A stretch of DNA of 64,000 bases from an uncultured Planctomycetales bacterium (GTDB taxonomy: Bacteria > Omnitrophota > Gorgyraeia > Zapsychrales > Fredricksoniimonadaceae). The notes under the pieces were generated by a model. The model had not been told where the DNA came from. It searched no databases and saw only the letters and a list, made by a program, of their open reading frames with translations. Of the stretch, positions 1-64,000 are shown piece by piece. The DNA lies in NCBI GenBank assembly GCA_964438075.1, contig CAYTIW010000007.1, forward strand, positions 10,596 through 74,595, written 5' to 3'. The position numbers and the translations under genes were made by a program. Numbering within the stretch: the stretch's first letter is position 1; the number at the start of each line of letters is the position of its first letter.

Positions 1-1
1 T

Positions 2-121
2 ATAGGTCAGTATCCGTCCAAGTGTGCCAGGCGTCAGATGATAGCGTGTTTGCAGCTTTTTGTGATTGAGCTGATCTCGTTCGCGATCTTGGCGCTTTTT
101 TATCATATCTTTTCCGATTAA
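2..121 (+). CDS. Partial 3' end of an F0 c-subunit-like gene (5' end outside the window)
   Basis: The frame is open from the window edge to TAA at 119-121. The translation IGQYPSKCARRQMIACLQLFVIELISFAILALFYHIFSD resembles the c-subunit polar loop (GQYP, cf. RQP) followed by the second helix with a mid-helix Glu (VIELI). It lies 14 nt upstream of the b/delta gene. Only 39 codons are visible. Confidence 0.4.
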   Translation: MGQYPSKCARRQMIACLQLFVIELISFAILALFYHIFSD

Positions 122-135
122 CAAAGGAGCCGGTC

Positions 136-891
136 ATGACGTTCGAATTGATCGTTGGATTCTTCATACTAAATGCCCTTGTTACAGGGGCTATTATTCT
201 GGCCCTGCACTGGGTCTTTGTTTCCAGTGTCGACGGAGCCAAACAAAGGCTGGAACGCGATGCCGAGTCTGCCCGGGCCCGCGAGGCGGAACTTAACCGC
301 AAGATCAGGCAGGCTGATGAAGAGCTAACGGCCCGGAAGAAAGAACTCGACCTTGTCGAACAGCGGATGAAAGGCCAGCTTGAGCAAGAGACCGAAAAAC
401 ACCGGGAAGACCTGGTAAACAAGGCCCGTAGCGAGGCTGAAGAGATCATCGCCAAAGCACAGATAGCGGCTGAAGGTTTGCGCAAGGAGGCTGAGAAACA
501 GATGGAGATAAAGATCATCGATTATTCGACCAGGATACTTAACGAGATCTTTTCTAGAAAGGCCAAAGCGGCTTTTGAAAAAGATCTGGTCGAAGAGTTC
601 GTTTCCCAACTTAAAGAGATCGATATGTCCAAGATCAGCCTCGAGATCAAGAAGGCCGAAGTGGTTACCGCCTGCGGGATATCCGATGAGGACCTGAAAC
701 GTATTGCGGATATGGTCAGGGTAAAGACCGGCCGCGACATAGCTTTGGAGACCAAGGTGTCGGATGAGTTTGTGGCCGGGGTGGTGGTCAAGTTCGGCAG
801 CCTGCATTTGGACGGAAGCGTGCGGAACGCCATTCGGGAATCGGCGTTAGCCCTAAAAGGCGAAGTTGATAAGGGGAATTTACGAAAGTAA
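136..891 (+). CDS. F-type ATPase peripheral-stalk protein, b/delta (OSCP) fusion
   Basis: 251 aa. It has one N-terminal TM helix (ELIVGFFILNALVTGAIILALHWVF) and a long charged coiled coil typical of subunit b (ARSEAEEIIAKAQIAAEGLRKEAEKQ). The C-terminal segment matches the delta/OSCP end (SDEFVAGVVVKFGSLHLDGSVRNAIRE). An AAAGGAG Shine-Dalgarno precedes the ATG. Confidence 0.75.
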   Translation: MTFELIVGFFILNALVTGAIILALHWVFVSSVDGAKQRLERDAESARAREAELNRKIRQADEELTARKKELDLVEQRMKGQLEQETEKHREDLVNKARSEAEEIIAKAQIAAEGLRKEAEKQMEIKIIDYSTRILNEIFSRKAKAAFEKDLVEEFVSQLKEIDMSKISLEIKKAEVVTACGISDEDLKRIADMVRVKTGRDIALETKVSDEFVAGVVVKFGSLHLDGSVRNAIRESALALKGEVDKGNLRK

Positions 892-903
892 AAAGAGCTC
901 GTA

Positions 904-3196
<2,293 letters not shown>

Positions 3197-3198
3197 AG

Positions 3199-4944
3199 AT
3201 GTTGAAGTCAGCGGTAAATAAAGCAGTATGCGAAGCGCTTCTCAAAAGTACTCTTTTGGACGAGCCTAACCTCCAGAAATATGCCGCTGAGGCCCATCGG
3301 CTGAACCAGAAGATATCCTTTTACCTCGTCCAGCAAGGCATTTTGAAGACCCCCGCCGTTCTCCGGGCCTTGGCAGAACATTTCCACTTGGATATCGTCA
3401 ATCTGAAGACGGTCAATGTCGACCGTATGGCCATCGACCGGGTCCCGGTCAAGTTCGCTTCCTATTACCGATTCATGCCCTTGGCCGTGGACGGGAACCG
3501 TTTGACAGCTGCTGTTTCGGAACCGCTGGATATACATAATCAGGACGACATACGCGCGCATTTAGGCCTGGAACCGCGTTTTGTCCTGGCCTCGCCGTGG
3601 GATATCGATGAAGCTCTGAAGCGTTATTACGGCCTGGCTTCCGAGACCATTGACCAGATATTGACCAAGGACCCGCAGAAACGGTCGGCCTTTTCCGAAG
3701 ACCGTTCTTCCAAGATAGAGGATATCGAGAAGCAGAGCGAAGACCCGTCGGTCACTAAACTGGTCAATCAGATCATTTTGGAGGCCTACCAGAAGCGGGC
3801 TACGGATATCCACATCGAACCCTACCGTAACCGGGTCCGTTTCCGCTATCGTATCGACGGGGTTCTGCTCGATGCCAATCTCCCTCCGGAAGCAAAGCAT
3901 TTTCTCCTGGCCATAATATCGCGTATAAAGATCATGGCCAACCTGACCATCACCGAGAAGCGGCTTCCCCAGGACGGGAGCGCGGTGGTACGCGTGAAGG
4001 AACAGGCCCTGGACCTGCGCGTTTCAACCATCCCCACCCAGCACGGGGAGAGCATGGTCATACGACTTTTGCCGACCACTACCACGCTGCTGGACCTGGA
4101 GAAGCTAGGGTTTAATGCCGATAATGCCAGCAAGTTCAGGGAACTGATACGCCATCCGCATGGCGTTATTTTTGTTACGGGGCCTACCGGTAGCGGAAAG
4201 ACCACCACCTTGTACGCCTGCCTGAACGAGATCAACGACCCGACCCGCAAGATCATCACTATCGAGGACCCGATAGAGTATGAGATGGAGGGGATCACTC
4301 AGATACAGATCAACTCCGGCATCGATTTCGGTTTCGCGACCGGCTTGCGCAGCATCCTGCGGCACGATCCGGACATCCTCATGGTGGGAGAAGTGCGGGA
4401 CCGGGAGACGGCCGACATCGCTATTCGTACTGCCCTGACCGGCCATTTGGTGTTCTCCTCGCTGCACACTAATGATGCCGCAACCGGGGTGACACGCTTG
4501 GTTGATATGGGGGTGGAACCTTATCTGGTGGCCTCGAGCGTGCAAGCTTTCATTGCCCAGCGTTTGGTGAGGGTCATATGCCCGCAGTGCAAAGAGGAGG
4601 ACCGCGAGCCGCTGATGGAGATAAGGAAGGAGATAGCCAGGAGTTTAGGTTTCTCCTCGCTGGATGAAATAAAATTCTTCAAGGGCCGGGGCTGTGACCA
4701 ATGCAACAATACGGGTTATTATGGCCGTACGGCTATTTATGAAATATTGGAGATAACCGAAGCCATCCGCTCCGCGATCCTGGACAAGCCGAGGGCGGAA
4801 GAGATAAAACGCATAGCCGTACACGGAGGGATGCGCACGCTGCGGCAGGACGGCTGGAAGAACGTTATAGCCGGTGTTACCACTCCGGCCGAGGTCTTGA
4901 ACGTAACGCTTAAGGAGACGGCTGGGGCATCCTCCGCGGTCTAG
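3199..4944 (+). CDS. gspE: Type II secretion / type IV pilus assembly ATPase (GspE/PilB family)
   Basis: 581 aa. It has an N-terminal T2SSE_N-like domain and Walker A GPTGSGKTTT. It also has Walker B/Asp box DPDILMVGEVRD, His box TGHLVFSSLHTND and the tetracysteine motif CPQC...CDQC. The start is 2 nt after the atpD stop. Confidence 0.92.
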   Translation: MLKSAVNKAVCEALLKSTLLDEPNLQKYAAEAHRLNQKISFYLVQQGILKTPAVLRALAEHFHLDIVNLKTVNVDRMAIDRVPVKFASYYRFMPLAVDGNRLTAAVSEPLDIHNQDDIRAHLGLEPRFVLASPWDIDEALKRYYGLASETIDQILTKDPQKRSAFSEDRSSKIEDIEKQSEDPSVTKLVNQIILEAYQKRATDIHIEPYRNRVRFRYRIDGVLLDANLPPEAKHFLLAIISRIKIMANLTITEKRLPQDGSAVVRVKEQALDLRVSTIPTQHGESMVIRLLPTTTTLLDLEKLGFNADNASKFRELIRHPHGVIFVTGPTGSGKTTTLYACLNEINDPTRKIITIEDPIEYEMEGITQIQINSGIDFGFATGLRSILRHDPDILMVGEVRDRETADIAIRTALTGHLVFSSLHTNDAATGVTRLVDMGVEPYLVASSVQAFIAQRLVRVICPQCKEEDREPLMEIRKEIARSLGFSSLDEIKFFKGRGCDQCNNTGYYGRTAIYEILEITEAIRSAILDKPRAEEIKRIAVHGGMRTLRQDGWKNVIAGVTTPAEVLNVTLKETAGASSAV

Positions 4945-5039
4945 TGCCTTTTTGCCCATTTTTACTTCAGCCCCCTGTCCTGGTGTTTTGCATCGTTGGG
5001 ATCGTTCGATGACTCTAAATAATGAAAGGGGCCGGTCCC

Positions 5040-6251
5040 ATGCCGGTTTTTGCCTATAAAGCCAAAAAAGACAATGCTGAGACGGTCCTGGGCGATATCG
5101 TGGCCCGGGATGCCAACGAGGCTATCGAGATGGTCAGCCGTCGCGGTCTCTTGCCGGTCGCCGTTGAAGAGAAGGAAGGAGAGGGTGCGGCATCTGTATT
5201 GGGATTGTCTGCCGGAAATGTCCGTCGAAAAGACATCATGGTGTTCACGGGGCAGTTGGTGAGCTTGCTGAAGGCCGGGGTCCCTCTTCTGCAATCGATA
5301 GAACTGTTGTCAAGGAAGACACGCAACGCCAAACTAGCCTATGTTCTGTCCGATATCGCGCTGAACATACGCAACGGCAAAACTTTCTCCGCAGGACTGG
5401 AGGATCATCCGGATATCTTTGAGCCCCTGTATACGGCTATGGCCCGGGCGGGTGAGGAAGGCGGGAGCATTCGGGAAATGCTGGCTGAGATGGCTGATTA
5501 TTATCGCAAGCAGGAAGATATCGCCCTAAAGGTCCGCGGCGCGCTGACTTACCCGGCGGTCATGTTGGTAGCCGGTATCGGCACGGTCATTTTTGTGCTT
5601 ACTTTCGTGCTGCCTAAGATCAAGGTGCTTTTCAAGGATATGCATACGGCGCTCCCCTTGCCAACGGTGATAGTACTCAAGTTGAGCGAGATGGTGCAGA
5701 ATGGGTGGCCCGTGATCCTGGCTATTGCGGTCCTGGGCGCTTTATCATGGCAATCCCTCCGTCGCATGGCAGCTTTCCGGAGGGCCGTTGGCCAGGTCAT
5801 TTTTGCCTTGCCATGGGTAAGGGAGTTTGCCTTGAAAATAGAGATGCAGAGGTTCACCAGGACCATGAGCTTCCTGCTGGAAGGCGGCATCCCTATATTG
5901 CGGGCTTTGGAGCTGGCCATCCCGACACTGTCAAATGAAACTTTGAAGGATGACCTGGGCAAGTGCAAAGATATGATAGCGGACGGCGCCACCTTTGGGG
6001 ACACGCTAAGACGTTCCGTTCTCATACCTGATATAGTGCCGTCATTGGTAGCGGTAGGGGAAGAGGCCGGCGCGCTCGCACAATCACTCAGGGATATAGC
6101 GGAGACTTACGAGCAGGAGATCGGCGAAAGCACCAAGGCCATGTCGACCCTGCTGGAACCGCTCCTGATTCTCCTGGTGGGATCGGTGATAGCCTTCATT
6201 GTTTTTGCTATGTTGATGCCTATATTTCAGATGGATATTTTCGCCCAATGA
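5040..6251 (+). CDS. gspF: T2SS/T4P inner-membrane platform protein (GspF/PilC family)
   Basis: About 403 aa with the duplicated GspF domain and three hydrophobic segments. It has the typical N-terminus MPVFAYKAKK and C-terminal LLEPLLILLVGSVIAFIVFAMLMPIFQM. I prefer the ATG at 5040 to the track start at 5022. Confidence 0.9.
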   Translation: MPVFAYKAKKDNAETVLGDIVARDANEAIEMVSRRGLLPVAVEEKEGEGAASVLGLSAGNVRRKDIMVFTGQLVSLLKAGVPLLQSIELLSRKTRNAKLAYVLSDIALNIRNGKTFSAGLEDHPDIFEPLYTAMARAGEEGGSIREMLAEMADYYRKQEDIALKVRGALTYPAVMLVAGIGTVIFVLTFVLPKIKVLFKDMHTALPLPTVIVLKLSEMVQNGWPVILAIAVLGALSWQSLRRMAAFRRAVGQVIFALPWVREFALKIEMQRFTRTMSFLLEGGIPILRALELAIPTLSNETLKDDLGKCKDMIADGATFGDTLRRSVLIPDIVPSLVAVGEEAGALAQSLRDIAETYEQEIGESTKAMSTLLEPLLILLVGSVIAFIVFAMLMPIFQMDIFAQ

Positions 6252-7090
6252 CCCTGACATGGAAGTTCATAGCGCCGGTGGCCGTGTTATGGTTAGTTAT
6301 GGTTATGGGCCCCGCGCGGGCCGTTGAAGAGCCATTTCGTGAACTTAAGGGCGATCATTTTATTGTCAAATATTTGCTTGAGGATGAACGCAGCCGGGCT
6401 GTCCAGATATTAACCCGCGCGGAGTTATATTATAAGAGGGTGGCTGAAAGTATCGGTTATAACCGTTACCAGGAATACTGGACTTGGGAACGGCGCGTGA
6501 CCGTAGTTCTTTATCCTGACCAACTGTCCTACGCCAAGTTCACCGGACAGCCACAGTGGTCCAAGGGGTATGCCAGCCGGGATTCCAAACTGTTCAGGAC
6601 CAAGGTGATCGTTTCCTATGATGGCCAGCCTGAATTCCTGGAGGAGATATTGCCGCATGAGATCGCACATTTGATCCTGTGGGATTTTCTCGGATTTACC
6701 CGTAAGGTGCCGATATGGTTCGAGGAGGGCTTGGCCCAGCGGGAGGAGGATGGCAAGAGAGCCGTTGTGCAGCAGGCCATGAAGGAAGTTGTCATTTCCG
6801 GGAACGATATCCCTTTTGCCACCTTCCATGGACTGGATGTGGGCAGGATCACGGACCCGGTGCAGGTTTCATTGTTCTATGCCCAAAGTCTCTCGGTGGT
6901 GGAGTTCATGATCGGTAAATACGGCCGTGATGCTTTCAGGAACTTTTGTCGTGAGATACGGGAAGGCCGGGCGTTCGAGGAGGCTTTGCCCCGCGCCTAC
7001 CCGGCCATCTTTCGGACGGTGGATGATCTGGGATCGAAATGGAAGAATTATATGCAGAATGAAGTTGTTTCTTCAGGAGGCGGGCTATGA
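6248..7090 (+). CDS. Secreted zinc metallopeptidase-like protein (HExxH gluzincin, peptidase_MA-like)
   Basis: 280 aa. The signal peptide is MTLTWKFIAPVAVLWLVMVMGPARA. It has HEIAHL followed about 20 residues later by WFEEGLAQ, a candidate third zinc ligand. Its start overlaps the gspF stop (ATGA) and its stop overlaps the gspG start (ATGA). Confidence 0.6.
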   Translation: MTLTWKFIAPVAVLWLVMVMGPARAVEEPFRELKGDHFIVKYLLEDERSRAVQILTRAELYYKRVAESIGYNRYQEYWTWERRVTVVLYPDQLSYAKFTGQPQWSKGYASRDSKLFRTKVIVSYDGQPEFLEEILPHEIAHLILWDFLGFTRKVPIWFEEGLAQREEDGKRAVVQQAMKEVVISGNDIPFATFHGLDVGRITDPVQVSLFYAQSLSVVEFMIGKYGRDAFRNFCREIREGRAFEEALPRAYPAIFRTVDDLGSKWKNYMQNEVVSSGGGL

Positions 7091-7494
7091 ATAACAGCAG
7101 AGGGTTCACGCTGGCAGAGATAATGCTGGTGGTCATCATAATAGGGGCCTTGGCGGCCATGGTCGTCCCCCGCTTGTCCGGCCGGTCCGAACAGGCCCGT
7201 ATCGCCGTAGCCAAGGCGGATATAAAGACCAACATCCCTACCGCTTTAAAAATGTACGAGTTGGACAACGGAATGTATCCAACTACAGAGCAGGGTCTCC
7301 AGGCTCTCCGGGAAAAACCATCGTCCGCCCCGGCCCCCAGGTATTGGCACGGGCCTTATTTGGAACAGGATCCGGTGGACCCTTGGGGTAATCCTTACTT
7401 TTACGAATCACCGGGGACCCATCGCTCAGATTACGACTTATATTCCAAAGGCAAGGACCAGAATTCTCCCGATGGTTACATCACCAACTGGTAA
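7087..7494 (+). CDS. gspG: Major pseudopilin GspG
   Basis: 135 aa. The prepilin leader is MNNSRG|FTLAEIMLVVIIIG with Glu at +5. The conserved GspG core is ADIKTNIPTALKMYELDNGMYPTTEQGLQAL...WHGPYL...DPWGNPYFY...YDLYSKGKD. Confidence 0.9.
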   Translation: MNNSRGFTLAEIMLVVIIIGALAAMVVPRLSGRSEQARIAVAKADIKTNIPTALKMYELDNGMYPTTEQGLQALREKPSSAPAPRYWHGPYLEQDPVDPWGNPYFYESPGTHRSDYDLYSKGKDQNSPDGYITNW

Positions 7495-7933
7495 CAGGAC
7501 CGCCCACCGCCGAAGCTTTTTCCCGGACTCAAGGGTGGGGCTGACTTTCGTCGAGGTCATGGTCACCTCGGTAATACTATCGGCGGGGCTGGTGGCGATT
7601 TACCGGTCTTTCTTCATCGCAGCTGACGTCGTGCAGCATCTTTCCAACCGGCTTTACGCCCTGAATCTGCTGGAAAACAAGATCACAACGATAGAAAGGG
7701 ATTTCCGGTCGCGGAAAGATTTCGATATCGGCCCCTTGACTGAAGACGCCGTGGTGAATAATCATCCCGTGGTTTTTCAGTATCGAGTGGAACTAAAGCC
7801 GGTGGGCAGTCTTCTGACAGTGTTCCAGCTCGACATTTCCTTGTCCTGGGAGGAAAGGGGAAGGTTTCGGAGCGTTTCCCGTTCGGCCTATTTTTCCGGT
7901 GTGACCCCCTTGGAAAAGGGGGATGCCTCATGA
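7472..7933 (+). CDS. Minor pseudopilin (GspH/GspI-like)
   Basis: 153 aa. It has the prepilin-type N-terminus SRVG|LTFVEVMVTSVILSAGLVAIY with Glu at +5. The leader is unusually long if the ATG at 7472 is used, so the start is uncertain. Confidence 0.6.
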   Translation: MVTSPTGNRTAHRRSFFPDSRVGLTFVEVMVTSVILSAGLVAIYRSFFIAADVVQHLSNRLYALNLLENKITTIERDFRSRKDFDIGPLTEDAVVNNHPVVFQYRVELKPVGSLLTVFQLDISLSWEERGRFRSVSRSAYFSGVTPLEKGDAS

Positions 7934-8553
7934 GCTTTCGACACGAAAGGGGCCTTATGAAATCCTGCCGTAACTCCGGCTTTACTCTGGCCGAGGTCCT
8001 TTTGGTAACGGTCCTTTTCGCTTCCATAGGGCTGGTAGTTTTCAACTGCCTGAACAATGGCCTCAAACTATGGATGAGGAGCCAGAGCCTGGTTGACGAG
8101 CAGGATGCGATCGTTTTCTTTGACCGTATAGCCGGGCATTTGCGCAACGCCTTCCTTTATTCAGAGATCCAATTTGCCGGAGAGCCTGAACGGCTGGCAT
8201 TCCCGACGGTTGTTTATACCCCAGCGGACCGGGCAAGTTCGCGTGCCTGGGAAGGATACGTGGAACAGATAGGGATGGTCCGGTATTCCTTTGATGTCGC
8301 CCGAGGCAATGTCTTGCGTGAAGAGGCTGATTATTCTCTCGCCACCCGGGGCAGCTTCGGCCCGGCGAGAGTGGAAGTAAAAGGGGTCAAAGACCTCCGT
8401 TTCAGGTATTACTACTCCGGACACACAGAACCTTCCTTGACCGCTCACGATCAAAAGGCGCTGCCGGCCGGGGTGGAGGTGGAGATACGTTTGGCGGGAG
8501 ACGGCGCTGAGAAGGTGTTGAAACGCTATGTGCCTATCCCGGCGGGGAGTTGA
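7930..8553 (+). CDS. Minor pseudopilin (GspJ-like)
   Basis: 207 aa. The prepilin motif is NSG|FTLAEVLLVTVLFASIGLVVF. The ATG at 7930 overlaps the upstream stop (ATGA). An alternative ATG at 7957 gives the shorter leader MKSCRNSG. Confidence 0.65.
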   Translation: MSFRHERGLMKSCRNSGFTLAEVLLVTVLFASIGLVVFNCLNNGLKLWMRSQSLVDEQDAIVFFDRIAGHLRNAFLYSEIQFAGEPERLAFPTVVYTPADRASSRAWEGYVEQIGMVRYSFDVARGNVLREEADYSLATRGSFGPARVEVKGVKDLRFRYYYSGHTEPSLTAHDQKALPAGVEVEIRLAGDGAEKVLKRYVPIPAGS

Positions 8554-8554
8554 T

Positions 8555-9583
8555 ATGCGGGTATCGTCCAGCCAAGGCGGTTTTATATTGATCTTTACTC
8601 TGTGGGTGCTTGGTTTTCTTTCCGTTCTGGCTATCGCCGTCGGAATGGGTTCCCGGCAGAAGATCGCTTTTCTGGAAAGGCTGGAAGACCGCAGCCGGCA
8701 GCACCTGTCCGCAGAGGCCGGGGCCAAGAAGGCGCTCGCTTTGTTGGTCGACGATATCGAGAACAACAAGTTGGCTTTTAACGCCGAGGCCAAGTCCCGT
8801 AGGCATAATAATCCGGCTGATTTCTCCGGCATTGTTGTCGGCGATAACGGATTCGATGTCTTACACACGGTTTATGACGAAACATCCGGCGCCATGGTGG
8901 AACGCTATGGGGTTTCCGACGAGCAGGGAAAACTCAACCTTAACAACGTCAGTGGCGAACAGCTGGCCAGGCTCTTGGCAGACGTTTTGGGCATGACGAC
9001 CGAAGAGGCGCGGAAACAGTCCCAGGCTATTATAGACTGGCGCGATTATGGCAAACATGAAGCCGAAGGTTTTTTTAGCGACGATTATTATAAGAATCTC
9101 GAGCATCCTTATGAGATGAAGGAGAAGCCCTTCGAACGCATCGATGAACTCTTGCTGGTGAAGGGGCTTGATAATAATAAGTACCATAAATTGCTGCCGT
9201 TCGTCACGGTATGGGGAGATGGCAGGGTGAACATCAATACCGTTTCGGAGAGGGTCCTCGTTGCGCTGGGGCTGGATCCGGCAGTGGCAGAAAAGGTCCT
9301 TAAGGTCCGCCGGGGAACGGATGACCTTGAATCTACCAGCGACGACCATATATTCACCCGGGCTTTTGATGTTGCCGTTGAGGTCAAGGCGGTCTTGCCT
9401 CTGGAAGAACGCGAGATGCGGCAGATCGACGCCCTTAACACCCGCGGGCTGTTGTCGGCCAATTCTTTTTTGTATTCCATTCGAAGCCGGTCATTGCTGG
9501 CTGACGGAAAAACAGGCGGGGCAGAAGTGAACATGGTTTTTGATGCTTTGGCCAATAAAATCGTATTCTGGTTCGAAAAATAA
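8555..9583 (+). CDS. gspK: GspK-like minor pseudopilin
   Basis: About 342 aa from the ATG at 8555. The hydrophobic N-terminus QGGFILIFTLWVLGFLSVLAIAV lacks Glu+5, as in GspK. The size and the helix-hairpin-helix-like segments (LNLNNVSGEQLARLL, VNINTVSERVLVALGLD) fit GspK. Confidence 0.7.
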   Translation: MRVSSSQGGFILIFTLWVLGFLSVLAIAVGMGSRQKIAFLERLEDRSRQHLSAEAGAKKALALLVDDIENNKLAFNAEAKSRRHNNPADFSGIVVGDNGFDVLHTVYDETSGAMVERYGVSDEQGKLNLNNVSGEQLARLLADVLGMTTEEARKQSQAIIDWRDYGKHEAEGFFSDDYYKNLEHPYEMKEKPFERIDELLLVKGLDNNKYHKLLPFVTVWGDGRVNINTVSERVLVALGLDPAVAEKVLKVRRGTDDLESTSDDHIFTRAFDVAVEVKAVLPLEEREMRQIDALNTRGLLSANSFLYSIRSRSLLADGKTGGAEVNMVFDALANKIVFWFEK

Positions 9584-9649
9584 ATCAGTTTTGGGTTGAT
9601 TGACGGAAAAAGCTTAGTCTATAATGTAGCCATCAAATGCGGAGAAAAC

Positions 9650-11149
9650 ATGAAGCTTAAGCGGTCGCGATTCGTCAGCATAGCCATAAGTGCGACTTCG
9701 GTAAAGGTCGCTCTGATCAAAAGTTCAGGTTCCGTCGAGAGACTGGTAATCCGTAATATCGACAAGGGCAGTCCCGACAGCGCGCTGCAATCTGCTCTCA
9801 CCGGCCTGCCAGTGAAAGGCGCGGATATCCTTTGTGTGATCCCGGGTGAGGTGGCGACTACCAAGAACTTGGAGATCCCCTCAGTCGATCATGAAGAAAT
9901 TGAATCTATCCTGGCCCTGCAGGCCTCCCGGCATACTCCTTTCAACAAAGACGAGATATTGACCTCTTATATCAAACTCGGCAACCCGAGATCAAATTTT
10001 ACCCGGGTATTAATGATCGTTGTCAAACGGGACACCGTGAAAGATAAACTGGCTATCATCAAGCGCGCCGGTCTCAATATCAGCACGGTCATGTTCGTGC
10101 CTGAGGGCGTTGCGCGTTTTTATGCCGCGGCTCTCAAGGTGAAGAAGAACGATCTGCCGCTTGCGATAGTCGATGTCGGACTGCAGAACACGAATTTCAT
10201 GATCGAATCGCAATCCACGATCGTGATGTCACGCAATATACCCATTGGCATTCAGCAATTTGGCACCGACACTGAAGCGTCCAACTTTCTGGTCAAAGAG
10301 ATCAAGGCCTCCATGGATACTTATGAACAGGAGTCCGTCGACCGCAAGCCGGGACGTTTTATCCTTACTTCTAAACATGTGGCCTTGTCCGGGTTGGAGA
10401 CGCACATCGCGGCCATTATGCCCGGCGCCCGTTGCGAAATCGTACCCTACCAGAATTTAGTGAAGTCAGGCAAGGAGGTTAAAGAAGTACTGGCGAAGAG
10501 TTTTTCCGATGATTCCGCGCTGGACGTCATCGCTCCGGCGGTGGTGGCGGCGAAATGTCAGGCCGAACTGGTCCCGCAGGATATCAAGGACCAGCGGGCG
10601 ATCGTTGAAAAGGGACGGGCGACCTATATAGCGGGTGTGCTGATCACGCTTTTGTTGCTTTCGGTAGGAGGGGCTGTGATGAGCAAACTTTATTACAAGG
10701 ATACTTTCCTGAAAAGGAACCTGATCGCCAAGTACGCCTCCCAAAAGCAGGAAGTCAAGGACATCGAGACTTTGATGCGCAAGACCAAGATCCTGCGTGA
10801 ATATATGCAGACCCGCGACATAGCGCTGGAATCTATCCGTGAACTCTATCGGCTCACTCCACCGGAGATCTATTTCAATAACATCAGCCTGGATGAGGCT
10901 GACGGCAGTGTTTCGATCCAGGGGATAGCCGATGACATGTCGAACGTGTTTTCCTTCGTGCCCGCACTTGAGGCGTCCGCATTGTTCGAGGGAGTTAAGA
11001 CCAAGTCCACTTCGACGAAGAAAGACCGTGAAAAGACCGTGGCGGCATTCGAGATCGTGATGCAGTTGAGCAACCCCGACGGCAGAACAAAAGCCAAGCC
11101 GGTGAGTGAGGCGTCGGCTTCACCGGCGAAAACTGAGAAGGCAAAATAA
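9650..11149 (+). CDS. PilM-like actin-fold protein fused through a TM helix to a PilN-like domain (GspL analogue)
   Basis: About 499 aa from the ATG at 9650, with GGAG 5 nt upstream. The N-terminal roughly 330 aa resemble PilM (IAISATSVKVALIKS..., AIVDVGLQNTNFMI). A TM segment (YIAGVLITLLLLSVGGAVM) follows. The periplasmic domain ends in IYFNNISLDEADGSVSIQGIADD, typical of PilN/GspL C-termini. Confidence 0.7.
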   Translation: MKLKRSRFVSIAISATSVKVALIKSSGSVERLVIRNIDKGSPDSALQSALTGLPVKGADILCVIPGEVATTKNLEIPSVDHEEIESILALQASRHTPFNKDEILTSYIKLGNPRSNFTRVLMIVVKRDTVKDKLAIIKRAGLNISTVMFVPEGVARFYAAALKVKKNDLPLAIVDVGLQNTNFMIESQSTIVMSRNIPIGIQQFGTDTEASNFLVKEIKASMDTYEQESVDRKPGRFILTSKHVALSGLETHIAAIMPGARCEIVPYQNLVKSGKEVKEVLAKSFSDDSALDVIAPAVVAAKCQAELVPQDIKDQRAIVEKGRATYIAGVLITLLLLSVGGAVMSKLYYKDTFLKRNLIAKYASQKQEVKDIETLMRKTKILREYMQTRDIALESIRELYRLTPPEIYFNNISLDEADGSVSIQGIADDMSNVFSFVPALEASALFEGVKTKSTSTKKDREKTVAAFEIVMQLSNPDGRTKAKPVSEASASPAKTEKAK

Positions 11150-11160
11150 GGAGTCCCGCC

Positions 11161-11796
11161 TTGATCAATAATTTTATATCCGGACTGAAACCGGGCCAAA
11201 GGAAGGTGCTGGCGGTCCTGGCCGTTGTGCTCATATTGGGCCTGTTCGGGGGCATATTCCTTTATCCGGCTTGGAAAAGTTCGAACAAGATCGACGAATT
11301 GATCGCCAAGGAAAAGGAGACCGTCCGTAAGAACGCCCTTTTCTTGGCGAAACGCGAAAAAGCCGTGAAGGAAGCCGCGGTGTTCAAGGATTATTTCACT
11401 AAAGATGTGCGGAGTGAAGAGGAGGTGATCGCGGACCTTCTCAAGAGGCTTTTGCAGCTGGCCAATAATTCCGGGGTGCAGGTATCTAAACTTTCCACGC
11501 CTGTGCAGGAAATGCAAAAGGATTATCTATTGTATGTGGTTTCGGCAGACTGTACGGGCACATTAGAAAACCTGACCAATTTTATCTTCGCGATAAACAA
11601 CTCCCCGGAATTGATCAAGGTCTCCAAGATGCACCTGGGGAGCAGTGCGAATGCCAAGAATGCCGGAACCATACAGGCCAGTCTGACCATATCCAAGATG
11701 ATCATCGGTGCCGATCCATCCGTCGAGGCAAAGAAACTTGTACGTGTCCAGGAAAAGAAAGAAGCGGCGAAGCCCGCTGCCACATCCAAGGAATAG
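11161..11796 (+). CDS. PilO/GspM-like bitopic membrane protein
   Basis: 211 aa. It has a TTG start with AAGGAG 7 nt upstream, one TM helix (VLAVLAVVLILGLFGGIFLY), a coiled coil and a small C-terminal domain. It sits directly after the PilMN gene. Confidence 0.55.
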   Translation: MINNFISGLKPGQRKVLAVLAVVLILGLFGGIFLYPAWKSSNKIDELIAKEKETVRKNALFLAKREKAVKEAAVFKDYFTKDVRSEEEVIADLLKRLLQLANNSGVQVSKLSTPVQEMQKDYLLYVVSADCTGTLENLTNFIFAINNSPELIKVSKMHLGSSANAKNAGTIQASLTISKMIIGADPSVEAKKLVRVQEKKEAAKPAATSKE

Positions 11797-11830
11797 TCTT
11801 TTAGCCGCCGGCGTTTCGCCTGTCCCCATT

Positions 11831-12637
11831 ATGTCTCCACCATCCCGGATATTAATTAAGAAATCATTCCTTGTCCGCCTGATCTTCCTCCTGGTCTATT
11901 TCTGGTCCTTGCCTTGCCCGGCGGTGGAGGTCACGAAGGAGAATCTATTCCAGCTGGCCACTTTGGCTCTCAAGGATGGGGAATATGAGCATGCGGTGGA
12001 GTTCTTCAAAAAAGCCATCGAGTTAGATCCTAAATTCATCCCGGCCTACAACAGCCTCGGCATAATTTATGAGACCTCTGGTTTAAAGGACCTTAAAGAG
12101 GCGATCCGTTATTTCAAACTGGCCACGGAGATATCCCCGTCGTCTCAGGAGAGCTGGAACAATCTGGGCCGCGCCTATTACAGCAAAGGCGAGTTCACCC
12201 AGGCGGAAAGGGCCCTTTTGCGTTCATTGGAGCTCGATCCGGCCCAGCCGGAGGTGGAGGTCTCGTTGGGATGGATCTATCTGCTGGGCCAGTCGCGAGG
12301 TGCCGAGGCTATCAGTCATTTTGAAAAAGGCGGGGCGTATAAGGATAACCCCATGGTCTATTACGGCATGGGGCTGTCCTACCTCATCAAGGGTGAGCGT
12401 TTCAAGGTGCTTGATTCCATTACTGAGCTGCGCAAGAGAAAGAGGGAAGACCTCGCGCTCAGGCTGGAGGATATGGTAAAGAACAAGATAAAGCTGTCCT
12501 CGCAGGAGGGTACTCCGTTGATCACGGGCCTGGGGGCTGAACACTCGGCACTGAAAGAGGAACTCAAGGCGATGGGGAGATCTGATGGAGATACCGACGG
12601 AATAAAGGTGCGGTTGCGGGGGCCGATCCGGTATTGA
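11831..12637 (+). CDS. TPR-repeat protein with N-terminal signal/anchor (PilF/PilW-like by context)
   Basis: I prefer the ATG at 11831 (MSPPSRILIKKSFLVRLIFLLVYFWSLPCPA). Several TPR units are visible (ALKDGEYEHAVEFFKKAIELDPKFIPAYNSLGIIY, WNNLGRAYYSKGEFTQAERALLRSLELDP). Confidence 0.65.
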   Translation: MSPPSRILIKKSFLVRLIFLLVYFWSLPCPAVEVTKENLFQLATLALKDGEYEHAVEFFKKAIELDPKFIPAYNSLGIIYETSGLKDLKEAIRYFKLATEISPSSQESWNNLGRAYYSKGEFTQAERALLRSLELDPAQPEVEVSLGWIYLLGQSRGAEAISHFEKGGAYKDNPMVYYGMGLSYLIKGERFKVLDSITELRKRKREDLALRLEDMVKNKIKLSSQEGTPLITGLGAEHSALKEELKAMGRSDGDTDGIKVRLRGPIRY

Positions 12638-12692
12638 TCAGAAAGCAAGGGCTTTAACTCAATGGCAACTTCGGGTATCGAGAAGTAAGGGC

Positions 12693-14354
12693 ATGGGACA
12701 GCTGGTTAACAGGATCAATAAATATTTCCTTGACCGGGCAGAGTTGTGGATACTGGGCCTGGGCATTTTGCTGCGATTGAAGCATTACCTCGAGAACCGT
12801 TCTTTGTGGCTGGATGAAGCTTGCGCGGCTGTCAGCGTGGCCAGCCGCAGCTATAACGAGATATTGAGCCATTATGAGGTCATGCCGGAGTTCGCGCACC
12901 CTCCGATGGTCTTCATGCTGATAGAGCGTTCACTGGTAGACCTCTTCGGCAATAACGAGATGTCATTGCGGTTGTTCCCGTTGCTTTGCGGGATCGCCGC
13001 CCTGTTGCTCTTTTTCCTGCTGACCCGCAGCATCCTTCCGCGGGGGGCGTTCCTGCTGGCACTGGCTCTCTTCGCCGTGATCGACCCCTTGGTCTATTAT
13101 TCCGCCGAGCTTAAGCAGTATTCTACCGACCTGGCGGTCATGATAGCTCTTTTGTTCTATAGCGAGGAATTCATCAAGGAGAAATGCTGCTGGATAAAGG
13201 CCGGTGTCCTGGCATTGCTGGGAGCGGCGGTATTATGGCTTTCCAACGCCATGGTCTTTATGCTGGCATCCATGGCCGCGGTATTTCTCTGGAGGGCGGT
13301 CAGGCGCAGGGATTGGGCCGAACTTTTACGTCTGGGGAGCGCCTTTTTTGTGTGGGCGGCCAGTTTCGCGGCGGTTTATCATTTGTCCTTGGGCCATATG
13401 GTCGGGAATGATAAACTTAAGGCTACTTGGGAAGGAGCCCTTTTCAAGGGAAGTCTTTTTTCCGGCGACGCCTTGGCCTGGCTCTGGCAGGTGGTGAGCG
13501 AAAGTTTCCGCAATCCCTTGGGGCTGGCCTGGCCCTTGGCTGGGGCCGTTCTCTTTGTGGTCGGTGTGCTCAGCCTGGTCCGGAACAACTCTGCACGTGC
13601 GGCGCTGCTGGCGTTGCCTATATTTTTTGCTTTGGTGGCCGGCTGGCTAGGCAAGTATCCTTTTCGAGGCCGGGTGCTGCTTTTTTTGGTGCCCTGTTAT
13701 CTGGTGCCTATCGCGGCTGGCGTTGAGGCCATAGCGGCAAAGATCGGGAATAAACGCTCCCATCGCGCCGTATGGGCGATATTGGCCATAGCGCTTCTGG
13801 CGTATCCTCTTCAGGTCGCGGCGCGGAACTTCATTCAGGGCCGCGAATGGGTGGAGAACCGCCCGGCAATGGAGTTCTTTCGGGACCATTATGAGCCGGG
13901 GGATTTCGTGGTGATGAACACCTCGGCCCAGCCGCCGTTCTGGTATTATGTCGGCAGCCTGGGTATCGGGGTCGAACTGCGGCGTGAACCCATCGGCCGG
14001 TTGGATGGCAAGACGGTGGAAGGGATGCGGGTCGCCAAGTTCGCCCGGGACATGGTAGCCACCAAGGACGGCCACCGTTTGGTAGCTTTCAGGTATGAGT
14101 ACCACATTTTTAATGAGAAAGGCCTTTTCCGCCAGATGGTGCTCCGTAATGCCCGGGAGGCGTATTTCGTCCGCGACGACAGGGCAGTGGAGGGCCTTCC
14201 TGCCGGGAGGGTCTGGCTGGTGCTGTCCCAAGCCCCGGAGGATGACGACCGCGAGATCAACGGCATCATCCGGGATGCGTTTGACCGGCGGGCGAAAAGG
14301 CTGCTGAGCTGCGAACGTATGAATGCAGCTGTGTACTTATATGACATGCAATAG
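12693..14354 (+). CDS. Polytopic GT-C-fold glycosyltransferase (GT39/PMT_2, ArnT-like)
   Basis: 553 aa with about 10 or more hydrophobic segments. The first loop carries NRSLWLDEA, the acidic DE motif typical of PMT_2/ArnT-type lipid-linked-sugar transferases. A soluble C-terminal domain follows. Confidence 0.6.
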   Translation: MGQLVNRINKYFLDRAELWILGLGILLRLKHYLENRSLWLDEACAAVSVASRSYNEILSHYEVMPEFAHPPMVFMLIERSLVDLFGNNEMSLRLFPLLCGIAALLLFFLLTRSILPRGAFLLALALFAVIDPLVYYSAELKQYSTDLAVMIALLFYSEEFIKEKCCWIKAGVLALLGAAVLWLSNAMVFMLASMAAVFLWRAVRRRDWAELLRLGSAFFVWAASFAAVYHLSLGHMVGNDKLKATWEGALFKGSLFSGDALAWLWQVVSESFRNPLGLAWPLAGAVLFVVGVLSLVRNNSARAALLALPIFFALVAGWLGKYPFRGRVLLFLVPCYLVPIAAGVEAIAAKIGNKRSHRAVWAILAIALLAYPLQVAARNFIQGREWVENRPAMEFFRDHYEPGDFVVMNTSAQPPFWYYVGSLGIGVELRREPIGRLDGKTVEGMRVAKFARDMVATKDGHRLVAFRYEYHIFNEKGLFRQMVLRNAREAYFVRDDRAVEGLPAGRVWLVLSQAPEDDDREINGIIRDAFDRRAKRLLSCERMNAAVYLYDMQ

Positions 14355-14365
14355 GAAGAAATGAT

Positions 14366-15172
14366 ATGGCTATTGAAGTAGCGGTGATCATCCCGAGCTA
14401 TAATGAACGTCCCAACGTCAAACCCATGCTGGAAAAACTAAGGGTTGCGCTCAATGGTATAGAGTGGGAAGTGATATATGTTGACGATAATTCTCCCGAC
14501 GGCACAGCTGAATGCGTATGGGAAGAGTCGCGCCTCGACCCAAGGGTCCGCTGCCTCAAGCGTATCGGCCGGCGCGGCCTGTCTTCCGCCTGCATCGAGG
14601 GCATGCTGTCCACTGCGGCGCCGTTCATGGCGGTGATGGATGGCGACCTTCAGCATGATGAAACTATCCTGCCCGATATGCTGGGGGCCCTCAGGACGGG
14701 AAAAGTGGATGTCATCGTCGGGAGCCGTTATGTGGCTGGGGGGGGCATAGAGGATTGGGCATTGCATCGCCAAGCGGCCAGCCGGTGGGCCACGCGTTTC
14801 GCCCAGTCAGTGGCCGGCATCCAGCTGCAGGACCCGATGAGCGGTTTTTTCATGCTGCGGAGGGATTTCTTCCAGAAATGCGTCGGTCAAATAAGCGGCA
14901 AAGGATTCAAGATACTGTTGGATATCCTGATGTCTTCGCGGGAAAAGGTGAATGTGATAGAGATACCTTACAAGTTCCGGATGCGCCAGCACGGTAAAAG
15001 CAAGCTGACGCCGAAGGTCATCCTGGACTATTTCTACCTGGTGTTCTACAAGATCTGCCAACGCAATCCTTGGTTGCTCTGGTTACTGGTTTCCACTGTG
15101 ATATTGCTGATGCTGGCGCTAGGGGCGCGCATGCACCTTTCCACCCCGATGGTAAAGACGACCTGGTGGTAA
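14366..15172 (+). CDS. Polyprenol-phosphate glycosyltransferase, GT2 (Dpm1/Ppm1/ArnC-like)
   Basis: 268 aa. Motifs are VIIPSYNERPNV, YVDDNSPDGT and the DxD-type MDGDLQHD. FRMRQHGKSKL and a C-terminal TM helix follow. Confidence 0.85.
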   Translation: MAIEVAVIIPSYNERPNVKPMLEKLRVALNGIEWEVIYVDDNSPDGTAECVWEESRLDPRVRCLKRIGRRGLSSACIEGMLSTAAPFMAVMDGDLQHDETILPDMLGALRTGKVDVIVGSRYVAGGGIEDWALHRQAASRWATRFAQSVAGIQLQDPMSGFFMLRRDFFQKCVGQISGKGFKILLDILMSSREKVNVIEIPYKFRMRQHGKSKLTPKVILDYFYLVFYKICQRNPWLLWLLVSTVILLMLALGARMHLSTPMVKTTWW

Positions 15173-15213
15173 ATGTAGACTGATCCGAGTTGTCAGGTCT
15201 GGTTCTTATCAAA

Positions 15214-15252
15214 ATAAAAAAACCTTCTTCCGGAATGGAAGAAGGTTTTTTG
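15214..15252. terminator. Bidirectional rho-independent terminator
   Basis: The 9-bp stem is CCTTCTTCC (15223-15231) / GGAAGAAGG (15237-15245) with loop GGAAT. An A-run lies on the left and a T-run on the right. It sits between the convergent GT2 gene and tRNA-Ala. Confidence 0.65.
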
Positions 15253-15299
15253 TTTTGATGAGGCCGGACCTTTCGGCACGATGTCCGGCATATAAAAAC

Positions 15300-15376
15300 T
15301 GGTGGACCGGATGGGGGTCGAACCCACGACCTCCTCATTGCGAACGAGGCGCTCTCCCAAACTGAGCTACCGGCCC
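15300..15376 (-). tRNA. tRNA-Ala (anticodon CGC), CCA encoded
   Basis: The reverse complement reads GGGCCGGTAGCTCAGTTTGGGAGAGCGCCTCGTTCGCAATGAGGAGGTCGTGGGTTCGACCCCCATCCGGTCCACCA. It folds by hand into a cloverleaf with a 7-bp acceptor stem including the G3:U70 Ala identity pair. The D arm is GCTC/GAGC, the anticodon loop is TTCGCAA and the T loop is TTCGACC. Confidence 0.92.
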
Positions 15377-15491
15377 ATATAGTGTATAAATATGTTCGAG
15401 CTGAAAATTTGCTCGAGAGGGGATATAGTAACAAAAGCATGGTAAAAAAACAAGTGTCTATCCGCGAAAACAAGAGCCCGCTCCGGCAGTC

Positions 15492-18023
15492 TTAGAGATC
15501 CTTGGGCCAGGATACTTCGTAGAGGTAGACGCGCGTCCGACCCGTGAGGTCGCGTTCGAGAGCGAAAGGATGGAAATATTTCAGCCCTTTGCCTTCGAAA
15601 TAATACATTTTGACTACCAGCGAATTGGCCAGGACCCGGTCCATCAGGACGACTTTGGGAATGCCTTCGTCCTTATAAAACACCAGGGAGTATCCCAGGT
15701 TAGCCCCGGACAATTTTTTCTCTACCACCGCTTTCTGATCATCGTCCAGGTAGACCACGCTTTGCGGTATGCCGCGGCCGAACTTTGGCGAATCTATCGT
15801 GGCGGTCATATCGGCCGTGTTTACGACAATGCCGTTCTCAAATATTATTTTAGGCCCGTCGCTGGCCATCGCCCCGATGGACTGCGATTGTTTGAAAGGC
15901 CCGCCGACCAGGCTCCAGAGGAAATCGACAAAGCCGGGAGAGGATTTTCCCGGCACTTTACTCAGCGCTTCCGGGTCCCGGTTGAGCCTTTCGATCTTGG
16001 CGAAGTCCCATTTTCCCACATATCCCAGCAGCACGTTCCCTTCGACTATTTCATGGTAGATGAGAACGTAGGAAGGAGGTGGCACGACCGCGCTGCCGTG
16101 GGTCAGGCTCAAAAGATGCGTGACATTCTGTTGGGGAAGGACCTTCAGGAGCGCTCGTTCCGCCTCGGCTTTTTTTAACCTGGTGATCTCTAAGATCAGC
16201 GGTACCGCCTTGGATAGCGGCAGGTCCAGGCTTTGCAGGTATTCGGCGGCGCGGTTAGAACTGGTATTCAGCATGCGCAGTATACCCAGGGCATCACGTT
16301 CGTTCTGCGCCAGGTATACCTTGGTCATCCAGAATCCCTGTTCGCCGCGTATAGAGGCGCCGTCAAAGGTTACACGCCGCCGGCTGACGGCCTTGACAAA
16401 ATGGCCCGGCGACCACCAGGTATTGACGATACTGTCGGGAGGGGAGTAGTCGCGCAGGCGGGTCAGCGCACGATCCCAAGTGGAATTGAAAATGGGGTTC
16501 AACAGCGAGCGTATAGTGGTATGGCTGATGATGATCGGCAAAGCCACCGATACTATTATGAGCGTCCCGAGGATCTTTTCCAGCATCACGGCGGGTTTCT
16601 CTGACAGTCTGAACAGACCCGATAGCGCATGGCGGCCTTGCCAAATTTGATCCAACCCCAGAGCGAACAGGAGCGCGACGGGGGTGACGCTCAGCATGGC
16701 GAAACGCTGGGCGCTCAGGCTGAGCACCAGGGTGCTGGCAAGGAAAATGGCCAGAGTGATCATTTCATCAGAAGGCGCTTTGCGTTTGAGCAGGGACATG
16801 ACACCGAACCAGACCAGGGTGGCAATTGCCCCGAAGAATGGCACGGGCCCGCCGTTGAACTCCACGATCTCTTTCAGCGTGGCACGTTTCAGTTCTCCCA
16901 CGACTATGAAGAGGTCCGGCCAGTCCTTGAGCCTGGGGGCGGTGAATTTTTGCAGTTCTCCCCAGGCCGCGGTCATAGTCTCGAAGAACTGCGGCAGGCC
17001 GATCATCATAGTGACGGCCAGCACAGGCACGGCGATGAACAGGGCCAACAAAAACCCTATACGCGGCAGGCGCTGCTCTTTCAGCAGCCAGGCCTTGCCG
17101 GCGATGAGAACGACCGAGAAGACGGTCAGCGCCCAAAGATATCCCCAGCCCGGCCAGAAACGGGAATACAAGGCCGCTGTTAACGCCGAGAGAACGGAGA
17201 ACAGGAGCAGTCGCCGCTTCTCGCTGGTGTTTTTAAGCGCCAGGAAGAAGAATGCCAGGCCAAGGAGCGGGAAAAGCACGGTATAGGTGTCGTTGTCGTA
17301 CCAGGCATAGGTGCTGCGTTTAAGATATATCTGGGAAAGGACAAAAAAGACGCCAGCCGTGAAAGAGGAAAGCGGCGAACAGCCCATAGCATGGCAGGCC
17401 AGCAGGAATGCGGCTACCACCAGCGGCAAAAGGAAGATAGGGGTCCAGGCCACCCCGGACATAAGGTCGGTATCCGGAGCCAAGGCCCGTACGGTCCGGT
17501 ATACCCAGGCTCCGACGTAAGGATGCCAGAGCTGGGGTTCCCAGAATCCCAGGGGAGCCAGCATCAGGTTGTTGAAATAGCGGCTGCCCTTAACCTGAGG
17601 GCTTACGTCGCCTTCTTTCAGGATGTTCTCTGTTAAGTTCAGGAAATAATAGGAGTCTGACTCCTGCAGATAGCGTTTCTGGTTACCGGACCGCTGCGAG
17701 AGCTCATATCCCAGCTCATCGAAAGCCTTGCGGAGTTTGGCATTATCCTTGCGTATTATCTCGTTGACCTTGGCGGATAAAAGGAGTGTCTTCTTGGCCG
17801 GAGGCAGCTCAGGGTACTGGGCATTGATTTGGGCGGCTATCTTGCTTCGCAAGTGGTTTATGACCAGGAGAGTGGCCTGTTCGTAGGCGTCCGAGGCAAC
17901 ATTGTGATATAGGGGATACAGGCGTACCTGTATCCCGATCATGCATATTGCCAAACCTATTAAGAGCCAGGTGATAAGTTTTCGCAGGGGATATCCGTTG
18001 GGCATGGGGTCTGTTTGATTCAA
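15492..18023 (-). CDS. STT3/AglB/PglB-family oligosaccharyltransferase-like membrane protein
   Basis: 843 aa with an N-terminal polytopic domain and a C-terminal soluble domain. ESDSYYF (aa 121-127) resembles the EL1 acidic motif. YAWYDNDTY (aa 239-247) aligns with eukaryotic STT3 GSYDNE. IVVGEL is a possible TIxE/SVSE-type motif. NTWWSPGHF (WWSPGH encoded at 16401-16418) sits in place of WWDYG. Confidence 0.7.
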   Translation of the reverse strand: MNQTDPMPNGYPLRKLITWLLIGLAICMIGIQVRLYPLYHNVASDAYEQATLLVINHLRSKIAAQINAQYPELPPAKKTLLLSAKVNEIIRKDNAKLRKAFDELGYELSQRSGNQKRYLQESDSYYFLNLTENILKEGDVSPQVKGSRYFNNLMLAPLGFWEPQLWHPYVGAWVYRTVRALAPDTDLMSGVAWTPIFLLPLVVAAFLLACHAMGCSPLSSFTAGVFFVLSQIYLKRSTYAWYDNDTYTVLFPLLGLAFFFLALKNTSEKRRLLLFSVLSALTAALYSRFWPGWGYLWALTVFSVVLIAGKAWLLKEQRLPRIGFLLALFIAVPVLAVTMMIGLPQFFETMTAAWGELQKFTAPRLKDWPDLFIVVGELKRATLKEIVEFNGGPVPFFGAIATLVWFGVMSLLKRKAPSDEMITLAIFLASTLVLSLSAQRFAMLSVTPVALLFALGLDQIWQGRHALSGLFRLSEKPAVMLEKILGTLIIVSVALPIIISHTTIRSLLNPIFNSTWDRALTRLRDYSPPDSIVNTWWSPGHFVKAVSRRRVTFDGASIRGEQGFWMTKVYLAQNERDALGILRMLNTSSNRAAEYLQSLDLPLSKAVPLILEITRLKKAEAERALLKVLPQQNVTHLLSLTHGSAVVPPPSYVLIYHEIVEGNVLLGYVGKWDFAKIERLNRDPEALSKVPGKSSPGFVDFLWSLVGGPFKQSQSIGAMASDGPKIIFENGIVVNTADMTATIDSPKFGRGIPQSVVYLDDDQKAVVEKKLSGANLGYSLVFYKDEGIPKVVLMDRVLANSLVVKMYYFEGKGLKYFHPFALERDLTGRTRVYLYEVSWPKDL

Positions 18024-18041
18024 TTTTTGGTTTCAGTTACT

Positions 18042-18785
18042 TTACTTTTTTTTGCCTGGCTTATCAAGGCTAATATCAGCAAAGTGGATCTTGTCGGCCG
18101 GGACCGCGAAGAGTTCCCGCTCCGCCGAAAGCCGTTTGGAACTGATGAGCCCGATGAGGCGGCCGGCACGATCGAAGACCGGTCCGCCGCTGTCACCGGA
18201 ATAGTGGTTGATGTTCAGGCGCAACAGTTCGACTTTAAGGCCCCGTTCAGTCCGTCGGGTGGCAAGCCCGGATATTATACCGCCGGATATGGTGCCCCTT
18301 AAGAGGTCTGAATGACCAATAGTGGTGATCTTTTCCCCCAGAACGGTCTGGTTCGGTTCAGCGAATTCGACCGCTTTAAGCGGGCGGTCTGTTCTGATCT
18401 GGAGAATGGAAAAATCGTCTTCTCTGGATATAAAGAGTATGCGGGCCGGGATCTCTTTACCGTCTCGGAAGGTCACTAGGATCTCCTGTGATCCGAATAT
18501 GATATGGGTGTTGGTGACGATATGGCCGTCGGAGGATATTATCACCCCGGCACCTTTTTTTTCCTGGAATTGCAGCCTCCTCGCGGTCATTGCCATCAGG
18601 CCTCCGGTCCGGGGATCTACCGTGACCCGGGCATCCGGGACAGAGGCCATCTGGTAGGTCTTGCCGGTGACGGTCACGACAGAATCGTACTTGTTCTGCA
18701 GCAGCTCAATGGCATTCATTTCGGCCGCCGGAGATGGTCCCGCAGCCAGGAATGTGAGGAGGGCCAGGAAGAAAGCGATAGGCAT
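18042..18785 (-). CDS. Secreted trypsin-like serine protease (S1 family, no PDZ domain)
   Basis: 247 aa. The signal peptide is MPIAFFLALLTFLAAGPSPA. The His region is GHIVTNTHI, the Asp region is DDFSILQI and the catalytic Ser motif is GDSGGPVF. Confidence 0.8.
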   Translation of the reverse strand: MPIAFFLALLTFLAAGPSPAAEMNAIELLQNKYDSVVTVTGKTYQMASVPDARVTVDPRTGGLMAMTARRLQFQEKKGAGVIISSDGHIVTNTHIIFGSQEILVTFRDGKEIPARILFISREDDFSILQIRTDRPLKAVEFAEPNQTVLGEKITTIGHSDLLRGTISGGIISGLATRRTERGLKVELLRLNINHYSGDSGGPVFDRAGRLIGLISSKRLSAERELFAVPADKIHFADISLDKPGKKK

Positions 18786-18995
18786 GAGCGTATTTTAAGC
18801 CGGACTTTTCGGTCAGGCAAATGGTTTGGCAACTGTGTCGGTTGGAGCGCCTACAATATGTTGTACATAATTATTATTTACATCAGGCAGCAGTTAAGGT
18901 ATCGTTGAAATAAAAACTTATAGGAATAAGTGGAAAAAGGGCAAGATACTGGCTGATATTGTTGGCGCTTCAACCATCAAAGGACGGAGGTTAAT

Positions 18996-19607
18996 ATGTC
19001 GGCGAATTTCATGAACCAGATGAACGGGGTGGAGATGGTCTTCTGGGGGCTGGCCCTGGCTGGCACGCTTTTCTTTGTGGTCAGGGTCCTCTTGATGCTC
19101 ATTGGTTTCGGGCATGGGGATGTTACCTCAGGCGCCGGGCATGATCTGCCTGCAGACGCTGGGTCGGCGGACGCTACCCACGCCTCGAGTGAAGCCTTGT
19201 TCCGTCTTTTTTCAGTCAATTCACTCCTGGCTTTCTTTATGATGCTGGGGTGGACCGGACTGACATGCTATAAGCAGTTCAATATGTCACCGAGCATATC
19301 CTGGCTGATCGGTACGGCAGTGGGAATATTGTGCATGTACATCACCGCGACCTTGTTCGCCATGTCCCGTAAACTGGCCAGTTCCGGGTCCGCATTCAAG
19401 GTGGCAGACACGGTGGGATTGAAGGCTCAGGTTTACCAGCAGATCCCTGCAGGCGGCAAGGGCCGGGTGCAGGTGAACGTGGCCGGAGGTTTGACGCGTG
19501 AACTGGACGCTGTCTCAGCCGGCGGCGAGGCTATTGCCTCTTTCACTACCGTGGAGATCGTAGGGGCTGTGGATGACAACACGGTCCGCGTAAAGAAGTC
19601 GGCATGA
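18996..19607 (+). CDS. NfeD/YqiJ-like membrane protein
   Basis: 203 aa. It has N-terminal TM helices and a C-terminal OB-like soluble domain (GKGRVQVNVAGGLTRELDAVS...VEIVGAVDDNTVRVKK). It lies directly upstream of a flotillin gene, which is the classic pairing. Confidence 0.6.
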   Translation: MSANFMNQMNGVEMVFWGLALAGTLFFVVRVLLMLIGFGHGDVTSGAGHDLPADAGSADATHASSEALFRLFSVNSLLAFFMMLGWTGLTCYKQFNMSPSISWLIGTAVGILCMYITATLFAMSRKLASSGSAFKVADTVGLKAQVYQQIPAGGKGRVQVNVAGGLTRELDAVSAGGEAIASFTTVEIVGAVDDNTVRVKKSA

Positions 19608-19683
19608 TGATCGCCAGTAGCTGCATCCGTGCAGTCGTAGAGCATCGGCAGTCAGGCATAAAATAAAAAAGGAGAAGGCAACC

Positions 19684-21093
19684 ATGGACATGAGTTTTAT
19701 GATTATAGCGATCGTGATCTTTGTCACGTTTTTGTTTTCGCTCTTCATCTTTCTGGCGTCCTGTTACAAACGCTGCCCTTCGAACAAAATACTGGCTATC
19801 TACGGTAAGGTCGGCGAAGGCCAGTCGGTGCGCTGCACTCATGGCGGCGGCGCTTTTGTCTTACCTCTGATACAGGACTCCAAGTTCCTGGACCTGACCC
19901 CCATGACGATCAATATCCCGCTTAAGGGAGCCTTGTCTTCGCAGAACATCCGCATCAACGTGCCGAGCACGTTCACTATCGCTATTGACACATCCAAGGA
20001 GGCCATGGTCAATGCCGCAGTGCGTTTGCTGGGGTTGGTGAAGGACGACATCGAGAACATGGCCACGGAGATAATCTTCGGACAGTTGCGTCTGACCGTG
20101 GCGTCGCTCAATATCGAGGACATCAACCAGGACCGCGAGAAGTTCCTGCTGGCCATCCGCAACAATATCGAACCGGAGCTGCGCAAGATAGGGCTGACTT
20201 TGATCAACGTCAATATTACGGACATCACCGACGAGTCCGGTTACATAGAGAGCATCGGCAAGAAGGCCGCTTCCACGGCGGTCAACCAGGCCAAGATCGA
20301 CGTGGCTGAGCAGACCAAGAAGGGTGAGGTGGGTTCGGCGGCGGCGGAACGCGACCGCAGGATACAGGTAGCCCAGCTCAACTCCGAGGCCGTGGAAGGT
20401 GAGAACACAGCCAAAGCCAAGATCGCGTCCTATAACGCCGATCTGGCCGAGAAACAAGCTGCGGCCGACCAGCGCGGACAGGTCGCGCAGCAACAGGCCT
20501 TTGCCGAGATCCAGAAAGCCAAAGCCTTGGCCGAGACCAAGCGCCTGGAGGCCGAACAGGTCGTGGTCAAAGAGATCGATAAGCGCAAGATCGAGATCGA
20601 TGCCGACGCCGCGGCCGAAAAGAACCGCCGCGAAGCGCGCGGACAGGCGGACGCTATCATAGCGGTCAAGACCGCCGAGGCTACCGGTATACAAAAGGTC
20701 CTGGATGCCAAGGCCCAGGGGTACCGCAGCCTGGTCGAATCCTGCGGGGCAAGTTCCCGCGATGCGGCTACAATGTTGATAGTCGAGAAATTGGAGGAGA
20801 TCGTCAAGATGCAGGCCGAGGCCATACGTAACATCAAGATCGAGAAGGTCACGGTCTGGGACGCCGGCAATACAGAAAAGGGTAGTTCTACAGCCAATTT
20901 TCTGAGCAGCATGGTGAAATCCCTGCCGGCCCTGCACGACATAGCTTCGATGGCGGGGGTAGACCTGCCGAAGTACCTGGGCCAGGTAAAGCAGCCCAAA
21001 CAGGATGGGGCAGCGGGACCGGAGGGTGAACCTCTTCCAGAGAAGCCCAGCAAGGTCAAGATGCATCAGGAAAAGCCGGGAGATGTTAAATAG
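19684..21093 (+). CDS. Flotillin / SPFH-domain protein (YqiK-like)
   Basis: 469 aa. It has an N-terminal TM helix and an SPFH domain (ILAIYGKVGEGQSVRCTHGGGAFVLPLIQDSKFLDLTPMTINI...). A long Ala/Glu-rich flotillin coiled coil follows (AKIDVAEQTKKGEVGSAAAERDRRIQVAQ...). Confidence 0.88.
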   Translation: MDMSFMIIAIVIFVTFLFSLFIFLASCYKRCPSNKILAIYGKVGEGQSVRCTHGGGAFVLPLIQDSKFLDLTPMTINIPLKGALSSQNIRINVPSTFTIAIDTSKEAMVNAAVRLLGLVKDDIENMATEIIFGQLRLTVASLNIEDINQDREKFLLAIRNNIEPELRKIGLTLINVNITDITDESGYIESIGKKAASTAVNQAKIDVAEQTKKGEVGSAAAERDRRIQVAQLNSEAVEGENTAKAKIASYNADLAEKQAAADQRGQVAQQQAFAEIQKAKALAETKRLEAEQVVVKEIDKRKIEIDADAAAEKNRREARGQADAIIAVKTAEATGIQKVLDAKAQGYRSLVESCGASSRDAATMLIVEKLEEIVKMQAEAIRNIKIEKVTVWDAGNTEKGSSTANFLSSMVKSLPALHDIASMAGVDLPKYLGQVKQPKQDGAAGPEGEPLPEKPSKVKMHQEKPGDVK

Positions 21094-21116
21094 TCTGGTA
21101 GCGCTTTTCAAGCTAT

Positions 21117-21151
21117 AAAAGTCCCGGGCGGTCACGTCCGGGACTTTTTTT
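21117..21151 (+). terminator. Rho-independent terminator after the flotillin gene
   Basis: The stem is GTCCCGG (21121-21127) / CCGGGAC (21138-21144), followed by a run of seven T. Confidence 0.65.
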
Positions 21152-21356
21152 ATACTGGGCAGAGGTATCTTTGGAAGATACCAGTGATTTGTCGTTCATT
21201 GAATAGCGGGGGTTAATTGAAAATCCATTCATGTTATTGACAAGTTGGGAAGAAAGATTATGCTCTTTAATACGGTACGGTATAGTATCGCGAAGTTTTT
21301 ATTGAAGAAGTGTCATTTTACTTATTAAATTATTATCAGTTGAAACGGAGGTAGTT

Positions 21357-21596
21357 ATGCCCAGCACCAAGAATGAAGCTTTATTGAGCAACGCAAAGGT
21401 CCAGGAAGAGATATCCAAACACCGGTGGATAGAGAGCGAGAAGGCTGGTTCGGACATCGGTTTTGACAGAGCAGCTAAGGACTGGCTTAACCGTTTTTCA
21501 GATGATTGGATAAAGGCCAATTTGTCGCAGCATAGCACGGTGACCCGTAGTCTTTTCAAGGCCGCTAACAACAAAACCAGGGCCAAACGGGGGTAG
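21357..21596 (+). CDS. Small conserved protein, paralog 1 (KHRWIESEKAG motif)
   Basis: 79 aa with GGAGG 7 nt upstream of the ATG. By hand alignment it shares 43 of its first 57 residues with the 22634-22876 product. The core is VQEEISKHRWIESEKAGSDIGFDRAAKDWL and the tail is basic. Confidence 0.7.
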   Translation: MPSTKNEALLSNAKVQEEISKHRWIESEKAGSDIGFDRAAKDWLNRFSDDWIKANLSQHSTVTRSLFKAANNKTRAKRG

Positions 21597-21802
21597 TGGC
21601 CGCCGGTGGATGGGGTTGGGTAAGTAGTTTGTTGCCTTTGCAGGTAAAGGGTAAGCTATACGTCCTGATTTAAAAGGAGGCTTATCTTAATTTTTTTGCT
21701 AACAACGTTGCCTGGGATTGCAGGTCCGATCTGTGCAAGTTCGCGGATGAGACGTGAGTTAGGTGTGTTTATTTCTCCATATGTATTATTCAGGGGGAAC
21801 CG

Positions 21803-22351
21803 ATGGGCCCGATAAGGAAAAAGTTATTTTCCATCTTGGGTGTGATCGCCTTCACAGTGGGGCTGTGTCAGGCAGATGAATTGCTCATCGACGGCGGAAG
21901 GAAAATAACCGGCAGGATCACGAATATCGAGAACAATGAAGTGACGCTTGATACGGGCACCAATGAACTAGTGATCGATACCAAGATAATCAAGGCTATC
22001 AGCACGGACTCTTCGGATGCCGACCTCTTGACAAAAGTGGCAGAATTGCAGAACAAAATAAATACCGCCAGTGAGATAGAGAAGGCCAAGATGGAGGCAC
22101 AAAAGGAGAAGTTGACCGGCAAGAAAGTTGACCTTTATATTCGAACGAACTGCTCTTTGTGCGACGATATGGAGAATTTTCTGAACAAGAACGGCATCAA
22201 ACATATCCGATTTGATATTGAGCAGGATGTCAGGGCCAAACGCCGCATGAACGCTAAGGGATGCCAGGGGCTGCCTTGCGTTATCATCAATAACAGCCGA
22301 GTTGTTTCAGGGTATGACCCCAATTCAGTGATCGACATATTGCTGGAGTAG
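21803..22351 (+). CDS. Secreted protein with C-terminal glutaredoxin-like domain
   Basis: 182 aa. The signal peptide is KKLFSILGVIAFTVGLCQA. The C-terminal thioredoxin-fold segment is VDLYIRTNCSLCDDMENFLNKNGIKHIRFDIEQD...GLPCVIINNSRVVSGYD, with a CxxC motif. Confidence 0.6.
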   Translation: MGPIRKKLFSILGVIAFTVGLCQADELLIDGGRKITGRITNIENNEVTLDTGTNELVIDTKIIKAISTDSSDADLLTKVAELQNKINTASEIEKAKMEAQKEKLTGKKVDLYIRTNCSLCDDMENFLNKNGIKHIRFDIEQDVRAKRRMNAKGCQGLPCVIINNSRVVSGYDPNSVIDILLE

Positions 22352-22633
22352 TGTCGCTGGGATCATTGGATCAGGTATCGATCCCGGACAGGGCGTTCAT
22401 CCTGTCGATAACAGCAAGAGAAATATCATAGTGCTGCCGGTCTCCCCAGCCCCAGCCGTTAGGCTCGCCGTTAATTAGTACTGACTTGACCTGCACCTTT
22501 AGAGATATTAATTTGAGCCATTGACATGCATTGAGAAGAGAGTAAGCTCTTAAATATGGAGAAATTTTAGATAGCGGAGAATCGTTCGCAATTATATTTT
22601 ACCTAATTATCAACGAACAAATACGGAGGAGTT

Positions 22634-22876
22634 ATGGGCAGCTTAAAGAATGAATTCTTATTGTCCGACAACAGGGTCCAGGAGGAGATCTCCAAGCACC
22701 GGTGGATAGAAAGTGAGAAGGCCGGGGCCGATATCGGTTTCGATAACGCATCCAAGGATTGGCTTACTCGATATTCAGAGGGATGGATGAAGGCCAATCT
22801 TTCACGACAAGCCACATCTGCCTGCGGTGCCCCCAAGGGTAATGGCAAAACCAGGGCCAGGCGCATCAAGTCCTGA
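22634..22876 (+). CDS. Small conserved protein, paralog 2 (KHRWIESEKAG motif)
   Basis: 80 aa with GGAGG upstream of the ATG. The core is VQEEISKHRWIESEKAGADIGFDNASKDWL. It is a paralog of the 21357-21596 product. Confidence 0.7.
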   Translation: MGSLKNEFLLSDNRVQEEISKHRWIESEKAGADIGFDNASKDWLTRYSEGWMKANLSRQATSACGAPKGNGKTRARRIKS

Positions 22877-23033
22877 AAGTTGCTCTCTGAGGTCATGGGC
22901 AGGATGTTCATCTGTTCGCTGGAAAGTAAAAAGAGAGTTTAATGGCAACTGTTTAGACCTGGTCTGGCCTTTATAGTTCTGTTGAGCTCTATCTTTCCCG
23001 AGTCGGTCTTTTCGAATTTCACGGGGATCTTCC

Positions 23034-23345
23034 ATGTCTGAGAAATTCGTGAGCGCGCCGCTAAGACCGGTAACGGCGACCATGGATACGTCCGCCATGT
23101 CCATAGGAGGCCCAGGCTTGCCAAAGGAATTCGTATGGCGGGGGCAGATCATAGCCGTGGTCTCACTACTGCGCTCTTGGCGCGAGACCGGTGCCTGCCG
23201 CCATGGTAGCGGCGAGAGCTACGTTCGTAAGCATTGGTTCGAAGTCGTTACCTCCAGCCACGGTAAATTAAAGATATATTTCGAACGGCAGACACGCCGG
23301 TCAGGTCAGGCGACGTGGTGGCTGTATAGCATGTCAGACGGGTAA
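23034..23345 (+). CDS. Hypothetical protein
   Basis: 103-aa ORF with no recognised motif. The Trp/Arg-rich C-terminal half (FVWRGQIIAVVSLLRSWRETG...YVRKHWFEVVTSSHGKLKIYFERQ...WWLYSM) looks like a real small beta-rich domain. The start is uncertain (internal ATGs at 23082 and 23097). Confidence 0.4.
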   Translation: MSEKFVSAPLRPVTATMDTSAMSIGGPGLPKEFVWRGQIIAVVSLLRSWRETGACRHGSGESYVRKHWFEVVTSSHGKLKIYFERQTRRSGQATWWLYSMSDG

Positions 23346-23449
23346 TGGCTGTCATTGATCAGGTGATGTCCTATTCATCAAAGGGAAGAGACTGGATATT
23401 ACTATTCAGGTCTTAAACCTTTATTCACACTTTACAAAAGGAGGTTTTA

Positions 23450-23641
23450 ATGGGGCACATCTCCAAACTTTTTATCGATAACAGTATGCGCTTTTCCAAT
23501 CCCGACGGCACCCCGGAAGACGTTGAGAAGTTCAATCTTTACACGGGATTGGCGCAGATGGCTGAGGCTATCGAAGGCCTTGAGCTCAAGCTTAAACAGA
23601 TCGAATCCAAGTTGAATTATCTGCAGGCAAGCTTAGGATAG
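23450..23641 (+). CDS. Small hypothetical coiled-coil protein
   Basis: 63 aa with a strong Shine-Dalgarno (AAAGGAGG, 5-nt spacer). The C-terminal half has a heptad-like pattern (MAEAIEGLELKLKQIESKLNYLQ). Confidence 0.45.
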   Translation: MGHISKLFIDNSMRFSNPDGTPEDVEKFNLYTGLAQMAEAIEGLELKLKQIESKLNYLQASLG

Positions 23642-23793
23642 TCTCGCCTACAGGACGGTACCGATGGCCGTCTCTTATTAACATTGTTGCCCGGGGCCGG
23701 CATCGGACCTTAAGAATGGGATGATACTGGAAGAAGTGTTTAAGATTTTTATTTTGAGGTCGTGCTCATGAGGGTGGAGGCAAGAAAGTCATA

Positions 23794-24846
23794 ATGAGTG
23801 AAAGCGATTATAATCTGACCTGTCCCGTCCCCTTGAACAGGCATAAGCGTATTTTGCTAGCTCACGGCAGTGGCGGCGCCCTGACCCATGAGCTAATCGA
23901 TAAAGTCTTTGCGCCTGCCTTTGACAATCCTTTTATACGCCAGCATCACGACGGGGCAGTAGCAGATCTCCCAGCCGGCAAACTGGCCATTACTACCGAT
24001 TCCTATGTGGTGCGGCCGCTTTTTTTCCCTGGGGGGGACATCGGCCGGCTGGCCGTATACGGCAGCGTGAACGATCTGGCCATGTGCGGTGCGCGACCTC
24101 TTTACTTGAGCGTTGCCTTTATTCTCGAGGAAGGGTTCGAGATCGCACAATTGGTCCGCATTGTCGATTCCATGAAGAAAGCGGCGGATCAATGCGGAGT
24201 AAAGATAATAACCGGTGACACCAAGGTAGTGGATAAAGGCAAAGGCGACGGGGTCTTTATTAACACTACCGGAGTGGGAGTTATCGGACACGGGTTGTCC
24301 ATTATTCCCGCGTCTATCCGCGAAGGCGATGCCATTATCTTGAGCGGGGACATCGGCCGGCACGGGGTGGCGGTCATGCTCGCGCGGGAGGGGTTATCCA
24401 TGGAGAGCTCGGTCGAGAGCGACGCGGCGCCATTGGCAGACAGTGTGCTGGAACTTATCGAGCGCGGCATAAAAGTACATTGTTTGCGCGACCTGACACG
24501 GGGAGGGTTGGCCACCGCGTTGGTCGAGTTGGCCCAAGGCTCTGGATCGGAGTTGAGGGTTAGCGAACGCGATATCTCAGTATCGCCGCCGGTCCGTGGA
24601 GCATGCGAGGTCCTTGGACTGGACCCGCTTTATGTAGCTAACGAGGGCCGCTTTGTTTGTATAGCACCGGCCTCGGAGTCCGCGGCCGTGTTGGAGGTCT
24701 TGAAGAGGCGCCCCGGCGGGGATAATGCCGGCTGCATAGGGATAGTCGCCCGTGGTGACCGGCCGCAGGCCATACTGGAGAACGCCATTGGCACCTCCCG
24801 TGTCTTACATATGCTCCCGGGAGAACTGCTGCCAAGGATATGTTGA
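23794..24846 (+). CDS. hypE: Hydrogenase maturation protein HypE (AIR-synthase-related)
   Basis: 350 aa. It has ILLAHGSGG near the N-terminus and a PurM-like fold. The diagnostic C-terminus is ...GELLPRIC, the PRIC motif that carries the thiocyanate in HypE. Confidence 0.88.
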   Translation: MSESDYNLTCPVPLNRHKRILLAHGSGGALTHELIDKVFAPAFDNPFIRQHHDGAVADLPAGKLAITTDSYVVRPLFFPGGDIGRLAVYGSVNDLAMCGARPLYLSVAFILEEGFEIAQLVRIVDSMKKAADQCGVKIITGDTKVVDKGKGDGVFINTTGVGVIGHGLSIIPASIREGDAIILSGDIGRHGVAVMLAREGLSMESSVESDAAPLADSVLELIERGIKVHCLRDLTRGGLATALVELAQGSGSELRVSERDISVSPPVRGACEVLGLDPLYVANEGRFVCIAPASESAAVLEVLKRRPGGDNAGCIGIVARGDRPQAILENAIGTSRVLHMLPGELLPRIC

Positions 24847-24888
24847 CCCTGAAAGCCATAAAGGCGGGGCCCTAAAAGAGGAACTTTA

Positions 24889-25455
24889 ATGCCCAATTCT
24901 TTTTTGCGCCGGTTCCAGGTAGAACAACTTGAAGCGGACCTTGACCTGAGGCTGAGCGATGTGGTGGTCCAAGACACTTCGCTGACAGTGAGAGGCCGGG
25001 CGGGCGGGGTCAGGCTTATGTTCGCGGCTATCTTCATCCTTCCCGGTCTATGGTTGGGCTGGCAGGCGCTGTCGACACTGAATCCATTGATCTTGATAAC
25101 GGCCTTGATACTTTGTCCGGTGCTTTTTGCCGTGGGGATCCTGTTTGGTTTCCTAACAGCGGGAAAATCTTTCGATATAACCCGACACGTGGCGACCAAC
25201 TCGCTCAGGCTGTTCAACTTCAGGACCGAAAGAACGATAGATCTGCCGTCTAAAGGGACCGTGAAACTATGGAGTGAATGGCATATGGGCGGGGAGGGTC
25301 CCGGCTGCTGGTGGCATAACGTTGCCCTCGACGGTTGTAACGGTTTCAGTTTTACCATCTCGCGTGACTACACCCGGGCCCGGGTTTTTGCCGAACAACT
25401 AGCCCGGTCGCTGCGCTACGGGCTTACTGATGTCACTGAACCGCGCAGCCGATGA
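24889..25455 (+). CDS. Hypothetical membrane protein (2 TM)
   Basis: 188 aa with two adjacent hydrophobic helices (LMFAAIFILPGLWLGWQAL, LILITALILCPVLFAVGILFGFL). No recognised motif. Confidence 0.5.
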   Translation: MPNSFLRRFQVEQLEADLDLRLSDVVVQDTSLTVRGRAGGVRLMFAAIFILPGLWLGWQALSTLNPLILITALILCPVLFAVGILFGFLTAGKSFDITRHVATNSLRLFNFRTERTIDLPSKGTVKLWSEWHMGGEGPGCWWHNVALDGCNGFSFTISRDYTRARVFAEQLARSLRYGLTDVTEPRSR

Positions 25456-25524
25456 AAAGGTGTTTCTAGTAGTCTGTTTGCGTCTTTTTAATTGATGGAT
25501 TATTCATAGGGAAGGTTTCCCCCC

Positions 25525-26190
25525 ATGAGCGACGGCGCATTGATCGGTTTTATCCTGTTCTTGGCGTTCGGCAGCGCCATAGCCGCTTTCTTCTCAAAGA
25601 TGGGACAGAAGGTCAAACTTGGACTGCGCCTGGGCCCCACCATGACGGTCAAGGACGGTTCCGGGCGATCGTTCGCTATATCCAACGCTGCCGCCACTCT
25701 GAACACGGCCGTGGTCAGGCGGGTCATGGAGCGCCTGAAACGTAACCCGCTGCCTGCCCATTCACTGGATCTCGGCGGGCTTAAGGAGAAGGAAAAAGGA
25801 TTGTTAGACTCGGTCCCCAGTCGATCGCAGGCTCTTTTTGCCATAAATACCTTCCGGGCGCATGCCAGGGGCTATTTTGATTATCTGACCAACGATAAAG
25901 ATCTCCTTGACCGTCCTGGAGAGGCCACGGCCCCGTTGGAACAATTCAGTGATTTTGTACAGGAGTTCATCAAGACCCAGGTACAGGAAAAGATCCCTAA
26001 CCATGCTGCCCAGTTGGATGCTTTTTATGCTGGCTTTACACCTGACGAAGGGGAATTCATAATCGCATGGGCTGACCGTATCGTTTTGACCAGTAACCGC
26101 TTAGTACTGCTGACTGAAGGTGGACAGCCAAAGATAATCGCTGACATACCGATCGTCCGGGTGCTTTCCTATGAAGCAAGTGACGGATAG
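25525..26190 (+). CDS. Hypothetical protein with N-terminal TM anchor
   Basis: 221 aa with the N-terminal helix ALIGFILFLAFGSAIAAFF. No recognised motif. Confidence 0.5.
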   Translation: MSDGALIGFILFLAFGSAIAAFFSKMGQKVKLGLRLGPTMTVKDGSGRSFAISNAAATLNTAVVRRVMERLKRNPLPAHSLDLGGLKEKEKGLLDSVPSRSQALFAINTFRAHARGYFDYLTNDKDLLDRPGEATAPLEQFSDFVQEFIKTQVQEKIPNHAAQLDAFYAGFTPDEGEFIIAWADRIVLTSNRLVLLTEGGQPKIIADIPIVRVLSYEASDG

Positions 26191-26345
26191 CGCCTTCCGC
26201 AACTCGCCTTAACAAAGTTCAAAAACCTCTTAATTCCGCACCGATTTGGTCTATCATATAAAATCGAAGTTTAGATATCCGGTAATGTTTTTGAGCGCGG
26301 GGCGACCTTGGCACTGTCTGCCGCTATGGAGGGCAGAAGGGATCT

Positions 26346-27455
26346 ATGATGAAAATTTCTCGCTTTATGTTCAATGTTATCGTTTTGCTGCTCTTTTTCA
26401 CCTTGCCTTCCATGGCAGGCGAGCCGCCTTCACGAGGAATGTTCGTAACTGTGATCCAGGACCCACCGGTATTATACAGCCGAGAGAACATTGACAAGCT
26501 TATAACTTACGCGAAGGAAGCCCGCGTCAAGATACTTTTCGTGCAGGTATACCGGGCCAATATGGCCTGGTTCAAGTCTGGATTCGGGGACACGACACCT
26601 TACAGAATAGCGCTCAAGAATGTCGGGGAAGACCCCTTTGCCCTGCTTATCCGCAAAGCACATCAGGCGGGTATCGAAGTGCACGCCTGGGTCAACATGT
26701 TAAGCCTGGGGGAGAATCATAAGGCCCCCTTCATCAAGAAATATGGTCCCGGCATATTGACCCGCAACCGGCAGCCCAAGAAGAACCTGGAAGAATACAA
26801 GATCGATAAGCAATATTTCCTGGAACCAGGCGACCCTCGCGTAAGAGATGAGCTGGTCAAGCTGGTGGAAGAGATCGTGGGCGCTTATCCGGAACTGGAC
26901 GGGATCCAGTTCGATTATATCCGGTATCCCGATACCAAGCCCAACTACGGCCATTCCGAGATCAATGTCGCCCGGTTCAGGAAAGCGACCGGTCTGGTTG
27001 GCTTTTCCGACAAGAACAAGGCCTGGCAGGATTGGAAACGCCGACAGGTCACTTACCTTCTGGGGCAATTGGTGAAAAAGGCCCGGTCCCTGCGCCCGGA
27101 CATACAGGTATCGGCCACAGGGTGCATGCCTTATCTGCGGGCTTATTATGAGGCTTACCAGGACTGGCCATCATGGGTCAATGATGGTACCGTGGACTTC
27201 GTGACCCTGATGAATTATTCTACGGATGTCAAGGAATATGACCGGTGGATCGTTAATGCCAAGGCCAGGGTAAAGGATTTCAGTAAGATCAATATCGGCC
27301 TTGGTTCCTATAAGTCATCCGGTTCCCGGGATACCTTTGCCAAGGAATACCGGATTTGCGAGAAGTCCGGAGCCGGGTCCTGCGTAGTCTTCCATTACGG
27401 CAGCCTGCTTAAGGATCCCCTTTGCAGCGACTATCTGCTCAGCAGCAATAAATAG
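26346..27455 (+). CDS. Glycoside-hydrolase-like family 10 (GHL10/DUF187, YngK-like) secreted protein
   Basis: 369 aa. The signal peptide is MMKISRFMFNVIVLLLFFTLPSMAG. TIM-barrel-like segments are FVQVYRANMAWFKS, GIEVHAWVNML, FLEPGDPRVRDEL, DGIQFDYIRYP and RQVTYLLGQL. Confidence 0.7.
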   Translation: MMKISRFMFNVIVLLLFFTLPSMAGEPPSRGMFVTVIQDPPVLYSRENIDKLITYAKEARVKILFVQVYRANMAWFKSGFGDTTPYRIALKNVGEDPFALLIRKAHQAGIEVHAWVNMLSLGENHKAPFIKKYGPGILTRNRQPKKNLEEYKIDKQYFLEPGDPRVRDELVKLVEEIVGAYPELDGIQFDYIRYPDTKPNYGHSEINVARFRKATGLVGFSDKNKAWQDWKRRQVTYLLGQLVKKARSLRPDIQVSATGCMPYLRAYYEAYQDWPSWVNDGTVDFVTLMNYSTDVKEYDRWIVNAKARVKDFSKINIGLGSYKSSGSRDTFAKEYRICEKSGAGSCVVFHYGSLLKDPLCSDYLLSSNK

Positions 27456-27489
27456 CTACCAGTTCGATCCTATCTAGAGGAGGCGCCCC

Positions 27490-28065
27490 ATGCCGAAAAA
27501 GATACTTCTCCTTTCAGGAAGTCCGCAAAAGAACGGCAACACAGTCACGCTCTTGAACTGGTTCATGGACGGGGCCCGGGAAAAAGGCGCCGAGATGGAG
27601 CTGGTCCATGCCGCCTTCCTGAAATATAAGACCCCTGGATGCACCTCCTGCCGTCAGTGCCAGCAGTCCAAGCTATATGAATGCGTTATCCAAGATGGGG
27701 CGCGCCCTGTGCTAGCGATGATGGCTGGTGTGGATGTGATCGTCATGGCCACGCCGCTCTACTTTTTTGGCCCCAGTGCCCAGCTCAAGGCGGTCTTTGA
27801 CCGTATGTTCTCGCTTTATAAATGGGACAATGCCGCCGGGACGATGCAGACCCCGCTCAAGGGAAAGACCCTGGTGGTTCTGGCCAGCGCTTTTGAAGAT
27901 GTGGGACTGGACGCTCTCGAGAAGCCCTTCGCCCTTACTGCCAGCTATACCGGTATGAATTTCCGTTCCCTTTTGATACCCAATGCGGGTGTATCGGGGG
28001 ACATTATTAAACAGCCCGGCATCCGCGAAAAAGCTGTCAGCCTGGGAAGGGAAGTGGCAGGTTGA
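27490..28065 (+). CDS. Flavodoxin-fold NADPH-dependent FMN reductase / iron-sulfur flavoprotein-like
   Basis: 191 aa. It has ILLLSGSPQKNGNT, the flavodoxin-like phosphate loop, and the Cys cluster CTSCRQCQ...C. VIVMATPLYFFGPSAQLK is also present. Confidence 0.75.
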   Translation: MPKKILLLSGSPQKNGNTVTLLNWFMDGAREKGAEMELVHAAFLKYKTPGCTSCRQCQQSKLYECVIQDGARPVLAMMAGVDVIVMATPLYFFGPSAQLKAVFDRMFSLYKWDNAAGTMQTPLKGKTLVVLASAFEDVGLDALEKPFALTASYTGMNFRSLLIPNAGVSGDIIKQPGIREKAVSLGREVAG

Positions 28066-28098
28066 GTACGTGATAGGTTGATGGACTAGCAAGCCCGG

Positions 28099-29589
28099 TC
28101 ATAGGTCCGGACCCGTCAAAGAAGGCTTCGGGGCGCATTCTCGACCCTTACTACTGTGGGTGATCTTTTTCCAGAAATAATCCAGAAAAGCGCCCAGGCC
28201 GTAGAGCTTACGCAGCAGATCGCCCAGCGAGCGTATGGAGATCAGCATCCGCCACATCTGGACAGGCCGAAGGTAAAATTCTTTCAAGCCAACATCTATC
28301 AGAGCATCGATCTCCTTATTTGAAAGCTGCGGATAGGACAGAAGCGTTTTCTGTTCACCCTCGGCCGTCAGCCAGTCGGTCCAGTCCTTGCCCAGCAGGT
28401 AGCCGTTATCCCGCGCCCATTTATAGAGCTGCGTTCCCGGATAGGTGGCAATTCCGGTTATCTGCATGGTGTCCAGAGGAAGCGACTTGGCATAATCGAT
28501 AGTAGATCGAGCGCTGGCCCGGGTTTCGCCGGGTGCTCCTATCATGAAACAGCCGTGAATGGTGAATCCCAGTTCGTGTGCCCGCTTGGTGAATCGGCGC
28601 CCCATCTCGACGTTCACACCGCCTTTACGCACCGCCCTCAGCGCTTCGTCGGTACCGAATTCATACCCGACCATCAGCATGCGGCAGTTGGCCTCTTTCA
28701 TCAAAGGTAAGAGATCGAGGTCGGTATTGATGCGCATGTTGCAGGACCAGGAGATGCGTTTGTGCAGTCCCCGCCGCATGATCTCCCGGCAGACGCCGCG
28801 GACATGCTCGGGATCGGCCGCGAAGGTGTCGGTCTCGAACATGATCTCGCGCAGTTGGGGGAAAAGCCGGAGGTCGTATTCCATTTCGTCAGCTACCAGC
28901 TCCGGTCGCCTGATCCGCAGCCGGTAACCATACATAAGCTGGGGATCGCGGCAGAAGGTGCAGGCGTTGTTGCAGCCGCGTCCGGTGAAGAGAGTAAGGA
29001 AAGGGTATTTCTTGCCGGCATCCGGGTACCATTCCGGCTTTATCATATGCCAGGCCGGGAAGGGCAGATGGTTCACGTCCAGCGGCGGACGGTCGGGGTT
29101 GGCCCTGACCTCGCCGTCGCCATCCTGCCAGGTAAGACCGGAGATCTCGTTGAGCGGTCTGCCTGAGGCCAGGTCCCGGAGGGTGTAGTCGTACTCCCCG
29201 CGAAGGATATAGTCGACTGCGCCGTTAGCGATCTCGAAAGTGTTCAGCGGTTCGGCCGTGACATGCTGTCCCACGAAGGCCACTTTACATCCGGTCTGGC
29301 CCTTTATCAGGCGGGACTGGTCGATATCGTTGTAGATCGAAGGGGTAGTGGCGTGGACAAGGAGCAAGTCCGGATGGAAGTCGCGGACCATCCGGGCGCT
29401 GGTCTCGGGGGAAAGATTCCTGGCAGCCGCTTCGACAAAAACCACCTCGTGGCCGGCGTCGAGCAGCACCTGGGCGGCAGTCAGCAGATAATCCGGATGG
29501 CGCTGGACGCGGCCTCGGGATTTCGCCGACCAGCGGGCCACCCTTACGAAATTCTCACCGAAAGAAGGGTTTAATATACAGATATTCAT
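28099..29589 (-). CDS. B12-binding-domain radical SAM enzyme
   Basis: 496 aa. The N-terminal Rossmann-like B12-binding region is MNICILNPSF...VVFVEAA...LLLVHATTPS. The radical SAM cluster motif is GRGCNNACTFC (CX3CX2C). The start overlaps the upstream stop (ATGA). Confidence 0.85.
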   Translation of the reverse strand: MNICILNPSFGENFVRVARWSAKSRGRVQRHPDYLLTAAQVLLDAGHEVVFVEAAARNLSPETSARMVRDFHPDLLLVHATTPSIYNDIDQSRLIKGQTGCKVAFVGQHVTAEPLNTFEIANGAVDYILRGEYDYTLRDLASGRPLNEISGLTWQDGDGEVRANPDRPPLDVNHLPFPAWHMIKPEWYPDAGKKYPFLTLFTGRGCNNACTFCRDPQLMYGYRLRIRRPELVADEMEYDLRLFPQLREIMFETDTFAADPEHVRGVCREIMRRGLHKRISWSCNMRINTDLDLLPLMKEANCRMLMVGYEFGTDEALRAVRKGGVNVEMGRRFTKRAHELGFTIHGCFMIGAPGETRASARSTIDYAKSLPLDTMQITGIATYPGTQLYKWARDNGYLLGKDWTDWLTAEGEQKTLLSYPQLSNKEIDALIDVGLKEFYLRPVQMWRMLISIRSLGDLLRKLYGLGAFLDYFWKKITHSSKGRECAPKPSLTGPDL

Positions 29590-31067
29590 TTAAGGGGTGA
29601 CTTAAAATCTACTTTGTACAATTTTTGCATGTATAAATTAAGGCTTAGTTCAGGGGTATTGAAATCTTCATTCATGCGTTCACCGATCAAGGTCAGTTTA
29701 TAGAATTTATTCATGAAGCTATAGGAGAACGCTTCGTGTTCCGGGTCAAAGCCGCCGTTAGTATAATAGACCGGCACGCCCAGCAGTAGGTTTTTCTTCA
29801 CTTCTTCCACAAATTTTCTGTAATTCTCCGGGGCCTCGACCGGGAACCATATCGTCCCCCGGCCAGAGTAGTAGGAAATGAAATACGATTCTTCCGCGCT
29901 CACGACCACCGCGTTCTTTCCGGTGACCGTGCTTATATAATGTGCGAACTGTTTTTTGCCGTTATAGCGGTGCCTGAATTCCAGTATCGGGTACATGAAA
30001 CAGAACATGGTCAAGAGGCAGTAAAGGAGCAGGGCCACGGTTATCGGCCGGCTCGTCTCTGATATCAGGCGCAGCATGTAGGAAGCGGCGATGCAGAGGG
30101 GGACCGCAATGATATCCAGATGCCTGGCGGCATAACCGCTGGTGTTCCCGAAATAGAATAAAAGCATGGACCAGGTTATTATGACGCACCCTAAATAGAT
30201 TCTGTGGTGGCGGAATATTTGATAAATCCCGGCGGCAGCCAGGGCGAAGAACAGAAGCGGAATCCCGTAGAAAAGGTGTTCTATGGCGATCGGCAGGACA
30301 AAAGAGTTCAGTCCCAGGAAAGAGACGACGAAGGTGCCTCGAGAGGTCAGCGTATTGAAGATCACCGGCCACAGGTATACCGCAAAAAGGATCATCGATC
30401 CGATGAGCAGGGGGGCCAGCCACGCTGCCAGCGCTTTGGGAGTGTTAAGCGGCCGGGCCTCTTTCATGCAGGGACCAACAGGGGAGGGAACAAAGAACAT
30501 GGCTATAAACAAAGGGAGGGTGACCAGGGCAGCTTCGCGCACCGATAAGGCGATCAAAAAGGCAATGCTGGACCAGCTCAGAAGTTGTGGCGAACCGGTA
30601 TTCCGGCCCCGGCGCACCAGATAGAACGACAGGAGGATGAAGAACATGGCCAAGCCGTGTTCCTTGCCGAAAGTGTTGGGTATGAAATAGAACGGGATGA
30701 ACGAGAACAGCAGAGCGCCGAAAAAGGCTTGGACGCTGTCCGAGAACAGTTCTTTAATCAAAAGGAACAGGGCGACCGCCGAAAGAGAATGAAAAAGCAC
30801 GCCGGAAAATATGGTAACGAGTTCAGCATTGTGGCCGGAAAGATAAAAAGGGAGGTATAGCAAAGCGTTGATCAAGACCCAGCCGTAGCGGCCGTTGGCG
30901 GTCCCTGCAAGGACACCCTTCTGATACAGGTTTTCGACCGCTTGCGCCACAGCAATGCTGTCAAAATGGAATATCCCCTCATTGATCAAGCACAGTCCCG
31001 GAATGAGATTTAGCAGAAATATTACGGTGATAAAATAAAAATTCGGAGGCGTGACAATTCTGTTCAT
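29586..31067 (-). CDS. Polytopic GT-C-like membrane protein, paralog B
   Basis: 493 aa with about 11 hydrophobic segments and a C-terminal soluble domain. It aligns along its whole length with the 31165-32610 product (INEGIFHFDSIAVAQAVE vs INEGLFHMDSVALAMAVE; VQAFFGALLFSFIPFYFIPNTFGKEHG vs VQAFFGALLLSFTPLYFNPNTYGKEHG). The family assignment rests on architecture only. Confidence 0.5.
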   Translation of the reverse strand: MNRIVTPPNFYFITVIFLLNLIPGLCLINEGIFHFDSIAVAQAVENLYQKGVLAGTANGRYGWVLINALLYLPFYLSGHNAELVTIFSGVLFHSLSAVALFLLIKELFSDSVQAFFGALLFSFIPFYFIPNTFGKEHGLAMFFILLSFYLVRRGRNTGSPQLLSWSSIAFLIALSVREAALVTLPLFIAMFFVPSPVGPCMKEARPLNTPKALAAWLAPLLIGSMILFAVYLWPVIFNTLTSRGTFVVSFLGLNSFVLPIAIEHLFYGIPLLFFALAAAGIYQIFRHHRIYLGCVIITWSMLLFYFGNTSGYAARHLDIIAVPLCIAASYMLRLISETSRPITVALLLYCLLTMFCFMYPILEFRHRYNGKKQFAHYISTVTGKNAVVVSAEESYFISYYSGRGTIWFPVEAPENYRKFVEEVKKNLLLGVPVYYTNGGFDPEHEAFSYSFMNKFYKLTLIGERMNEDFNTPELSLNLYMQKLYKVDFKSPLK

Positions 31068-31164
31068 GATTGCATGTTTCTGCCTTTGGGCCTGCCAATA
31101 ACCTGTCGGAGCGATCTTTGTCCGGCCTTTACCTCACGGGTCATTAAGAAATACAACACCGTCG

Positions 31165-32610
31165 CTATCGGTGGCTGACTTTATATAACTTTTGATAAGC
31201 AAAACGGAACCGTAATTCAGGTCGAAGATAATCTTCAATCAGTATGCCGCCGATAAGTTTGATCCGGTAATACTGCTGTATCGTATAGAGAGAACTGGCT
31301 TCGTAACCTTTAAGATAGGGCGAGTCGGTATAATAGACCGGTTTACCTTCTTTCAAGTGGCCTTCAACTTTATTAATAAAAATATTGATCGCTTCGGGGG
31401 AACCGTTTATTGGAAGCCAGGCAGTCTGCCGCTGGCCGTAATACTGGATAAAGGGGAACTGGTTCACGGTTATGATAAGTGCATCCGGTTCCGTACGAAA
31501 TTTTACATATTCCGCCAGCCGCTTTTCTCCATTGTAGCGGTGCCGGAAGGCCAGCATCGGATAGGAGTAGAGGAACATGCTGGCTACGCAGTAGATCACT
31601 AAGGAACTGATCAATACTTTTGAACGGGGGTAAAGTTTAGCGAGAGGATAGGACGCAAACACATAAATGGGGATCAGGACCACATCCAAGAACCGGACAG
31701 CATACCACTTGGTGCATCCATGTACCAGGATCAGCAACAGCCATAACAAGAAAAGCAGGGTCAGAAAGGGGGTCCCGCTCCTGGCCATGTTCCATATACC
31801 CAAAAGCATGAACACGAAGACCAGGAAGGGCATGCTCATTTGCAGGTCGCTTAAGGCTGGGAGGAGGGTCGGGCTGAGTATGCTGGTCAACTCTGCGCCC
31901 CGGGCTGATTGCAGTAGATAGCCCCATGCCATCACAGCCAGCGGGATCAATAGCGGGACAAAAAAGGCGATAAGCTTGACCGCTGAGAAACGTTTCAAAG
32001 GCATAATGATCTTGAAGGGGCGCCATCCTATAGCTGGATTTAGGAACAGCAGTATGAACAACAGCAGGGTAGATAGTTGCGATTCCCGCACCGCTATAGA
32101 TAAGACATAACAAAGGCTGGCCAGTGCCAGCGTTAAAGGGCTGTCCTTTTCGACGCCGCGGTGAAGGATAATGAAAGATGTCAACAGTAAGAAGATGCCC
32201 ATTCCGTGTTCTTTGCCGTATGTGTTGGGATTGAAATAGAGCGGCGTGAAGGATAGTAAAAGTGCCCCGAAAAAGGCCTGGACGCCGTCGCGGAACAGGT
32301 TTCTTATTAAATAATAGAAAGCCACCACGGACAATGAATGGAAAAGGACGCTGGAGATGCGGGTCGCCAATTCGGCATTCTGCCCCAGAAGGTGGAACGG
32401 CCAGTAAAGAAGGGAATTGATGGCTACAGCGCCATAGCGGCCCAGTACCGCCGGCTGCAAGATCCCTGTCTGGTATGTGTGTTCGACCGCCATGGCCAGC
32501 GCCACGCTGTCCATGTGGAAAAGACCTTCATTGATAAAAAGCAGGCCAACGATGAAATTGAGCAGGAATAATCCGGGAGGGACCAGCCGTGCTGCGCAGA
32601 ACCGACTCAT
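31165..32610 (-). CDS. Polytopic GT-C-like membrane protein, paralog A
   Basis: 481 aa and a tandem paralog of the 29586-31067 product, as described for that feature. The C-terminal soluble domain ends in ...RFAYQKLYKV, compared with ...NLYMQKLYKV in the paralog. Confidence 0.5.
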   Translation of the reverse strand: MSRFCAARLVPPGLFLLNFIVGLLFINEGLFHMDSVALAMAVEHTYQTGILQPAVLGRYGAVAINSLLYWPFHLLGQNAELATRISSVLFHSLSVVAFYYLIRNLFRDGVQAFFGALLLSFTPLYFNPNTYGKEHGMGIFLLLTSFIILHRGVEKDSPLTLALASLCYVLSIAVRESQLSTLLLFILLFLNPAIGWRPFKIIMPLKRFSAVKLIAFFVPLLIPLAVMAWGYLLQSARGAELTSILSPTLLPALSDLQMSMPFLVFVFMLLGIWNMARSGTPFLTLLFLLWLLLILVHGCTKWYAVRFLDVVLIPIYVFASYPLAKLYPRSKVLISSLVIYCVASMFLYSYPMLAFRHRYNGEKRLAEYVKFRTEPDALIITVNQFPFIQYYGQRQTAWLPINGSPEAINIFINKVEGHLKEGKPVYYTDSPYLKGYEASSLYTIQQYYRIKLIGGILIEDYLRPELRFRFAYQKLYKVSHR

Positions 32611-32743
32611 AATTTCCGCTCCATTTTTGTCTTCCCCTTCTGCAGGTTTGAATTATTCAATAATCCTAACGGGCAAACAGATATTTTTCAATAACAACAT
32701 TACCGAATAAGAGTGACAATCGTTCTAAAGTGTATAAAGCCCA

Positions 32744-32772
32744 TTGACGCCCTGGGACGAATTACTTATAAT
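32744..32772 (+). promoter_or_regulatory. Sigma-70-like promoter for acnA
   Basis: TTGACG (32744-32749), a 17-nt spacer, then TATAAT (32767-32772). It lies about 110 nt upstream of the acnA ATG and inside the N-terminal extension of the track ORF. Confidence 0.55.
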
Positions 32773-32880
32773 TCAAACTTCACTCGTGATACAGGGGACA
32801 GCAAAAATCGGCGGCACATTTACTTTTCATCTCTAAGCCGGACTGGCAAGGACTTGTCAGCATGTCCTGGGAGGAAATGG

Positions 32881-35583
32881 ATGGAATTCGATAAGAACAG
32901 GTTCATTAAGCAGATCGTCATATCGGGAAAGAAATATACTGTCTACAGCCTTCCGGCCTTGGCCAAAGCCGGTTTTGGTGATCCAGCCGTATTGCCTTTT
33001 TCTATCCGCATATTGTTGGAGAGTGCCTTGAGGAATTTCGACAATTACCAGATCAGTATGGATGATATCAAGACATTAGCCGGCTGGAAGCCGAAGAATA
33101 TGCTCGCCGAGGTCGCGTTCAAGCCGGGACGCGTGATCCTGCAGGATTTTACCGGGGTACCTTGCGTGGTCGATCTGGCGGCCATGAGATCGGCCATGAA
33201 GAAGATGGGCGGTGATGTGAAAAGGATCAATCCCCAGGTCCCCTGCGATCTGGTGGTCGATCATTCATTGCAAGTCGACGCGTTTGGTTCAACCGATTCT
33301 TTCAGCAGGAACGTGGCTCTGGAGTTCAAACGCAACAAGGAACGCTACCAGTTCCTGAAATGGGGGCAGGCTGCCTTTGCCAATTTCCGCGTCATCCCGC
33401 CGGCCACCGGCATAATCCATCAGGTTAACCTCGAATATCTGGCATCCGGGGTACTGCAAAAAAGGGTTCCGGGCCAGCCGACAGTATTATTTCCCGATTC
33501 ACTGGTCGGGACCGACAGCCATACGACCATGATAAACGGGTTAGGCATAGTCGGTTGGGGAGTAGGGGGCATTGAGGCTGAATCGGTCATGCTAGGAGAG
33601 CCTCTTAATATGGTCATGCCTGAGGTCATCGGTGTCCGTGTCAGCGGGAAAATGAACGAGGGCGTGACCGCCTCGGACGTGGTCCTGACCGTGGTCCAGC
33701 TTTTGCGCAAGCGCGGGGTCGTGGACAAATTTGTTGAATTCTTCGGTCCCGGCATACAGAACCTCAGTCTGGCTGACCGCGCCACCATATCCAATATGTG
33801 CCCGGAATATGGGGCCACGCTCGGCATATTCCCGGTCGATAAGACCACCATCGATTATTACCGTATGACCGGACGCGCCAAGGAGGCCAAGCTGGTCGAG
33901 AGATATTATAAAGCGCAAGGTCTTTTCGACCCGTACCGGAAAGCCGAGCCTGAATTCACTGACGTCCTGACATTGGATCTGGGAACTATTGAACCGTGCC
34001 TGGCCGGTCCGAAACGTCCCCAGGACAGGGTTAGACTGGCGGACCTGAAGGAAACTTTCACCTCCGCTTTGACTGCGCCGTTAGGGCATAACGGGTTCGG
34101 TCTGGCACCGGCTGACCTGGAAAGAACTGAACCGGTGGCTAGGACGTCTGAATCTATAACCCACGGCAGTGTTGTATTAGCGGCTATCACCAGTTGCACC
34201 AACACCTCCAATCCATATGTTCTGATCGGGGCCGGACTGCTGGCGCAAAAAGCGGTTCAGAAAGGCCTCAAAGTGAAAAGTTTCGTGAAGACTTCGCTTA
34301 CCCCCGGCTCTCAAGTGGTGGATGAATATCTCCGGCGTGCCGGGCTCATGCAAGGCCTGGAGGCGCTAGGGTTCCATAATGTAGGTTACGGCTGCGCCAC
34401 TTGTATCGGTAATAGCGGACCGTTGCCGGAACCAGTGTCAGCCGCTATCGAGAAGGGCGGATTGATCGCAGCCAGCGTCACTTCGGGGAACCGCAATTTT
34501 GAAGGACGTATCAACCCGCACGTAAAGGCCAACTATCTGGCTTCTCCTATGCTGGTAGTGGCCTATGCCATCGCCGGAACGGTCAGGAAGAACCTTTTTG
34601 ACGAGCCGATCGGGCAGGACCGGCACGGCAATGACGTCTATTTGAACGATATCTGGCCTCGGCAGAAGGAGATCGATTCGGTCATAAAGAAGTTCGTTAC
34701 CGCGAAAGTATTTTCCGGCAAATACAGGAACGCGGCCAGGGGGAACCCGAACTGGCGCGCGATCAAGCCCCCGAAAAGCGAGCTTTACCGCTGGAACCCG
34801 AAGAGCACTTATATACAACATCCGCCTTATTTTGAAACTATCACCGGGAAACTGCTGGCCCTTGAAGACATCAAAGGCTCCCGGGTATTGGTCATGCTGG
34901 GCGACTCGATAACTACCGACCATATCTCTCCGGCAGGGAACATTTCTCCCGCCAGTCCGGCCGGTGAATATCTGACCAGCCTGGGTATTGAGCGTAAGGA
35001 TTTCAACAGCTACGGTTCCCGCAGGGGGAATGACCGGGTCATGGCCCGCGGCACGTTCGCCAATATCCGTCTGCGTAACCTCCTGGCGCCCGGAACGGAA
35101 GGGTCGTTCACTACCTATTTCCCGACCGGTGAGAAATTGAGCATCTTTGAAGCCTCCTGCCGCTATAAAAGTTCAGGCATCCCGCTGATCGGGATAGCTG
35201 GCAAGGAGTACGGGACAGGATCAAGCCGGGACTGGGCAGCCAAAGGGCCGGCCCTTCTTGGTATCCGCGTGGTCATAGCGGAAACATTCGAGCGTATACA
35301 CCGTAGCAACCTGGCGGGGATGGGCATATTGCCGCTGCAGTTCAGACCGGGGGAGAACGCCGGTAGCCTCGGATTGACCGGCGCCGAATTATACGATTTT
35401 ATCGGGCTTTCGGAGAAACTGCGTCCGCGTCAAGAGATAAGCGTTGTAGCCTCTGCCCCGGACGGTACGCAAAGAAACTTCAGTGCCATAGTCAGGCTGG
35501 ACACCCCGGTGGAGATAGATTATTACCGTAACGGCGGCATACTGCCGGCCGTCCTCCGGAAAATTGCATGTAAGCCTGATTGA
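32881..35583 (+). CDS. acnA: Aconitate hydratase A
   Basis: About 900 aa from the ATG at 32881 (GGGAGG upstream). AcnA segments are [67 protein letters not shown] and [14 protein letters not shown]. Confidence 0.93.
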
Positions 35584-35635
35584 CACTTCCGACGGCAGTC
35601 CCTATAATAGGCCGCGGATGCAGATCGGAGATGTG

Positions 35636-37045
35636 ATGGGCAAAACCATGTATGAGAAAATATGGGATGCACACCTGGTCCACGAGGGGCAGGGGACCGT
35701 GTCCATACTTTACGTTGACCGCCAGCTTGTGCATGAAGTTACCAGTCCGCAGGCGTTCGAAGGCCTGCGCCTGGCCAAACGCAAGGTACGATGCCCGCAC
35801 AAGACCTTTGCCACCATGGACCACAATGTCCCTACTCGGAGCAAGGATATCTCGCTGGCCAAGGACATATCGCGCGTCCAGATGGACCAGCTTCAAAAGA
35901 ATTGCGCCGAGTTCGGTATTAGATGTTTCGACTTCATGGACGACGACCAAGGCGTTGTGCATATAATCGGGCCCGAGATGGGGATCACCCAGCCGGGCAT
36001 GGTCATAGTTTGCGGAGACTCCCACACCGCGACCCACGGCGCATTCGGTGCCATTGCCTTTGGTATCGGGACATCGGAAGTCGAGCATGTCCTGGTCACG
36101 CAGACACTGCAACAGCGAAGATCCAAGACCATGCTCATTACGATCGATGGCAAACTGGACAAAGAGGTCGCCCCCAAGGACGTGATCCTTTATATCATCG
36201 GCCAGATAGGCACGGCCGGAGCGACGGGCTATGTTATCGAATACGCCGGGTCGGCCATACGCGATATGTCCATGGAAGGCCGTATGACAATATGCAATAT
36301 GTCGATAGAGGCTGGCGCCCGTGCCGGCATGATAGCCCCTGACGACACCACATTCACCTATCTTCAGGGACGCGATTATGCCCCCAAAGGCGAGCAGTGG
36401 GTCAAGGCGGTCGCTTACTGGAAGACGCTGAAAAGCGATCCTGATGCCAAATTTGATAAAGTGATCAAGATCAAGGCCAAGGATATCGAGCCTCAGGTAA
36501 CTTGGGGAACCAGTCCTGGACAGGTAACCTCAGTTAACGGGGTCGTTCCTGATCCTGATAATATCAAGGACCCGGTCGCCCAGAAGGCAGCTAAAGCCGC
36601 TTTAAAATATATGGAACTGGTGCCCGGCACCAAAATAACGGATATTAAGATAGACATGGTCTTTATCGGTTCTTGTACCAACGGTCGCATTGAGGACCTG
36701 CGGGCCGCTGCCATGGTGGCAAAAGGCAAGAAGGTCGCGAAGTCGGTGCAGGCCATAGTGGTGCCAGGCTCTAACAGGGTCAAGCGCCAGGCAGAAAAGG
36801 AAGGTCTGGATAAAATATTCATTGGTGCCGGCTTTGAATGGCGGTATGCCGGTTGCTCGATGTGTCTGGCCATGAACGATGACCAGTTGAAGCCCGGCCA
36901 GCGCTGTGCTTCGACATCGAACCGTAATTTTGAGGGACGGCAAGGTCCCGGAGGCCGCACGCACTTGGTGAGCCCGGAAATTGCCGCTGCTAGCGCGATA
37001 ACCGGCCGCATAACTGATATCAGGACTTTCTTGGAAAAGAAATGA
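35636..37045 (+). CDS. leuC: 3-isopropylmalate dehydratase large subunit
   Basis: About 469 aa from the ATG at 35636 ([15 protein letters not shown], the typical LeuC N-terminus). It has [24 protein letters not shown] and the cluster Cys region [10 protein letters not shown]. Confidence 0.88.
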
Positions 37046-37114
37046 TCGACAGGTTCTGCCATTTCCATAAAGGTCGAACCTATTTCTTGTAACCTTCGTC
37101 CCTCGGGGAAAAAT

Positions 37115-37726
37115 ATGGACCCGTTCACTACTTTAACCGGCATAGCAGTTCCGTTGGACCGCTCCAACGTAGATACCGACGCCATCATACCCAAACAATT
37201 CCTGCGCAAGATCGAGCGGACCGGTTTCGGCAAGCACCTTTTCCACGAATGGCGTTACACGGATTATGAGGGCACAAAGGAAGACCCCGAGTTCATCCTG
37301 AACAAGGAACCTTACCGCAAGGCGACTATACTGCTGGCCAGAGATAATTTCGGCTGTGGTTCATCGCGCGAACATGCGCCTTGGGCGCTCTACGATTTTG
37401 GTTTCCGTTGCATAATAGCCCCAAGTTTTGCGGATATTTTCTATAACAATTGCATTAATAACGGGATACTTCTGGTGCGTTTAAAACCCGATGAGGTCGA
37501 TGAGCTTTTTGCCGTTGCCGCCTTCGGCGCTTCAGGTCGCATAGCCGTGGACCTGGACAAACAGGTCGTCGCCGCGGCAGGGAAGAAGTATGCTTTTACT
37601 ATTGACCCTTTTCACAAAGAATGCTTGTTAAAAGGATTGGACCAGATCGGTTGGACCATGCAATTCATAACTCAGATCGACGCCTTTGAAAAGAAGCTGG
37701 CGGCGGAGAAGCCCTGGCTGGCCTGA
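37115..37726 (+). CDS. leuD: 3-isopropylmalate dehydratase small subunit
   Basis: 203 aa. It has [22 protein letters not shown] and [15 protein letters not shown]. It lies directly downstream of leuC. Confidence 0.88.
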
Positions 37727-37767
37727 ATATCGCCATATCTAGCTGGAAAAGAAAGAAGGATGTGCAG

Positions 37768-38832
37768 ATGGCCGGGAATATATTTGGCGAAATCTTTCGC
37801 GTCATGACCTTTGGCGAAAGCCATGGTGCTGCCATCGGCTGCGTGATCGACGGGGTGCCGCCCGGTATCGAGCTCTCGCAAAGTGATATCCAAAAGGATC
37901 TGGACCGCCGCAAGCCGGGACAGAGCGAGGTGACCACCCAGCGCAAAGAAAGCGATACTGTGGAGCTATTGTCAGGGGTGTTCGAGGGCAAGACCACCGG
38001 GGCCCCTCTTGCGCTTTTACTTCGTAACAGCGACCATAGATCAGAGGATTATACGGCCTTACAGGAAGTTTTCCGGCCTGGCCACGCGGATCAAGGATAT
38101 CACCAGAAATTCGGTATCCGTGACCACCGCGGAGGCGGGCGTTCTTCGGGGAGGGAGACCGCGGCCCGTGTGGCGGCCGGAGCCGTGGCAAAAAAGATAC
38201 TGGATTCCTACGGCGTACGAATAACGGCCTATTCGCTGGCCATCGCGGATGTTCGCGCCACCACCATAGACCTGAGCGTGATCGAGAATAATATCGTCAG
38301 GGCTCCAGATATGCTGGCAGCCCAAGAAATGGTCAAGCGTGTCAATCAGGCGCAGGCGGCAGGCGATTCTGTCGGCGGGATAATCGAGACCGTTGTCAAC
38401 GGCTGTCCGGCCGGCCTGGGGGATCCCGTGTTCGACAAACTTGAAGCTAAGCTGTCCCATGCCGTGATGTCGATAGGGGCAGTTAAAGGGATCGAGTTCG
38501 GGGCCGGGTTTGCCGTGGCCCAAATGAACGGGTCCCTCAACAACGATGAAATCGCGGTGGAATCCGGCAGTATAAAAACCCGCCACAATTTCGCCGGTGG
38601 GATATCCGGCGGGATCTCCAACGGAGAGCCCATTGTATTCCGCCTGGCAGTAAAACCGCCATCTTCCATTGCCAAGAGACAAAAAGCCGCTACTAAAGAT
38701 ATGCAGCTGGCTGAAATAGAGATCAAAGGCCGTCACGACCCGTGCCTGTGTCCCCGCATCGTTCCTGTTGTCGAGGCCATGACAGCGCTGGTCCTGATGG
38801 ACGCTATTCTTCTGCAAAAGACCATCCACTGA
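37768..38832 (+). CDS. aroC: Chorismate synthase
   Basis: The start at 37768 gives MAGNIFGEIFRVMTFGESHG, the canonical AroC N-terminus. It also has RPGHAD, GGGRSSGRETAARVAAGA and KGRHDPC. Confidence 0.92.
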   Translation: MAGNIFGEIFRVMTFGESHGAAIGCVIDGVPPGIELSQSDIQKDLDRRKPGQSEVTTQRKESDTVELLSGVFEGKTTGAPLALLLRNSDHRSEDYTALQEVFRPGHADQGYHQKFGIRDHRGGGRSSGRETAARVAAGAVAKKILDSYGVRITAYSLAIADVRATTIDLSVIENNIVRAPDMLAAQEMVKRVNQAQAAGDSVGGIIETVVNGCPAGLGDPVFDKLEAKLSHAVMSIGAVKGIEFGAGFAVAQMNGSLNNDEIAVESGSIKTRHNFAGGISGGISNGEPIVFRLAVKPPSSIAKRQKAATKDMQLAEIEIKGRHDPCLCPRIVPVVEAMTALVLMDAILLQKTIH

Positions 38833-38841
38833 TCTAAGGCT

Positions 38842-39729
38842 ATGGGAGATAACCCCAGCCCCAAAGTGATCCTTATCACCGGTTCTTCGAGCGGTTTCGG
38901 GTATTTCTCGGCCATCCGCCTCGCAGAGGCCGGGCATATTGTTTACGCCACTATGCGCGATACCTCCCGGGGTGAATTGCTGCGTTGCGAGGCGGTCAAG
39001 ATGAACTGTGCGCCGCGCATGCATATTTTGCCTCTTGACGTTACAAAACCAGAGACTATTAGAACCACCATCAAGGATATCGTCGCAGCGGAAGGGGTCA
39101 TCGATGTGCTGGTAAATAATGCTGGTTTCGGCGTGGGAGGTTTCTTTGAAGACCTTTCACTGGATGATTTCCAGCAGCAGTTCGATGTCAATTTTTTCGG
39201 GGCCCTTAATGTTACCAGGGAGGTGGTCCCGGTCATGAGGCCGCGGCGCAAGGGGAAAATAATCAACATCTCCAGCATGGCCGCATTTGCTGGAATGCCA
39301 TGTTTCAGCGCTTACTGTTCGAGCAAATGGGCCTTGGAAGGTTTTTCGGAGTGCCTGTACATGGAATTGAAGCCTTTCGGTATCCATGTGGTCCTGGTCG
39401 AGCCGGGAAGCTACCGGACGAGAATATTCGAAGAGAATGCCCGCTATGCCAAGAGATTTGCCGATCCTGGCAGCCCGTATTATGAAGCCAGTCAACATCT
39501 CAAAAAGTACGTATTGGAGAGTATAAAACAAAATAGCCGCGACCCGGACGAAGTAGCCAGGGTAGTTAAAAAGATCGTTGGCCAAAATGATCCTGCTTTC
39601 AGGAATATAGTAGGATGGGACAATAAGCTTAAAGCCCTCGGCTTACGTATCCGACCGGTCCCGTTCAAGCTTCACGCTGACCTGGTCAATCTGGCGCTTA
39701 TTCCTCCATCCGACCAAAAGCATGCTTAA
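38842..39729 (+). CDS. Short-chain dehydrogenase/reductase (SDR)
   Basis: 295 aa. It has the cofactor motif ITGSSSGFG, NNAG, and the catalytic S...YCSSK (YxxxK). Confidence 0.85.
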   Translation: MGDNPSPKVILITGSSSGFGYFSAIRLAEAGHIVYATMRDTSRGELLRCEAVKMNCAPRMHILPLDVTKPETIRTTIKDIVAAEGVIDVLVNNAGFGVGGFFEDLSLDDFQQQFDVNFFGALNVTREVVPVMRPRRKGKIINISSMAAFAGMPCFSAYCSSKWALEGFSECLYMELKPFGIHVVLVEPGSYRTRIFEENARYAKRFADPGSPYYEASQHLKKYVLESIKQNSRDPDEVARVVKKIVGQNDPAFRNIVGWDNKLKALGLRIRPVPFKLHADLVNLALIPPSDQKHA

Positions 39730-41800
39730 AGTGCCCTCTTTTCTTCAAAGATGTGCCATCGTAAAGAAAATACCGATATTCTCTGCCCTTAACTGGTTCA
39801 GGATACAGAGCATTGCCCGGGATGGGGAGATGGTACGCTACAAAAAAGGCGACTTTGTTTCCATGAAGGGCAACCCTCCGGATTACGTCTTTTTTCTTAT
39901 ATCCGGCCGTTTACAGTCATATGCCTTGGATTCTGACGGTCACAAGGAAGATATAGAATTCATCCACCGGGGAATGTTCTTCGGTATCATTTCGGCTTTG
40001 ACGGGCGAAGAACATTCACAGACCTTTGAGGCCATTAATGATTCCATGATATTCCGTGTCCCGGTAGGCCGTTTCCGCAAGATATTGAAACGGATCCCTG
40101 ACTTGAGCGTAAAATTCAATCGTATCCTCTCTCAGCGCATCAGAAGCAAGGTCACCAAGACCAATCTTGTTTCGCAAAGCACCATCATTTCGGTTTACAG
40201 CCCTCTTTCGGGCTCAGGGGGCTCAACATATTCTCTAAATCTAGCTCTAGGTCTGCATAAAGAGAGCAAAGACCGTGTCATCTTGATCAGTATCCGTTCG
40301 ATCAGGCCTCCCGAACGCAAGGATATATCGGCTTTTGACCAGGTCCGACCAAAGTGGAAAAGGGACCCCATTGATCTGTCAAGCCTGGTAGATAATTTCG
40401 ATGACATAGCAGGTGCGGTGTCCCGCAGCGATCTGGGGATCGATCTGTTGAATGTGGTCTTTAAGCCTAATGATGTTGATCTCGTCCAGCATATAAGCGA
40501 CTTCGTCAGCAGTTTCATCGATGTATACCGATATGTCATCGTTGACTTGCCGAGCGAGACTGACGACGTGGTCCTTAAAACACTTTCCCAGTCTGACTTT
40601 ATCCATCTGGTGATGGTGCGAAAGAAAGAAGCCTTGGAAATGGGCCGTATTATTCTTAACCGTCTGGAAGAAAGGCTGCAGGAATACTTTAATGAAGAGC
40701 GGGTAAGGGTCCTTATAAGCGGAGTACATGTTAAGAAAATGTCAGAAGAAGCGGTGCGCAGTATTATTGATTACGACGTACTGGCTTTTCTTCCGCATAT
40801 ACAGCATAAAGACCTGGCTAACTTCATTGAAACGCCGGCCATTTCCTTCTGGGCCATTAACCAGGGAAGCGACTATTCTAAAACGCTGGCCAGAATTTCC
40901 CGCCAGATATCTGGCGTGTCCGTAGGAATAGTTTTTGGCGGGGGAGCTGCCTTTGGACTGGCGCACATTGGCGTGATCAAGGTTCTTGAGGAAGAAAGCA
41001 TCCCTATAGACATTATTATCGGCAGTTCCATGGGAGCGCTTATCGGTGGGCTGTGGGCTTTGGGCTATTCCGCTCATGAATTGGAGAAAATGGCCTATGA
41101 GTTCAGAAATAAGAAAGCGCTCGTTAGATTGCTTGATTTCGTTCTGTCAATTTCAGGTCTTATCAGTGGCAAAGCCATTATGGCTTGGCTCTACAGTAAG
41201 TTCCGAGACAGCACTTTCCATGATTTGAAAATACCATTGAAAATAGTTGCGTATGATCTTATCCATAGAAAAGATCTTATCATTGAGGACGGATTTCTGG
41301 TTGATGCCATCAGGAAAAGCATATCAATACCAGGAGTATTCCAGCCAATAGTCACAGATGACCATTTGATCATTGATGGCGGCGTTATGAATCCGTTACC
41401 AACCAATGTACTAAAATCGACCGATGTGAGAAAAATAATCGCCATCAATGTCCTGCAATCGCCAGATGACGTAATTAAAGGGTATCAGAAGACGCGCCAA
41501 GAGTTGAACAAGGCGCTAGACGTGCCCTTTTTAGTAGATCCCTGGAATTTTATAGATATACGCTTCAAATATTGGATTAATAAGATGTTCTATCCTAACA
41601 TAACAGATATCATTGTTCGTACCTTGGAAGCATCGGAAGCGGTCATTGCCGATCAGAGCGCCAGAACGGCGGATATTTTAATACATCCGGATATGTCCGG
41701 TTTGCAGTGGTATGAGCTTTACCAGGTCGAAACGTTGATTAAAAGGGGTGAAGAGGCGGCCCGGGCTCAGATAGAGAAAATCAGGAATATAGCTCATTAA
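39722..41800 (+). CDS. Three-part protein: cyclic-nucleotide-binding domain, degenerate ParA/MinD-like domain, patatin-like phospholipase domain
   Basis: 692 aa. The N-terminal CAP-type cNMP-binding fold has FVSMKGNPPDYVFFLISGRL...GMFFGIISALTGEEHS. The central domain has IISVYSPLSGSGGSTYSLNLALGL, in the position of a ParA/MinD Walker A but without the Lys. The patatin domain has GGGAAFGLAHIGVIKVLEE (oxyanion GGG), GSSMGALIG (GxSxG) and IIDGGVMNPLP (DG). Confidence 0.75.
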   Translation: MLKVPSFLQRCAIVKKIPIFSALNWFRIQSIARDGEMVRYKKGDFVSMKGNPPDYVFFLISGRLQSYALDSDGHKEDIEFIHRGMFFGIISALTGEEHSQTFEAINDSMIFRVPVGRFRKILKRIPDLSVKFNRILSQRIRSKVTKTNLVSQSTIISVYSPLSGSGGSTYSLNLALGLHKESKDRVILISIRSIRPPERKDISAFDQVRPKWKRDPIDLSSLVDNFDDIAGAVSRSDLGIDLLNVVFKPNDVDLVQHISDFVSSFIDVYRYVIVDLPSETDDVVLKTLSQSDFIHLVMVRKKEALEMGRIILNRLEERLQEYFNEERVRVLISGVHVKKMSEEAVRSIIDYDVLAFLPHIQHKDLANFIETPAISFWAINQGSDYSKTLARISRQISGVSVGIVFGGGAAFGLAHIGVIKVLEEESIPIDIIIGSSMGALIGGLWALGYSAHELEKMAYEFRNKKALVRLLDFVLSISGLISGKAIMAWLYSKFRDSTFHDLKIPLKIVAYDLIHRKDLIIEDGFLVDAIRKSISIPGVFQPIVTDDHLIIDGGVMNPLPTNVLKSTDVRKIIAINVLQSPDDVIKGYQKTRQELNKALDVPFLVDPWNFIDIRFKYWINKMFYPNITDIIVRTLEASEAVIADQSARTADILIHPDMSGLQWYELYQVETLIKRGEEAARAQIEKIRNIAH

Positions 41801-41985
41801 ACAACATGTAATTGGTCTAAGTCTTATGCAGTTGGTGATGCGGTAGTATCGTGCCGGAATCGGGATTATCCTTATAAAACTCCGGACATGTTTTTTACTT
41901 GTTCCTATACTTAAAGTTAACATAACATATATTATAGGAAGTTAGTAATCAAAAAAAGATGGCTCCTGCTTTTTTTGAAATGCAT

Positions 41986-42837
41986 TCATGGGCCATATAT
42001 AATGCGAACAAAATTAGTCGAATTTGATATCACCGCTCTGCTGCCATATTCGAATTCATGCCATACATGGGCCCCATCAAGATAAATTCTTCCATTAGGC
42101 ATTAAAGACATTATTCCTATTCTCTCGGCATCAAGTAAATCACCGGTCAATCGGTATTTTACCCCTTTCATGTGATACAATTCACGTGGTTTATATTGTA
42201 TCATCCGGCTTTGTTCTGGCATTTGGGTGCCACCTGCTGATAAAATTGCACCCGTAGAGCCGGCCGCAGATGAGATCCAAATTCCTGAGTTTCGGTGCTC
42301 TTCAGCTATACCACCAATGGATATTCTGTATCGGCTCATGGCAGCTGGATTGGCATGACAGATAAGAACATCATTAAGGCATTCATAACACTTTCTTTGC
42401 GACCTATTTGTTACGAGTATTTTAAGTTTATAAAGAGGCCTTATATCAGCTGTACTATGGATGATACTTTTTATTATTGGATTGAAGTTGCCTATATGAG
42501 CATGGCAAAATTTCCCCACGCTCCAGTTTGGATCAGAATTTACACCAAGCAATAATTGCTGCCGATCAATACCCCTTGCGACTTCCAGAAGAGTGCCATC
42601 ACCCCCAACAGAGATTATTAAACCGTAACCTTTGTAATCTATATCAGGTTTGCGTGTTATTTTTTGATAAGGAAGGTCCAATGAAGCTAAAGATCTTTCA
42701 ATGTATTTTAAAGTTTCATTATGTTTTGAATGATTTCTCACGAAATTAGTAGCTTTTCTAAGCTTATCAGATAAATGTCCGGCCCCGGCAAGAAAACTCC
42801 GTTTGTAAACAACAAGTATTGGTAATTTTTTTTTCAT
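41986..42837 (-). CDS. nadK: NAD kinase
   Basis: 283 aa. It has the motif ISVGGDGTLL and the later NDVLI and ISSAAGSTGAILSAGG segments typical of NadK/PpnK. The start overlaps the upstream stop (ATGA). Confidence 0.8.
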   Translation of the reverse strand: MKKKLPILVVYKRSFLAGAGHLSDKLRKATNFVRNHSKHNETLKYIERSLASLDLPYQKITRKPDIDYKGYGLIISVGGDGTLLEVARGIDRQQLLLGVNSDPNWSVGKFCHAHIGNFNPIIKSIIHSTADIRPLYKLKILVTNRSQRKCYECLNDVLICHANPAAMSRYRISIGGIAEEHRNSGIWISSAAGSTGAILSAGGTQMPEQSRMIQYKPRELYHMKGVKYRLTGDLLDAERIGIMSLMPNGRIYLDGAHVWHEFEYGSRAVISNSTNFVRIIYGP

Positions 42838-43493
42838 ATTTTATAGCGACTTATTATAAAGTTTCTCAAGGATGCGAAGTCATGGAACACGAGGTCTGCC
42901 CTTTTAAGGTATTGTTTTGGTAATGATGTTTCAAGGGCAAAACATGTAAGCCCTGCAGCTTTGGCCGATTTAATACCCAGCGGAGCATTCTCGATGACAA
43001 CAACCGTGTCCGGAGGTACTCTGATGGCTTTTATGGCTTTTTGATAGGGATACGGGTGCGGTTTCCCAAGTATAACATCATCCCCGCAAATAATTACGGA
43101 AAAACATTTCAGCAGTTTCTCAGACAATACGTTATTTATTTCTCGTCGGGAACTGCCTGTCACCAGCGCTAAAATAATATTTCTTCTGAATAGCATCTTT
43201 ACAAAAGACCGGGCCCCAACAATAAACCGGGGTCTGAAGATTGTTTCAAATAACCGTTCTTTCTTTAAAAGCATGTTTTGGGCCATTTTTTTTGAGAATG
43301 GCCTATCATATTGGTCAAATATTTCCCGTATACTAACTATTCCTTTCTGACCTTCTCTTTTATAGATTTCATGCGGCGTTATTTGTATGCCTTCTTCGTG
43401 AAAGATCTTATGCCAAGCACGGCAATGAAAGGACATGGTATCGGTTATTACACCATCCATGTCGAAAATAACAGCTTTTAGCGAATCAACCAT
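42834..43493 (-). CDS. HAD-superfamily hydrolase (beta-phosphoglucomutase-like subfamily IA)
   Basis: 219 aa. Motif I is VIFDMDGVITDT, motif II is LVTGSSR, and the motif III/IV region is KPHPYPY...VVIENAPLGIKSAKAAG. Confidence 0.8.
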   Translation of the reverse strand: MVDSLKAVIFDMDGVITDTMSFHCRAWHKIFHEEGIQITPHEIYKREGQKGIVSIREIFDQYDRPFSKKMAQNMLLKKERLFETIFRPRFIVGARSFVKMLFRRNIILALVTGSSRREINNVLSEKLLKCFSVIICGDDVILGKPHPYPYQKAIKAIRVPPDTVVVIENAPLGIKSAKAAGLTCFALETSLPKQYLKRADLVFHDFASLRNFIISRYKI

Positions 43494-43530
43494 GGGAAAT
43501 CATTATTCCAGGAGGGCAAATACAACTTTA

Positions 43531-44034
43531 TTATTTATTTTGGTTTCTTCTAGATTCGTTCCTCTTCCTTATAGCTTCCATTTTTTGTCTTCGTGCTTCA
43601 ACAATATGTTGTAATTTTAGCCTACGGGCTTCTTTTTCGGTTCTTTTACGAATTTCTTTGGCTTCTTCTCTTTGGCGTTTTGTTTCTAGGTTTTGAATTC
43701 TTTGCTTCTCTTTGTTTTCGATTGTCTTCTTTTCAGCATCTTTCCTTTCAAGCCAAAGCTGTCTTTCCTGGCTGCGGATCCTTTTTTGTTCGGCTCTTTC
43801 ATCGAGAAAGCTGCATTGCTCATCAAAAGTTGCGTCAGCCCAAGCTTGTCCGGTGGCAAGCATAAATTGTTGGCGAAAAGGCAAGGGGATATTAACCAGT
43901 TCAACACCGTATATCTTTTCCCATTTTGACAATTGATCCTCTTGTGGAGCCTCTTCAGAGGGTGATTCTTGCCCCCAAATCGGTTGACACAAAAAGACGA
44001 AGAAAATGGCTATCAATAGACTTTTTTTCAGCAT
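43531..44034 (-). CDS. Secreted Glu/Lys/Arg-rich coiled-coil protein
   Basis: I prefer the ATG at 44034 (MLKKSLLIAIFFVFLCQPIWG, a signal peptide). The C-terminal half is highly charged (EQKRIRSQERQLWLERKDAEKKTIENKEKQRIQNLETKRQREEAKEIRKR...). Confidence 0.5.
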   Translation of the reverse strand: MLKKSLLIAIFFVFLCQPIWGQESPSEEAPQEDQLSKWEKIYGVELVNIPLPFRQQFMLATGQAWADATFDEQCSFLDERAEQKRIRSQERQLWLERKDAEKKTIENKEKQRIQNLETKRQREEAKEIRKRTEKEARRLKLQHIVEARRQKMEAIRKRNESRRNQNK

Positions 44035-44112
44035 TTTAATTCCTTTGATCCAGATATAAGTATAACATAACTTGAAAAAAGTAAAAAATCGCAAATCAAT
44101 AACGGGTGTTTT

Positions 44113-44895
44113 TTAAAACACGTCAACCGTTGTTGCATCCTTGACGTATATGACAATATTATCGGAGGATGTGATATCTTCCGTGGCTGTATTGTTTTTC
44201 CATTTAGCTATTACATTGATACTCTGTGGGCCGAGTATTGAATTTTTAGGAATATTCAGGTCATAAACGTTATCTAGAGTTGGATAGTGATCTTCATAAG
44301 TATAGTCAAAGGAATCAATGATAATGCCATCTGGCACCCTCGGGCCCGTAACAAGCACATTTAGGTGTATCAGCCTTCCTCTCTCGACCACAGCACCATT
44401 CTCCGGGACAATTATACGTATGGACGATTTAATATCATCATTCTTGGATCCCGCTAGCGGGATGCTTATCTCCCCTGCTCCCATACCCAAAGACAGGCCA
44501 TCAAAACGGAGTATGGCCTTTGGGGCTTTGGCTACCGGTAGCTCAAAAGCGAGTTTGATTGTGAATGTTTGGTTGGGATAAACACTTTGTTTTGTTGATA
44601 ATTTTGAATGCTCGCTGGACGATAGGATACGGGCATATGAATTTCCGAATTCATCCCGTAAATAGAAACCAAGTTTGTCAGTGATGTCTAACTTCAGGTT
44701 GTCAGTAGAATTATAAATTATAAAATCCAAAGATAAGAAAGGAGGTTCACTGTCACCGGAGTTCTTTATAATTATATTATCAACGTGAAATTCAATGCCA
44801 TTGATTTTAATAGGAGCAGCTAGTAAGGAGCACGTGTTGAGGCAAATAATAAAAAAGACCAAAAGAAGGTTTCTGTATGTTTTTTTCATATTCAA
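44113..44895 (-). CDS. Secreted hypothetical protein (beta-rich)
   Basis: 260 aa with the signal peptide MNMKKTYRNLLLVFFIICLNTCSLLAA. No recognised motif. Confidence 0.5.
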   Translation of the reverse strand: MNMKKTYRNLLLVFFIICLNTCSLLAAPIKINGIEFHVDNIIIKNSGDSEPPFLSLDFIIYNSTDNLKLDITDKLGFYLRDEFGNSYARILSSSEHSKLSTKQSVYPNQTFTIKLAFELPVAKAPKAILRFDGLSLGMGAGEISIPLAGSKNDDIKSSIRIIVPENGAVVERGRLIHLNVLVTGPRVPDGIIIDSFDYTYEDHYPTLDNVYDLNIPKNSILGPQSINVIAKWKNNTATEDITSSDNIVIYVKDATTVDVF

Positions 44896-44958
44896 TGAAT
44901 AAATTTTAGCCTATTATAGAAAATAAATAAAATATAAACACGGATTTTGTATCTTTGT

Positions 44959-45576
44959 ATGATTGTCATGCCCCCCAATCCCCTGCTCCATGTTTGTTGT
45001 GCTCCGTGTAGCGGACCTGTCATAGAAAAGATGTTGATAAAAGGCGCCCGCCCCACGATTTTATTTTATAATCCCAATATCCACCCGGTAGAGGAATATG
45101 AATATAGAAAGGTATCCGTTATCAATTACGCTAAAAAGGTCGGGCTCAACTTTATCGATCTTGATTATGATACTGAAGTATGGTTTGAACGTGTCAAGGG
45201 TTTGGAAAATGAACCAGAACGCGGACGCCGATGTTCGATTTGTTTTGATATAAGGTTGGAACGCACGGCATTATATGCTCAGGAGAATGGGTTCCAATAC
45301 TTTGCTACCAGTAATGGCATTGCCAACCAGAAAGACATGGATCAGGTAAATCAAAGCGGGCTGCTTGCCGCCTCGCGGTACCCCGGGGTTTACTTTATGC
45401 CAATAGATTGGCGTGAAGAAGGCGGAATCCAAAGGATATCAGTTATAGCGAAAAAGGAACGTTTTTATAAACAAGAGTACTGCGGATGCGTTTTTTCATT
45501 AAGATCCAGAAATGAGCAACGAAGATCAAAAGGGCTTTCAGACATTAGCCCTGGGACGAAATATTTTATGCCTTGA
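44959..45576 (+). CDS. queH: Epoxyqueuosine reductase QueH (DUF208)
   Basis: LLHVCCAPCS lies near the N-terminus, RCSICFDIRL is in the middle, and EYCGCVFS is near the C-terminus. These match the QueH Cys pattern. The start could be 44947, 44959 or 44968. Confidence 0.8.
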   Translation: MIVMPPNPLLHVCCAPCSGPVIEKMLIKGARPTILFYNPNIHPVEEYEYRKVSVINYAKKVGLNFIDLDYDTEVWFERVKGLENEPERGRRCSICFDIRLERTALYAQENGFQYFATSNGIANQKDMDQVNQSGLLAASRYPGVYFMPIDWREEGGIQRISVIAKKERFYKQEYCGCVFSLRSRNEQRRSKGLSDISPGTKYFMP

Positions 45577-45673
45577 ATGACCGATTCCTAGATTTGAGTT
45601 CTAAAACAATGTAAGCGGGGTCCCTTCATTTCAGGCCAATGAAGAAATGATTTGAATCCACAGTATTATCAAT

Positions 45674-45711
45674 AAAAAACCCTGTATCTAGTTGATGATA
45701 CAGGGTTTTTA
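45674..45711. terminator. Bidirectional rho-independent terminator
   Basis: The 9-bp stem is CCCTGTATC (45680-45688) / GATACAGGG (45697-45705). It is flanked by an A-run and a T-run. It lies between queH (+) and a small minus-strand ORF. Confidence 0.6.
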
Positions 45712-45731
45712 TTCTTGAATTGATACGGATA

Positions 45732-45821
45732 TCAGATCAAAATATCAATATTATCCCAACCGAATATTTCACGCTGAGCCTGGTTGACCTTAATTGGCTT
45801 GTCTTCCTTCCATTCTCCCAT
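45732..45821 (-). CDS. Candidate 29-aa small protein (below the ORF-track cutoff)
   Basis: The minus strand reads AGGAGG-TTTAT-ATG, followed by MGEWKEDKPIKVNQAQREIFGWDNIDILI and TGA. The hairpin terminator at 45674-45711 follows. No homology evidence. Confidence 0.35.
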   Translation of the reverse strand: MGEWKEDKPIKVNQAQREIFGWDNIDILI

Positions 45822-46029
45822 ATAAACCTCCTATTTCTTTAATGTAAATAGGTGTTTATCACCCGTTGTTTGTTTAAATATACACTAATTCCTAATATGT
45901 GCCAATCTTTTTTTATCAATGATATTGTTACGCTCTGCTAAAAGAAAATAATATCAACAATTTATTTCTTAAAATTTCATATTATAATTCTACGAAATCA
46001 TTTACATAAAGTTGGAAAGGAAATCGACA

Positions 46030-47397
46030 ATGCCAGCTGCTTTGGAGAAATACGCACATAAGCTTGTAAAAAAGATCCGTTTTCGTATACCAGATATACC
46101 AGGAGCTTTGGGACGTTTGGCATCAACTCTGGGAGCTCAGGGAGCGGTACTGGGAGACATTGTGACGGAGAATGTTACGTCCAATTACATAATCCGTGAC
46201 ATCACGATATATTTTGACACCAAGGAAGAACTTGATGCCGCTCTTTCCGCAGCCCGTAAACTAAAAGGATACAAGATACTGGATGTTAAAGATGAAGTCC
46301 TGAGCATACACCAAGGAGGGAAGATCGCGATCATACCTCGGGTCAAGGTGGAGACCCTAAGCGACCTGCGTATGATATATACTCCTGGGGTGGCTCAGGT
46401 CTGTCATCATATTGCCAAAGTTCCTGGTGATGCCCGAAATTATACTTCCATAGGGAACACTGTTTGTATAGCTACCAATGGATCCGCTGTGCTTGGACTG
46501 GGTGATATAGGTGTACTGGCTGCCATGCCGGTGATGGAAGGAAAATCACTTATACTTGGCCGCTTCTCCGGTGTCAGCTGCGTGCCGCTGTTGCTGGATA
46601 GTGATGATCCTAAAACCATTGTAGATGCTTTGGCAACCTTAGCCAAGACATTCAGCGTTATTATGCTGGAAGACATTAGTGCTCCCCTTTGTTTTGAAGT
46701 AGAAAAGCAACTCCAGCAACGTGTCGATATCCCGGTCTTCCATGACGATCAGCATGGAACGGCCGTTGTGATCCTAGCCGCCCTTATCAAAAGTTTGAAG
46801 ATGGTAAGAAAAAAGAAAGAGACAGTGCGCATCGTGATAAACGGTGCCGGAGCCGCTGGTATGGCTGCTTGCCTGTTGCTTTTGGAATATGGTTTTAAGA
46901 ATATAATCCTCTGCGACCGCAACGGAGCCATTTACCAAGGACGCAAAGAAGGAATGAATCCATATAAGGAAGAGATATCTCTGGTCAGCAATAACAAGAA
47001 GATAGCCGGTCCCTTGCCAGCCGTAATGGCGGGGGCTGACGTTTTCATTGGAGTATCGTCTGCCGGTCTGGTCAAGCCGGCCATGGTAAAGTCTATGGCT
47101 AATAAGGCGATAGTTTTCGGCCTGGCCAATCCTGTACCGGAAATATGGCCTAAAGACGCCCTGGCGGCAGGTGCTGCCCTAGCCATGGACGGCCGGACCA
47201 TAAATAATGCTCTTGCTTTTCCTGGGCTTATCCGGGGTGCCATTGATGCCCAGGCGAAGCGCATTACCTATTCGATGAAGTTCGCCGCTGCCGAGACGCT
47301 GGCTTCCCTGGCCGGCAAGAATGAGCTGGTCCCCAACTTCATGCATATGGCTGTTCATGAGAAAGTAGCCGAAGCGGTCAAGGCAGCCGTAAGCTAA
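46030..47397 (+). CDS. NAD(P)-dependent malic enzyme with N-terminal ACT-like domain
   Basis: The start is the ATG at 46030. The N-terminal roughly 85 aa are ACT-like (IRFRIPDIPGALGRLASTLGAQGAVLGDI). Malic enzyme segments follow: IYTPGVA, TNGSAVLGLGDIG, PVMEGKS, FHDDQHGTA and the NAD-binding INGAGAAG. Confidence 0.85.
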   Translation: MPAALEKYAHKLVKKIRFRIPDIPGALGRLASTLGAQGAVLGDIVTENVTSNYIIRDITIYFDTKEELDAALSAARKLKGYKILDVKDEVLSIHQGGKIAIIPRVKVETLSDLRMIYTPGVAQVCHHIAKVPGDARNYTSIGNTVCIATNGSAVLGLGDIGVLAAMPVMEGKSLILGRFSGVSCVPLLLDSDDPKTIVDALATLAKTFSVIMLEDISAPLCFEVEKQLQQRVDIPVFHDDQHGTAVVILAALIKSLKMVRKKKETVRIVINGAGAAGMAACLLLLEYGFKNIILCDRNGAIYQGRKEGMNPYKEEISLVSNNKKIAGPLPAVMAGADVFIGVSSAGLVKPAMVKSMANKAIVFGLANPVPEIWPKDALAAGAALAMDGRTINNALAFPGLIRGAIDAQAKRITYSMKFAAAETLASLAGKNELVPNFMHMAVHEKVAEAVKAAVS

Positions 47398-47459
47398 AAA
47401 AGGTTTGCGTAACGTTTTCTTGCGAGCGCAGTTCATCCTCGTAAAACGTGCTGGTCTGT

Positions 47460-48875
47460 TCAGGCTCCTAAAAGTGCTGCTGCCTGTTTTAGAAGATCAT
47501 TCAGGAATGGCGGGATATAAAGACCGAGTATCAAGACGATAAGGGCCAGCAGCAAGATCGGCATGACCATGGGCACGGTTTCCTTTCTGGAATGGGCCAT
47601 GGTCTCTGGCGGCAAGCCTTGGATCATTCTCAAAATAATGTCCGCCACACCCAGGAAGATCAGCCCCAGGAAAATAACAAACAACACAGCGACCACATAA
47701 TTCCCTTTGGTGATCGCTGAATATAAAATGATAAGCTCGCTCAAGAAGGTGCCGAACGGAGGCGCACCCGTAACAGCCAGGAAGCCGGCTAAAAGCAGGA
47801 TGCCAGTAACCGGGTATGAACGAAGGGCTCCGCGCACGTCTTTTACCTTTTTGCTGTGATATTGTTTGTAAAGGTTCCCCGTGACGAGGAAGACAAAACC
47901 CTTGGTGAAGGCATTGTTCACCAGATGCAAGAGGCTCCCGTATATCCCTACCCCACCAAGGCCGATACCAATAGCCAGGATCCCCATGTGCTCAACGCTG
48001 GAATAGGCCAGCATCCTTTTATAATCGGTCTGCCCTAGGATAAAAACATACGCGATACCCATGGAAGTGAGCCCTAGCACTATCAGCATGGAAGAAAAGA
48101 ACTGATCCTGCCCCGCTGCGTGACAGATCTGGGCCACTCTCAGGATACTTAGGAATGCGCAGTTCAACAGACAACCTGACAGCAAGGCAGAGATAGGTGA
48201 AGGCGCCTGCGAATGGGCATCCGGCAGCCAGGAATGCATCGGGGCCAACCCCATTTTGGTCCCACAGCCGATCAAAAGAAAAATGGCGCTGATCTTAAGC
48301 CACGGTAAGGAAAGTTCTGAGGCCTGAGTTAGAAGTTTATCCAGAAGAAGTGTTTGCACATTCATGGCTGATACCGCCAGGAAATATGTACCGAGCAGGG
48401 CCAATGCTATCCCAACCAGACAGATCATCAGGAACTTCCAGGAAGCTTCAATGCTTTGCCTCGTCTTTTCAAAATTGATCAAAGGTACGCTGGCCAAGGT
48501 AGTGGCCTCTATTCCGATCAGCAGGATCCCGAAATGCCGGCTGATAACGACCAGGGTGATAAAGGATAGGAACGATAATAAGACGCTGACGAATATCCTG
48601 TGAGGCATATCTTCGACTTCCTCGAAATAATCCAGTAGATAAAAAGCTACCATGAGGAACAGAAAGCTCACTACCGAAAGGACCAGAAGACCCAAAGCAT
48701 CGACCGCCAGGAACCCGTTGAACGCCGCTGCCGGGGTCTTGCTCCAGAAAGTGATCACACTGGTAAAATGTGCCAGAGCGACCAGAAAAAGCACTCGCTG
48801 TCTTGTTGTTTTGCACGGTAGCAGCAACGTGAGTCCGCCGGCAATTAAAGGAAGGAAAAGCACGAATAACAACAT
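47460..48875 (-). CDS. Antiporter-like subunit (NuoN/HyfF-like), second membrane module
   Basis: 471 aa and polytopic. It has the proton-conducting membrane transporter core (KMGLAPMHSWLPDAHSQAPSPISALLSG) and is a paralog of the 54720-56132 product. Confidence 0.85.
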   Translation of the reverse strand: MLLFVLFLPLIAGGLTLLLPCKTTRQRVLFLVALAHFTSVITFWSKTPAAAFNGFLAVDALGLLVLSVVSFLFLMVAFYLLDYFEEVEDMPHRIFVSVLLSFLSFITLVVISRHFGILLIGIEATTLASVPLINFEKTRQSIEASWKFLMICLVGIALALLGTYFLAVSAMNVQTLLLDKLLTQASELSLPWLKISAIFLLIGCGTKMGLAPMHSWLPDAHSQAPSPISALLSGCLLNCAFLSILRVAQICHAAGQDQFFSSMLIVLGLTSMGIAYVFILGQTDYKRMLAYSSVEHMGILAIGIGLGGVGIYGSLLHLVNNAFTKGFVFLVTGNLYKQYHSKKVKDVRGALRSYPVTGILLLAGFLAVTGAPPFGTFLSELIILYSAITKGNYVVAVLFVIFLGLIFLGVADIILRMIQGLPPETMAHSRKETVPMVMPILLLALIVLILGLYIPPFLNDLLKQAAALLGA

Positions 48876-48878
48876 ATA

Positions 48879-49523
48879 TCAATCCTTTAGAGTGGTCAGG
48901 TGGCGAGTGTCCGTGGTCTCGAACTCTTCACTTATGTGATCTACCACTATCCCCATGACCAGAACCGCGATAAAAAGGTCCAGAATGATCCCCATTTCGA
49001 CCAGAAAAGGCATCTTTTTTAAAAGCAAGATGGCAAAGAGAAAGATGCCGTTCTCCAAGACCAGATAACCGACCACCTGGCTGATCGCCTTATTGCGGCC
49101 GACCAGGAGCAAAAAGCCTAAGATCACCAGCAGAAAGGAAGTCGGGATAAGCATGCCGGATATCCCGGCCACAGGAAAGACCAGCCTGGAGGCCAGCAAG
49201 AAGGACCCGATTATAGCCAGGCCGCACAAAAAGAATACCCGGCCAAAACCTATGACCGGATTGATCTCACTGCGAACGGAAACATGCCGGATCGCCCAAA
49301 AAAGGAAATAAGGCATCAGAAAGCCTCTCAAGATAATAGTAGCCGCAGAAACTATAATGATATGGATCTCCAGGTCGTTAAAATACATAAAGAACGGAAC
49401 GGTCCCCAGGACGCACGACTGGAGCCCCAGGATCTGTATCATGGTCCCTAACCGTCGGCTGCCGACTATCAGCAGCCCGAGCATGACGATCAGTATCAAG
49501 ATCGCTTCCAGCCACGCATTCAT
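48879..49523 (-). CDS. HyfE-like small membrane subunit, second module
   Basis: 214 aa with about 7 TM helices. It is the same size as E. coli HyfE and a paralog of the 56132-56785 product (GYLVLENGIFLFAILL vs GYLIMENGIFLFALSL). Confidence 0.75.
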   Translation of the reverse strand: MNAWLEAILILIVMLGLLIVGSRRLGTMIQILGLQSCVLGTVPFFMYFNDLEIHIIIVSAATIILRGFLMPYFLFWAIRHVSVRSEINPVIGFGRVFFLCGLAIIGSFLLASRLVFPVAGISGMLIPTSFLLVILGFLLLVGRNKAISQVVGYLVLENGIFLFAILLLKKMPFLVEMGIILDLFIAVLVMGIVVDHISEEFETTDTRHLTTLKD

Positions 49524-49525
49524 TG

Positions 49526-50443
49526 CTATCTCCTCACCAGCGTAACAATGAGACCGAATATTGACATGATGAACGCCAGCAGCAGTAAATAGACCACCCG
49601 GTTCATGCGCAGGCGCGCCATTGTCGACTCAACGACCCCTATCAAGACCGCAAAGGCGGACATCCCCGCCAGGTACATGGCGGTGTCCTGCCAGATATCC
49701 TTGATCTGGAAAGGAAAGATCATGGAAATGAAAATGCTGCCCAGCAGAAAAAGTTTTATCGCCTTGCCATAAAGGATGTAAGCCAGGTCCACTCCCCCAT
49801 GGTCCAGGACCATGACTTCATGGATCATCGTTAGTTCCAGGTGCGTTTCGGGATCGTCTACCGGTATACGCGAATTCTCCGCCAGCAGGATAAGGAAGAA
49901 GCTACCCAGCACGAGCAAGAGCTCCGGGCCGGCCACTGGCCAGGAAGAGGCCATCTGCCCCACCAGCATATCAGATAGGGAAAGACTTTTTGCCAAGAGG
50001 GCCAGGATCGTGAGATCCAAGAGTAAAGTTATCTCGGATAAACTCGCGAAGGTCGCCTCCCGGCTGGAGCCCATGCCTTCAAAACTGGAGCCGGTATCGA
50101 GGGCGGCTAGTATCGTGACGAAACGCACTACTGCGAAAAGATAGGCGAAGAGCAGCATGTCACCCCAGAATTGAATGGGGGCTTTCAAAGGCCCCAAAGG
50201 GATCACAATAGTGGCAGCCAGCGTAGCGGCCATTGAGATCATGGGTGCCATGCGGAAGATCCAGGTGGTCGTCGAGCTATAGACGCAACCTTTGCGCATT
50301 AATTTAAAAAGATCGAAATAGGGCTGCATCAAAGGCGGTCCCCAGCGGCCGGAAAAAAAGGCCTTGGTCTTGCCAATGATCCCTAAAAGCACTGGTGAAA
50401 GGACCACGACAAATAACATATGTGACAATATATCCACGGTCAT
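49526..50443 (-). CDS. NuoH/HyfC/HycD-like membrane subunit, second module
   Basis: 305 aa. It has QPYFDLFKL, DTGSSFEGMGSSRE and LAENSRIPVDDPETHLELTMIHE, typical of HycD/HyfC. It is a paralog of the 56791-57720 product. Confidence 0.85.
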   Translation of the reverse strand: MTVDILSHMLFVVVLSPVLLGIIGKTKAFFSGRWGPPLMQPYFDLFKLMRKGCVYSSTTTWIFRMAPMISMAATLAATIVIPLGPLKAPIQFWGDMLLFAYLFAVVRFVTILAALDTGSSFEGMGSSREATFASLSEITLLLDLTILALLAKSLSLSDMLVGQMASSWPVAGPELLLVLGSFFLILLAENSRIPVDDPETHLELTMIHEVMVLDHGGVDLAYILYGKAIKLFLLGSIFISMIFPFQIKDIWQDTAMYLAGMSAFAVLIGVVESTMARLRMNRVVYLLLLAFIMSIFGLIVTLVRR

Positions 50444-50444
50444 T

Positions 50445-52427
50445 TTATCCCAATTTCCATATCAACAAGATCAGAAGGAAAGAAAGAACGTACAAAATAT
50501 AACTTTGGGTATGTCCGCTCTGTATCCATTTCAACTTCCAGGAGATCTTTTTGATCCCATAGAACAGCGGCCGGAAGACCAAATATTCCGAAGCATCTTT
50601 CACTGAGGAACTCAAATGGGCCGGGGCCGGGTAATATTTCCGTGTATCGGTGAGCTCGACTTTAAAAAGCAAAATGCTTTTAAAGAAATTTATGATCGAG
50701 GCCGCGAAGGAGGAGGCGGTATATTGCATCCGGGCGGAAGGGTAGGCATAGCCGCAGGTCCACGTCTCCCCCTGTCGAACCGGATAGGCTTGCAGCGCAA
50801 GTTTTCGCAAAAGGGCCAGGATGATGAAAATAAGGGCGCTGATCATTAATATCTTGGTGACCAGAAAAAGCGGAGCAATGACCGTCGCCAGCATGTCATA
50901 AGGGATCACCACGCCAGTGATTGCCTGTGCCGCCTCCAGAGCATAGAAGACCATTACTGCCGGAAAAAGCCCGCCCCAGAAACAAATGGCCGCCAGTGCC
51001 AGCATAGGGCCCCGTAACAGCCAGCCCGGTTCGGCGCAATGATATTCTTTGGCCGCCCGGCTCTTGCCCAGGAAAATGGCGCCGAAAGCCTTGGTAAAGC
51101 AAAGCGCGGCCAGCCCGCCTATCAGCGCCAGGGCGACTATGGCCAGGCTGGAAAAGATCACGCCGTAAATATCCAAACGGAATACGCCTTCCAAAATGGC
51201 CCTGTAGACCAGCCATTCGCTTATAAAACCGTTGAAAAGGGGTAAGCCGCAGATCGAAAATGACCCAATGAGGAAAAGGCCCCCGGTCCAGGGCAGCGCT
51301 TTAATCAATCCCCCCATATCATCCAGAGACCCGGTGTGGGTCGAACGGATAACGGATCCAGCGCTCAGGAACAAAAGCCCCTTGAACAAGGCGTGATTGA
51401 AAGTATGCAACAACGCCCCCGCATAGCCGATGAACGCGACGGATTCTTGTTGGTAGATGTGGCCCGTCAATCCAACCCCGAGCCCGAGTAAAATGATACC
51501 TATATTCTCGATACTGTGGTATGCCAAAAGTTTCTTTACTTCATGCTGTCCCAGGGCGTATAACACCCCCCCTACTCCGGAAATAACAGCCAGGGCCAGC
51601 AGAAATATCCCGCACCACAAGGGGAGATCATGGATGATAGCGATAATACGCATCAGGCCGTAAATACCGATCTTGATCACGACCCCGGACAACAAGGCGG
51701 AAATGTGGGTCGGGGCGGCCGGATGGGCATATGGTAACCAGATATGCAAAGGGATCATGCCGGCCTTGGCGCCAAAACCGACCAGGGCCAGTAAAAAGAT
51801 CAATGCCGCCGAGCCTAAAGGGAATTGCGTGGCCCGCATCACATCGAAATCCAGGGAGCCCGCCTGGGCTCCCATCAGAAGGAACATGCCCAGCAGGCAA
51901 AAAGTCGCGCTATGCGTGGCTATCAGATAAATATATCCTGCCCGCTGGACCGTTTCCTTTTCATTATAAAAAGTGACAAGAAAATAAGAAACGAACGTCA
52001 TCAGTTCCCAGGCCACGAGGAATATAAAAACACCTTTGGCCACCAAAATGAGGGCGATGGCCATGATCAGCAGATGATAGAGCGCGAAATGCACTCCGAT
52101 GTTCCTTTGACCGCCGTACTCCCGTAAATAACCATAGCCATATATTCCGGCAGCCAAGGCAAGGAGGAAAACCAATAAAAGGAAAAAAGCGCTTAAAACG
52201 TCCATCCCGATATGGAAAGTCCCTAAAGGGATCTGCCAATGGGCCCTGAAATCCCACGCCAGTGCCGGTTTACACAATATCTCGAGGGCGGACAGAAGAC
52301 CCAGGCCGCAGCCGATGACCAGAGAGCCCAGAAAGATATGACCTGAAATTATTTTACAGCGCGCAGACAGCAATATCGCGAGTGAGGCGAGCGTTAAAAC
52401 GGCGAGGCTTGATAATAGGAGTACCAT
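50445..52427 (-). CDS. Antiporter-like subunit (NuoL/HyfB/HycC-like), second module
   Basis: 660 aa and polytopic. It has GFGAKAGMIPLHIWLPYAHPAAPTHISALLSGV and is a paralog of the 57726-59558 product. Confidence 0.85.
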   Translation of the reverse strand: MVLLLSSLAVLTLASLAILLSARCKIISGHIFLGSLVIGCGLGLLSALEILCKPALAWDFRAHWQIPLGTFHIGMDVLSAFFLLLVFLLALAAGIYGYGYLREYGGQRNIGVHFALYHLLIMAIALILVAKGVFIFLVAWELMTFVSYFLVTFYNEKETVQRAGYIYLIATHSATFCLLGMFLLMGAQAGSLDFDVMRATQFPLGSAALIFLLALVGFGAKAGMIPLHIWLPYAHPAAPTHISALLSGVVIKIGIYGLMRIIAIIHDLPLWCGIFLLALAVISGVGGVLYALGQHEVKKLLAYHSIENIGIILLGLGVGLTGHIYQQESVAFIGYAGALLHTFNHALFKGLLFLSAGSVIRSTHTGSLDDMGGLIKALPWTGGLFLIGSFSICGLPLFNGFISEWLVYRAILEGVFRLDIYGVIFSSLAIVALALIGGLAALCFTKAFGAIFLGKSRAAKEYHCAEPGWLLRGPMLALAAICFWGGLFPAVMVFYALEAAQAITGVVIPYDMLATVIAPLFLVTKILMISALIFIILALLRKLALQAYPVRQGETWTCGYAYPSARMQYTASSFAASIINFFKSILLFKVELTDTRKYYPAPAHLSSSVKDASEYLVFRPLFYGIKKISWKLKWIQSGHTQSYILYVLSFLLILLIWKLG

Positions 52428-52494
52428 GTTTTTTTATTACCGTCCTGGCCTAGGCAAATCGCGCAAGTTCACGGGAGTTGCCCGGTCTATTCCC

Positions 52495-53169
52495 TTAAGT
52501 CTTTATCCTGGCCAGCAATCGTAAAAACCCGTCCAGGATGGTCAACGGATGCGGCGGGCAGCCAGGGATAAAGAGGTCGACAGGCAGAATGCCGTCCAGC
52601 CCCTTTGATGTTTCCGGGCTGCCGGCAAATATCCCCCCGGAGACCGCGCAGGCCCCGACCGCTACCACGATCTTAGGGTCGGGCGTGGCTTCGTAAGTTT
52701 TAAGAAGCGCTTCTTTCATGTTGCGCGTTATAGGCCCGGTCACCACAATCCCGTCTGCATGTCTGGGTGAGGCCACGAACTGAATGCCGAAACGACTGAG
52801 ATCGAAGACCGGGGTGTTCAGCACGTTTATGTCCGCTTCGCAGGCATTGCATCCGCCTGCTGACACTTGGCGCAGCTTGAGCGATCGGCCGAAAATACGC
52901 AGCATCTCCTGTTTGAGGGACCGCGCTAACGCGAGCTCCTCCCCCCTGAGGACCAGGTCGCTTCGCCGGCCGACGGCCATCCGGTAGTCGTTGGAATAGT
53001 TCACCCCGCCGTCCGGGATGAAGGTCATTGTCCCCAGGTCCAGTCCTTCCGGGTTCCCGGCGATGATAGGCCGCCCGCGGTAGCGTGCGGGCAGGGCCGG
53101 TGGAGGTATTCGAGGGAATTTAAGCGTCCTGCATCCTTGCAAAAACCGCGTCTTGATGATTTTCAACAT
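52495..53169 (-). CDS. NuoB/HycG-like small subunit ([4Fe-4S] carrier)
   Basis: 224 aa. Four cluster Cys are retained: GGCNACEAD, VGACAVSGG and IPGCPPHP. SPRHADGIVVTGP is also present. Confidence 0.88.
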   Translation of the reverse strand: MLKIIKTRFLQGCRTLKFPRIPPPALPARYRGRPIIAGNPEGLDLGTMTFIPDGGVNYSNDYRMAVGRRSDLVLRGEELALARSLKQEMLRIFGRSLKLRQVSAGGCNACEADINVLNTPVFDLSRFGIQFVASPRHADGIVVTGPITRNMKEALLKTYEATPDPKIVVAVGACAVSGGIFAGSPETSKGLDGILPVDLFIPGCPPHPLTILDGFLRLLARIKT

Positions 53170-53177
53170 AATGTCAC

Positions 53178-54689
53178 CTATAGGTCATGCCCACAATATG
53201 AAAGATTGAAACTCTTGTTGCACAGAGGGAAATCCGAGATCTCCTGGTTACGGACCGCCAGGCTGAGACCGAACCAGTTGTGGAAAGAAGGGTCTTTGAT
53301 CTTATAACGTGCAAAACCGCCCTGGGCGTCCGTGATGCCGACATGAGCGATCTCTCCGCGCCATCCCTCCACTAAGGCTAAGGCCAAGGTGTCAGGCCTC
53401 ATCGGCCCCGGCTGGGTGAAAATTTCGCCCTTGGGCAAGGATGGCAGCACCCTTAACAGGAATTCGAAGGAGCGCGAAATCTCTTGCCTTCTTACCAGGG
53501 CCCGCGCATAGACATCACCCGTAGCGGCCAGAGAGATCGGGATGTGGTGGAACTGCCACATACCGGAGGAATAGTTGATCCGAACATCGCGCTCCAGCTG
53601 GCTGGCACGGCCCGCCGGGCCGACCAGTCCGATCTTTTTGGCGTTGCGCGGTGAGACGGTTCCCGCGCCTTCAAAACGCGCCAGGACCGAAGCCCGGGTG
53701 AACAAAAGGTCGCTGGTATAGTCAAATTCTTTACGGTATTGCTCCAGCTTACGGCAAAAGTCTTTAGCCAGGTCTGGGTCAATGTCGAACAGCACCCCGC
53801 CCGGTCGGCACAATCCCTTGCCGAAACGGTTCCCGGTCAGCGCCAGAAGCAGGTTGAGGTAATCCCCGCGCATGCGGCCGAAATAGGCGCTGGTCGGGAG
53901 GAACCCGGTGTCCATCCCCAGCGCGCCAAGGTCACCCATATGATTAGCCAGGCGTTCCAGTTCCAGGGCCACTGCCCGTATAGCCTGCGCCCGGGGCGAT
54001 ATCATGCAACCAGCCAAAGACTCCGCCACTTCACAAAAAGCCGAGGAATGACCGATCGTAGTGTCTCCCGCGATCGATTCGCTCAAAAGGACACTGCGTT
54101 TCAGATCGGCACCCTGCATCAGGGGTTCTATCCCGCGGTGCTGATATCCCAGCTGTATCTCCAGATGGAGGATCTCCTCGCCGTGGCACTGGAAGCGGAA
54201 ATGCCCCGGCTCTATTATTCCGGCATGCACCGGGCCCACGCCCACTTCATGGACCTCCTCTCCTCCCACCGTGTAGAAGGGATAATCGCCGGGGATAGTT
54301 TTCTGGGCGATATTAGGCCAGATGTCCGGTACCCCTCGATAATTCGAATGGTAACGGAGAGGTTTGAGCCAGGGGTGGCCTTCCGGGGTGATGGCCCATT
54401 GCTCCGCTATCTCGCGCTCGAACCAGTGTGCCTGCATAAGGTCTTTGGTCAGGGATTCATAGCGGGGGTACTGGGCCGATATCCTCGTAGACAATATTTT
54501 CAAGATGGATTCTTCGTCTTGTCCCAGGACCGCAAAGAGGCGGACGGATCCGTCGCGGTCCAGCGCCCCGAAAAGGTTGACCAGCCGCACATCGCCCCGG
54601 CAGCGACGGACGACCTCGTGCCGGAATTCATTGGCCGTTAAAAGCGGGATATCCGCCAGCGCAATATTTGCTCCATTGAACAAGTCCAT
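53178..54689 (-). CDS. NuoC-NuoD fused large subunit (HycE/HyfG-like) lacking the NiFe-ligating cysteines
   Basis: 503 aa. The NuoC signature is HWFEREIAEQWAITPEGHPWLKPLR. The NuoD/HycE core is VGPVHAGIIEPGHFRF...LGYQHRGIE. At the L1 position AGDTTIGH (54048-54071) replaces CGICxxxH. At the C-terminus NLSYCGHDL (53181-53207) replaces DPCxxCxDR. Confidence 0.85.
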   Translation of the reverse strand: MDLFNGANIALADIPLLTANEFRHEVVRRCRGDVRLVNLFGALDRDGSVRLFAVLGQDEESILKILSTRISAQYPRYESLTKDLMQAHWFEREIAEQWAITPEGHPWLKPLRYHSNYRGVPDIWPNIAQKTIPGDYPFYTVGGEEVHEVGVGPVHAGIIEPGHFRFQCHGEEILHLEIQLGYQHRGIEPLMQGADLKRSVLLSESIAGDTTIGHSSAFCEVAESLAGCMISPRAQAIRAVALELERLANHMGDLGALGMDTGFLPTSAYFGRMRGDYLNLLLALTGNRFGKGLCRPGGVLFDIDPDLAKDFCRKLEQYRKEFDYTSDLLFTRASVLARFEGAGTVSPRNAKKIGLVGPAGRASQLERDVRINYSSGMWQFHHIPISLAATGDVYARALVRRQEISRSFEFLLRVLPSLPKGEIFTQPGPMRPDTLALALVEGWRGEIAHVGITDAQGGFARYKIKDPSFHNWFGLSLAVRNQEISDFPLCNKSFNLSYCGHDL

Positions 54690-54719
54690 ATCAACCTGCC
54701 TTTTGAAAGCTTGGTAGCT

Positions 54720-56132
54720 TTAAGTCCCTATGATGAACGACACTGCCTCATTCAGTATGTTACCCAAAGCTCGCGGCATCCACAAGCCGATCCCGGCCAG
54801 CACCGCTATCGCCAGGGCTATGGCGGCGTTCATGTAAATATTTTCTTTCTTGGCCAGGACCGGTTCCGTCGGCTGCCCATGCGCGACATCCAGGGCAATG
54901 CGGGCTATACCGATGAACATAAAGGCCAGACAAACGACGCTGATCGCGGCCAGAACATAATGCCCGGATATCACCGAGGCATTGATTATTAATAGTTCGC
55001 TGTGGAAAGTGGCAAAAGGGAATACCCCTGTCCCGGCCAAGAACGATATAAGAAGAAAGATCCCCGTCACTGGGTAGACATGGATCACTCCTCGGACTTC
55101 GTCCACGCGCGAGGAACCGTATTTCTGGGCGATAGATCCGGCGGTCAGGAACATGATCACCTTGGCCAAAGCATTATTGATCATATGGAAAAGAGCGCCC
55201 AGGATCCCTACCCCGCCCAGGCCCAGGCCCAGCGCCAATATCCCCATATGTTCGATCGAGGAATAGGCAAAAGCCCGCTTGAGATTGCGCTCGCTCAGGA
55301 TGAAGACGGCCGGCACCGCCAGGGAGAGGATACCGGTAACGATCAGTATCGAAGAGTAAAATTCGCTCAGGCCGGTACGCGAGCATATCTGGGCCACCCG
55401 CAATAACCCCAGAAAAGCGCATTGTGTGACAGCGCCCGCCATGAGAACGCCCACCATGCCGGTGGCCTGCCCGTAAGCTTCGGGTTTCCAGCTGTGCGTC
55501 GGGGCCAGCCCCATCTTACAGCCATATCCTACCAGCAGGAAAATGACGCTCAATTTAAGCCAGTTCACCGCCAGGTCCGGGGCATTGTGCAGCAAGGAGG
55601 GTAAAAGCAACGTATGGACCTCGTGCGCCGCTATGCCCAGGAAGAACGTCCCCATCAACGCCAGGGCGATGCCGACGGAACAAACGATAAGGTATTTCCA
55701 GGTCGCTTCCAGGGTCTGCCGGTTGCTGTGGAAACTGATCAAGGGCGCGCTGAATAATGTCGTAGTCTCGATCGCCACCCATAAGAGCCCCATGTGATAA
55801 CTGACCGCCACCAAGCTCATGGCGGACAGCAAGAACAATAAACAAGCGACAAAGGTCCGGTTACTCCTTTGTTCATGTTCAAAATAGCCGACCATGAAAA
55901 CGGCCACGCTGACATAAAGGAAACTGCAGATGGAAAGCAGGATCAAGCCCAGCGGGTCCAGTACCAAGAATCCATTCCATTCCGCCGGAGGATGTTTCCA
56001 CCAGAAGGTGGCTACCGCCACAGCATGCGTCAGTGACACGGCACCCAGCAGATACAAACGGTATTGATTCCTTACCGGCAAGAAGGCCAAGATAGCACTC
56101 AGGAATGGGAAGAGTATCAAGCAGGACAGCAT
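54720..56132 (-). CDS. Antiporter-like subunit (NuoN/HyfF-like), first membrane module
   Basis: 470 aa and polytopic, with KMGLAPTHSWKPEAYGQATGMVGVLMAG. The start overlaps the upstream stop (TGATG). Confidence 0.85.
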   Translation of the reverse strand: MLSCLILFPFLSAILAFLPVRNQYRLYLLGAVSLTHAVAVATFWWKHPPAEWNGFLVLDPLGLILLSICSFLYVSVAVFMVGYFEHEQRSNRTFVACLLFLLSAMSLVAVSYHMGLLWVAIETTTLFSAPLISFHSNRQTLEATWKYLIVCSVGIALALMGTFFLGIAAHEVHTLLLPSLLHNAPDLAVNWLKLSVIFLLVGYGCKMGLAPTHSWKPEAYGQATGMVGVLMAGAVTQCAFLGLLRVAQICSRTGLSEFYSSILIVTGILSLAVPAVFILSERNLKRAFAYSSIEHMGILALGLGLGGVGILGALFHMINNALAKVIMFLTAGSIAQKYGSSRVDEVRGVIHVYPVTGIFLLISFLAGTGVFPFATFHSELLIINASVISGHYVLAAISVVCLAFMFIGIARIALDVAHGQPTEPVLAKKENIYMNAAIALAIAVLAGIGLWMPRALGNILNEAVSFIIGT

Positions 56133-56785
56133 CAGAAACTTTCTCCCATCTTGCCTCGGCTCAATGACGCCGGTGAGCTTTCGAACGATTCATTGATGTG
56201 ATTCACCACAATGGCCATGATGAACACGGCCACGAATATATCCAGCAATATGCCCATTTCGATCAAGGCCGGCATGACGTCGAACAAGGACAAGGCAAAA
56301 AGGAAGATCCCGTTCTCCATGATGAGATAACCCAGCACCTGGGTCACCGCCCTGGTCCGTGTCACCATCAGCAAGAACCCCAAAAGCACGGTCGACAAGG
56401 CGCAGGGGAACAACAGGTCAGCCGGCGGCCTGCCCGGGAGCGGCAGCGATAAGGAAAGCCAGAACGCGCCCGCTATCACCAGCGCCCCGCCGATAATGGA
56501 GGCCCCAGGACCGATGACCGGCCTGATCTCGGACCGCATGGACACATGCCGGATAGCCCAGAACAGAATGTAAGGGACCAGGATGCCTTTGAGTACTATC
56601 GTGCCGATAGAGAGCATCAGGTCGCGGCCTTCGATGGCATCGGCATGCAGGAACAACGGCATCATCCCTAGCACGAAAGACTGGGCCGCAAAGATTTTGA
56701 TCATCCCTCCGATCCGGCACGTCGAAAGAACGGCCAGGGCAGAAAATACGATCAAGATAGCGCCAGCGTCGATCCACGTGGTCAT
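56132..56785 (-). CDS. HyfE-like small membrane subunit, first module
   Basis: I prefer the ATG at 56785 (MTTWIDAGAILIVF, which aligns with MNAWLEAILILIVM of the paralog; GGAGGGGGG upstream). The track uses GTG at 56806. Confidence 0.75.
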   Translation of the reverse strand: MTTWIDAGAILIVFSALAVLSTCRIGGMIKIFAAQSFVLGMMPLFLHADAIEGRDLMLSIGTIVLKGILVPYILFWAIRHVSMRSEIRPVIGPGASIIGGALVIAGAFWLSLSLPLPGRPPADLLFPCALSTVLLGFLLMVTRTRAVTQVLGYLIMENGIFLFALSLFDVMPALIEMGILLDIFVAVFIMAIVVNHINESFESSPASLSRGKMGESF

Positions 56786-56790
56786 GTTAT

Positions 56791-57720
56791 TTACGCCCCC
56801 CTCCACATCGTTACGATGAACCCGAAGAAAGCCAGCACGAAGGCGATCAGAAGCAGATTGCGGACACGGTTAAGGCGCAAACGTGCCATGGAGGACTCGA
56901 CCATGCCTACCGCCATCGCGACGACCGTCAGGCCGCAAAAGAAAAGCACGGTATCCGTCCAGAGATGCCCCGTCGGTATTGGAAGTATTATGGACACCAG
57001 GATAGAGCTGAATAACATGAACTTGGCAGCCGAAGCGTAAAGCAGGTAGCCCAGGTCTACCCCGCTATGGTCCAGAATCATGACCTCATGGACCATGGTG
57101 AGCTCAAGATGGGTGTCCGGGTCATCGACCGGGATGCGGCAATTTTCGGCCAGCAGAACGATAAAAATACTTGCCACGACCAATAGAAGTGCCGGGCCGA
57201 GCAATCGCCAGGACACGGGTATGTCCGCGCCTATCATCTGGGACAGGGAGATGTCGTTTGCCAGGAGCGCCAGGGTTATGAAATTCATGAACAGGGCCAG
57301 TTCCGCCAGGCAGGAAAAGAAAGCCTCCCGGCTGGCCCCCATTCCCTCAAAACTGGACCCCGTATCCATTGCCGCCGAGATCTGGAAGAAGCGGGCCAGC
57401 GCCAGTATGTAGGCGGCTAGTATGATATCGCCGGAGAACTGTACCGGAGCCTTGAAGGCTCCCAAGGGGATTAGCAAGGACAGCAGGAGGACCGCCGCCA
57501 GCCCCACTATCGGTGCGCTGCGGAAGACCCATGTGGTGGTACGGCTGTATACCGAAGCCTTCCGGAAAAGCCGGCCGAGGTCGAAATAAGGCTGAAAAAG
57601 CGACGGGCCCTCCTTCCCGGCGAAGAAGGCCTTTACCTTGTTGATCACGCCGATGAAAAAAGGCGCGCACATAAGCACGATCAGCCAGTGCAATAATATT
57701 GAGAAGCAGGTGCTCCACAT
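56791..57720 (-). CDS. NuoH/HyfC/HycD-like membrane subunit, first module
   Basis: 309 aa with QPYFDLGRL, DTGSSFEGMGASRE and LAENCRIPVDDPDTHLELTMVHE. Confidence 0.85.
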   Translation of the reverse strand: MWSTCFSILLHWLIVLMCAPFFIGVINKVKAFFAGKEGPSLFQPYFDLGRLFRKASVYSRTTTWVFRSAPIVGLAAVLLLSLLIPLGAFKAPVQFSGDIILAAYILALARFFQISAAMDTGSSFEGMGASREAFFSCLAELALFMNFITLALLANDISLSQMIGADIPVSWRLLGPALLLVVASIFIVLLAENCRIPVDDPDTHLELTMVHEVMILDHSGVDLGYLLYASAAKFMLFSSILVSIILPIPTGHLWTDTVLFFCGLTVVAMAVGMVESSMARLRLNRVRNLLLIAFVLAFFGFIVTMWRGA

Positions 57721-57725
57721 AGCGG

Positions 57726-59558
57726 TTATCCCAATTTCCAGGCCAATAAAAATATCAGGAACAAAAATATATACATAAGATACATCTGCGTATAACGGAT
57801 ACGGCCGTCATCCAGCTTTTTGGAAAGGCCGGTTAGCAAGACGAAGAAAGGCCTGAAGGCCAGTTCCTCGGAAGCGTCATGCACTGACGAAGTCAGATGC
57901 GACCTGGCCGGAAGATATCCGGTCACTTGCCCGCCGTGCCGGTTGAAAAGCAGGGCTTTCCGCACAAAATCGGTAATGGGCCTGGCAAAAGAAGAGGAAG
58001 TATACTGGCATCTGGCAGAATACTCCGCGTAGCCGCAGCCCCATGTATCCCGCAAGGGCATGGGCTCAGTACCCGATAATCTCCGGCGGAGAATTAAAAG
58101 CGCCACGACCAGCGCCAGGAACAGTAACGAGAGTGCTACGATGACCGATAACGGCATCATGACCTTATCCCAGTCCAGTCCGTTCTTACTGGTGTAGGCC
58201 AGATATGAACCGGCCTGAAAGGCGAATTCAGCGATAGTGTCCGGGGCCAGTCCTATCCAAAGGCATAATCCAGCTAGGATAGACATAGGGACCACCATAA
58301 ATGCTGATGGGTCATGGATCTCGGCTGCCCGGGACGGATCACGAGGTTCTCCCGAAAAGACCGTGCCGTAGACCTTGGCAAAACAGGCCAGGGCCAGAGC
58401 GCCCATCAAGGCCAGCGCCAATATGCCCAGAGCACAAACGACCACTCCGTTCAGCGGTAAGCTCAACAGACCGTGAAAAAGCCCGAAGTAGATCATGAAT
58501 TCACTTATGAACCCGTTGAACAAAGGCAGGCCGCAGATAGACAAGGCACCGATGAGGAAAAGAATGCTGGTCATGGGCATGGACTTGGCGATCCCGCCTA
58601 AATGGTCCATTTCGCCGGTGTTGGTCTTTTGGATCACTGCCCCGGCGTCCAGGAACAGAAGCCCCTTGAAGATCGAATGGTTGAGGACATGCAAGAGCCC
58701 TCCGGCAAACCCGACCGCAGACAGAAAAGGCATCTGGGAGCTGCGGCCGACCAGCCCTAGCCCCAATCCCAAGGCGATTATCCCGATATTCTCAATGCTG
58801 TGATAGGCCAGGAGCTTTTTCAGCTCGTGTTGTCCCAAGGCGTACAACACCCCCATCACTCCCGAGACTACGCCGATAGCAAAAAGCAGGTATCCGCACC
58901 AGTCGGGCAAGCCGCTTATCATCCATATCACCCGGCATATCCCGTAGATGCCGGTCTTGATGCCGACACCTGACAGGAGCGCGGAGACATGCGACGGCGC
59001 GGCCGGATGGGCATGCGGCAACCATATATGCAAAGGCAGGAACCCGGCCTTGACCCCGAAACCAATGATGGCCAAAAGGAAGATCATGCCGGATGTATTT
59101 GACGAAAAGCTTGTCCTGCTGATGACATCAAAATTCATGGAACCGGCGGCGTGGGACATCAAAAAGAACATCAGAAATAGCAGGAATGTCCCGCAATGAG
59201 CTGCGATCAGATAAAGTAGCCCTGCTTTTCGCACCGAAGCCTTTTCATCATGGAACACTATAAGGAAATACGTGGCCATGGACATGGCTTCCCATGCCCC
59301 CAGGAACAGAATAACGTTGTTGGCAGTGACAATGAGTATCAACCCCAGGGTCAGCAGCAGGTAGAAGAATACATGCAGCCAGAGCGGCTTCTTTCCGACG
59401 TAGTGGCGCATATATCCTATGCCGTACACCCCGGCGCAAATTACCAGAATGGCAATAGCCGTGAGGAAGATCAGGCTTAATGGATCCAGCTTGAGGGCCA
59501 ACTCTCCGAAAGGCACCTGCCAGTGTGAATTGAAGGTCTTATATATTCCGTTACTCAT
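57726..59558 (-). CDS. Antiporter-like subunit (NuoL/HyfB/HycC-like), first module
   Basis: 610 aa with GFGVKAGFLPLHIWLPHAHPAAPSHVSALLSGV. The start overlaps the stop of the EIIA-like gene (TGATG). Confidence 0.85.
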   Translation of the reverse strand: MSNGIYKTFNSHWQVPFGELALKLDPLSLIFLTAIAILVICAGVYGIGYMRHYVGKKPLWLHVFFYLLLTLGLILIVTANNVILFLGAWEAMSMATYFLIVFHDEKASVRKAGLLYLIAAHCGTFLLFLMFFLMSHAAGSMNFDVISRTSFSSNTSGMIFLLAIIGFGVKAGFLPLHIWLPHAHPAAPSHVSALLSGVGIKTGIYGICRVIWMISGLPDWCGYLLFAIGVVSGVMGVLYALGQHELKKLLAYHSIENIGIIALGLGLGLVGRSSQMPFLSAVGFAGGLLHVLNHSIFKGLLFLDAGAVIQKTNTGEMDHLGGIAKSMPMTSILFLIGALSICGLPLFNGFISEFMIYFGLFHGLLSLPLNGVVVCALGILALALMGALALACFAKVYGTVFSGEPRDPSRAAEIHDPSAFMVVPMSILAGLCLWIGLAPDTIAEFAFQAGSYLAYTSKNGLDWDKVMMPLSVIVALSLLFLALVVALLILRRRLSGTEPMPLRDTWGCGYAEYSARCQYTSSSFARPITDFVRKALLFNRHGGQVTGYLPARSHLTSSVHDASEELAFRPFFVLLTGLSKKLDDGRIRYTQMYLMYIFLFLIFLLAWKLG

Positions 59559-60241
59559 CAGGATGTCCGTGATGCTTTAGCCTCTGCCACTTGGAATGTG
59601 GCCAGTATATCTTCGCGAGTGGCATGTTCACGCAATACTGTTTTGACCCGTTCGTCCTGCAGGCAAAAGGCCAGCCGCGATAATAACGATAGATGCCCTT
59701 TGAAAGAAGAAGTCAGTATCAGGAACAAAGTATGCACCCCAGCGCCATCCATGGCGGAGAAATCCACCGGCCCCTGAAGGAAGAATAAGCCCACTACCGG
59801 TTCCAAGCCGGCCAGAAGGACGGGGTGTTTAACGTGAGGGATGGCGATACCGTTACCTATGCCTGTGGTCCCCAACTGTTCACGGGAAAGCAGCATATCC
59901 CGTAAAAGCGGTCTTTGGATATTTTCAGGCAGGGGTAATAGATCCAATGCTTTTGCCAGGACCTCTTCCCGTCGCGACTCTGTCAACCCGAAGTAAACCC
60001 CACCCCGTATGAGAGCCGGGGTGATAACGTCCTGGCCAGGGCGGTTCTTTTCGCACAACCTTAAAGCTTCTGGTGTCAGGGGGATACGGTTCTTTAATGC
60101 CCATTCCAGGACTTCGACCGAGTTGAAATAATACTGGTCGTTGGCTTTAACAGCAGGCATGCCCAGATCGTTGAGCCAGTGGTACAATCTTTTTTCCTCG
60201 ATATCAAAGGCTTTCTCAATATCACGAAAAGTCAATTGCAT
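59558..60241 (-). CDS. HTH domain fused to a PTS EIIA(Ntr)/PtsN-like domain
   Basis: 227 aa. The N-terminal roughly 55 aa form an excisionase/MerR-type HTH (LTFRDIEKAFDIEEKRLYHWLNDLGMPAVKANDQYYFN). The C-terminal EIIA type-2 domain has REQLGTTGIGNGIAIPH, where the His lies at the phosphorylation-site position. Confidence 0.75.
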   Translation of the reverse strand: MQLTFRDIEKAFDIEEKRLYHWLNDLGMPAVKANDQYYFNSVEVLEWALKNRIPLTPEALRLCEKNRPGQDVITPALIRGGVYFGLTESRREEVLAKALDLLPLPENIQRPLLRDMLLSREQLGTTGIGNGIAIPHVKHPVLLAGLEPVVGLFFLQGPVDFSAMDGAGVHTLFLILTSSFKGHLSLLSRLAFCLQDERVKTVLREHATREDILATFQVAEAKASRTS

Positions 60242-60338
60242 AAACCCCTCTTTCCCTCATTCCCAAATATGAAGGTATTGATTTAAGACCGGCAGGAAGG
60301 ATGCTGGTTCGGCTAAGACCGCGCCGAATGTTCTGAGG

Positions 60339-60692
60339 CTATTTAACCTCTAAGACTGCATTGTGCGAACCAAATTCATTCGCAGCGGTAGTTTTCGCAT
60401 TTGGATCATCCACCCATCTTTTATCCATAAAAAAACGGTATTGATAAGTGCCGGGTTTCAATCGCAGAGCACCTCTCCAGGTACCGGTAACGTCTTTCTT
60501 GAGGGGGAAGGCACCGGGAGTCCAGTTGTTGAAAGAACCAGCGACGTTCACACTATAGGCCTGTGGAGCATAAAAACTGAAGTCGACCAGTTTCTCAACT
60601 TGTGGGGTTGGTTGGTCTGAACCGGGACGTATCCCCGGTATTTTTGTTTGAGCGCCTTCTTGCTTCTTCTGTGCCATCTCTTTAGTGAACAT
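60339..60692 (-). CDS. Small CBM48 / AMPK-beta-like glycogen-binding-module protein
   Basis: 117 aa with AGGAGG upstream. The sequence FSFYAPQAYSVNVAGSFNNWTPGAFPLKKDVTGTWRGALRLKPGTYQYRFFMDKRWVDDP matches the E-set/CBM48 pattern. Confidence 0.75.
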   Translation of the reverse strand: MFTKEMAQKKQEGAQTKIPGIRPGSDQPTPQVEKLVDFSFYAPQAYSVNVAGSFNNWTPGAFPLKKDVTGTWRGALRLKPGTYQYRFFMDKRWVDDPNAKTTAANEFGSHNAVLEVK

Positions 60693-61157
60693 TTTTCCCC
60701 TCCTTGTATAAAATCTTCCCCGGCCTGCTTAGCATGATCGTTATTTTTTAGATCATTAATAGCTCTGCCGTTCGGGGTTGATCTTTTATTTTCATGCTGA
60801 CCGTAGGGCTTAACACTTTTAAAATAGCATGTTTATGGGAAATGCAAAAAACATTCTTATTTTACTTAACGGTATTTAGTTTTTCTCTCAGGCCGCATGA
60901 TGATTTTGGCTGACCCCAAAAAGCTGGTTTATCGATGGTACTATCGAGCTCCTATGACCAGCAGAAAAACCTTTGAGGTCTTTCATGCCCGGCCTATTTA
61001 TCAATTCAAAGCCGGGAAAACATTCTCCGCTCCAGTTTATTTCTTATGTCTTGGTAAGGGGGGAGAAATCAATGAGATAGGTTCATTATATGGCAACTTC
61101 GCAATATGTAAATATCTAAGCTGTAAAAAACAAGAAAGATGTCATTCTCCCCCGGCA

Positions 61158-62045
61158 TTACGGCTTATTATCCGCGGACGTTCTTTCTCTAATTTCATCC
61201 AGGATCGCACTCAACCTCTGGTTAAATTTTTCGGGTGCTTCCAGCATGAGGAAGTGCCCCACGTCCTGCATAACGTGCAGATTGAATTCCGGCACATATT
61301 TACTGTTGACCTTCGGCTTTGTCGGCCAGAGATTCGAATTAAGGCACCATACCGGCGCTTTTATCTTGGGAGGGTGGGCAACATAGGATGTTTTCATCAT
61401 TTCTTCCAAGGCGCTGATCCCCACCCTGGCTGACGCCTTGGTCATCATACCGACGACCTTTTCCATCAGTTCAGGCGGGGTACTTTCTATGAACATTTCC
61501 CTGACAAATGAGTCGGTGGCTTCCCGGAAGTCTTCCTTAAAAGGGGCAATGAATTCTGTTATCTGTTCCGGGGTGAATTCTTCTTCAAAGTCCTGCATGG
61601 TATCAATACCGACCAGAGCTGCTATATCATCAGGGATCATTCCGGCCGTCTCTATGATCACTGCGCCTGCCATAGAGTGCCCTATAAGGATCACCTTATG
61701 AGCTTTGCTAGCCTTAATAACCGCCGCCACATCTTCCCCGAAAGCCTTCAAAGTGTATATCTCTCTTATCGTCCCGGATGTCCCGTGTCCGGCCAGGTCC
61801 AAGGTGACCACTCTGTAATTCTTCGCAAAGTACGGGACCTGGTTCTGCCATATCGATTTGTTACAACTCCAGCCGTGAACAAAGACCAAAGTAGTCTCAC
61901 CTTCGCCGTACACGGAATAAGAGATCGCCACTCCGTCTTTAGATATGGCGATCCCGTCTTCAGCAAATGCCGGGGCCGGCGCCACAAATGATGGTATGAG
62001 AGCGAATATGGAACAGGCCGCTAATAGGCAGGATATTTTTTTCAT
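61158..62045 (-). CDS. Secreted alpha/beta-fold hydrolase
   Basis: 295 aa. The signal peptide is MKKISCLLAACSIFALIPSFVAPAPAFA. It has the oxyanion region LVFVHGWS, the nucleophile elbow GHSMAG, and a late His (DVGHFLMLE). Confidence 0.8.
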   Translation of the reverse strand: MKKISCLLAACSIFALIPSFVAPAPAFAEDGIAISKDGVAISYSVYGEGETTLVFVHGWSCNKSIWQNQVPYFAKNYRVVTLDLAGHGTSGTIREIYTLKAFGEDVAAVIKASKAHKVILIGHSMAGAVIIETAGMIPDDIAALVGIDTMQDFEEEFTPEQITEFIAPFKEDFREATDSFVREMFIESTPPELMEKVVGMMTKASARVGISALEEMMKTSYVAHPPKIKAPVWCLNSNLWPTKPKVNSKYVPEFNLHVMQDVGHFLMLEAPEKFNQRLSAILDEIRERTSADNKP

Positions 62046-62090
62046 CAGAGCATCATGTCGGATCAGGGATATCGAAAGCGAATGGATCTA

Positions 62091-62690
62091 TCATCCCAAT
62101 TCGTGGGAGCATTTGCTTTTTAACTCGGCAAGATCATGGATCCTGGATTTTTTCAGATAAAATTTCTTGCCCTCGGGTTTAAGCCGAAGGATAACGCGGT
62201 CTCCCTCGGCTCCTATCAATGAAGAATCGGTATTGAAGACGAGTTCTTGTCCCTTATGGTTCCGATATTTTACGGTGACCGGCTTGCCGGTTGTTCGTTT
62301 GGAAAGGGCCGCGCGAGTCAGTTTATCCAGCTCGGCCTCCACCTCAGGCAAATTGGCTATGAATTTCTTCTTGAACGTAATCCTTCTGCCAGACGGTACT
62401 GCCTTCAGAGAAACATAAAGCTTGCCAGCCCGCAAGCTGGAGCGGGCTCCCTTATAGGTATTATTTTCTCCTCGGAAGTTCCTATAAACTATCTTGATCT
62501 GATCATCTCCCGGATCGAAATTGCCGGATATGTCTGTGCGCAGGAATTCCATATGAGAGGTTGATTCATCGGTTGGTGTCAGCTTGTGGTCATAATTCTT
62601 GCAATTAGGATTCGGGCAGCTGATCGAAAACAAGCCCTTCTTCGCTCCCTGATAACGGCATTCCGGACAAACCATGGTCTTCGCGAACAT
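62091..62690 (-). CDS. Zinc-ribbon protein with two tandem small beta-rich repeats
   Basis: I prefer the ATG at 62690 (MFAKTMVCPECRYQ...CPNPNC, a CxxC-x14-CxxxxC ribbon). Two internal repeats follow: IKIVYRNFRGENNTYKG...LYVSLKAVPSGRRITFKKKFIANL and VTVKYRNHKGQELVFNT...RVILRLKPEGKKFYLKKSRIHDL. They are reminiscent of WYL/Sm-like barrels. The longer track start at 62888 would overlap the RT gene. Confidence 0.55.
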   Translation of the reverse strand: MFAKTMVCPECRYQGAKKGLFSISCPNPNCKNYDHKLTPTDESTSHMEFLRTDISGNFDPGDDQIKIVYRNFRGENNTYKGARSSLRAGKLYVSLKAVPSGRRITFKKKFIANLPEVEAELDKLTRAALSKRTTGKPVTVKYRNHKGQELVFNTDSSLIGAEGDRVILRLKPEGKKFYLKKSRIHDLAELKSKCSHELG

Positions 62691-62865
62691 ATCTGCCCCC
62701 CATATTAATTTGCGAGCAAGGCCTACAAAGGAACGGTTTGGAAAACGCATGATGTGCTTCAGCACATCTGCTTCAATAATGCCCATCCACAGGCAGCCCT
62801 CTCTCCCACGAGGGATTTTACGCTGCTGCTTTTGGGAACGGGGAGAAAACACTTTGGCCCCCCTT

Positions 62866-64000
62866 TCAGGGGGACAAAGGTTTGGCAACCGTCCCTTTGT
62901 AGGCCTTTGCGATCTTGTACTTTCTCCATCGAAAGAACGGCGACTCCAGGTGGCGATGTATTATCAAACGCCGGCGGTGGACCAAGGACGGCAGGCCGAG
63001 CTGGCGCAGTTGGGCAAAACTTACCTGCCTGAAATTGGACCTCTTGTGCCCGCGATCGAATACCACCGCCAGTATTTCCTCGGCCAGCCAGCGGTCCAGA
63101 AGCCGCAGCTGGGACTCGTCATTGACATGTTTCAGATAGTAATCAATTATAGCAACGTTCCGTACCCCTTCATCCAGGGTTTTTTGAATTATATTGATGG
63201 CGGCCTTTATTTTCTTGTCCGTATCGGTGATACGCCCTAGGCTGCCTCTTTTTCTTCTAAGTGCGTATCGGAAAAGATTGCATATTTTCCGGGATTTGTC
63301 CCGGGATAGACCGGTCAGCCCATTGGCCCGGAATTCAAGTCCCAGATGTTTGAACTTGTTCGCGGCCTTGAAATCCGGGGTTGATACGCCTTTGATGCTG
63401 AAAAGCAGGTCCTGCCGCTGGTTCTCCTTATCAGCTAATTGATGATTATAAAGATAATCTTGGAATTTCCCAACAGCTTTCCCAACCGCATTCTTATCCG
63501 GAGAGAACATGAGGATGTCATCTGAATAACGGTAGTAAAACAGCCCCGGTATCGATTCGAGTTGCCGATCAAGCCCTGTCAGGTAAAGGTTCGCGAAGTA
63601 ACAGGCCACCGCAGTACCGAAAGGTATACCCCTGAACGCAGTAAAGAGCTGTCCGTCTTTTTCGTAAGTGAATTCTACCCTCTGGCGTAAAAGCGAGAAT
63701 AGATAATCCCCTGGTTCGATCAAGGCTTCCAATTTCCCCAGAAGCATTTTGTGATCGATAGAATTGAAATAGTCTGAAACATCCCTTTTGGATATGAACA
63801 GCGGTGGCGGGGCCGCCCTGAGCGTAGCGGCGATCTTTTTTTGGCAGATGTCAATACCCAAACCATGCAGGCGATAGGCATAGGAATGTTTGGAAAAGTA
63901 GTGGTTCAGTCTTCGGTTAAGCAACCGGTACAGCAGCACATCCACCAACCGTTCTTCCCAAGGGTAAATATATATAGTCCGTATCCTGCCGTTAAAGTTG
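62866..64000 (-). CDS. Reverse transcriptase (class undetermined), 5' end beyond the window
   Basis: The frame stays open to position 64000 (upstream residues NFNGRIRTIYIYPWEERL...), so the N-terminus is missing. RT motifs seen are RTIYIYP (1), SYAYRLHG (2), KRDVSDYFNSIDH (A), GIPFGTAVACYFANLYL (B), YYRYSDDILMF with YSDD at 63517-63528 (C), and KHLGLEF (E). A helical C-terminal extension of about 170 aa follows. Confidence 0.85.
   Translation of the reverse strand, partial: NFNGRIRTIYIYPWEERLVDVLLYRLLNRRLNHYFSKHSYAYRLHGLGIDICQKKIAATLRAAPPPLFISKRDVSDYFNSIDHKMLLGKLEALIEPGDYLFSLLRQRVEFTYEKDGQLFTAFRGIPFGTAVACYFANLYLTGLDRQLESIPGLFYYRYSDDILMFSPDKNAVGKAVGKFQDYLYNHQLADKENQRQDLLFSIKGVSTPDFKAANKFKHLGLEFRANGLTGLSRDKSRKICNLFRYALRRKRGSLGRITDTDKKIKAAINIIQKTLDEGVRNVAIIDYYLKHVNDESQLRLLDRWLAEEILAVVFDRGHKRSNFRQVSFAQLRQLGLPSLVHRRRLIIHRHLESPFFRWRKYKIAKAYKGTVAKPLSP

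What the first reader, a model, noticed from the sequence alone, without database searches (positions are those of the whole stretch)
12693..18023. Bacterial STT3-like oligosaccharyltransferase with a WWSPG variant motif, clustered with Dpm1-like and GT39-like enzymes next to the pseudopilin operon
Seen: the 843-aa membrane protein carries ESDSYYF, YDNDTY and NTWWSPGHF (encoded at 16401-16418), in the order and spacing of the EL1 acidic motif, the DxD/DNE motif and WWDYG of STT3/AglB/PglB. The Asp of WWD, which contacts the +2 Ser/Thr of the sequon, is Ser here. A polyprenol-phosphate hexosyltransferase (14366-15172) and a PMT_2/ArnT-like GT-C (12693-14354, SLWLDEA loop) lie alongside. The cluster begins 56 nt after the pilus operon ends. 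Established: PglB-type N-glycosylation in bacteria is known mainly from Campylobacterota and some Desulfobacterota, and pilins are frequent glycosylation targets. Inference: this is a lipid-linked glycosylation pathway with altered acceptor specificity, possibly acting on the adjacent pseudopilins or other envelope proteins.
Basis: partly seen in the sequence, partly recalled or inferred. Interest (0 to 1): 0.55.

Follow-up and report, generated by a model that had tools for sequence, protein, structure and literature searches.

The report
Omnitrophota STT3 enzyme lacking sequon-binding Asp
This is a real STT3/PglB-type glycan-transferring membrane enzyme, typical of a large Omnitrophota-wide clade that keeps the whole catalytic machinery but has rebuilt the pocket that normally reads the Ser/Thr of N-x-S/T, and it is always paired with a protease and usually sits beside a type II secretion-like pilus operon, so it probably glycosylates an unknown, non-standard target.

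Summary
The 843-aa (probably 837-aa) minus-strand protein belongs to the STT3 family: Pfam PF02516 scores 75 bits against a cutoff of 24.5, and the AF2 model (pLDDT 88.9) matches PglB best (E 1e-19).

Comparison shows a bigger picture. At least 150 clusters at 50% identity and at least 143 species genomes, nearly all Omnitrophota, form one clade. D123, E377 and R440 are invariant in 176/176 sequences, and D243/D245 nearly so. The WWD Asp is never present (Pro 101, Ser 56, Ala/Cys/Thr 18), and the next residue is an invariant Pro. Single changes at these positions inactivate C. jejuni PglB.

The conserved partners are not the Dpm1-like GT2 and the PMT_2 GT-C, which occur in only 7 and 9 of 80 loci. 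They are an HtrA-like serine protease, translationally coupled upstream (58/71 loci), and a convergent T2SS-like operon (51/63 loci; the other flank is conserved in 0/52). Outgroups with canonical WWD sit in ordinary glycan-assembly clusters.

Best reading: an active lipid-linked-glycan transferase with non-N-x-S/T acceptor specificity, functionally tied to the protease and probably to the endopilus system. The acceptor is unknown. I rate it a new variant of a known kind, not described in the searchable literature.

The parts
15492..18023 (-). STT3/AglB/PglB-family GT-C enzyme (843 aa from the TTG at 18023; more likely 837 aa from the ATG at 18005). Catalytic residues D123, D243, D245, E377 and R440; remodelled WWSPGH motif.
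   Evidence: Pfam PF02516 75.1 bits vs cutoff 24.5. PDB profile hits STT3A 3e-23, AglB 2e-19, PglB 3e-15. AF2 pLDDT 88.9. Foldseek top hits PglB E 1e-19. hhalign to C. lari PglB. Start codon.
16401..16418 (-). Codons for WWSPGH (aa 536-541), the counterpart of WWDYG-Y/H.
   Evidence: Translation. Motif census: WWPPGH 81, WWSPGH 52, WWPPGY 28, none with Asp. Column frequencies.
18042..18785 (-). HtrA-like, PDZ-less periplasmic serine protease (247 aa, Sec signal), directly upstream of the STT3 gene in the same operon.
   Evidence: Pfam Trypsin_2 1.7e-24. PDB DegP/MucD/HtrA1 about 1e-16. Triad TN.H / D / GDSGGP conserved in 66 sequences. Directly upstream in 58/71 loci. Median gap 10 nt, with many 4-nt overlaps.
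15300..15376 (-). tRNA-Ala(CGC) downstream of the STT3 gene.
   Evidence: Rfam 60.7 bits. ARAGORN. Recurs in close relatives only.
15217..15251 (.). Perfect 15-16 bp hairpin flanked by T/A runs: a bidirectional terminator between the two convergent units.
14366..15172 (+). Dpm1-like polyprenol-phosphate mannose (hexose) synthase, GT2 with a C-terminal TM helix. Accessory: present in 7/80 loci.
   Evidence: Pfam GT2 5.9e-29. PDB 5mlz DPMS 4.8e-45. NCBIfam best hits PgfS/AglJ/ArnC, all below cutoff. Synteny.
12693..14354 (+). PMT_2-type GT-C glycosyltransferase (553 aa) with invariant D41-E42 in the SLWLDEA loop. Accessory: present in 9/80 loci.
   Evidence: Pfam PMT_2 34.5 bits vs cutoff 26.1. 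Alignment A3. AF2 pLDDT 94.6. Generic GT-C fold matches ALG12/OST/ArnT/ALG9/Pmt4. NCBI names relatives 'glycosyltransferase family 39 protein'.
11708..12637 (+). TPR protein (PilW/PilF/Tgl-like), last conserved gene of the T2SS-like operon.
11161..11796 (+). PilO-like protein.
   Evidence: Orthologues carry Pfam PilO. tblastn synteny.
9596..11149 (+). PilM-PilN fusion protein.
   Evidence: Orthologues carry PilM_2 + PilN. Synteny.
8528..9583 (+). GspK-like minor pseudopilin.
   Evidence: Pfam T2SSK_1st 6.8e-16
7930..8553 (+). GspJ-like minor pseudopilin.
   Evidence: Pfam T2SSJ/N_methyl, weak
7472..7933 (+). Minor pseudopilin-like protein with no Pfam hit.
   Evidence: Orthologue in L006 has N_methyl.
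7087..7494 (+). GspG-type major pseudopilin.
   Evidence: Pfam T2SSG 4.2e-32, N_methyl. Sequence.
6248..7090 (+). Peptidase_MA_2 metallopeptidase inside the operon.
   Evidence: Conserved in loci.
5022..6251 (+). GspF platform protein.
   Evidence: Pfam T2SSF 2.5e-59
3199..4944 (+). GspE ATPase with an MshEN domain.
   Evidence: Pfam T2SSE 4.6e-131, MshEN 2.1e-19

Best explanation
The 843-aa protein is a catalytically competent, single-subunit inner-membrane glycosyltransferase of the STT3/AglB/PglB (GT-C) family. It represents a large Omnitrophota-wide clade. Shown: it keeps every residue that in PglB and STT3 binds the metal, activates the acceptor amide and holds the phosphate of the lipid-linked donor. 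These are D123, D243/D245, E377 and R440, plus the His/Tyr after the Gly and the D-G of DGGK. Inferred: it still takes a polyprenyl-(pyro)phosphate-linked glycan, probably with a 2-acetamido sugar at the reducing end, and transfers it in the periplasm to an acceptor held between D123 and E377, most simply an Asn side chain. Shown: the half of the active site that reads the +2 Ser/Thr of N-x-S/T has been rebuilt and then frozen. WWD-Y-G has become WW-[P/S/A/C/T]-P-G-[H/Y]-F, with no Asp in any of 176 sequences, and the position aligned with the DK/MI Lys/Ile is unconserved. Inferred: the enzyme does not use the N-x-S/T sequon and recognises some other feature of its target. Shown: the gene is the second gene of a two-gene operon with an active HtrA-like, PDZ-less periplasmic serine protease. 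In about 80% of species this operon converges on the end of a T2SS-like (GspE/F/G/J/K, PilM-N-O, TPR) operon, while the other flank is not conserved. Inferred, with lower confidence: protease and transferase act on the same substrate, and that substrate is a component or cargo of the endopilus machine. The Dpm1-like GT2 and PMT_2 GT-C in this window are a lineage-specific add-on at the end of the T2SS-like operon. They form a separate polyprenol-P-hexose-dependent, single-sugar glycosylation module, and the STT3 enzyme does not depend on them.
For: Family: Pfam STT3 75 bits vs GA 24.5; profile hits to STT3A, AglB and PglB; AF2 pLDDT 88.9 / pTM 0.86; Foldseek PglB E 1e-19, TM 0.66-0.69, against DPY19 3e-7, ArnT 1e-4, PMT 3e-4. 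Catalytic residues: D123, E377 and R440 176/176, D245 175, D243 170. Residue equivalences: D123 = STT3A D49; D243/245 = D154/156, E377 = E319, R440 = R375, D554 = DGGK Asp. Roles of these residues: PMC7226087, PMC8342417. Remodelled pocket: Asp never present; D459V, Y460N/C and G461D each inactivate C. jejuni PglB (PMC3527161). Protease partner. Specific T2SS adjacency: 51/63 against 0/52 for the other flank. Canonical-WWD outgroups lie in ordinary GT/flippase clusters. GT2/PMT_2 are accessory: 7 and 9 of 80 loci, on the other strand beyond a terminator and a tRNA gene.
Against: There is no biochemical or glycoproteomic evidence, and neither donor nor acceptor has been identified. The convergent arrangement with the T2SS-like operon is not co-transcription, and 12 of 63 loci lack it. 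No lipid-linked-oligosaccharide assembly genes lie nearby. The C-terminal core-domain Pfam model is below threshold (16.8 vs 23 bits). The placement of the DK/MI motif rests on a 22-24%-identity alignment. I could not inspect model coordinates, so the metal-site geometry was not measured. D123 and E377 are also metal ligands, so their conservation alone does not prove an Asn acceptor.
Confidence: 0.55

Rival explanations
1. It is an ordinary N-x-S/T oligosaccharyltransferase. The two Trp indoles, plus Ser538 in this sub-lineage, suffice to bind the +2 hydroxyl, so the motif change is neutral drift.
For: Both Trp are invariant and the rest of the active site is intact. In the window's own sub-clade the residue is Ser, which can form hydrogen bonds. 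A partly conserved N-Y-S site exists in the GspJ-like pseudopilin (54% of orthologues).
Against: Most of the clade has Pro at this position and an invariant Pro in place of Tyr. That pattern shows new constraint, not drift. Single D459V and Y460N/C substitutions inactivate C. jejuni PglB. The DK/MI-equivalent position is unconserved. N-x-S/T is not enriched or conserved in neighbouring secreted or pilin proteins.
Confidence: 0.12
2. The STT3 fold has been re-purposed to transfer a lipid-linked glycan to a non-protein acceptor, such as a glycan, a lipid or peptidoglycan, or to a non-Asn residue. The peptide-reading pocket was therefore lost.
For: Both elements of the Ser/Thr pocket are lost while the donor-side residues are kept. 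There is no conserved sequon in neighbours. GT-C relatives with the same fold act on Trp (DPY19), on lipid A (ArnT) or on arabinan (AftA).
Against: The new motif WW-x-P-G-H-F is as conserved as WWDYG, and the two Trp remain, so a defined ligand still binds there. E377, which twists the Asn amide in PglB, is invariant. Coupling to a protease and a protein-secretion operon points to a protein substrate.
Confidence: 0.2
3. One reading: the Dpm1-like synthase, the PMT_2 GT-C and the STT3 enzyme together form one lipid-linked glycosylation pathway.
For: The three genes are adjacent in this window and in close relatives. The GT2 is DPMS-like and could supply a polyprenol-P-sugar.
Against: GT2 and PMT_2 are absent from more than 85% of species that have the STT3-protease pair. 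They are on the other strand, continuing the T2SS-like operon, beyond a terminator and a tRNA gene. A DPMS plus a GT-C already make a self-sufficient two-enzyme module. Some relatives carry a different cassette (Epimerase_2 + GT2 + GT-C + a small ORF).
Confidence: 0.08
4. It is a catalytically dead pseudo-enzyme that serves as a membrane scaffold or chaperone for the protease or the secretion system.
For: A motif essential for activity in canonical enzymes is lost. No donor-assembly genes lie nearby.
Against: All metal-binding, amide-activating and phosphate-binding residues are invariant across sequences down to 32% identity. That is not expected for a protein that no longer catalyses.
Confidence: 0.05

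Closest known systems
Campylobacter PglB (bacterial single-subunit N-oligosaccharyltransferase, GT66)
   Same: Best structural match (E 1e-19, TM 0.66-0.69). Single-subunit membrane enzyme with a periplasmic C-terminal domain. Equivalent D56/D154/D156/E319/R375 residues and the D-G of DGGK.
   Different: Only 13-14% identity. WWDYG is replaced by WW[P/S]PG[H/Y], with no Asp. The MxxI position is not conserved. It is not in a pgl-type cluster with PglC/PglA/PglK-like genes; instead it is paired with a protease beside a T2SS-like operon.
Archaeal AglB (for example A. fulgidus AglB-L; TIGR04154 archaeosortase-associated STT3)
   Same: Profile E 1.6e-19. His after the Gly, as in AfAglB WWDYGH. The closest canonical relatives found include a Woesearchaeota protein. 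AglB glycosylates type IV pilin-like proteins such as archaellins and pilins (PMC5131992 abstract), which parallels the pilus-operon context here. The TIGR04154 name records an OST associated with a protein-sorting peptidase.
   Different: TIGR04154 scores 33.8 bits against a 450 cutoff. The WWD Asp is absent. The host is bacterial. The protease partner is an HtrA-type serine protease, not an archaeosortase.
Eukaryotic STT3A/STT3B
   Same: Best sequence-profile hit (3e-23). ESDSYYF aligns with EFDPYF (D49) and YDNDT with YDNE.
   Different: No partner subunits. No DNNTWNNT double-sequon motif (FDGAS instead). The Asp of WWD is lost.
DPY19 C-mannosyltransferase and other GT-C enzymes with an STT3-like fold but other acceptors
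   Same: Precedent that this fold can be retuned to a different acceptor. DPY19 is the next structural hit after the OSTs (E 3e-7).
   Different: This protein is far closer to true OSTs by both sequence and structure, and it keeps the OST catalytic residues.
Polyprenol-P-sugar synthase plus GT-C two-enzyme modules (DPMS/PMT, ArnC/ArnT, GtrB/Gtr; pilin-modifying GT-C TfpW, the last from my own knowledge)
   Same: The GT2 at 14366-15172 is DPMS-like (5mlz, 4.8e-45). The 553-aa protein has PMT_2, an invariant D-E loop and a GT-C fold. The pair sits at the end of a pilus-type operon.
   Different: No MIR domains, and no solved subfamily stands out. The acceptor is unknown. The pair is present only in a sub-lineage.

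Membership tests
STT3/AglB/PglB oligosaccharyltransferase (Pfam PF02516, CAZy GT66) | N-terminal multi-TM STT3 domain above Pfam's gathering score | tested here: met
   75.1 bits vs 24.5, residues 116-455. All 45 homologues carry PF02516.
STT3/AglB/PglB oligosaccharyltransferase (Pfam PF02516, CAZy GT66) | Overall fold: GT-C membrane domain plus C-terminal periplasmic mixed alpha/beta domain, closest to solved OSTs | tested here: met
   AF2 pLDDT 88.9. The top 21 Foldseek hits are all PglB, STT3 or AglB.
STT3/AglB/PglB oligosaccharyltransferase (Pfam PF02516, CAZy GT66) | First acidic motif in EL1 (PglB D56 / STT3A D49) | tested here: met
   D123 176/176; aligned to STT3A D49
STT3/AglB/PglB oligosaccharyltransferase (Pfam PF02516, CAZy GT66) | Second DxD/DxE motif (PglB D154/D156) | tested here: met
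   D243 170/176, D245 175/176; hhalign WYDNDT ~ GYYDTD
STT3/AglB/PglB oligosaccharyltransferase (Pfam PF02516, CAZy GT66) | TIXE/SVSE Glu in EL5 (PglB E319) | tested here: met
   V-G-E377-L; E 176/176; hhalign places E377 on E319
STT3/AglB/PglB oligosaccharyltransferase (Pfam PF02516, CAZy GT66) | Arg that binds the donor (pyro)phosphate (PglB R375) | tested here: met
   R440-F441; R 176/176; aligned to R375-F376
STT3/AglB/PglB oligosaccharyltransferase (Pfam PF02516, CAZy GT66) | WWDYG / WWDxG motif with the Asp that binds the +2 Ser/Thr hydroxyl | tested here: not met
   WWSPGH here. Among 176 clade members position 3 is P101, S56, A7, C6, T5 and D0; position 4 is Pro in 173.
STT3/AglB/PglB oligosaccharyltransferase (Pfam PF02516, CAZy GT66) | DK or MI motif completing the Ser/Thr pocket | tested here: inconclusive
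   By alignment to canonical outgroups (M-I-G-K-S-G-V-W) the Lys/Ile position is K45/Q42/G37/N27. The alignment is at 22-24% identity and no solved structure could be aligned there.
STT3/AglB/PglB oligosaccharyltransferase (Pfam PF02516, CAZy GT66) | DGGK (or DNxTxNxT/S) motif | tested here: inconclusive
   F-D554-G555-A-S: D 174 and G 175 are conserved, the third position is A/G, and Lys is replaced by T/S.
STT3/AglB/PglB oligosaccharyltransferase (Pfam PF02516, CAZy GT66) | C-terminal STT3/PglB/AglB core domain (PF21436) above the gathering score | tested here: not met
   16.8 bits vs 23, E 0.01
STT3/AglB/PglB oligosaccharyltransferase (Pfam PF02516, CAZy GT66) | Transfers a lipid-linked glycan en bloc to Asn of N-x-S/T | not testable with these tools
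   Needs biochemistry or glycoproteomics.
Campylobacter-type pgl N-glycosylation locus | OST gene embedded among LLO-assembly genes (initiating phosphoglycosyltransferase, GT4/GT2 glycosyltransferases, flippase) | tested here: not met
   None in the window around the gene or in clade loci. Present around the canonical-WWD outgroups.
TIGR04154 archaeosortase-A-associated STT3 (AglB subfamily) | Score at or above the NCBIfam cutoff | tested here: not met
   33.8 bits vs 450
Dpm1/DPMS-type polyprenol-phosphate hexose synthase (GT2) | GT2 catalytic domain, close similarity to a characterised DPMS, membrane anchor | tested here: met
   PF00535 101.6 bits. 5mlz DPMS E 4.8e-45 over residues 3-227. 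Hydrophobic C-terminal segment in the sequence. No NCBIfam equivalog reaches its cutoff, and the sugar specificity was not tested.
PMT_2 / GT39-GT83-type GT-C glycosyltransferase | PMT_2 domain above cutoff, acidic D-E loop after TM1, GT-C fold | tested here: met
   34.5 vs 26.1 bits. D41 and E42 invariant in 28 sequences. GT-C fold matches.
Eukaryotic/actinobacterial protein O-mannosyltransferase (GT39 proper) | Closest structural or sequence match to PMT; MIR domains in eukaryotes | tested here: not met
   No PDB sequence hit. Pmt4 is only the 24th fold hit (3e-4), behind ALG12, the OSTs and ArnT. No MIR domain in Pfam.
Type II secretion system | GspE, GspF, GspG, minor pseudopilins H-K, GspC/L/M and the secretin GspD | tested here: inconclusive
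   GspE, F, G, J-like and K are present. PilM-N/PilO stand in for GspL/M. No secretin, GspC or prepilin peptidase lies in the operon. Hence 'T2SS-like'.

The most novel reading that the evidence does not exclude
Omnitrophota carry a phylum-wide, previously undescribed class of STT3-type enzyme. It performs protein glycosylation that does not depend on the N-x-S/T sequon, using a new acceptor motif and possibly a new acceptor residue. It acts on a component or cargo of a T2SS-like endopilus machine, together with a dedicated co-translated serine protease. This would be a processing-coupled glycosylation system with no characterised bacterial counterpart.
Probability: 0.3. Interest if true: 0.8.

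Novelty: new variant of a known kind. Interest (0 to 1): 0.62.

Why it matters
The reviews consulted describe the WWD motif as conserved across all three domains of life and as the structural reason for the N-x-S/T sequon. This clade would be a natural exception: a large, strongly constrained bacterial group that keeps the catalytic core but replaces the sequon-reading Asp and Tyr. It offers a direct way to ask how OST acceptor specificity can evolve. It may also supply enzymes with new acceptor rules for glycoengineering, where relaxed or alternative sequons are actively sought (for example PMC12229607 and PMC4894442, listed). It points to protein or envelope glycosylation as a conserved trait of Omnitrophota, an uncultured phylum of ultra-small, probably predatory or parasitic bacteria whose secretion and pilus systems are thought to be central to their lifestyle. 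Finally, the tight coupling of protease and OST is a testable new functional association.

Tried and rejected
(1) Non-OST GT-C families (ArnT, PMT, DPY19, AftA) were rejected. Pfam gives only STT3, and the fold hits to those families are 12 or more orders of magnitude weaker than to PglB.

(2) I tried to locate the DK/MI motif against solved structures. phmmer and hmmsearch alignments stop at the DGG motif, so only an alignment to canonical outgroups was possible.

(3) Looking for the acceptor: N-x-S/T counts and conservation in GspG, two minor pseudopilins, GspK and the protease showed no enrichment and no well conserved site. Inspection of conserved Asn contexts gave no common alternative motif.

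(4) Looking for donor-assembly genes: Pfam scans of about 35 window ORFs found no initiating transferase and no flippase.

(5) Literature: four searches combining Omnitrophota or Omnitrophica with STT3, oligosaccharyltransferase, PglB or N-glycosylation found nothing relevant. Two Omnitrophota genome papers mention T2SS/T4P loci but no STT3.

(6) Sub-family assignment of the PMT_2 protein by structure gave no clear winner.

(7) Taxon names for the most distant clade members: only one of ten carried a name, and it was Omnitrophica.

(8) General synteny as an explanation for the T2SS adjacency was rejected, because the opposite flank is conserved in 0/52 loci.

(9) Metal-site geometry could not be measured, because model coordinates are not exposed by the tools.

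Full report
OBSERVATION. The three ORFs are present as described: a 553-aa protein at 12693-14354 (+), a 268-aa protein at 14366-15172 (+), and an 843-aa protein at 15492-18023 on the minus strand. The large protein contains ESDSYYF (121-127), YDNDTY (242-247), VVGELK (374-379) and NTWWSPGHF (534-542). A 97%-identical database protein starts at the internal Met (MPNGYPL...), so the real start is probably the ATG at 18005, giving 837 aa. The STT3 gene converges on the other two genes and is separated from them by a perfect bidirectional terminator hairpin (15217-15251) and a tRNA-Ala(CGC) gene (15300-15376). The PMT_2 and GT2 genes continue the + strand T2SS-like operon after a 55-nt gap. The STT3 gene belongs to a separate minus-strand operon with the gene at 18042-18785.

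FAMILY ASSIGNMENT. Pfam PF02516 scores 75.1 bits (E 1e-20) against a cutoff of 24.5, and no other GT-C family appears. A profile of the family hits human STT3A (3e-23), A. fulgidus AglB (1.6e-19) and C. lari PglB (2.7e-15) among solved structures. An AlphaFold2 model built on 21 sequences is confident (pLDDT 88.9, pTM 0.86). Its only soft region is the EL5 loop, which is also flexible in PglB. Foldseek ranks PglB first (E 1e-19, target TM 0.66-0.69), then yeast and human STT3 and AglB (about 1e-13). DPY19 (3e-7), AftA (1e-5), ArnT (1e-4) and Pmt4 (3e-4) lie far behind. The C-terminal core-domain model PF21436 is below threshold (16.8 vs 23 bits), and the archaeal subfamily model TIGR04154 is far below its cutoff (33.8 vs 450).

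THE CLADE. Homologues at 32-97% identity are annotated, where they are named at all, as Candidatus Omnitrophota or Omnitrophica. An exhaustive HMM search of 1.84 billion representatives returned 150 cluster representatives above 520 bits, which is the list limit, so the true number is larger. A pattern scan of one genome per GTDB species found relatives in 143 species. Almost all carry Omnitrophota names or are bulk-labelled MAGs, and the only named distant member I checked is also Omnitrophica. The next relatives outside the clade (P0042 from a Woesearchaeota archaeon, and P0043-45) share only 22-24% identity and carry canonical WWDFG or WWDYG.

WHAT IS CONSERVED AND WHAT IS NOT. In 176 full-length clade members:
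- D123 is 176/176, D243 170, D245 175, E377 176/176 (within [T/V]-V-G-E), and R440 176/176 (followed by F441 in 168).
- In the DGGK counterpart, D554 is 174 and G555 is 175.
- D123 aligns with STT3A D49.
- I rebuilt C. lari PglB residues 97-483 from the alignment printed. A profile comparison against that fragment aligns D243/D245 with D154/D156, E377 with E319, R440 with R375, WWSPG with WWDYG (463-467) and D554 with the DGGK Asp (probability 76%, E 2e-5).

According to the structural literature, D56 and E319 hold and twist the acceptor Asn amide. Together with D154/D156 they bind the metal. R375 binds the pyrophosphate. [quoted passage not shown] Here that last residue is His in 142 sequences and Tyr in 33; AfAglB also has His.

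The WWD Asp, in contrast, is absent from every clade sequence. Position 538 is Pro 101, Ser 56, Ala 7, Cys 6 and Thr 5. Position 539 is Pro in 173 of 176, in place of Tyr/Phe. G540, H/Y541 and F542 are essentially fixed. The window's WWSPGH is therefore the second most common form of a clade-wide WW[P/S/A/C/T]PG[H/Y]F motif. The distribution over identity classes suggests that Ser belongs to the window's sub-lineage and that Pro is the widespread state. The position that aligns with the Lys of the outgroups' DK/MI-type motif is unconserved (K45, Q42, G37, N27), but this rests on a low-identity alignment. WWD and DK/MI together form the Ser/Thr pocket that explains the N-x-S/T sequon. In C. jejuni PglB the single substitutions D459V, Y460N/C and G461D abolish activity in well-expressed protein (PMC3527161). 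Total conservation of the chemistry-side residues, combined with a rebuilt and re-frozen recognition side, is what I would expect from a change of acceptor specificity, and does not fit either decay or neutral drift.

GENOMIC CONTEXT. Five clade loci at 33-54% identity to the window protein all show the same arrangement. A 225-261-aa Trypsin_2 protease gene lies immediately upstream on the same strand. The 3' end of the STT3 gene faces the end of an operon encoding GspE (MshEN, often with PilZ), GspF, a Peptidase_MA_2, a GspG pseudopilin, two or three small pseudopilins, GspK, a PilM-PilN fusion, PilO and a TPR protein. I quantified this over the 80 species-level loci by tblastn with the window's proteins:
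- The protease is directly upstream in 58 of 71 loci with enough flank.
- The T2SS-like core genes are convergent downstream in 51 of 63.
- The GT2 occurs in 7 and the PMT_2 gene in 9 of 80, almost all in the window's own sub-lineage. That same sub-lineage carries the tRNA-Ala gene.
- The gap from the protease stop to the STT3 start has a median of 10 nt, and eleven loci show 4-nt overlaps, which suggests a translationally coupled operon.
- In loci that lack the T2SS-like operon the protease-STT3 pair is still intact, and unrelated genes (PAS histidine kinases and others) follow.
- As a control for general synteny, the window's genes on the far side of the protease (NfeD-like, SPFH, glutaredoxin-like, AIR-synthase-like) occur in 0 of 52 loci with at least 4 kb of that flank.
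- The canonical-WWD outgroups sit in ordinary glycan-assembly neighbourhoods: GT2s, radical SAM, Wzx-type flippase, GT4s, a WecA-type initiating transferase and an ABC transporter. They have no protease and no T2SS genes.

The protease is HtrA-like (DegP/MucD/HtrA1 about 1e-16). It has a signal peptide, no PDZ domain and an intact His/Asp/Ser triad conserved across 66 sequences.

THE TWO ACCESSORY GLYCOSYLTRANSFERASES. The GT2's best solved relative is P. furiosus dolichol-phosphate mannose synthase (5mlz, E 4.8e-45). ArnC follows at 6e-9. The protein ends in a hydrophobic segment. 'Dpm1-like' is therefore correct, although no NCBIfam equivalog is reached. The 553-aa protein passes the PMT_2 threshold, has an invariant D41-E42 in the SLWLDEA loop and models with high confidence (pLDDT 94.6) as a generic GT-C. 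ALG12, the OSTs, ArnT, ALG9 and Pmt4 all match at similar E-values of 1e-6 to 3e-4, and there is no PDB hit by sequence. NCBI calls its relatives 'glycosyltransferase family 39 protein'. Together the two proteins form the familiar self-sufficient module in which a polyprenol-P-hexose synthase supplies a periplasmic GT-C. Some relatives instead carry Epimerase_2, a GT2, a GT-C and a small ORF at the same place. That glycosylation cassettes are repeatedly inserted at the end of this pilus-type operon is mild extra support for the idea that products of the operon are glycosylated. The cassettes are not part of the conserved STT3 system.

MECHANISM PROPOSED. Shown: family, fold, conservation of the catalytic and donor-binding residues, loss of the sequon-reading Asp/Tyr, the protease operon and the specific T2SS-like adjacency. 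Inferred from the established PglB/AglB/STT3 mechanism: the enzyme binds a divalent metal through D123, D243, D245 and E377. It binds a polyprenyl-(pyro)phosphate-linked glycan through R440 and the H/Y541 and D554-G555 region. It transfers the glycan in the periplasm to a nucleophile held between D123 and E377, most simply an Asn amide. Inferred from the remodelled pocket and the PglB mutant data: the acceptor is not defined by N-x-S/T. Inferred from synteny alone, at lower confidence: the protease acts on the same substrate, and that substrate belongs to or passes through the endopilus machine. A canonical sequon scan of the pseudopilins and the protease shows no enrichment (for example GspG 0.80 observed vs 0.92 expected). 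The only partly conserved site is QANYSQ in the GspJ-like protein, in 54% of orthologues. This is consistent with a non-canonical rule but gives no positive evidence for any target. No donor-assembly genes lie nearby, so the donor is presumably borrowed from another envelope-glycan pathway.

RIVALS. A canonical OST (0.12) is hard to reconcile with Pro-Pro in place of Asp-Tyr. A non-protein or non-Asn acceptor (0.20) cannot be excluded with these tools. A pseudo-enzyme (0.05) conflicts with the invariant catalytic residues.

NOVELTY AND SCORE. NCBI already labels some of these proteins 'STT3 domain-containing protein', so the existence of the gene is not new. I found no description of the clade, its altered motif, its protease partner or its T2SS-like context in the searchable literature. 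The reviews consulted state that WWD is conserved in all three domains. I rate it a new variant of a known kind, with interest 0.62. The finding is computationally robust and phylum-wide, and it touches a textbook rule, but neither the acceptor nor the activity has been demonstrated.

Noticed in passing
window 15217-15376: A tRNA-Ala(CGC) gene and a perfect bidirectional terminator lie between the GT2 and STT3 genes. The tRNA recurs downstream of the STT3 gene, in either orientation, only in the close-relative sub-clade that also carries the GT2/PMT_2 (or Epimerase_2/GT2/GT-C) cassette. The cassette may have been inserted at a tRNA-adjacent hotspot.
   Followed up: partly
window 28099-32610 (-): A second PMT_2-type GT-C (31165-32610) sits next to a 493-aa protein with no Pfam hit (29586-31067) and a B12-binding radical-SAM enzyme (28099-29589). 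A radical-SAM/B12 gene also sits beside the canonical-WWD STT3 in outgroup locus L007.
   Followed up: no
window 41900-45000: Low-GC island (GC 0.38-0.44 against about 0.53 elsewhere) with three minus-strand ORFs that have no Pfam hit (41986-42837, 43531-44094, 44113-44895) and a HAD hydrolase (42834-43493). It may have been acquired horizontally.
   Followed up: no
window 6248-7090; also L001, L003, L005, L006 and most of L010-L089: A Peptidase_MA_2 zinc-metallopeptidase gene is conserved between GspF and the major pseudopilin gene. The operon has no prepilin peptidase (A24), secretin, GspC or GspL/M; a PilM-PilN fusion, PilO and a PilW/Tgl-like TPR protein take their place. This is an unusual T2SS/T4P hybrid.
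   Followed up: partly
window 3199-4944 vs L003 20808-, L006 21367-: The GspE ATPase has an N-terminal MshEN (c-di-GMP-binding) domain. In distant relatives it is 740-747 aa with an extra C-terminal PilZ domain, which the 581-aa window protein lacks.
   Followed up: no
L005/L022 12862-16672; also L013, L015, L016, L018: An alternative accessory cassette sits at the same position: UDP-GlcNAc 2-epimerase-like (Epimerase_2), a GT2, a 532-aa PMT_2-like GT-C and a 113-aa ORF. This suggests a different sugar (for example ManNAc-derived) in those lineages.
   Followed up: no
GspJ-like pseudopilin, window 7930-8553 and orthologues: One N-x-S/T site (consensus QANYSQ) is present in 54% of 50 orthologues, with the Asn in 76%. 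It is the only partly conserved canonical sequon among the pilus proteins examined.
   Followed up: partly
L058 (JBLINE010000007.1, labelled Lysobacterales): An 11-kb contig binned as Lysobacterales carries the complete Omnitrophota-type STT3 and T2SS-like arrangement. It is probably a mis-binned Omnitrophota contig. Many 'uncultured Planctomycetales' labels in the same list look like default names.
   Followed up: no
window 39722-41800; L006 326-2431: A cNMP-binding and patatin-like phospholipase fusion (692-701 aa) occurs both in the window, about 22 kb from the STT3 gene, and about 8 kb upstream of the STT3 gene in the most distant clade locus.
   Followed up: no
window 136-3196: ATP-synthase-like genes (OSCP/delta, gamma, alpha/beta-type) lie directly upstream of GspE on the same strand.
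   Followed up: no

Follow-up and report, generated by a model that had tools for sequence, protein, structure and literature searches.

An eleven-gene cluster in a 64-kb stretch of DNA (hereinafter the window) from an Omnitrophota bacterium is, with near certainty, a derived Ehr (energy-converting-hydrogenase-related) operon. In this operon a single head, the L–S pair, is encoded together with two membrane arms, each comprising a NuoH-like subunit (C), a HyfE-like subunit (E) and two antiporter-like subunits (F and B). While the six-gene Ehr with its NuoI–NuoB fusion is known, we found no description of two full, anciently diverged arms combined with one Ehr head. The likeliest reading, which we consider about an even chance, is that the two arms are co-expressed alternatives sharing the one head, resulting in two isoforms of the complex.

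Operon layout and the L subunit

All eleven ORFs of the original prediction are present on the minus strand between 47460 and 60241, and Pfam and NCBIfam models assign their families in the order HTH-EIIA, HyfB/C/E/F-like set 1 (arm T1), L, S and HyfB/C/E/F-like set 2 (arm T2; Table 1). Intergenic gaps range from −1 to 67 nt; the one-base overlaps are at EIIA/B1, where the EIIA stop lies over the B1 start, and at E1/F1, and the largest gap separates S from B2. E1 has 217 aa when read from its ATG and 224 from an upstream GTG, with the gene calls of one public assembly (L001) giving 217 aa.

Table 1. Features of the Ehr operon, with positions in the window
Feature	Positions	Strand	Support
HTH + PTS EIIA(Ntr)-like (PTS_EIIA_2), first gene of the operon	59558–60241	minus	PF00359 E=5e-19
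B1, HyfB/NuoL-like antiporter-type, arm T1, 610 aa	57726–59558	minus	PF00361 1e-53; HyfB model residues 66–665
C1, NuoH/HyfC-like, arm T1	56791–57720	minus	PF00146 2e-32
E1, HyfE-like, arm T1	56132–56785	minus	NF008556 HyfE 1e-26
F1, HyfF/NuoN-like antiporter-type, arm T1	54720–56132	minus	PF00361 4e-37; HyfF models ~1e-82
L (EhrL), NuoC–NuoD fusion without NiFe ligands	53178–54689	minus	PF00329 + PF00346
S, NuoB-like, whole gene	52495–53169	minus	stub + NuoB/HycG-like core
S N-terminal ~95 residues, NuoI/HycF-derived stub	52885–53169	minus	PDB matches + alignment with intact fusions
S C-terminal NuoB/HycG-like core	52495–52884	minus	PF01058 5e-32
S–B2 spacer, 67 nt, junction of six-gene unit and second arm	52428–52494	minus	
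B2, HyfB-like, arm T2, 660 aa, full N-terminus	50445–52427	minus	HyfB model 8–665, 1.5e-172
C2, NuoH/HyfC-like, arm T2	49526–50443	minus	PF00146 2e-35
E2, HyfE-like, arm T2	48879–49523	minus	NF008556 9e-26; weak PF00420 match
F2, HyfF-like antiporter-type, arm T2, last gene of the operon	47460–48875	minus	47% identity to F1

The L subunit (503 aa) joins PF00329 (residues 49–121) and PF00346 (residues 260–426) domains in one ORF, a NuoC–NuoD fusion that is typical of Ehr (PMC6349859 Suppl. Note 4). It aligns to HycE of the Escherichia coli formate hydrogenlyase (7z0s_E, E=1e-44), which is also its best Foldseek match (TM 0.79), and scores 168 bits against the NuoD model, whose curated cut-off is 360. 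Compared to HycE, all four NiFe cysteines are replaced, by A/T at L1 (RVCGICGFAHS in HycE versus ESIAGDTTIGHS in L) and by S/G at L2 (DPCYSC versus NLSYCG). The absence of these cysteines is common to all 165 L homologs, and no long ORF of the window contains the L1 (RxCGxCxxxH) or L2 (DPCxxCxxH/R) NiFe motifs. A group 4 [NiFe] hydrogenase of the Hyf/Hyc/Ech/Mbh type is accordingly rejected, only the proximal cluster ligands being left of the three [4Fe-4S] clusters that connect donor and active site in such enzymes. The Ehr machine of the window cannot be a hydrogenase, bearing out the original reading of an Ehr-like, non-hydrogenase complex.

L is a member of the Ehr family of the Geobacter type. 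Two near-invariant motifs, E-x-x-AGDT-x-x-GH and ISDFPLCNKSFNLSYCGHDL, are shared by L and the 165 EhrL proteins, including those from Geobacter and Geomonas loci. A search with L recovers loci of Geobacter, Geomonas and Pelobacter at 47–52% identity over its full length, in a B-B-C-E-F-L-S context. In the single-chain model of L, pLDDT drops below 50 exactly at the conserved β1–β2 loop and at the C-terminus, and confidence is likewise low where the quinone-site His/Tyr of complex I would be sought; this counts against the shared-head model proposed below.

The membrane set of respiratory complex I (Nuo/NDH-1), with NuoA, H, J, K, L, M and N and a single NuoH per complex, differs from that of the cluster, in which Pfam/NCBIfam models match no NuoA or NuoJ, each arm has two antiporter-like subunits and there are two NuoH-like genes. 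An Mrp-type antiporter, in which MrpA–G occur without NuoH, NuoB or NuoD homologs, is discounted, as each set has a NuoH-like gene and the same models detect no MrpB/E/F/G families in the cluster.

An S subunit with a ferredoxin remnant

The core of S keeps four proximal [4Fe-4S] cysteines (C107, C110, C174 and C204), which align with the cluster cysteines of its best matches, MbhJ (6cfw_J, 6e-40) and HycG of the E. coli formate hydrogenlyase (8e-36), and which are invariant in 30/30 S proteins compared. Among the NuoB subfamily models S passes only the generic one (124 versus a cut-off of 116). The best PDB match of the N-terminal stub is E. coli NuoI, which aligns as two collinear segments on either side of the cluster motifs (E=0.034), and alignment with intact NuoI–NuoB fusions reveals deletions of 27 and 7 aa in it. 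A full-length comparison with a Limisphaerales S (54% identity, E=3e-87) places the gaps exactly at the Cys motifs. Thus, the fusion architecture is kept with none of the eight ferredoxin ligands, and this Ehr has lost two of its three [4Fe-4S] clusters via two deletions.

The original prediction had noted that the operon lacks a ferredoxin subunit. This holds insofar as no separate NuoI/HycF ORF or CxxCxxCxxxCP motif is present throughout the 64-kb window; however, the NuoI remnant survives within S. Nor is the absence of NuoI a trait of the family, as had been supposed: in the canonical Ehr the NuoI ferredoxin, with eight cysteines, is fused to the N-terminus of the NuoB-like S, as already published (PMC6349859 Suppl. 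Note 4). The same source and the contexts of the loci agree with the original statement that Ehr comprises six structural genes. Since both NuoI motifs are deleted, the window contains a derived rather than a typical Ehr member.

The NuoB core of S would still bind one [4Fe-4S] cluster, with the fused remnant devoid of both relay clusters. Their loss leaves no obvious electron route to the remaining cluster, which weighs against the model of a shared head. It also leaves two alternatives, namely that the remaining cluster drives the machine or that the Omnitrophota form became redox-independent.

Two membrane arms of ancient divergence

The presence of an additional, intact B-C-E-F set is confirmed. 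The two sets align in BLASTP at 49% identity for B (E=0), 55% for C (1e-115), 48.5% for E (2e-60) and 47% for F (2e-136), a similarity far beyond chance. All four pairs are thus homologous, although the alignment is not full-length throughout as first described: B1 lacks the first ~51 residues of B2, which contain two predicted TM helices, and its frame offers no earlier start codon. All T1-type B homologs, in ~75 clusters, are similarly 604–628 aa long. Neither arm has frameshifts or stops. When scored on positions at least 90% conserved outside the Omnitrophota clade, C1 keeps 60/62 and C2 59/62 of them, and C of both types keeps 25/26 family-conserved charged residues. Retention is equal in two-arm and one-arm genomes (0.95–0.98 for C, 0.93–0.97 for B, 0.83–1.00 for E and 0.84–0.95 for F). 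F2 matches MbhH (6cfw_H, 3e-33), with an intact TM7 K...WLPDAH...SALLSG motif.

Whereas the canonical [EIIA]-B-C-E-F-L-S order occurs in ~150 loci from many phyla, both arm types with a single L–S pair are found in 5/14 resolved loci of one Omnitrophota clade. These 14 distinct loci divide into T1-L-S (5), T2-L-S (4), T1-L-S-T2 (2) and T1-T2-L-S (3), the one-arm classes being judged from 21-kb loci, so that a missing arm could sit elsewhere in the genome. Given that the source is an assembly from an uncultured organism and that GC3 is slightly lower in set 2 (0.60–0.67) than in set 1 (0.66–0.76), one might suspect a chimeric metagenome assembly of two different Ehr loci. We regard this as having next to no probability: the set 2 values do not depart from those seen elsewhere among the genes of the window, the identical ten-gene order is seen in two independent public Logan assemblies from different runs (L001 and L002), the T1-L-S-T2 order recurs in a different species in two assemblies (L088/L089), and the second two-arm order, T1-T2-L-S, lies on contigs of 130–216 kb. 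The layout with two arms is not artefactual. We found no description of a two-arm Ehr variant in the literature, as originally stated, but the layout is not a singular one.

NJ trees of concatenated B+C+E+F recover T1 and T2 as separate monophyletic groups (100/100 bootstraps) and place T2 together with the only arm carried by a second Omnitrophota clade (100/100). By these trees the T1/T2 split predates the divergence of the two Omnitrophota clades, and T2 seems to represent the ancestral type of arm in the family rather than an add-on. L and S of the clade, in contrast, form one lineage, with median identities of 77% and 75%, respectively. It is very unlikely, in our view, that one arm is a superfluous copy in the process of disappearing and the layout a transient without functional meaning. 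Relatives have repeatedly ended up with one arm of either type, indicating that loss is tolerated, but the depth of the split, the 43–53% identity between types against 66–82% within each type, the lack of disruptions with conserved charged residues kept, and the presence of two-arm loci in each of the two subclades of L, with two arrangements of the genes, all argue otherwise.

Proposed sharing of one head by two arms

We propose that the L–S head docks on the NuoH-like C of either arm, and that one transcript would give rise to a pair of complexes, L-S-T1 and L-S-T2, as isoforms of a single ion-translocating machine. Because loci with T1 alone and loci with T2 alone share one L–S lineage, each arm presumably works with this head, and both arms of the window would then bind it; that the complex moves ions is likewise probable. 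The module junctions of two-arm loci are short (2 nt in L092, 28 nt in L088 and 67 nt in the window) and without a terminator, the 67-nt S–B2 spacer included, which together with the same order in independent assemblies makes co-expression plausible; the ten structural genes are probably co-transcribed. A single operon, however, supplies one L–S per two NuoH-like subunits, which is awkward for shared or alternative use unless translation rates differ, and co-transcription weighs against condition-specific switching of arms.

The same tight spacing in both gene orders, with products made together at ~1:1, would also suit a single supercomplex of all ten structural proteins. In it the head would be seated on a single NuoH-like subunit, with the second arm lengthening the first or lying alongside it, for a total of four antiporter-like and two NuoH-like subunits. 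The constant absence of the first two TM helices in T1-type B could create a new lateral interface, and the family already tolerates extra membrane subunits in the B-B-C-E-F-L-S loci of the Geobacter type. Nevertheless, we think this unlikely: 9/14 resolved relatives are one-armed and share the head lineage, so that each arm can do without its counterpart, and the short B1 is also found in T1-only loci. Furthermore, the docking surface of a NuoH-like subunit lacking a head would be left exposed, but C1 and C2 of two-arm genomes are conserved exactly as their counterparts in one-arm genomes and intermix with these in trees.

Less probable still is that the first six structural genes are the whole Ehr, with set 2 a headless, Mrp-like secondary cation/proton transporter. 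Set 2 of the window does come after the widest gap in the operon, just downstream of a weak promoter-like match (9/12) at 52545–52518 within the S gene; its antiporter-like subunits are homologous to MrpA/MrpD; and the lost relay clusters point to a lesser importance of redox input in the clade. However, T2 is the sole arm beside L-S in four loci and lies between T1 and L-S in three, no T2-type genes without an adjacent L-S were found among the loci examined, and the closest relatives of B2 are Omnitrophota proteins (60–69% identity) always beside an L–S pair. Together with the ancestral-type placement of T2, the lack of relaxation of C2 in two-arm genomes and the want of MrpB/E/F/G in the cluster, this makes a stand-alone transporter the least fitting of the three options first put forward, the others being a second arm on the single L–S pair and alternative membrane modules.

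Among known systems the closest is the Ehr of Geobacter sulfurreducens (EhrA-1/A-2, B, C, D, L, S; GSU0739–0745), with the same families in the same order and an L that likewise lacks the NiFe cysteines, shares the signature motifs and has homologs at 47–52% identity to that of the window; its subunits have been detected in proteomes. The families HyfB, NuoH-like, HyfE, HyfF, NuoC–NuoD and NuoI–NuoB are also those of the ‘energy-converting hydrogenase related’ group (Marreiros et al. 2013). In contrast to the window, the Geobacter-type S keeps its eight ferredoxin cysteines, only the HyfB-like gene is duplicated rather than the entire four-gene arm including the NuoH-like subunit, and B is not N-terminally shortened as in the T1 arm. 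E. coli hydrogenase 4 and formate hydrogenlyase (Hyf and Hyc; 7z0s), which provide the best sequence and fold matches of the head and the names of the membrane subunits, differ in having an intact NiFe site, a separate HyfH/HycF ferredoxin, one NuoH-like subunit, a HyfA-type protein in Hyf and a formate dehydrogenase partner; no such partner lies near the cluster. The Pyrococcus Mbx/MBS complex (6u8y) is a further relative of group 4 hydrogenases that lost hydrogenase chemistry while keeping a complex-I-like form with Mrp-type modules, but in sequence it resembles L much less (E=1e-16). All three [4Fe-4S] clusters are retained in MBS, which has a defined redox reaction and a single NuoH-like subunit.

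For alternative arms on one head, the cyanobacterial NDH-1 variants (such as NDH-1L and NDH-1MS), which combine one core with alternative paralogous antiporter-like membrane modules, may serve as a functional analogy only. There, exchange is limited to the distal NdhD/NdhF pair and only one NuoH homolog, NdhA, is present; the paralogs are under separate regulation rather than in one operon, and the NdhI Fe-S relay is intact. The Mrp Na+/H+ antiporter (6z16, 7qru) has MrpA and MrpD homologous to B and F but, unlike the window, no NuoH-, NuoB- or NuoD-like subunits; it needs MrpB/C/E/F/G, of which the window has nothing recognisable except the NuoK-like part of E. By analogy with Mrp, a head without an electron relay could conceivably work independently of redox input.

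Finally, a same-strand homolog of the lead gene heads 53/87 Ehr loci with enough upstream DNA. The HTH-EIIA protein matches PtsN models only below cut-off (NCBIfam), its relatives also match HTH_17, and the histidine of the GIAIPH motif is at least 90% conserved among its homologs. This EIIA(Ntr)-like protein might couple the expression or activity of Ehr to the phosphorylation state of the PTS.

Organization and family assignment of the operon

The operon consists of 11 closely packed ORFs on the minus strand (see the table below), with two sets of HyfB-, NuoH/HyfC-, HyfE- and HyfF-like genes (hereinafter arm types T1, B1-C1-E1-F1, and T2, B2-C2-E2-F2) lying on either side of the genes for the L and S subunits, which together constitute the head. 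Pairwise protein comparison places the two sets at 47–55% identity (E-values 2e-60 to 0), and the intergenic distances range from a 1-base overlap up to 67 nt. The original prediction that the second-set proteins align along their full length with their first-set counterparts holds for the matches between the sets, with the exception of B1, which lacks an N-terminal stretch of ~51 residues present in B2 and for which an upstream start is impossible. E1 is 217 aa when counted from its ATG. The ten structural genes recur in identical order on two independent Logan assemblies (L001 and L002). A promoter/terminator scan of the S–B2 junction detected no terminator-like element in the spacer and only a weak promoter-like match inside the S gene; Rfam and promoter/terminator scans inside the operon yielded nothing informative. 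The module junctions in other two-arm loci measure 2 nt and 28 nt. In one related locus with the order T1-T2-L-S (L175), B2 and C2 are separated by 512 nt (11998-12511) and F1 and B2 by 221 nt (9779-10001), which may reflect insertions or mis-called starts; elsewhere the junctions are tight.

Features of the window discussed in the text
Feature	Position	Strand	Remarks
Ehr operon	47460-60241	-	Gene order 5'->3': PTS EIIA(Ntr)-like (HTH-EIIA), HyfB-, NuoH/HyfC-, HyfE-, HyfF-like, NuoC-NuoD fusion (L), NuoB-like (S), second HyfB-, NuoH-, HyfE-, HyfF-like set; by Pfam and NCBIfam
Cys499 of L	~53190-53192		In C-terminal SYCGHDL motif
117-aa AMPK-beta/CBM48 glycogen-binding domain protein	60339-60692	-	Directly upstream of HTH-EIIA; also in related locus L083 (3793-4143)
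Non-coding stretch, 466 nt	60693-61157		Precedes CBM48 gene; best promoter-like match; no Rfam match
Malic enzyme	46012-47397		Adjoins the operon
F-type ATPase-like and pilus genes	136-11149	+	Delta, gamma, alpha/beta ORFs (136-3196), then T2SS-E/F, T2SSK, PilM/PilN
Low-GC stretch	~40000-46000		cNMP-binding patatin phospholipase, HAD hydrolase, QueH, two family-less ORFs (43531-44895)
265-aa ORF	62091-62888	-	Adjoins RVT_1 ORF; no family match
Reverse-transcriptase ORF (RVT_1)	62866-63948	-	Best PADLOC model: defence-associated RT_UG26 (E=8e-36), matched from model position 88

By architecture, motifs and orthology the cluster belongs to the energy-converting-hydrogenase-related (Ehr) family, from which it departs in the NuoI-cluster feature; hydrogenase, complex I and Mrp identities were each rejected by membership tests. 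Ehr complexes are widespread over many phyla, and the papers naming them agree in calling their function unknown. The closest homologues of L (59–83% identity) all come from Candidatus Omnitrophota MAGs. From scans of species-representative genomes and of JGI metagenomes, the best 80 loci of at least ~600 relatives were examined in each case, and among these the layout across phyla is [HTH-EIIA]-B-C-E-F-L-S. The HTH-EIIA gene, with a conserved histidine in its GIAIPH motif, leads 53 of the 87 loci with sufficient upstream sequence. Geobacter-type loci carry a second B gene, in agreement with EhrA-1/A-2 of G. sulfurreducens GSU0739-45, subunits of which have been detected in proteomes. At 12.5–20.6 kb of a Geobacteraceae locus (L056) a different complex-I-like unit (B-C-F-L-S, its S without the NuoI part) stands in tandem behind a canonical Ehr unit; another locus (L082) likewise has a second complex-I-like unit and also two L-S pairs.

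The head and its ferredoxin remnant

In an alignment with E. coli HycE (7z0s_E, E=1e-44) and P. furiosus MbhL, the four NiFe-ligand positions of L are occupied by A, T, S and G. The AlphaFold2 model of L (pTM 0.84, with pLDDT <50 in the beta1-beta2 loop and the C-terminus) has HycE and NuoCD as its best fold matches. The NiFe cysteines are missing from 165/165 L sequences compared, which share the near-invariant motifs E-x-x-AGDT-x-x-GH and ISDFPLCNKSFNLSYCGHDL; nowhere in the 64-kb window did we find a ferredoxin motif or a long ORF with a NiFe motif. PF00346, the family by which a genome survey of Omnitrophota scored 'respiratory complex I' (PMC10066038), is also matched by Ehr L subunits (E=8e-32 here). 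Thus, complex I screens based on PF00346 may over-call respiration, and some of the complex I calls in Omnitrophota may actually be Ehr.

Over its C-terminal 130 residues, S aligns with MbhJ and HycG and keeps all four proximal [4Fe-4S] cysteines. Preceding this part are ~95 additional residues which, searched alone against the PDB, match only NuoI (E=0.034), in two collinear pieces on either side of the two ferredoxin motifs. Homologues of S of 247–265 aa from Verrucomicrobiota, Planctomycetota, Geobacter relatives, Acidobacteriota and others possess two complete four-cysteine motifs and are NuoI-NuoB fusions, and the window S aligns over its full length with a Limisphaerales S (54% identity, E=3e-87) with two gaps that remove exactly both cluster motifs. 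Together, the intact fusions and the gapped alignment settle that the N-terminus of S is a NuoI remnant. Both the NuoI-NuoB and the NuoC-NuoD fusions are published Ehr features (PMC6349859, Suppl. Note 4). The earlier claim of 'no ferredoxin subunit' is hence incorrect for the Ehr family, where NuoI is fused to NuoB, and survives only in that the fused ferredoxin of the window lineage has lost both clusters.

These two [4Fe-4S] clusters, the relay, are lost from S of the two Omnitrophota clades, with partial loss in Gemmatimonadota and one Desulfobacterota group; the membrane-proximal cluster of S is retained throughout. Part-decayed ferredoxins with a full-length NuoI part and 0–6/8 cysteines are seen in S of L029, L031, L035, L036 and L038 (Gemmatimonadota), of L080, L073 and other 247-aa forms, and of L109, L111 and L122 (Omnitrophota clade B); such intermediate stages in several S groups point to repeated, independent loss of the relay in the Ehr family. 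Relay loss with the proximal cluster kept suggests one of two situations: either the proximal cluster takes electrons straight from a donor, or the complex has given up redox input and keeps the cluster for structure or regulation. A hint of the latter, confounded by phylogeny, comes from Cys499 in the active-site region of L, which lies in an invariant motif and is retained in 33/36 sequences with intact NuoI clusters in S versus 10/27 with the clusters lost, as if dispensable in the latter. Cys294 of L, with the same phylogenetic confounding, is present in 24/27 relay-lost sequences (mostly Omnitrophota) and 0/68 others.

One head lineage with two arm types

Gene contexts of close Omnitrophota relatives, together with ORF and phmmer annotation of all loci, revealed four layouts within one Omnitrophota clade (clade A, L 67–100% identical). 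Counting distinct, fully resolved loci, these are EIIA-T1-L-S (five), EIIA-T2-L-S (four), T1-L-S-T2 (two: the window and L088) and EIIA-T1-T2-L-S (three: L092, L100 and L175); a comparison of homologue lists points, roughly, to T1-only as the most frequent. The B protein of T1 is always short (604–628 aa). The original prediction had proposed surveying relatives for the duplicated layout: two-arm loci do recur in clade A, and a two-arm, one-head layout was found nowhere outside it among ~150 loci.

Neighbor-joining trees of each subunit and of concatenated B+C+E+F recover T1 and T2 as monophyletic, T2 as grouping with the sole arm of a second Omnitrophota clade, and all Omnitrophota arms as clustering together, each with 100/100 bootstraps. 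These phylogenies, likewise proposed earlier for dating the duplication, indicate that it is ancient and arose within the phylum, provided that the long T1 branch is correctly placed. In clade A, L and S each form one lineage (median identity 77% and 75%, respectively), with T1 versus T2 at 43–53%. All four trees (T1, T2, L and S) can be reconciled with one species tree: in L088 the genes are ordered as in the window, yet its L and S cluster with heads found next to T2, which disfavors paralogous L-S pairs born of tandem whole-unit duplication and reciprocal loss. Recent horizontal acquisition of the second set is also rejected, as its GC3 is only slightly different and inside the genome range, and the tree position of T2 fits vertical descent.

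Both C1 and C2 retain 25/26 charged residues conserved in other phyla, substitutions in B, E and F are mostly conservative, and 4/4 antiporter-like proteins carry the hallmark TM7 lysine and WLPDAH/WKPEAY motifs. At positions at least 90% conserved outside clade A, retention is equal for the arms of two-arm and one-arm genomes (0.95–0.98 for C, 0.93–0.97 for B, 0.83–1.00 for E and 0.84–0.95 for F). Going by these sequences, both NuoH-like subunits remain under canonical constraint. As the head lineage occurs with T1 alone, T2 alone or both, and both NuoH-like subunits are constrained, the best-supported model from the MAG data is one in which T1 and T2 can each serve as docking partner for L-S. 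A genome with both arms would accordingly yield two isoforms of one machine, with ion translocation predicted by homology for the antiporter-like and NuoH-like subunits. A ten-subunit supercomplex of all structural proteins is possible; however, no relative requires it, and one of its NuoH-like docking surfaces would be unoccupied, a state to which no adaptation is visible. The earlier option of the second set as a stand-alone Mrp-like unit fits least, given that T2 resembles the ancestral-type arm and is never apart from L-S in the Omnitrophota loci compared.

Building on a head shared between the arms, the missing NiFe site, the missing relay clusters and the apparent dispensability of Cys499 where the relay is lost raise the speculative and rather unlikely possibility that the clade A head is no longer an electron-transfer module. 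It might instead be a non-redox coupling or gating cap common to two co-expressed ion-translocating arms, perhaps sensing redox or PTS state via the remaining cluster and EIIA. If true, this would be a natural complex-I-like transporter uncoupled from redox chemistry, its membrane arms being interchangeable.

In complex-I-family machines, how the membrane arm is driven by the hydrophilic head to move ions is a long-standing question. Clade A offers a natural dissection of it: one head lineage is encoded with one or the other of two 50%-diverged arms, or with both, and the Fe-S relay is deleted while the cluster beside the membrane interface is kept. This makes directly testable the need for electron input, the interface residues required for head-arm docking, and the gain from an extra NuoH-containing arm. 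The Ehr family itself was already known; neither a two-arm Ehr nor a cluster-less NuoI stub was found described among 8 million papers and preprints, and the earlier statement that the duplicated layout lacks a described example is borne out in the same literature. As features of MAG sequences, both appear to be new and of real interest to specialists in complex I and hydrogenases.

Genomic neighborhood

No formate dehydrogenase, NuoEF or CODH was found near the window cluster. A census of 141 flanking ORFs in other phyla had a Hexapep family as its top match, which was rejected as a partner oxidoreductase in favor of lineage synteny: this 472-aa protein, not a gamma-carbonic anhydrase, is restricted to one Desulfobacterota-like subclade and usually lies on the opposite strand. 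A SulP/STAS anion transporter is a neighbor of Ehr clusters in Omnitrophota as well as in four or more further phyla (L083, L085, L092, L175, L003, L096, L109, L111, L122, L011, L029, L036, L077, L151, L155, L162), a beta-carbonic anhydrase adjoins the cluster in L023 and L073, and the malic enzyme seen in the window also does so in six Omnitrophota loci (L092, L175, L101, L176, L111, L115). These neighbors may tie Ehr to the handling of bicarbonate/CO2 or of anions, their recurrence being too sparse to assign a role. Besides the CBM48 protein of the window, genes for glycogen enzymes (GH57, CBM48 amylases), PPX-PPK and a ROK kinase lie on the flanks of the operon in related loci.

Elsewhere in the window, the F-ATPase and pilus genes match a cluster that was reported for Velamenicoccia Omnitrophota as a 'non-respiratory F-ATPase next to type-4a pilus' (PMC10066038), which suggests the class of the source organism. 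The reverse-transcriptase ORF looks to be missing its N-terminus. In the stretch adjoining the operon, GC falls from ~0.53 to 0.38–0.44 (GC3 0.38–0.51), and this region may be a foreign or fast-evolving island.
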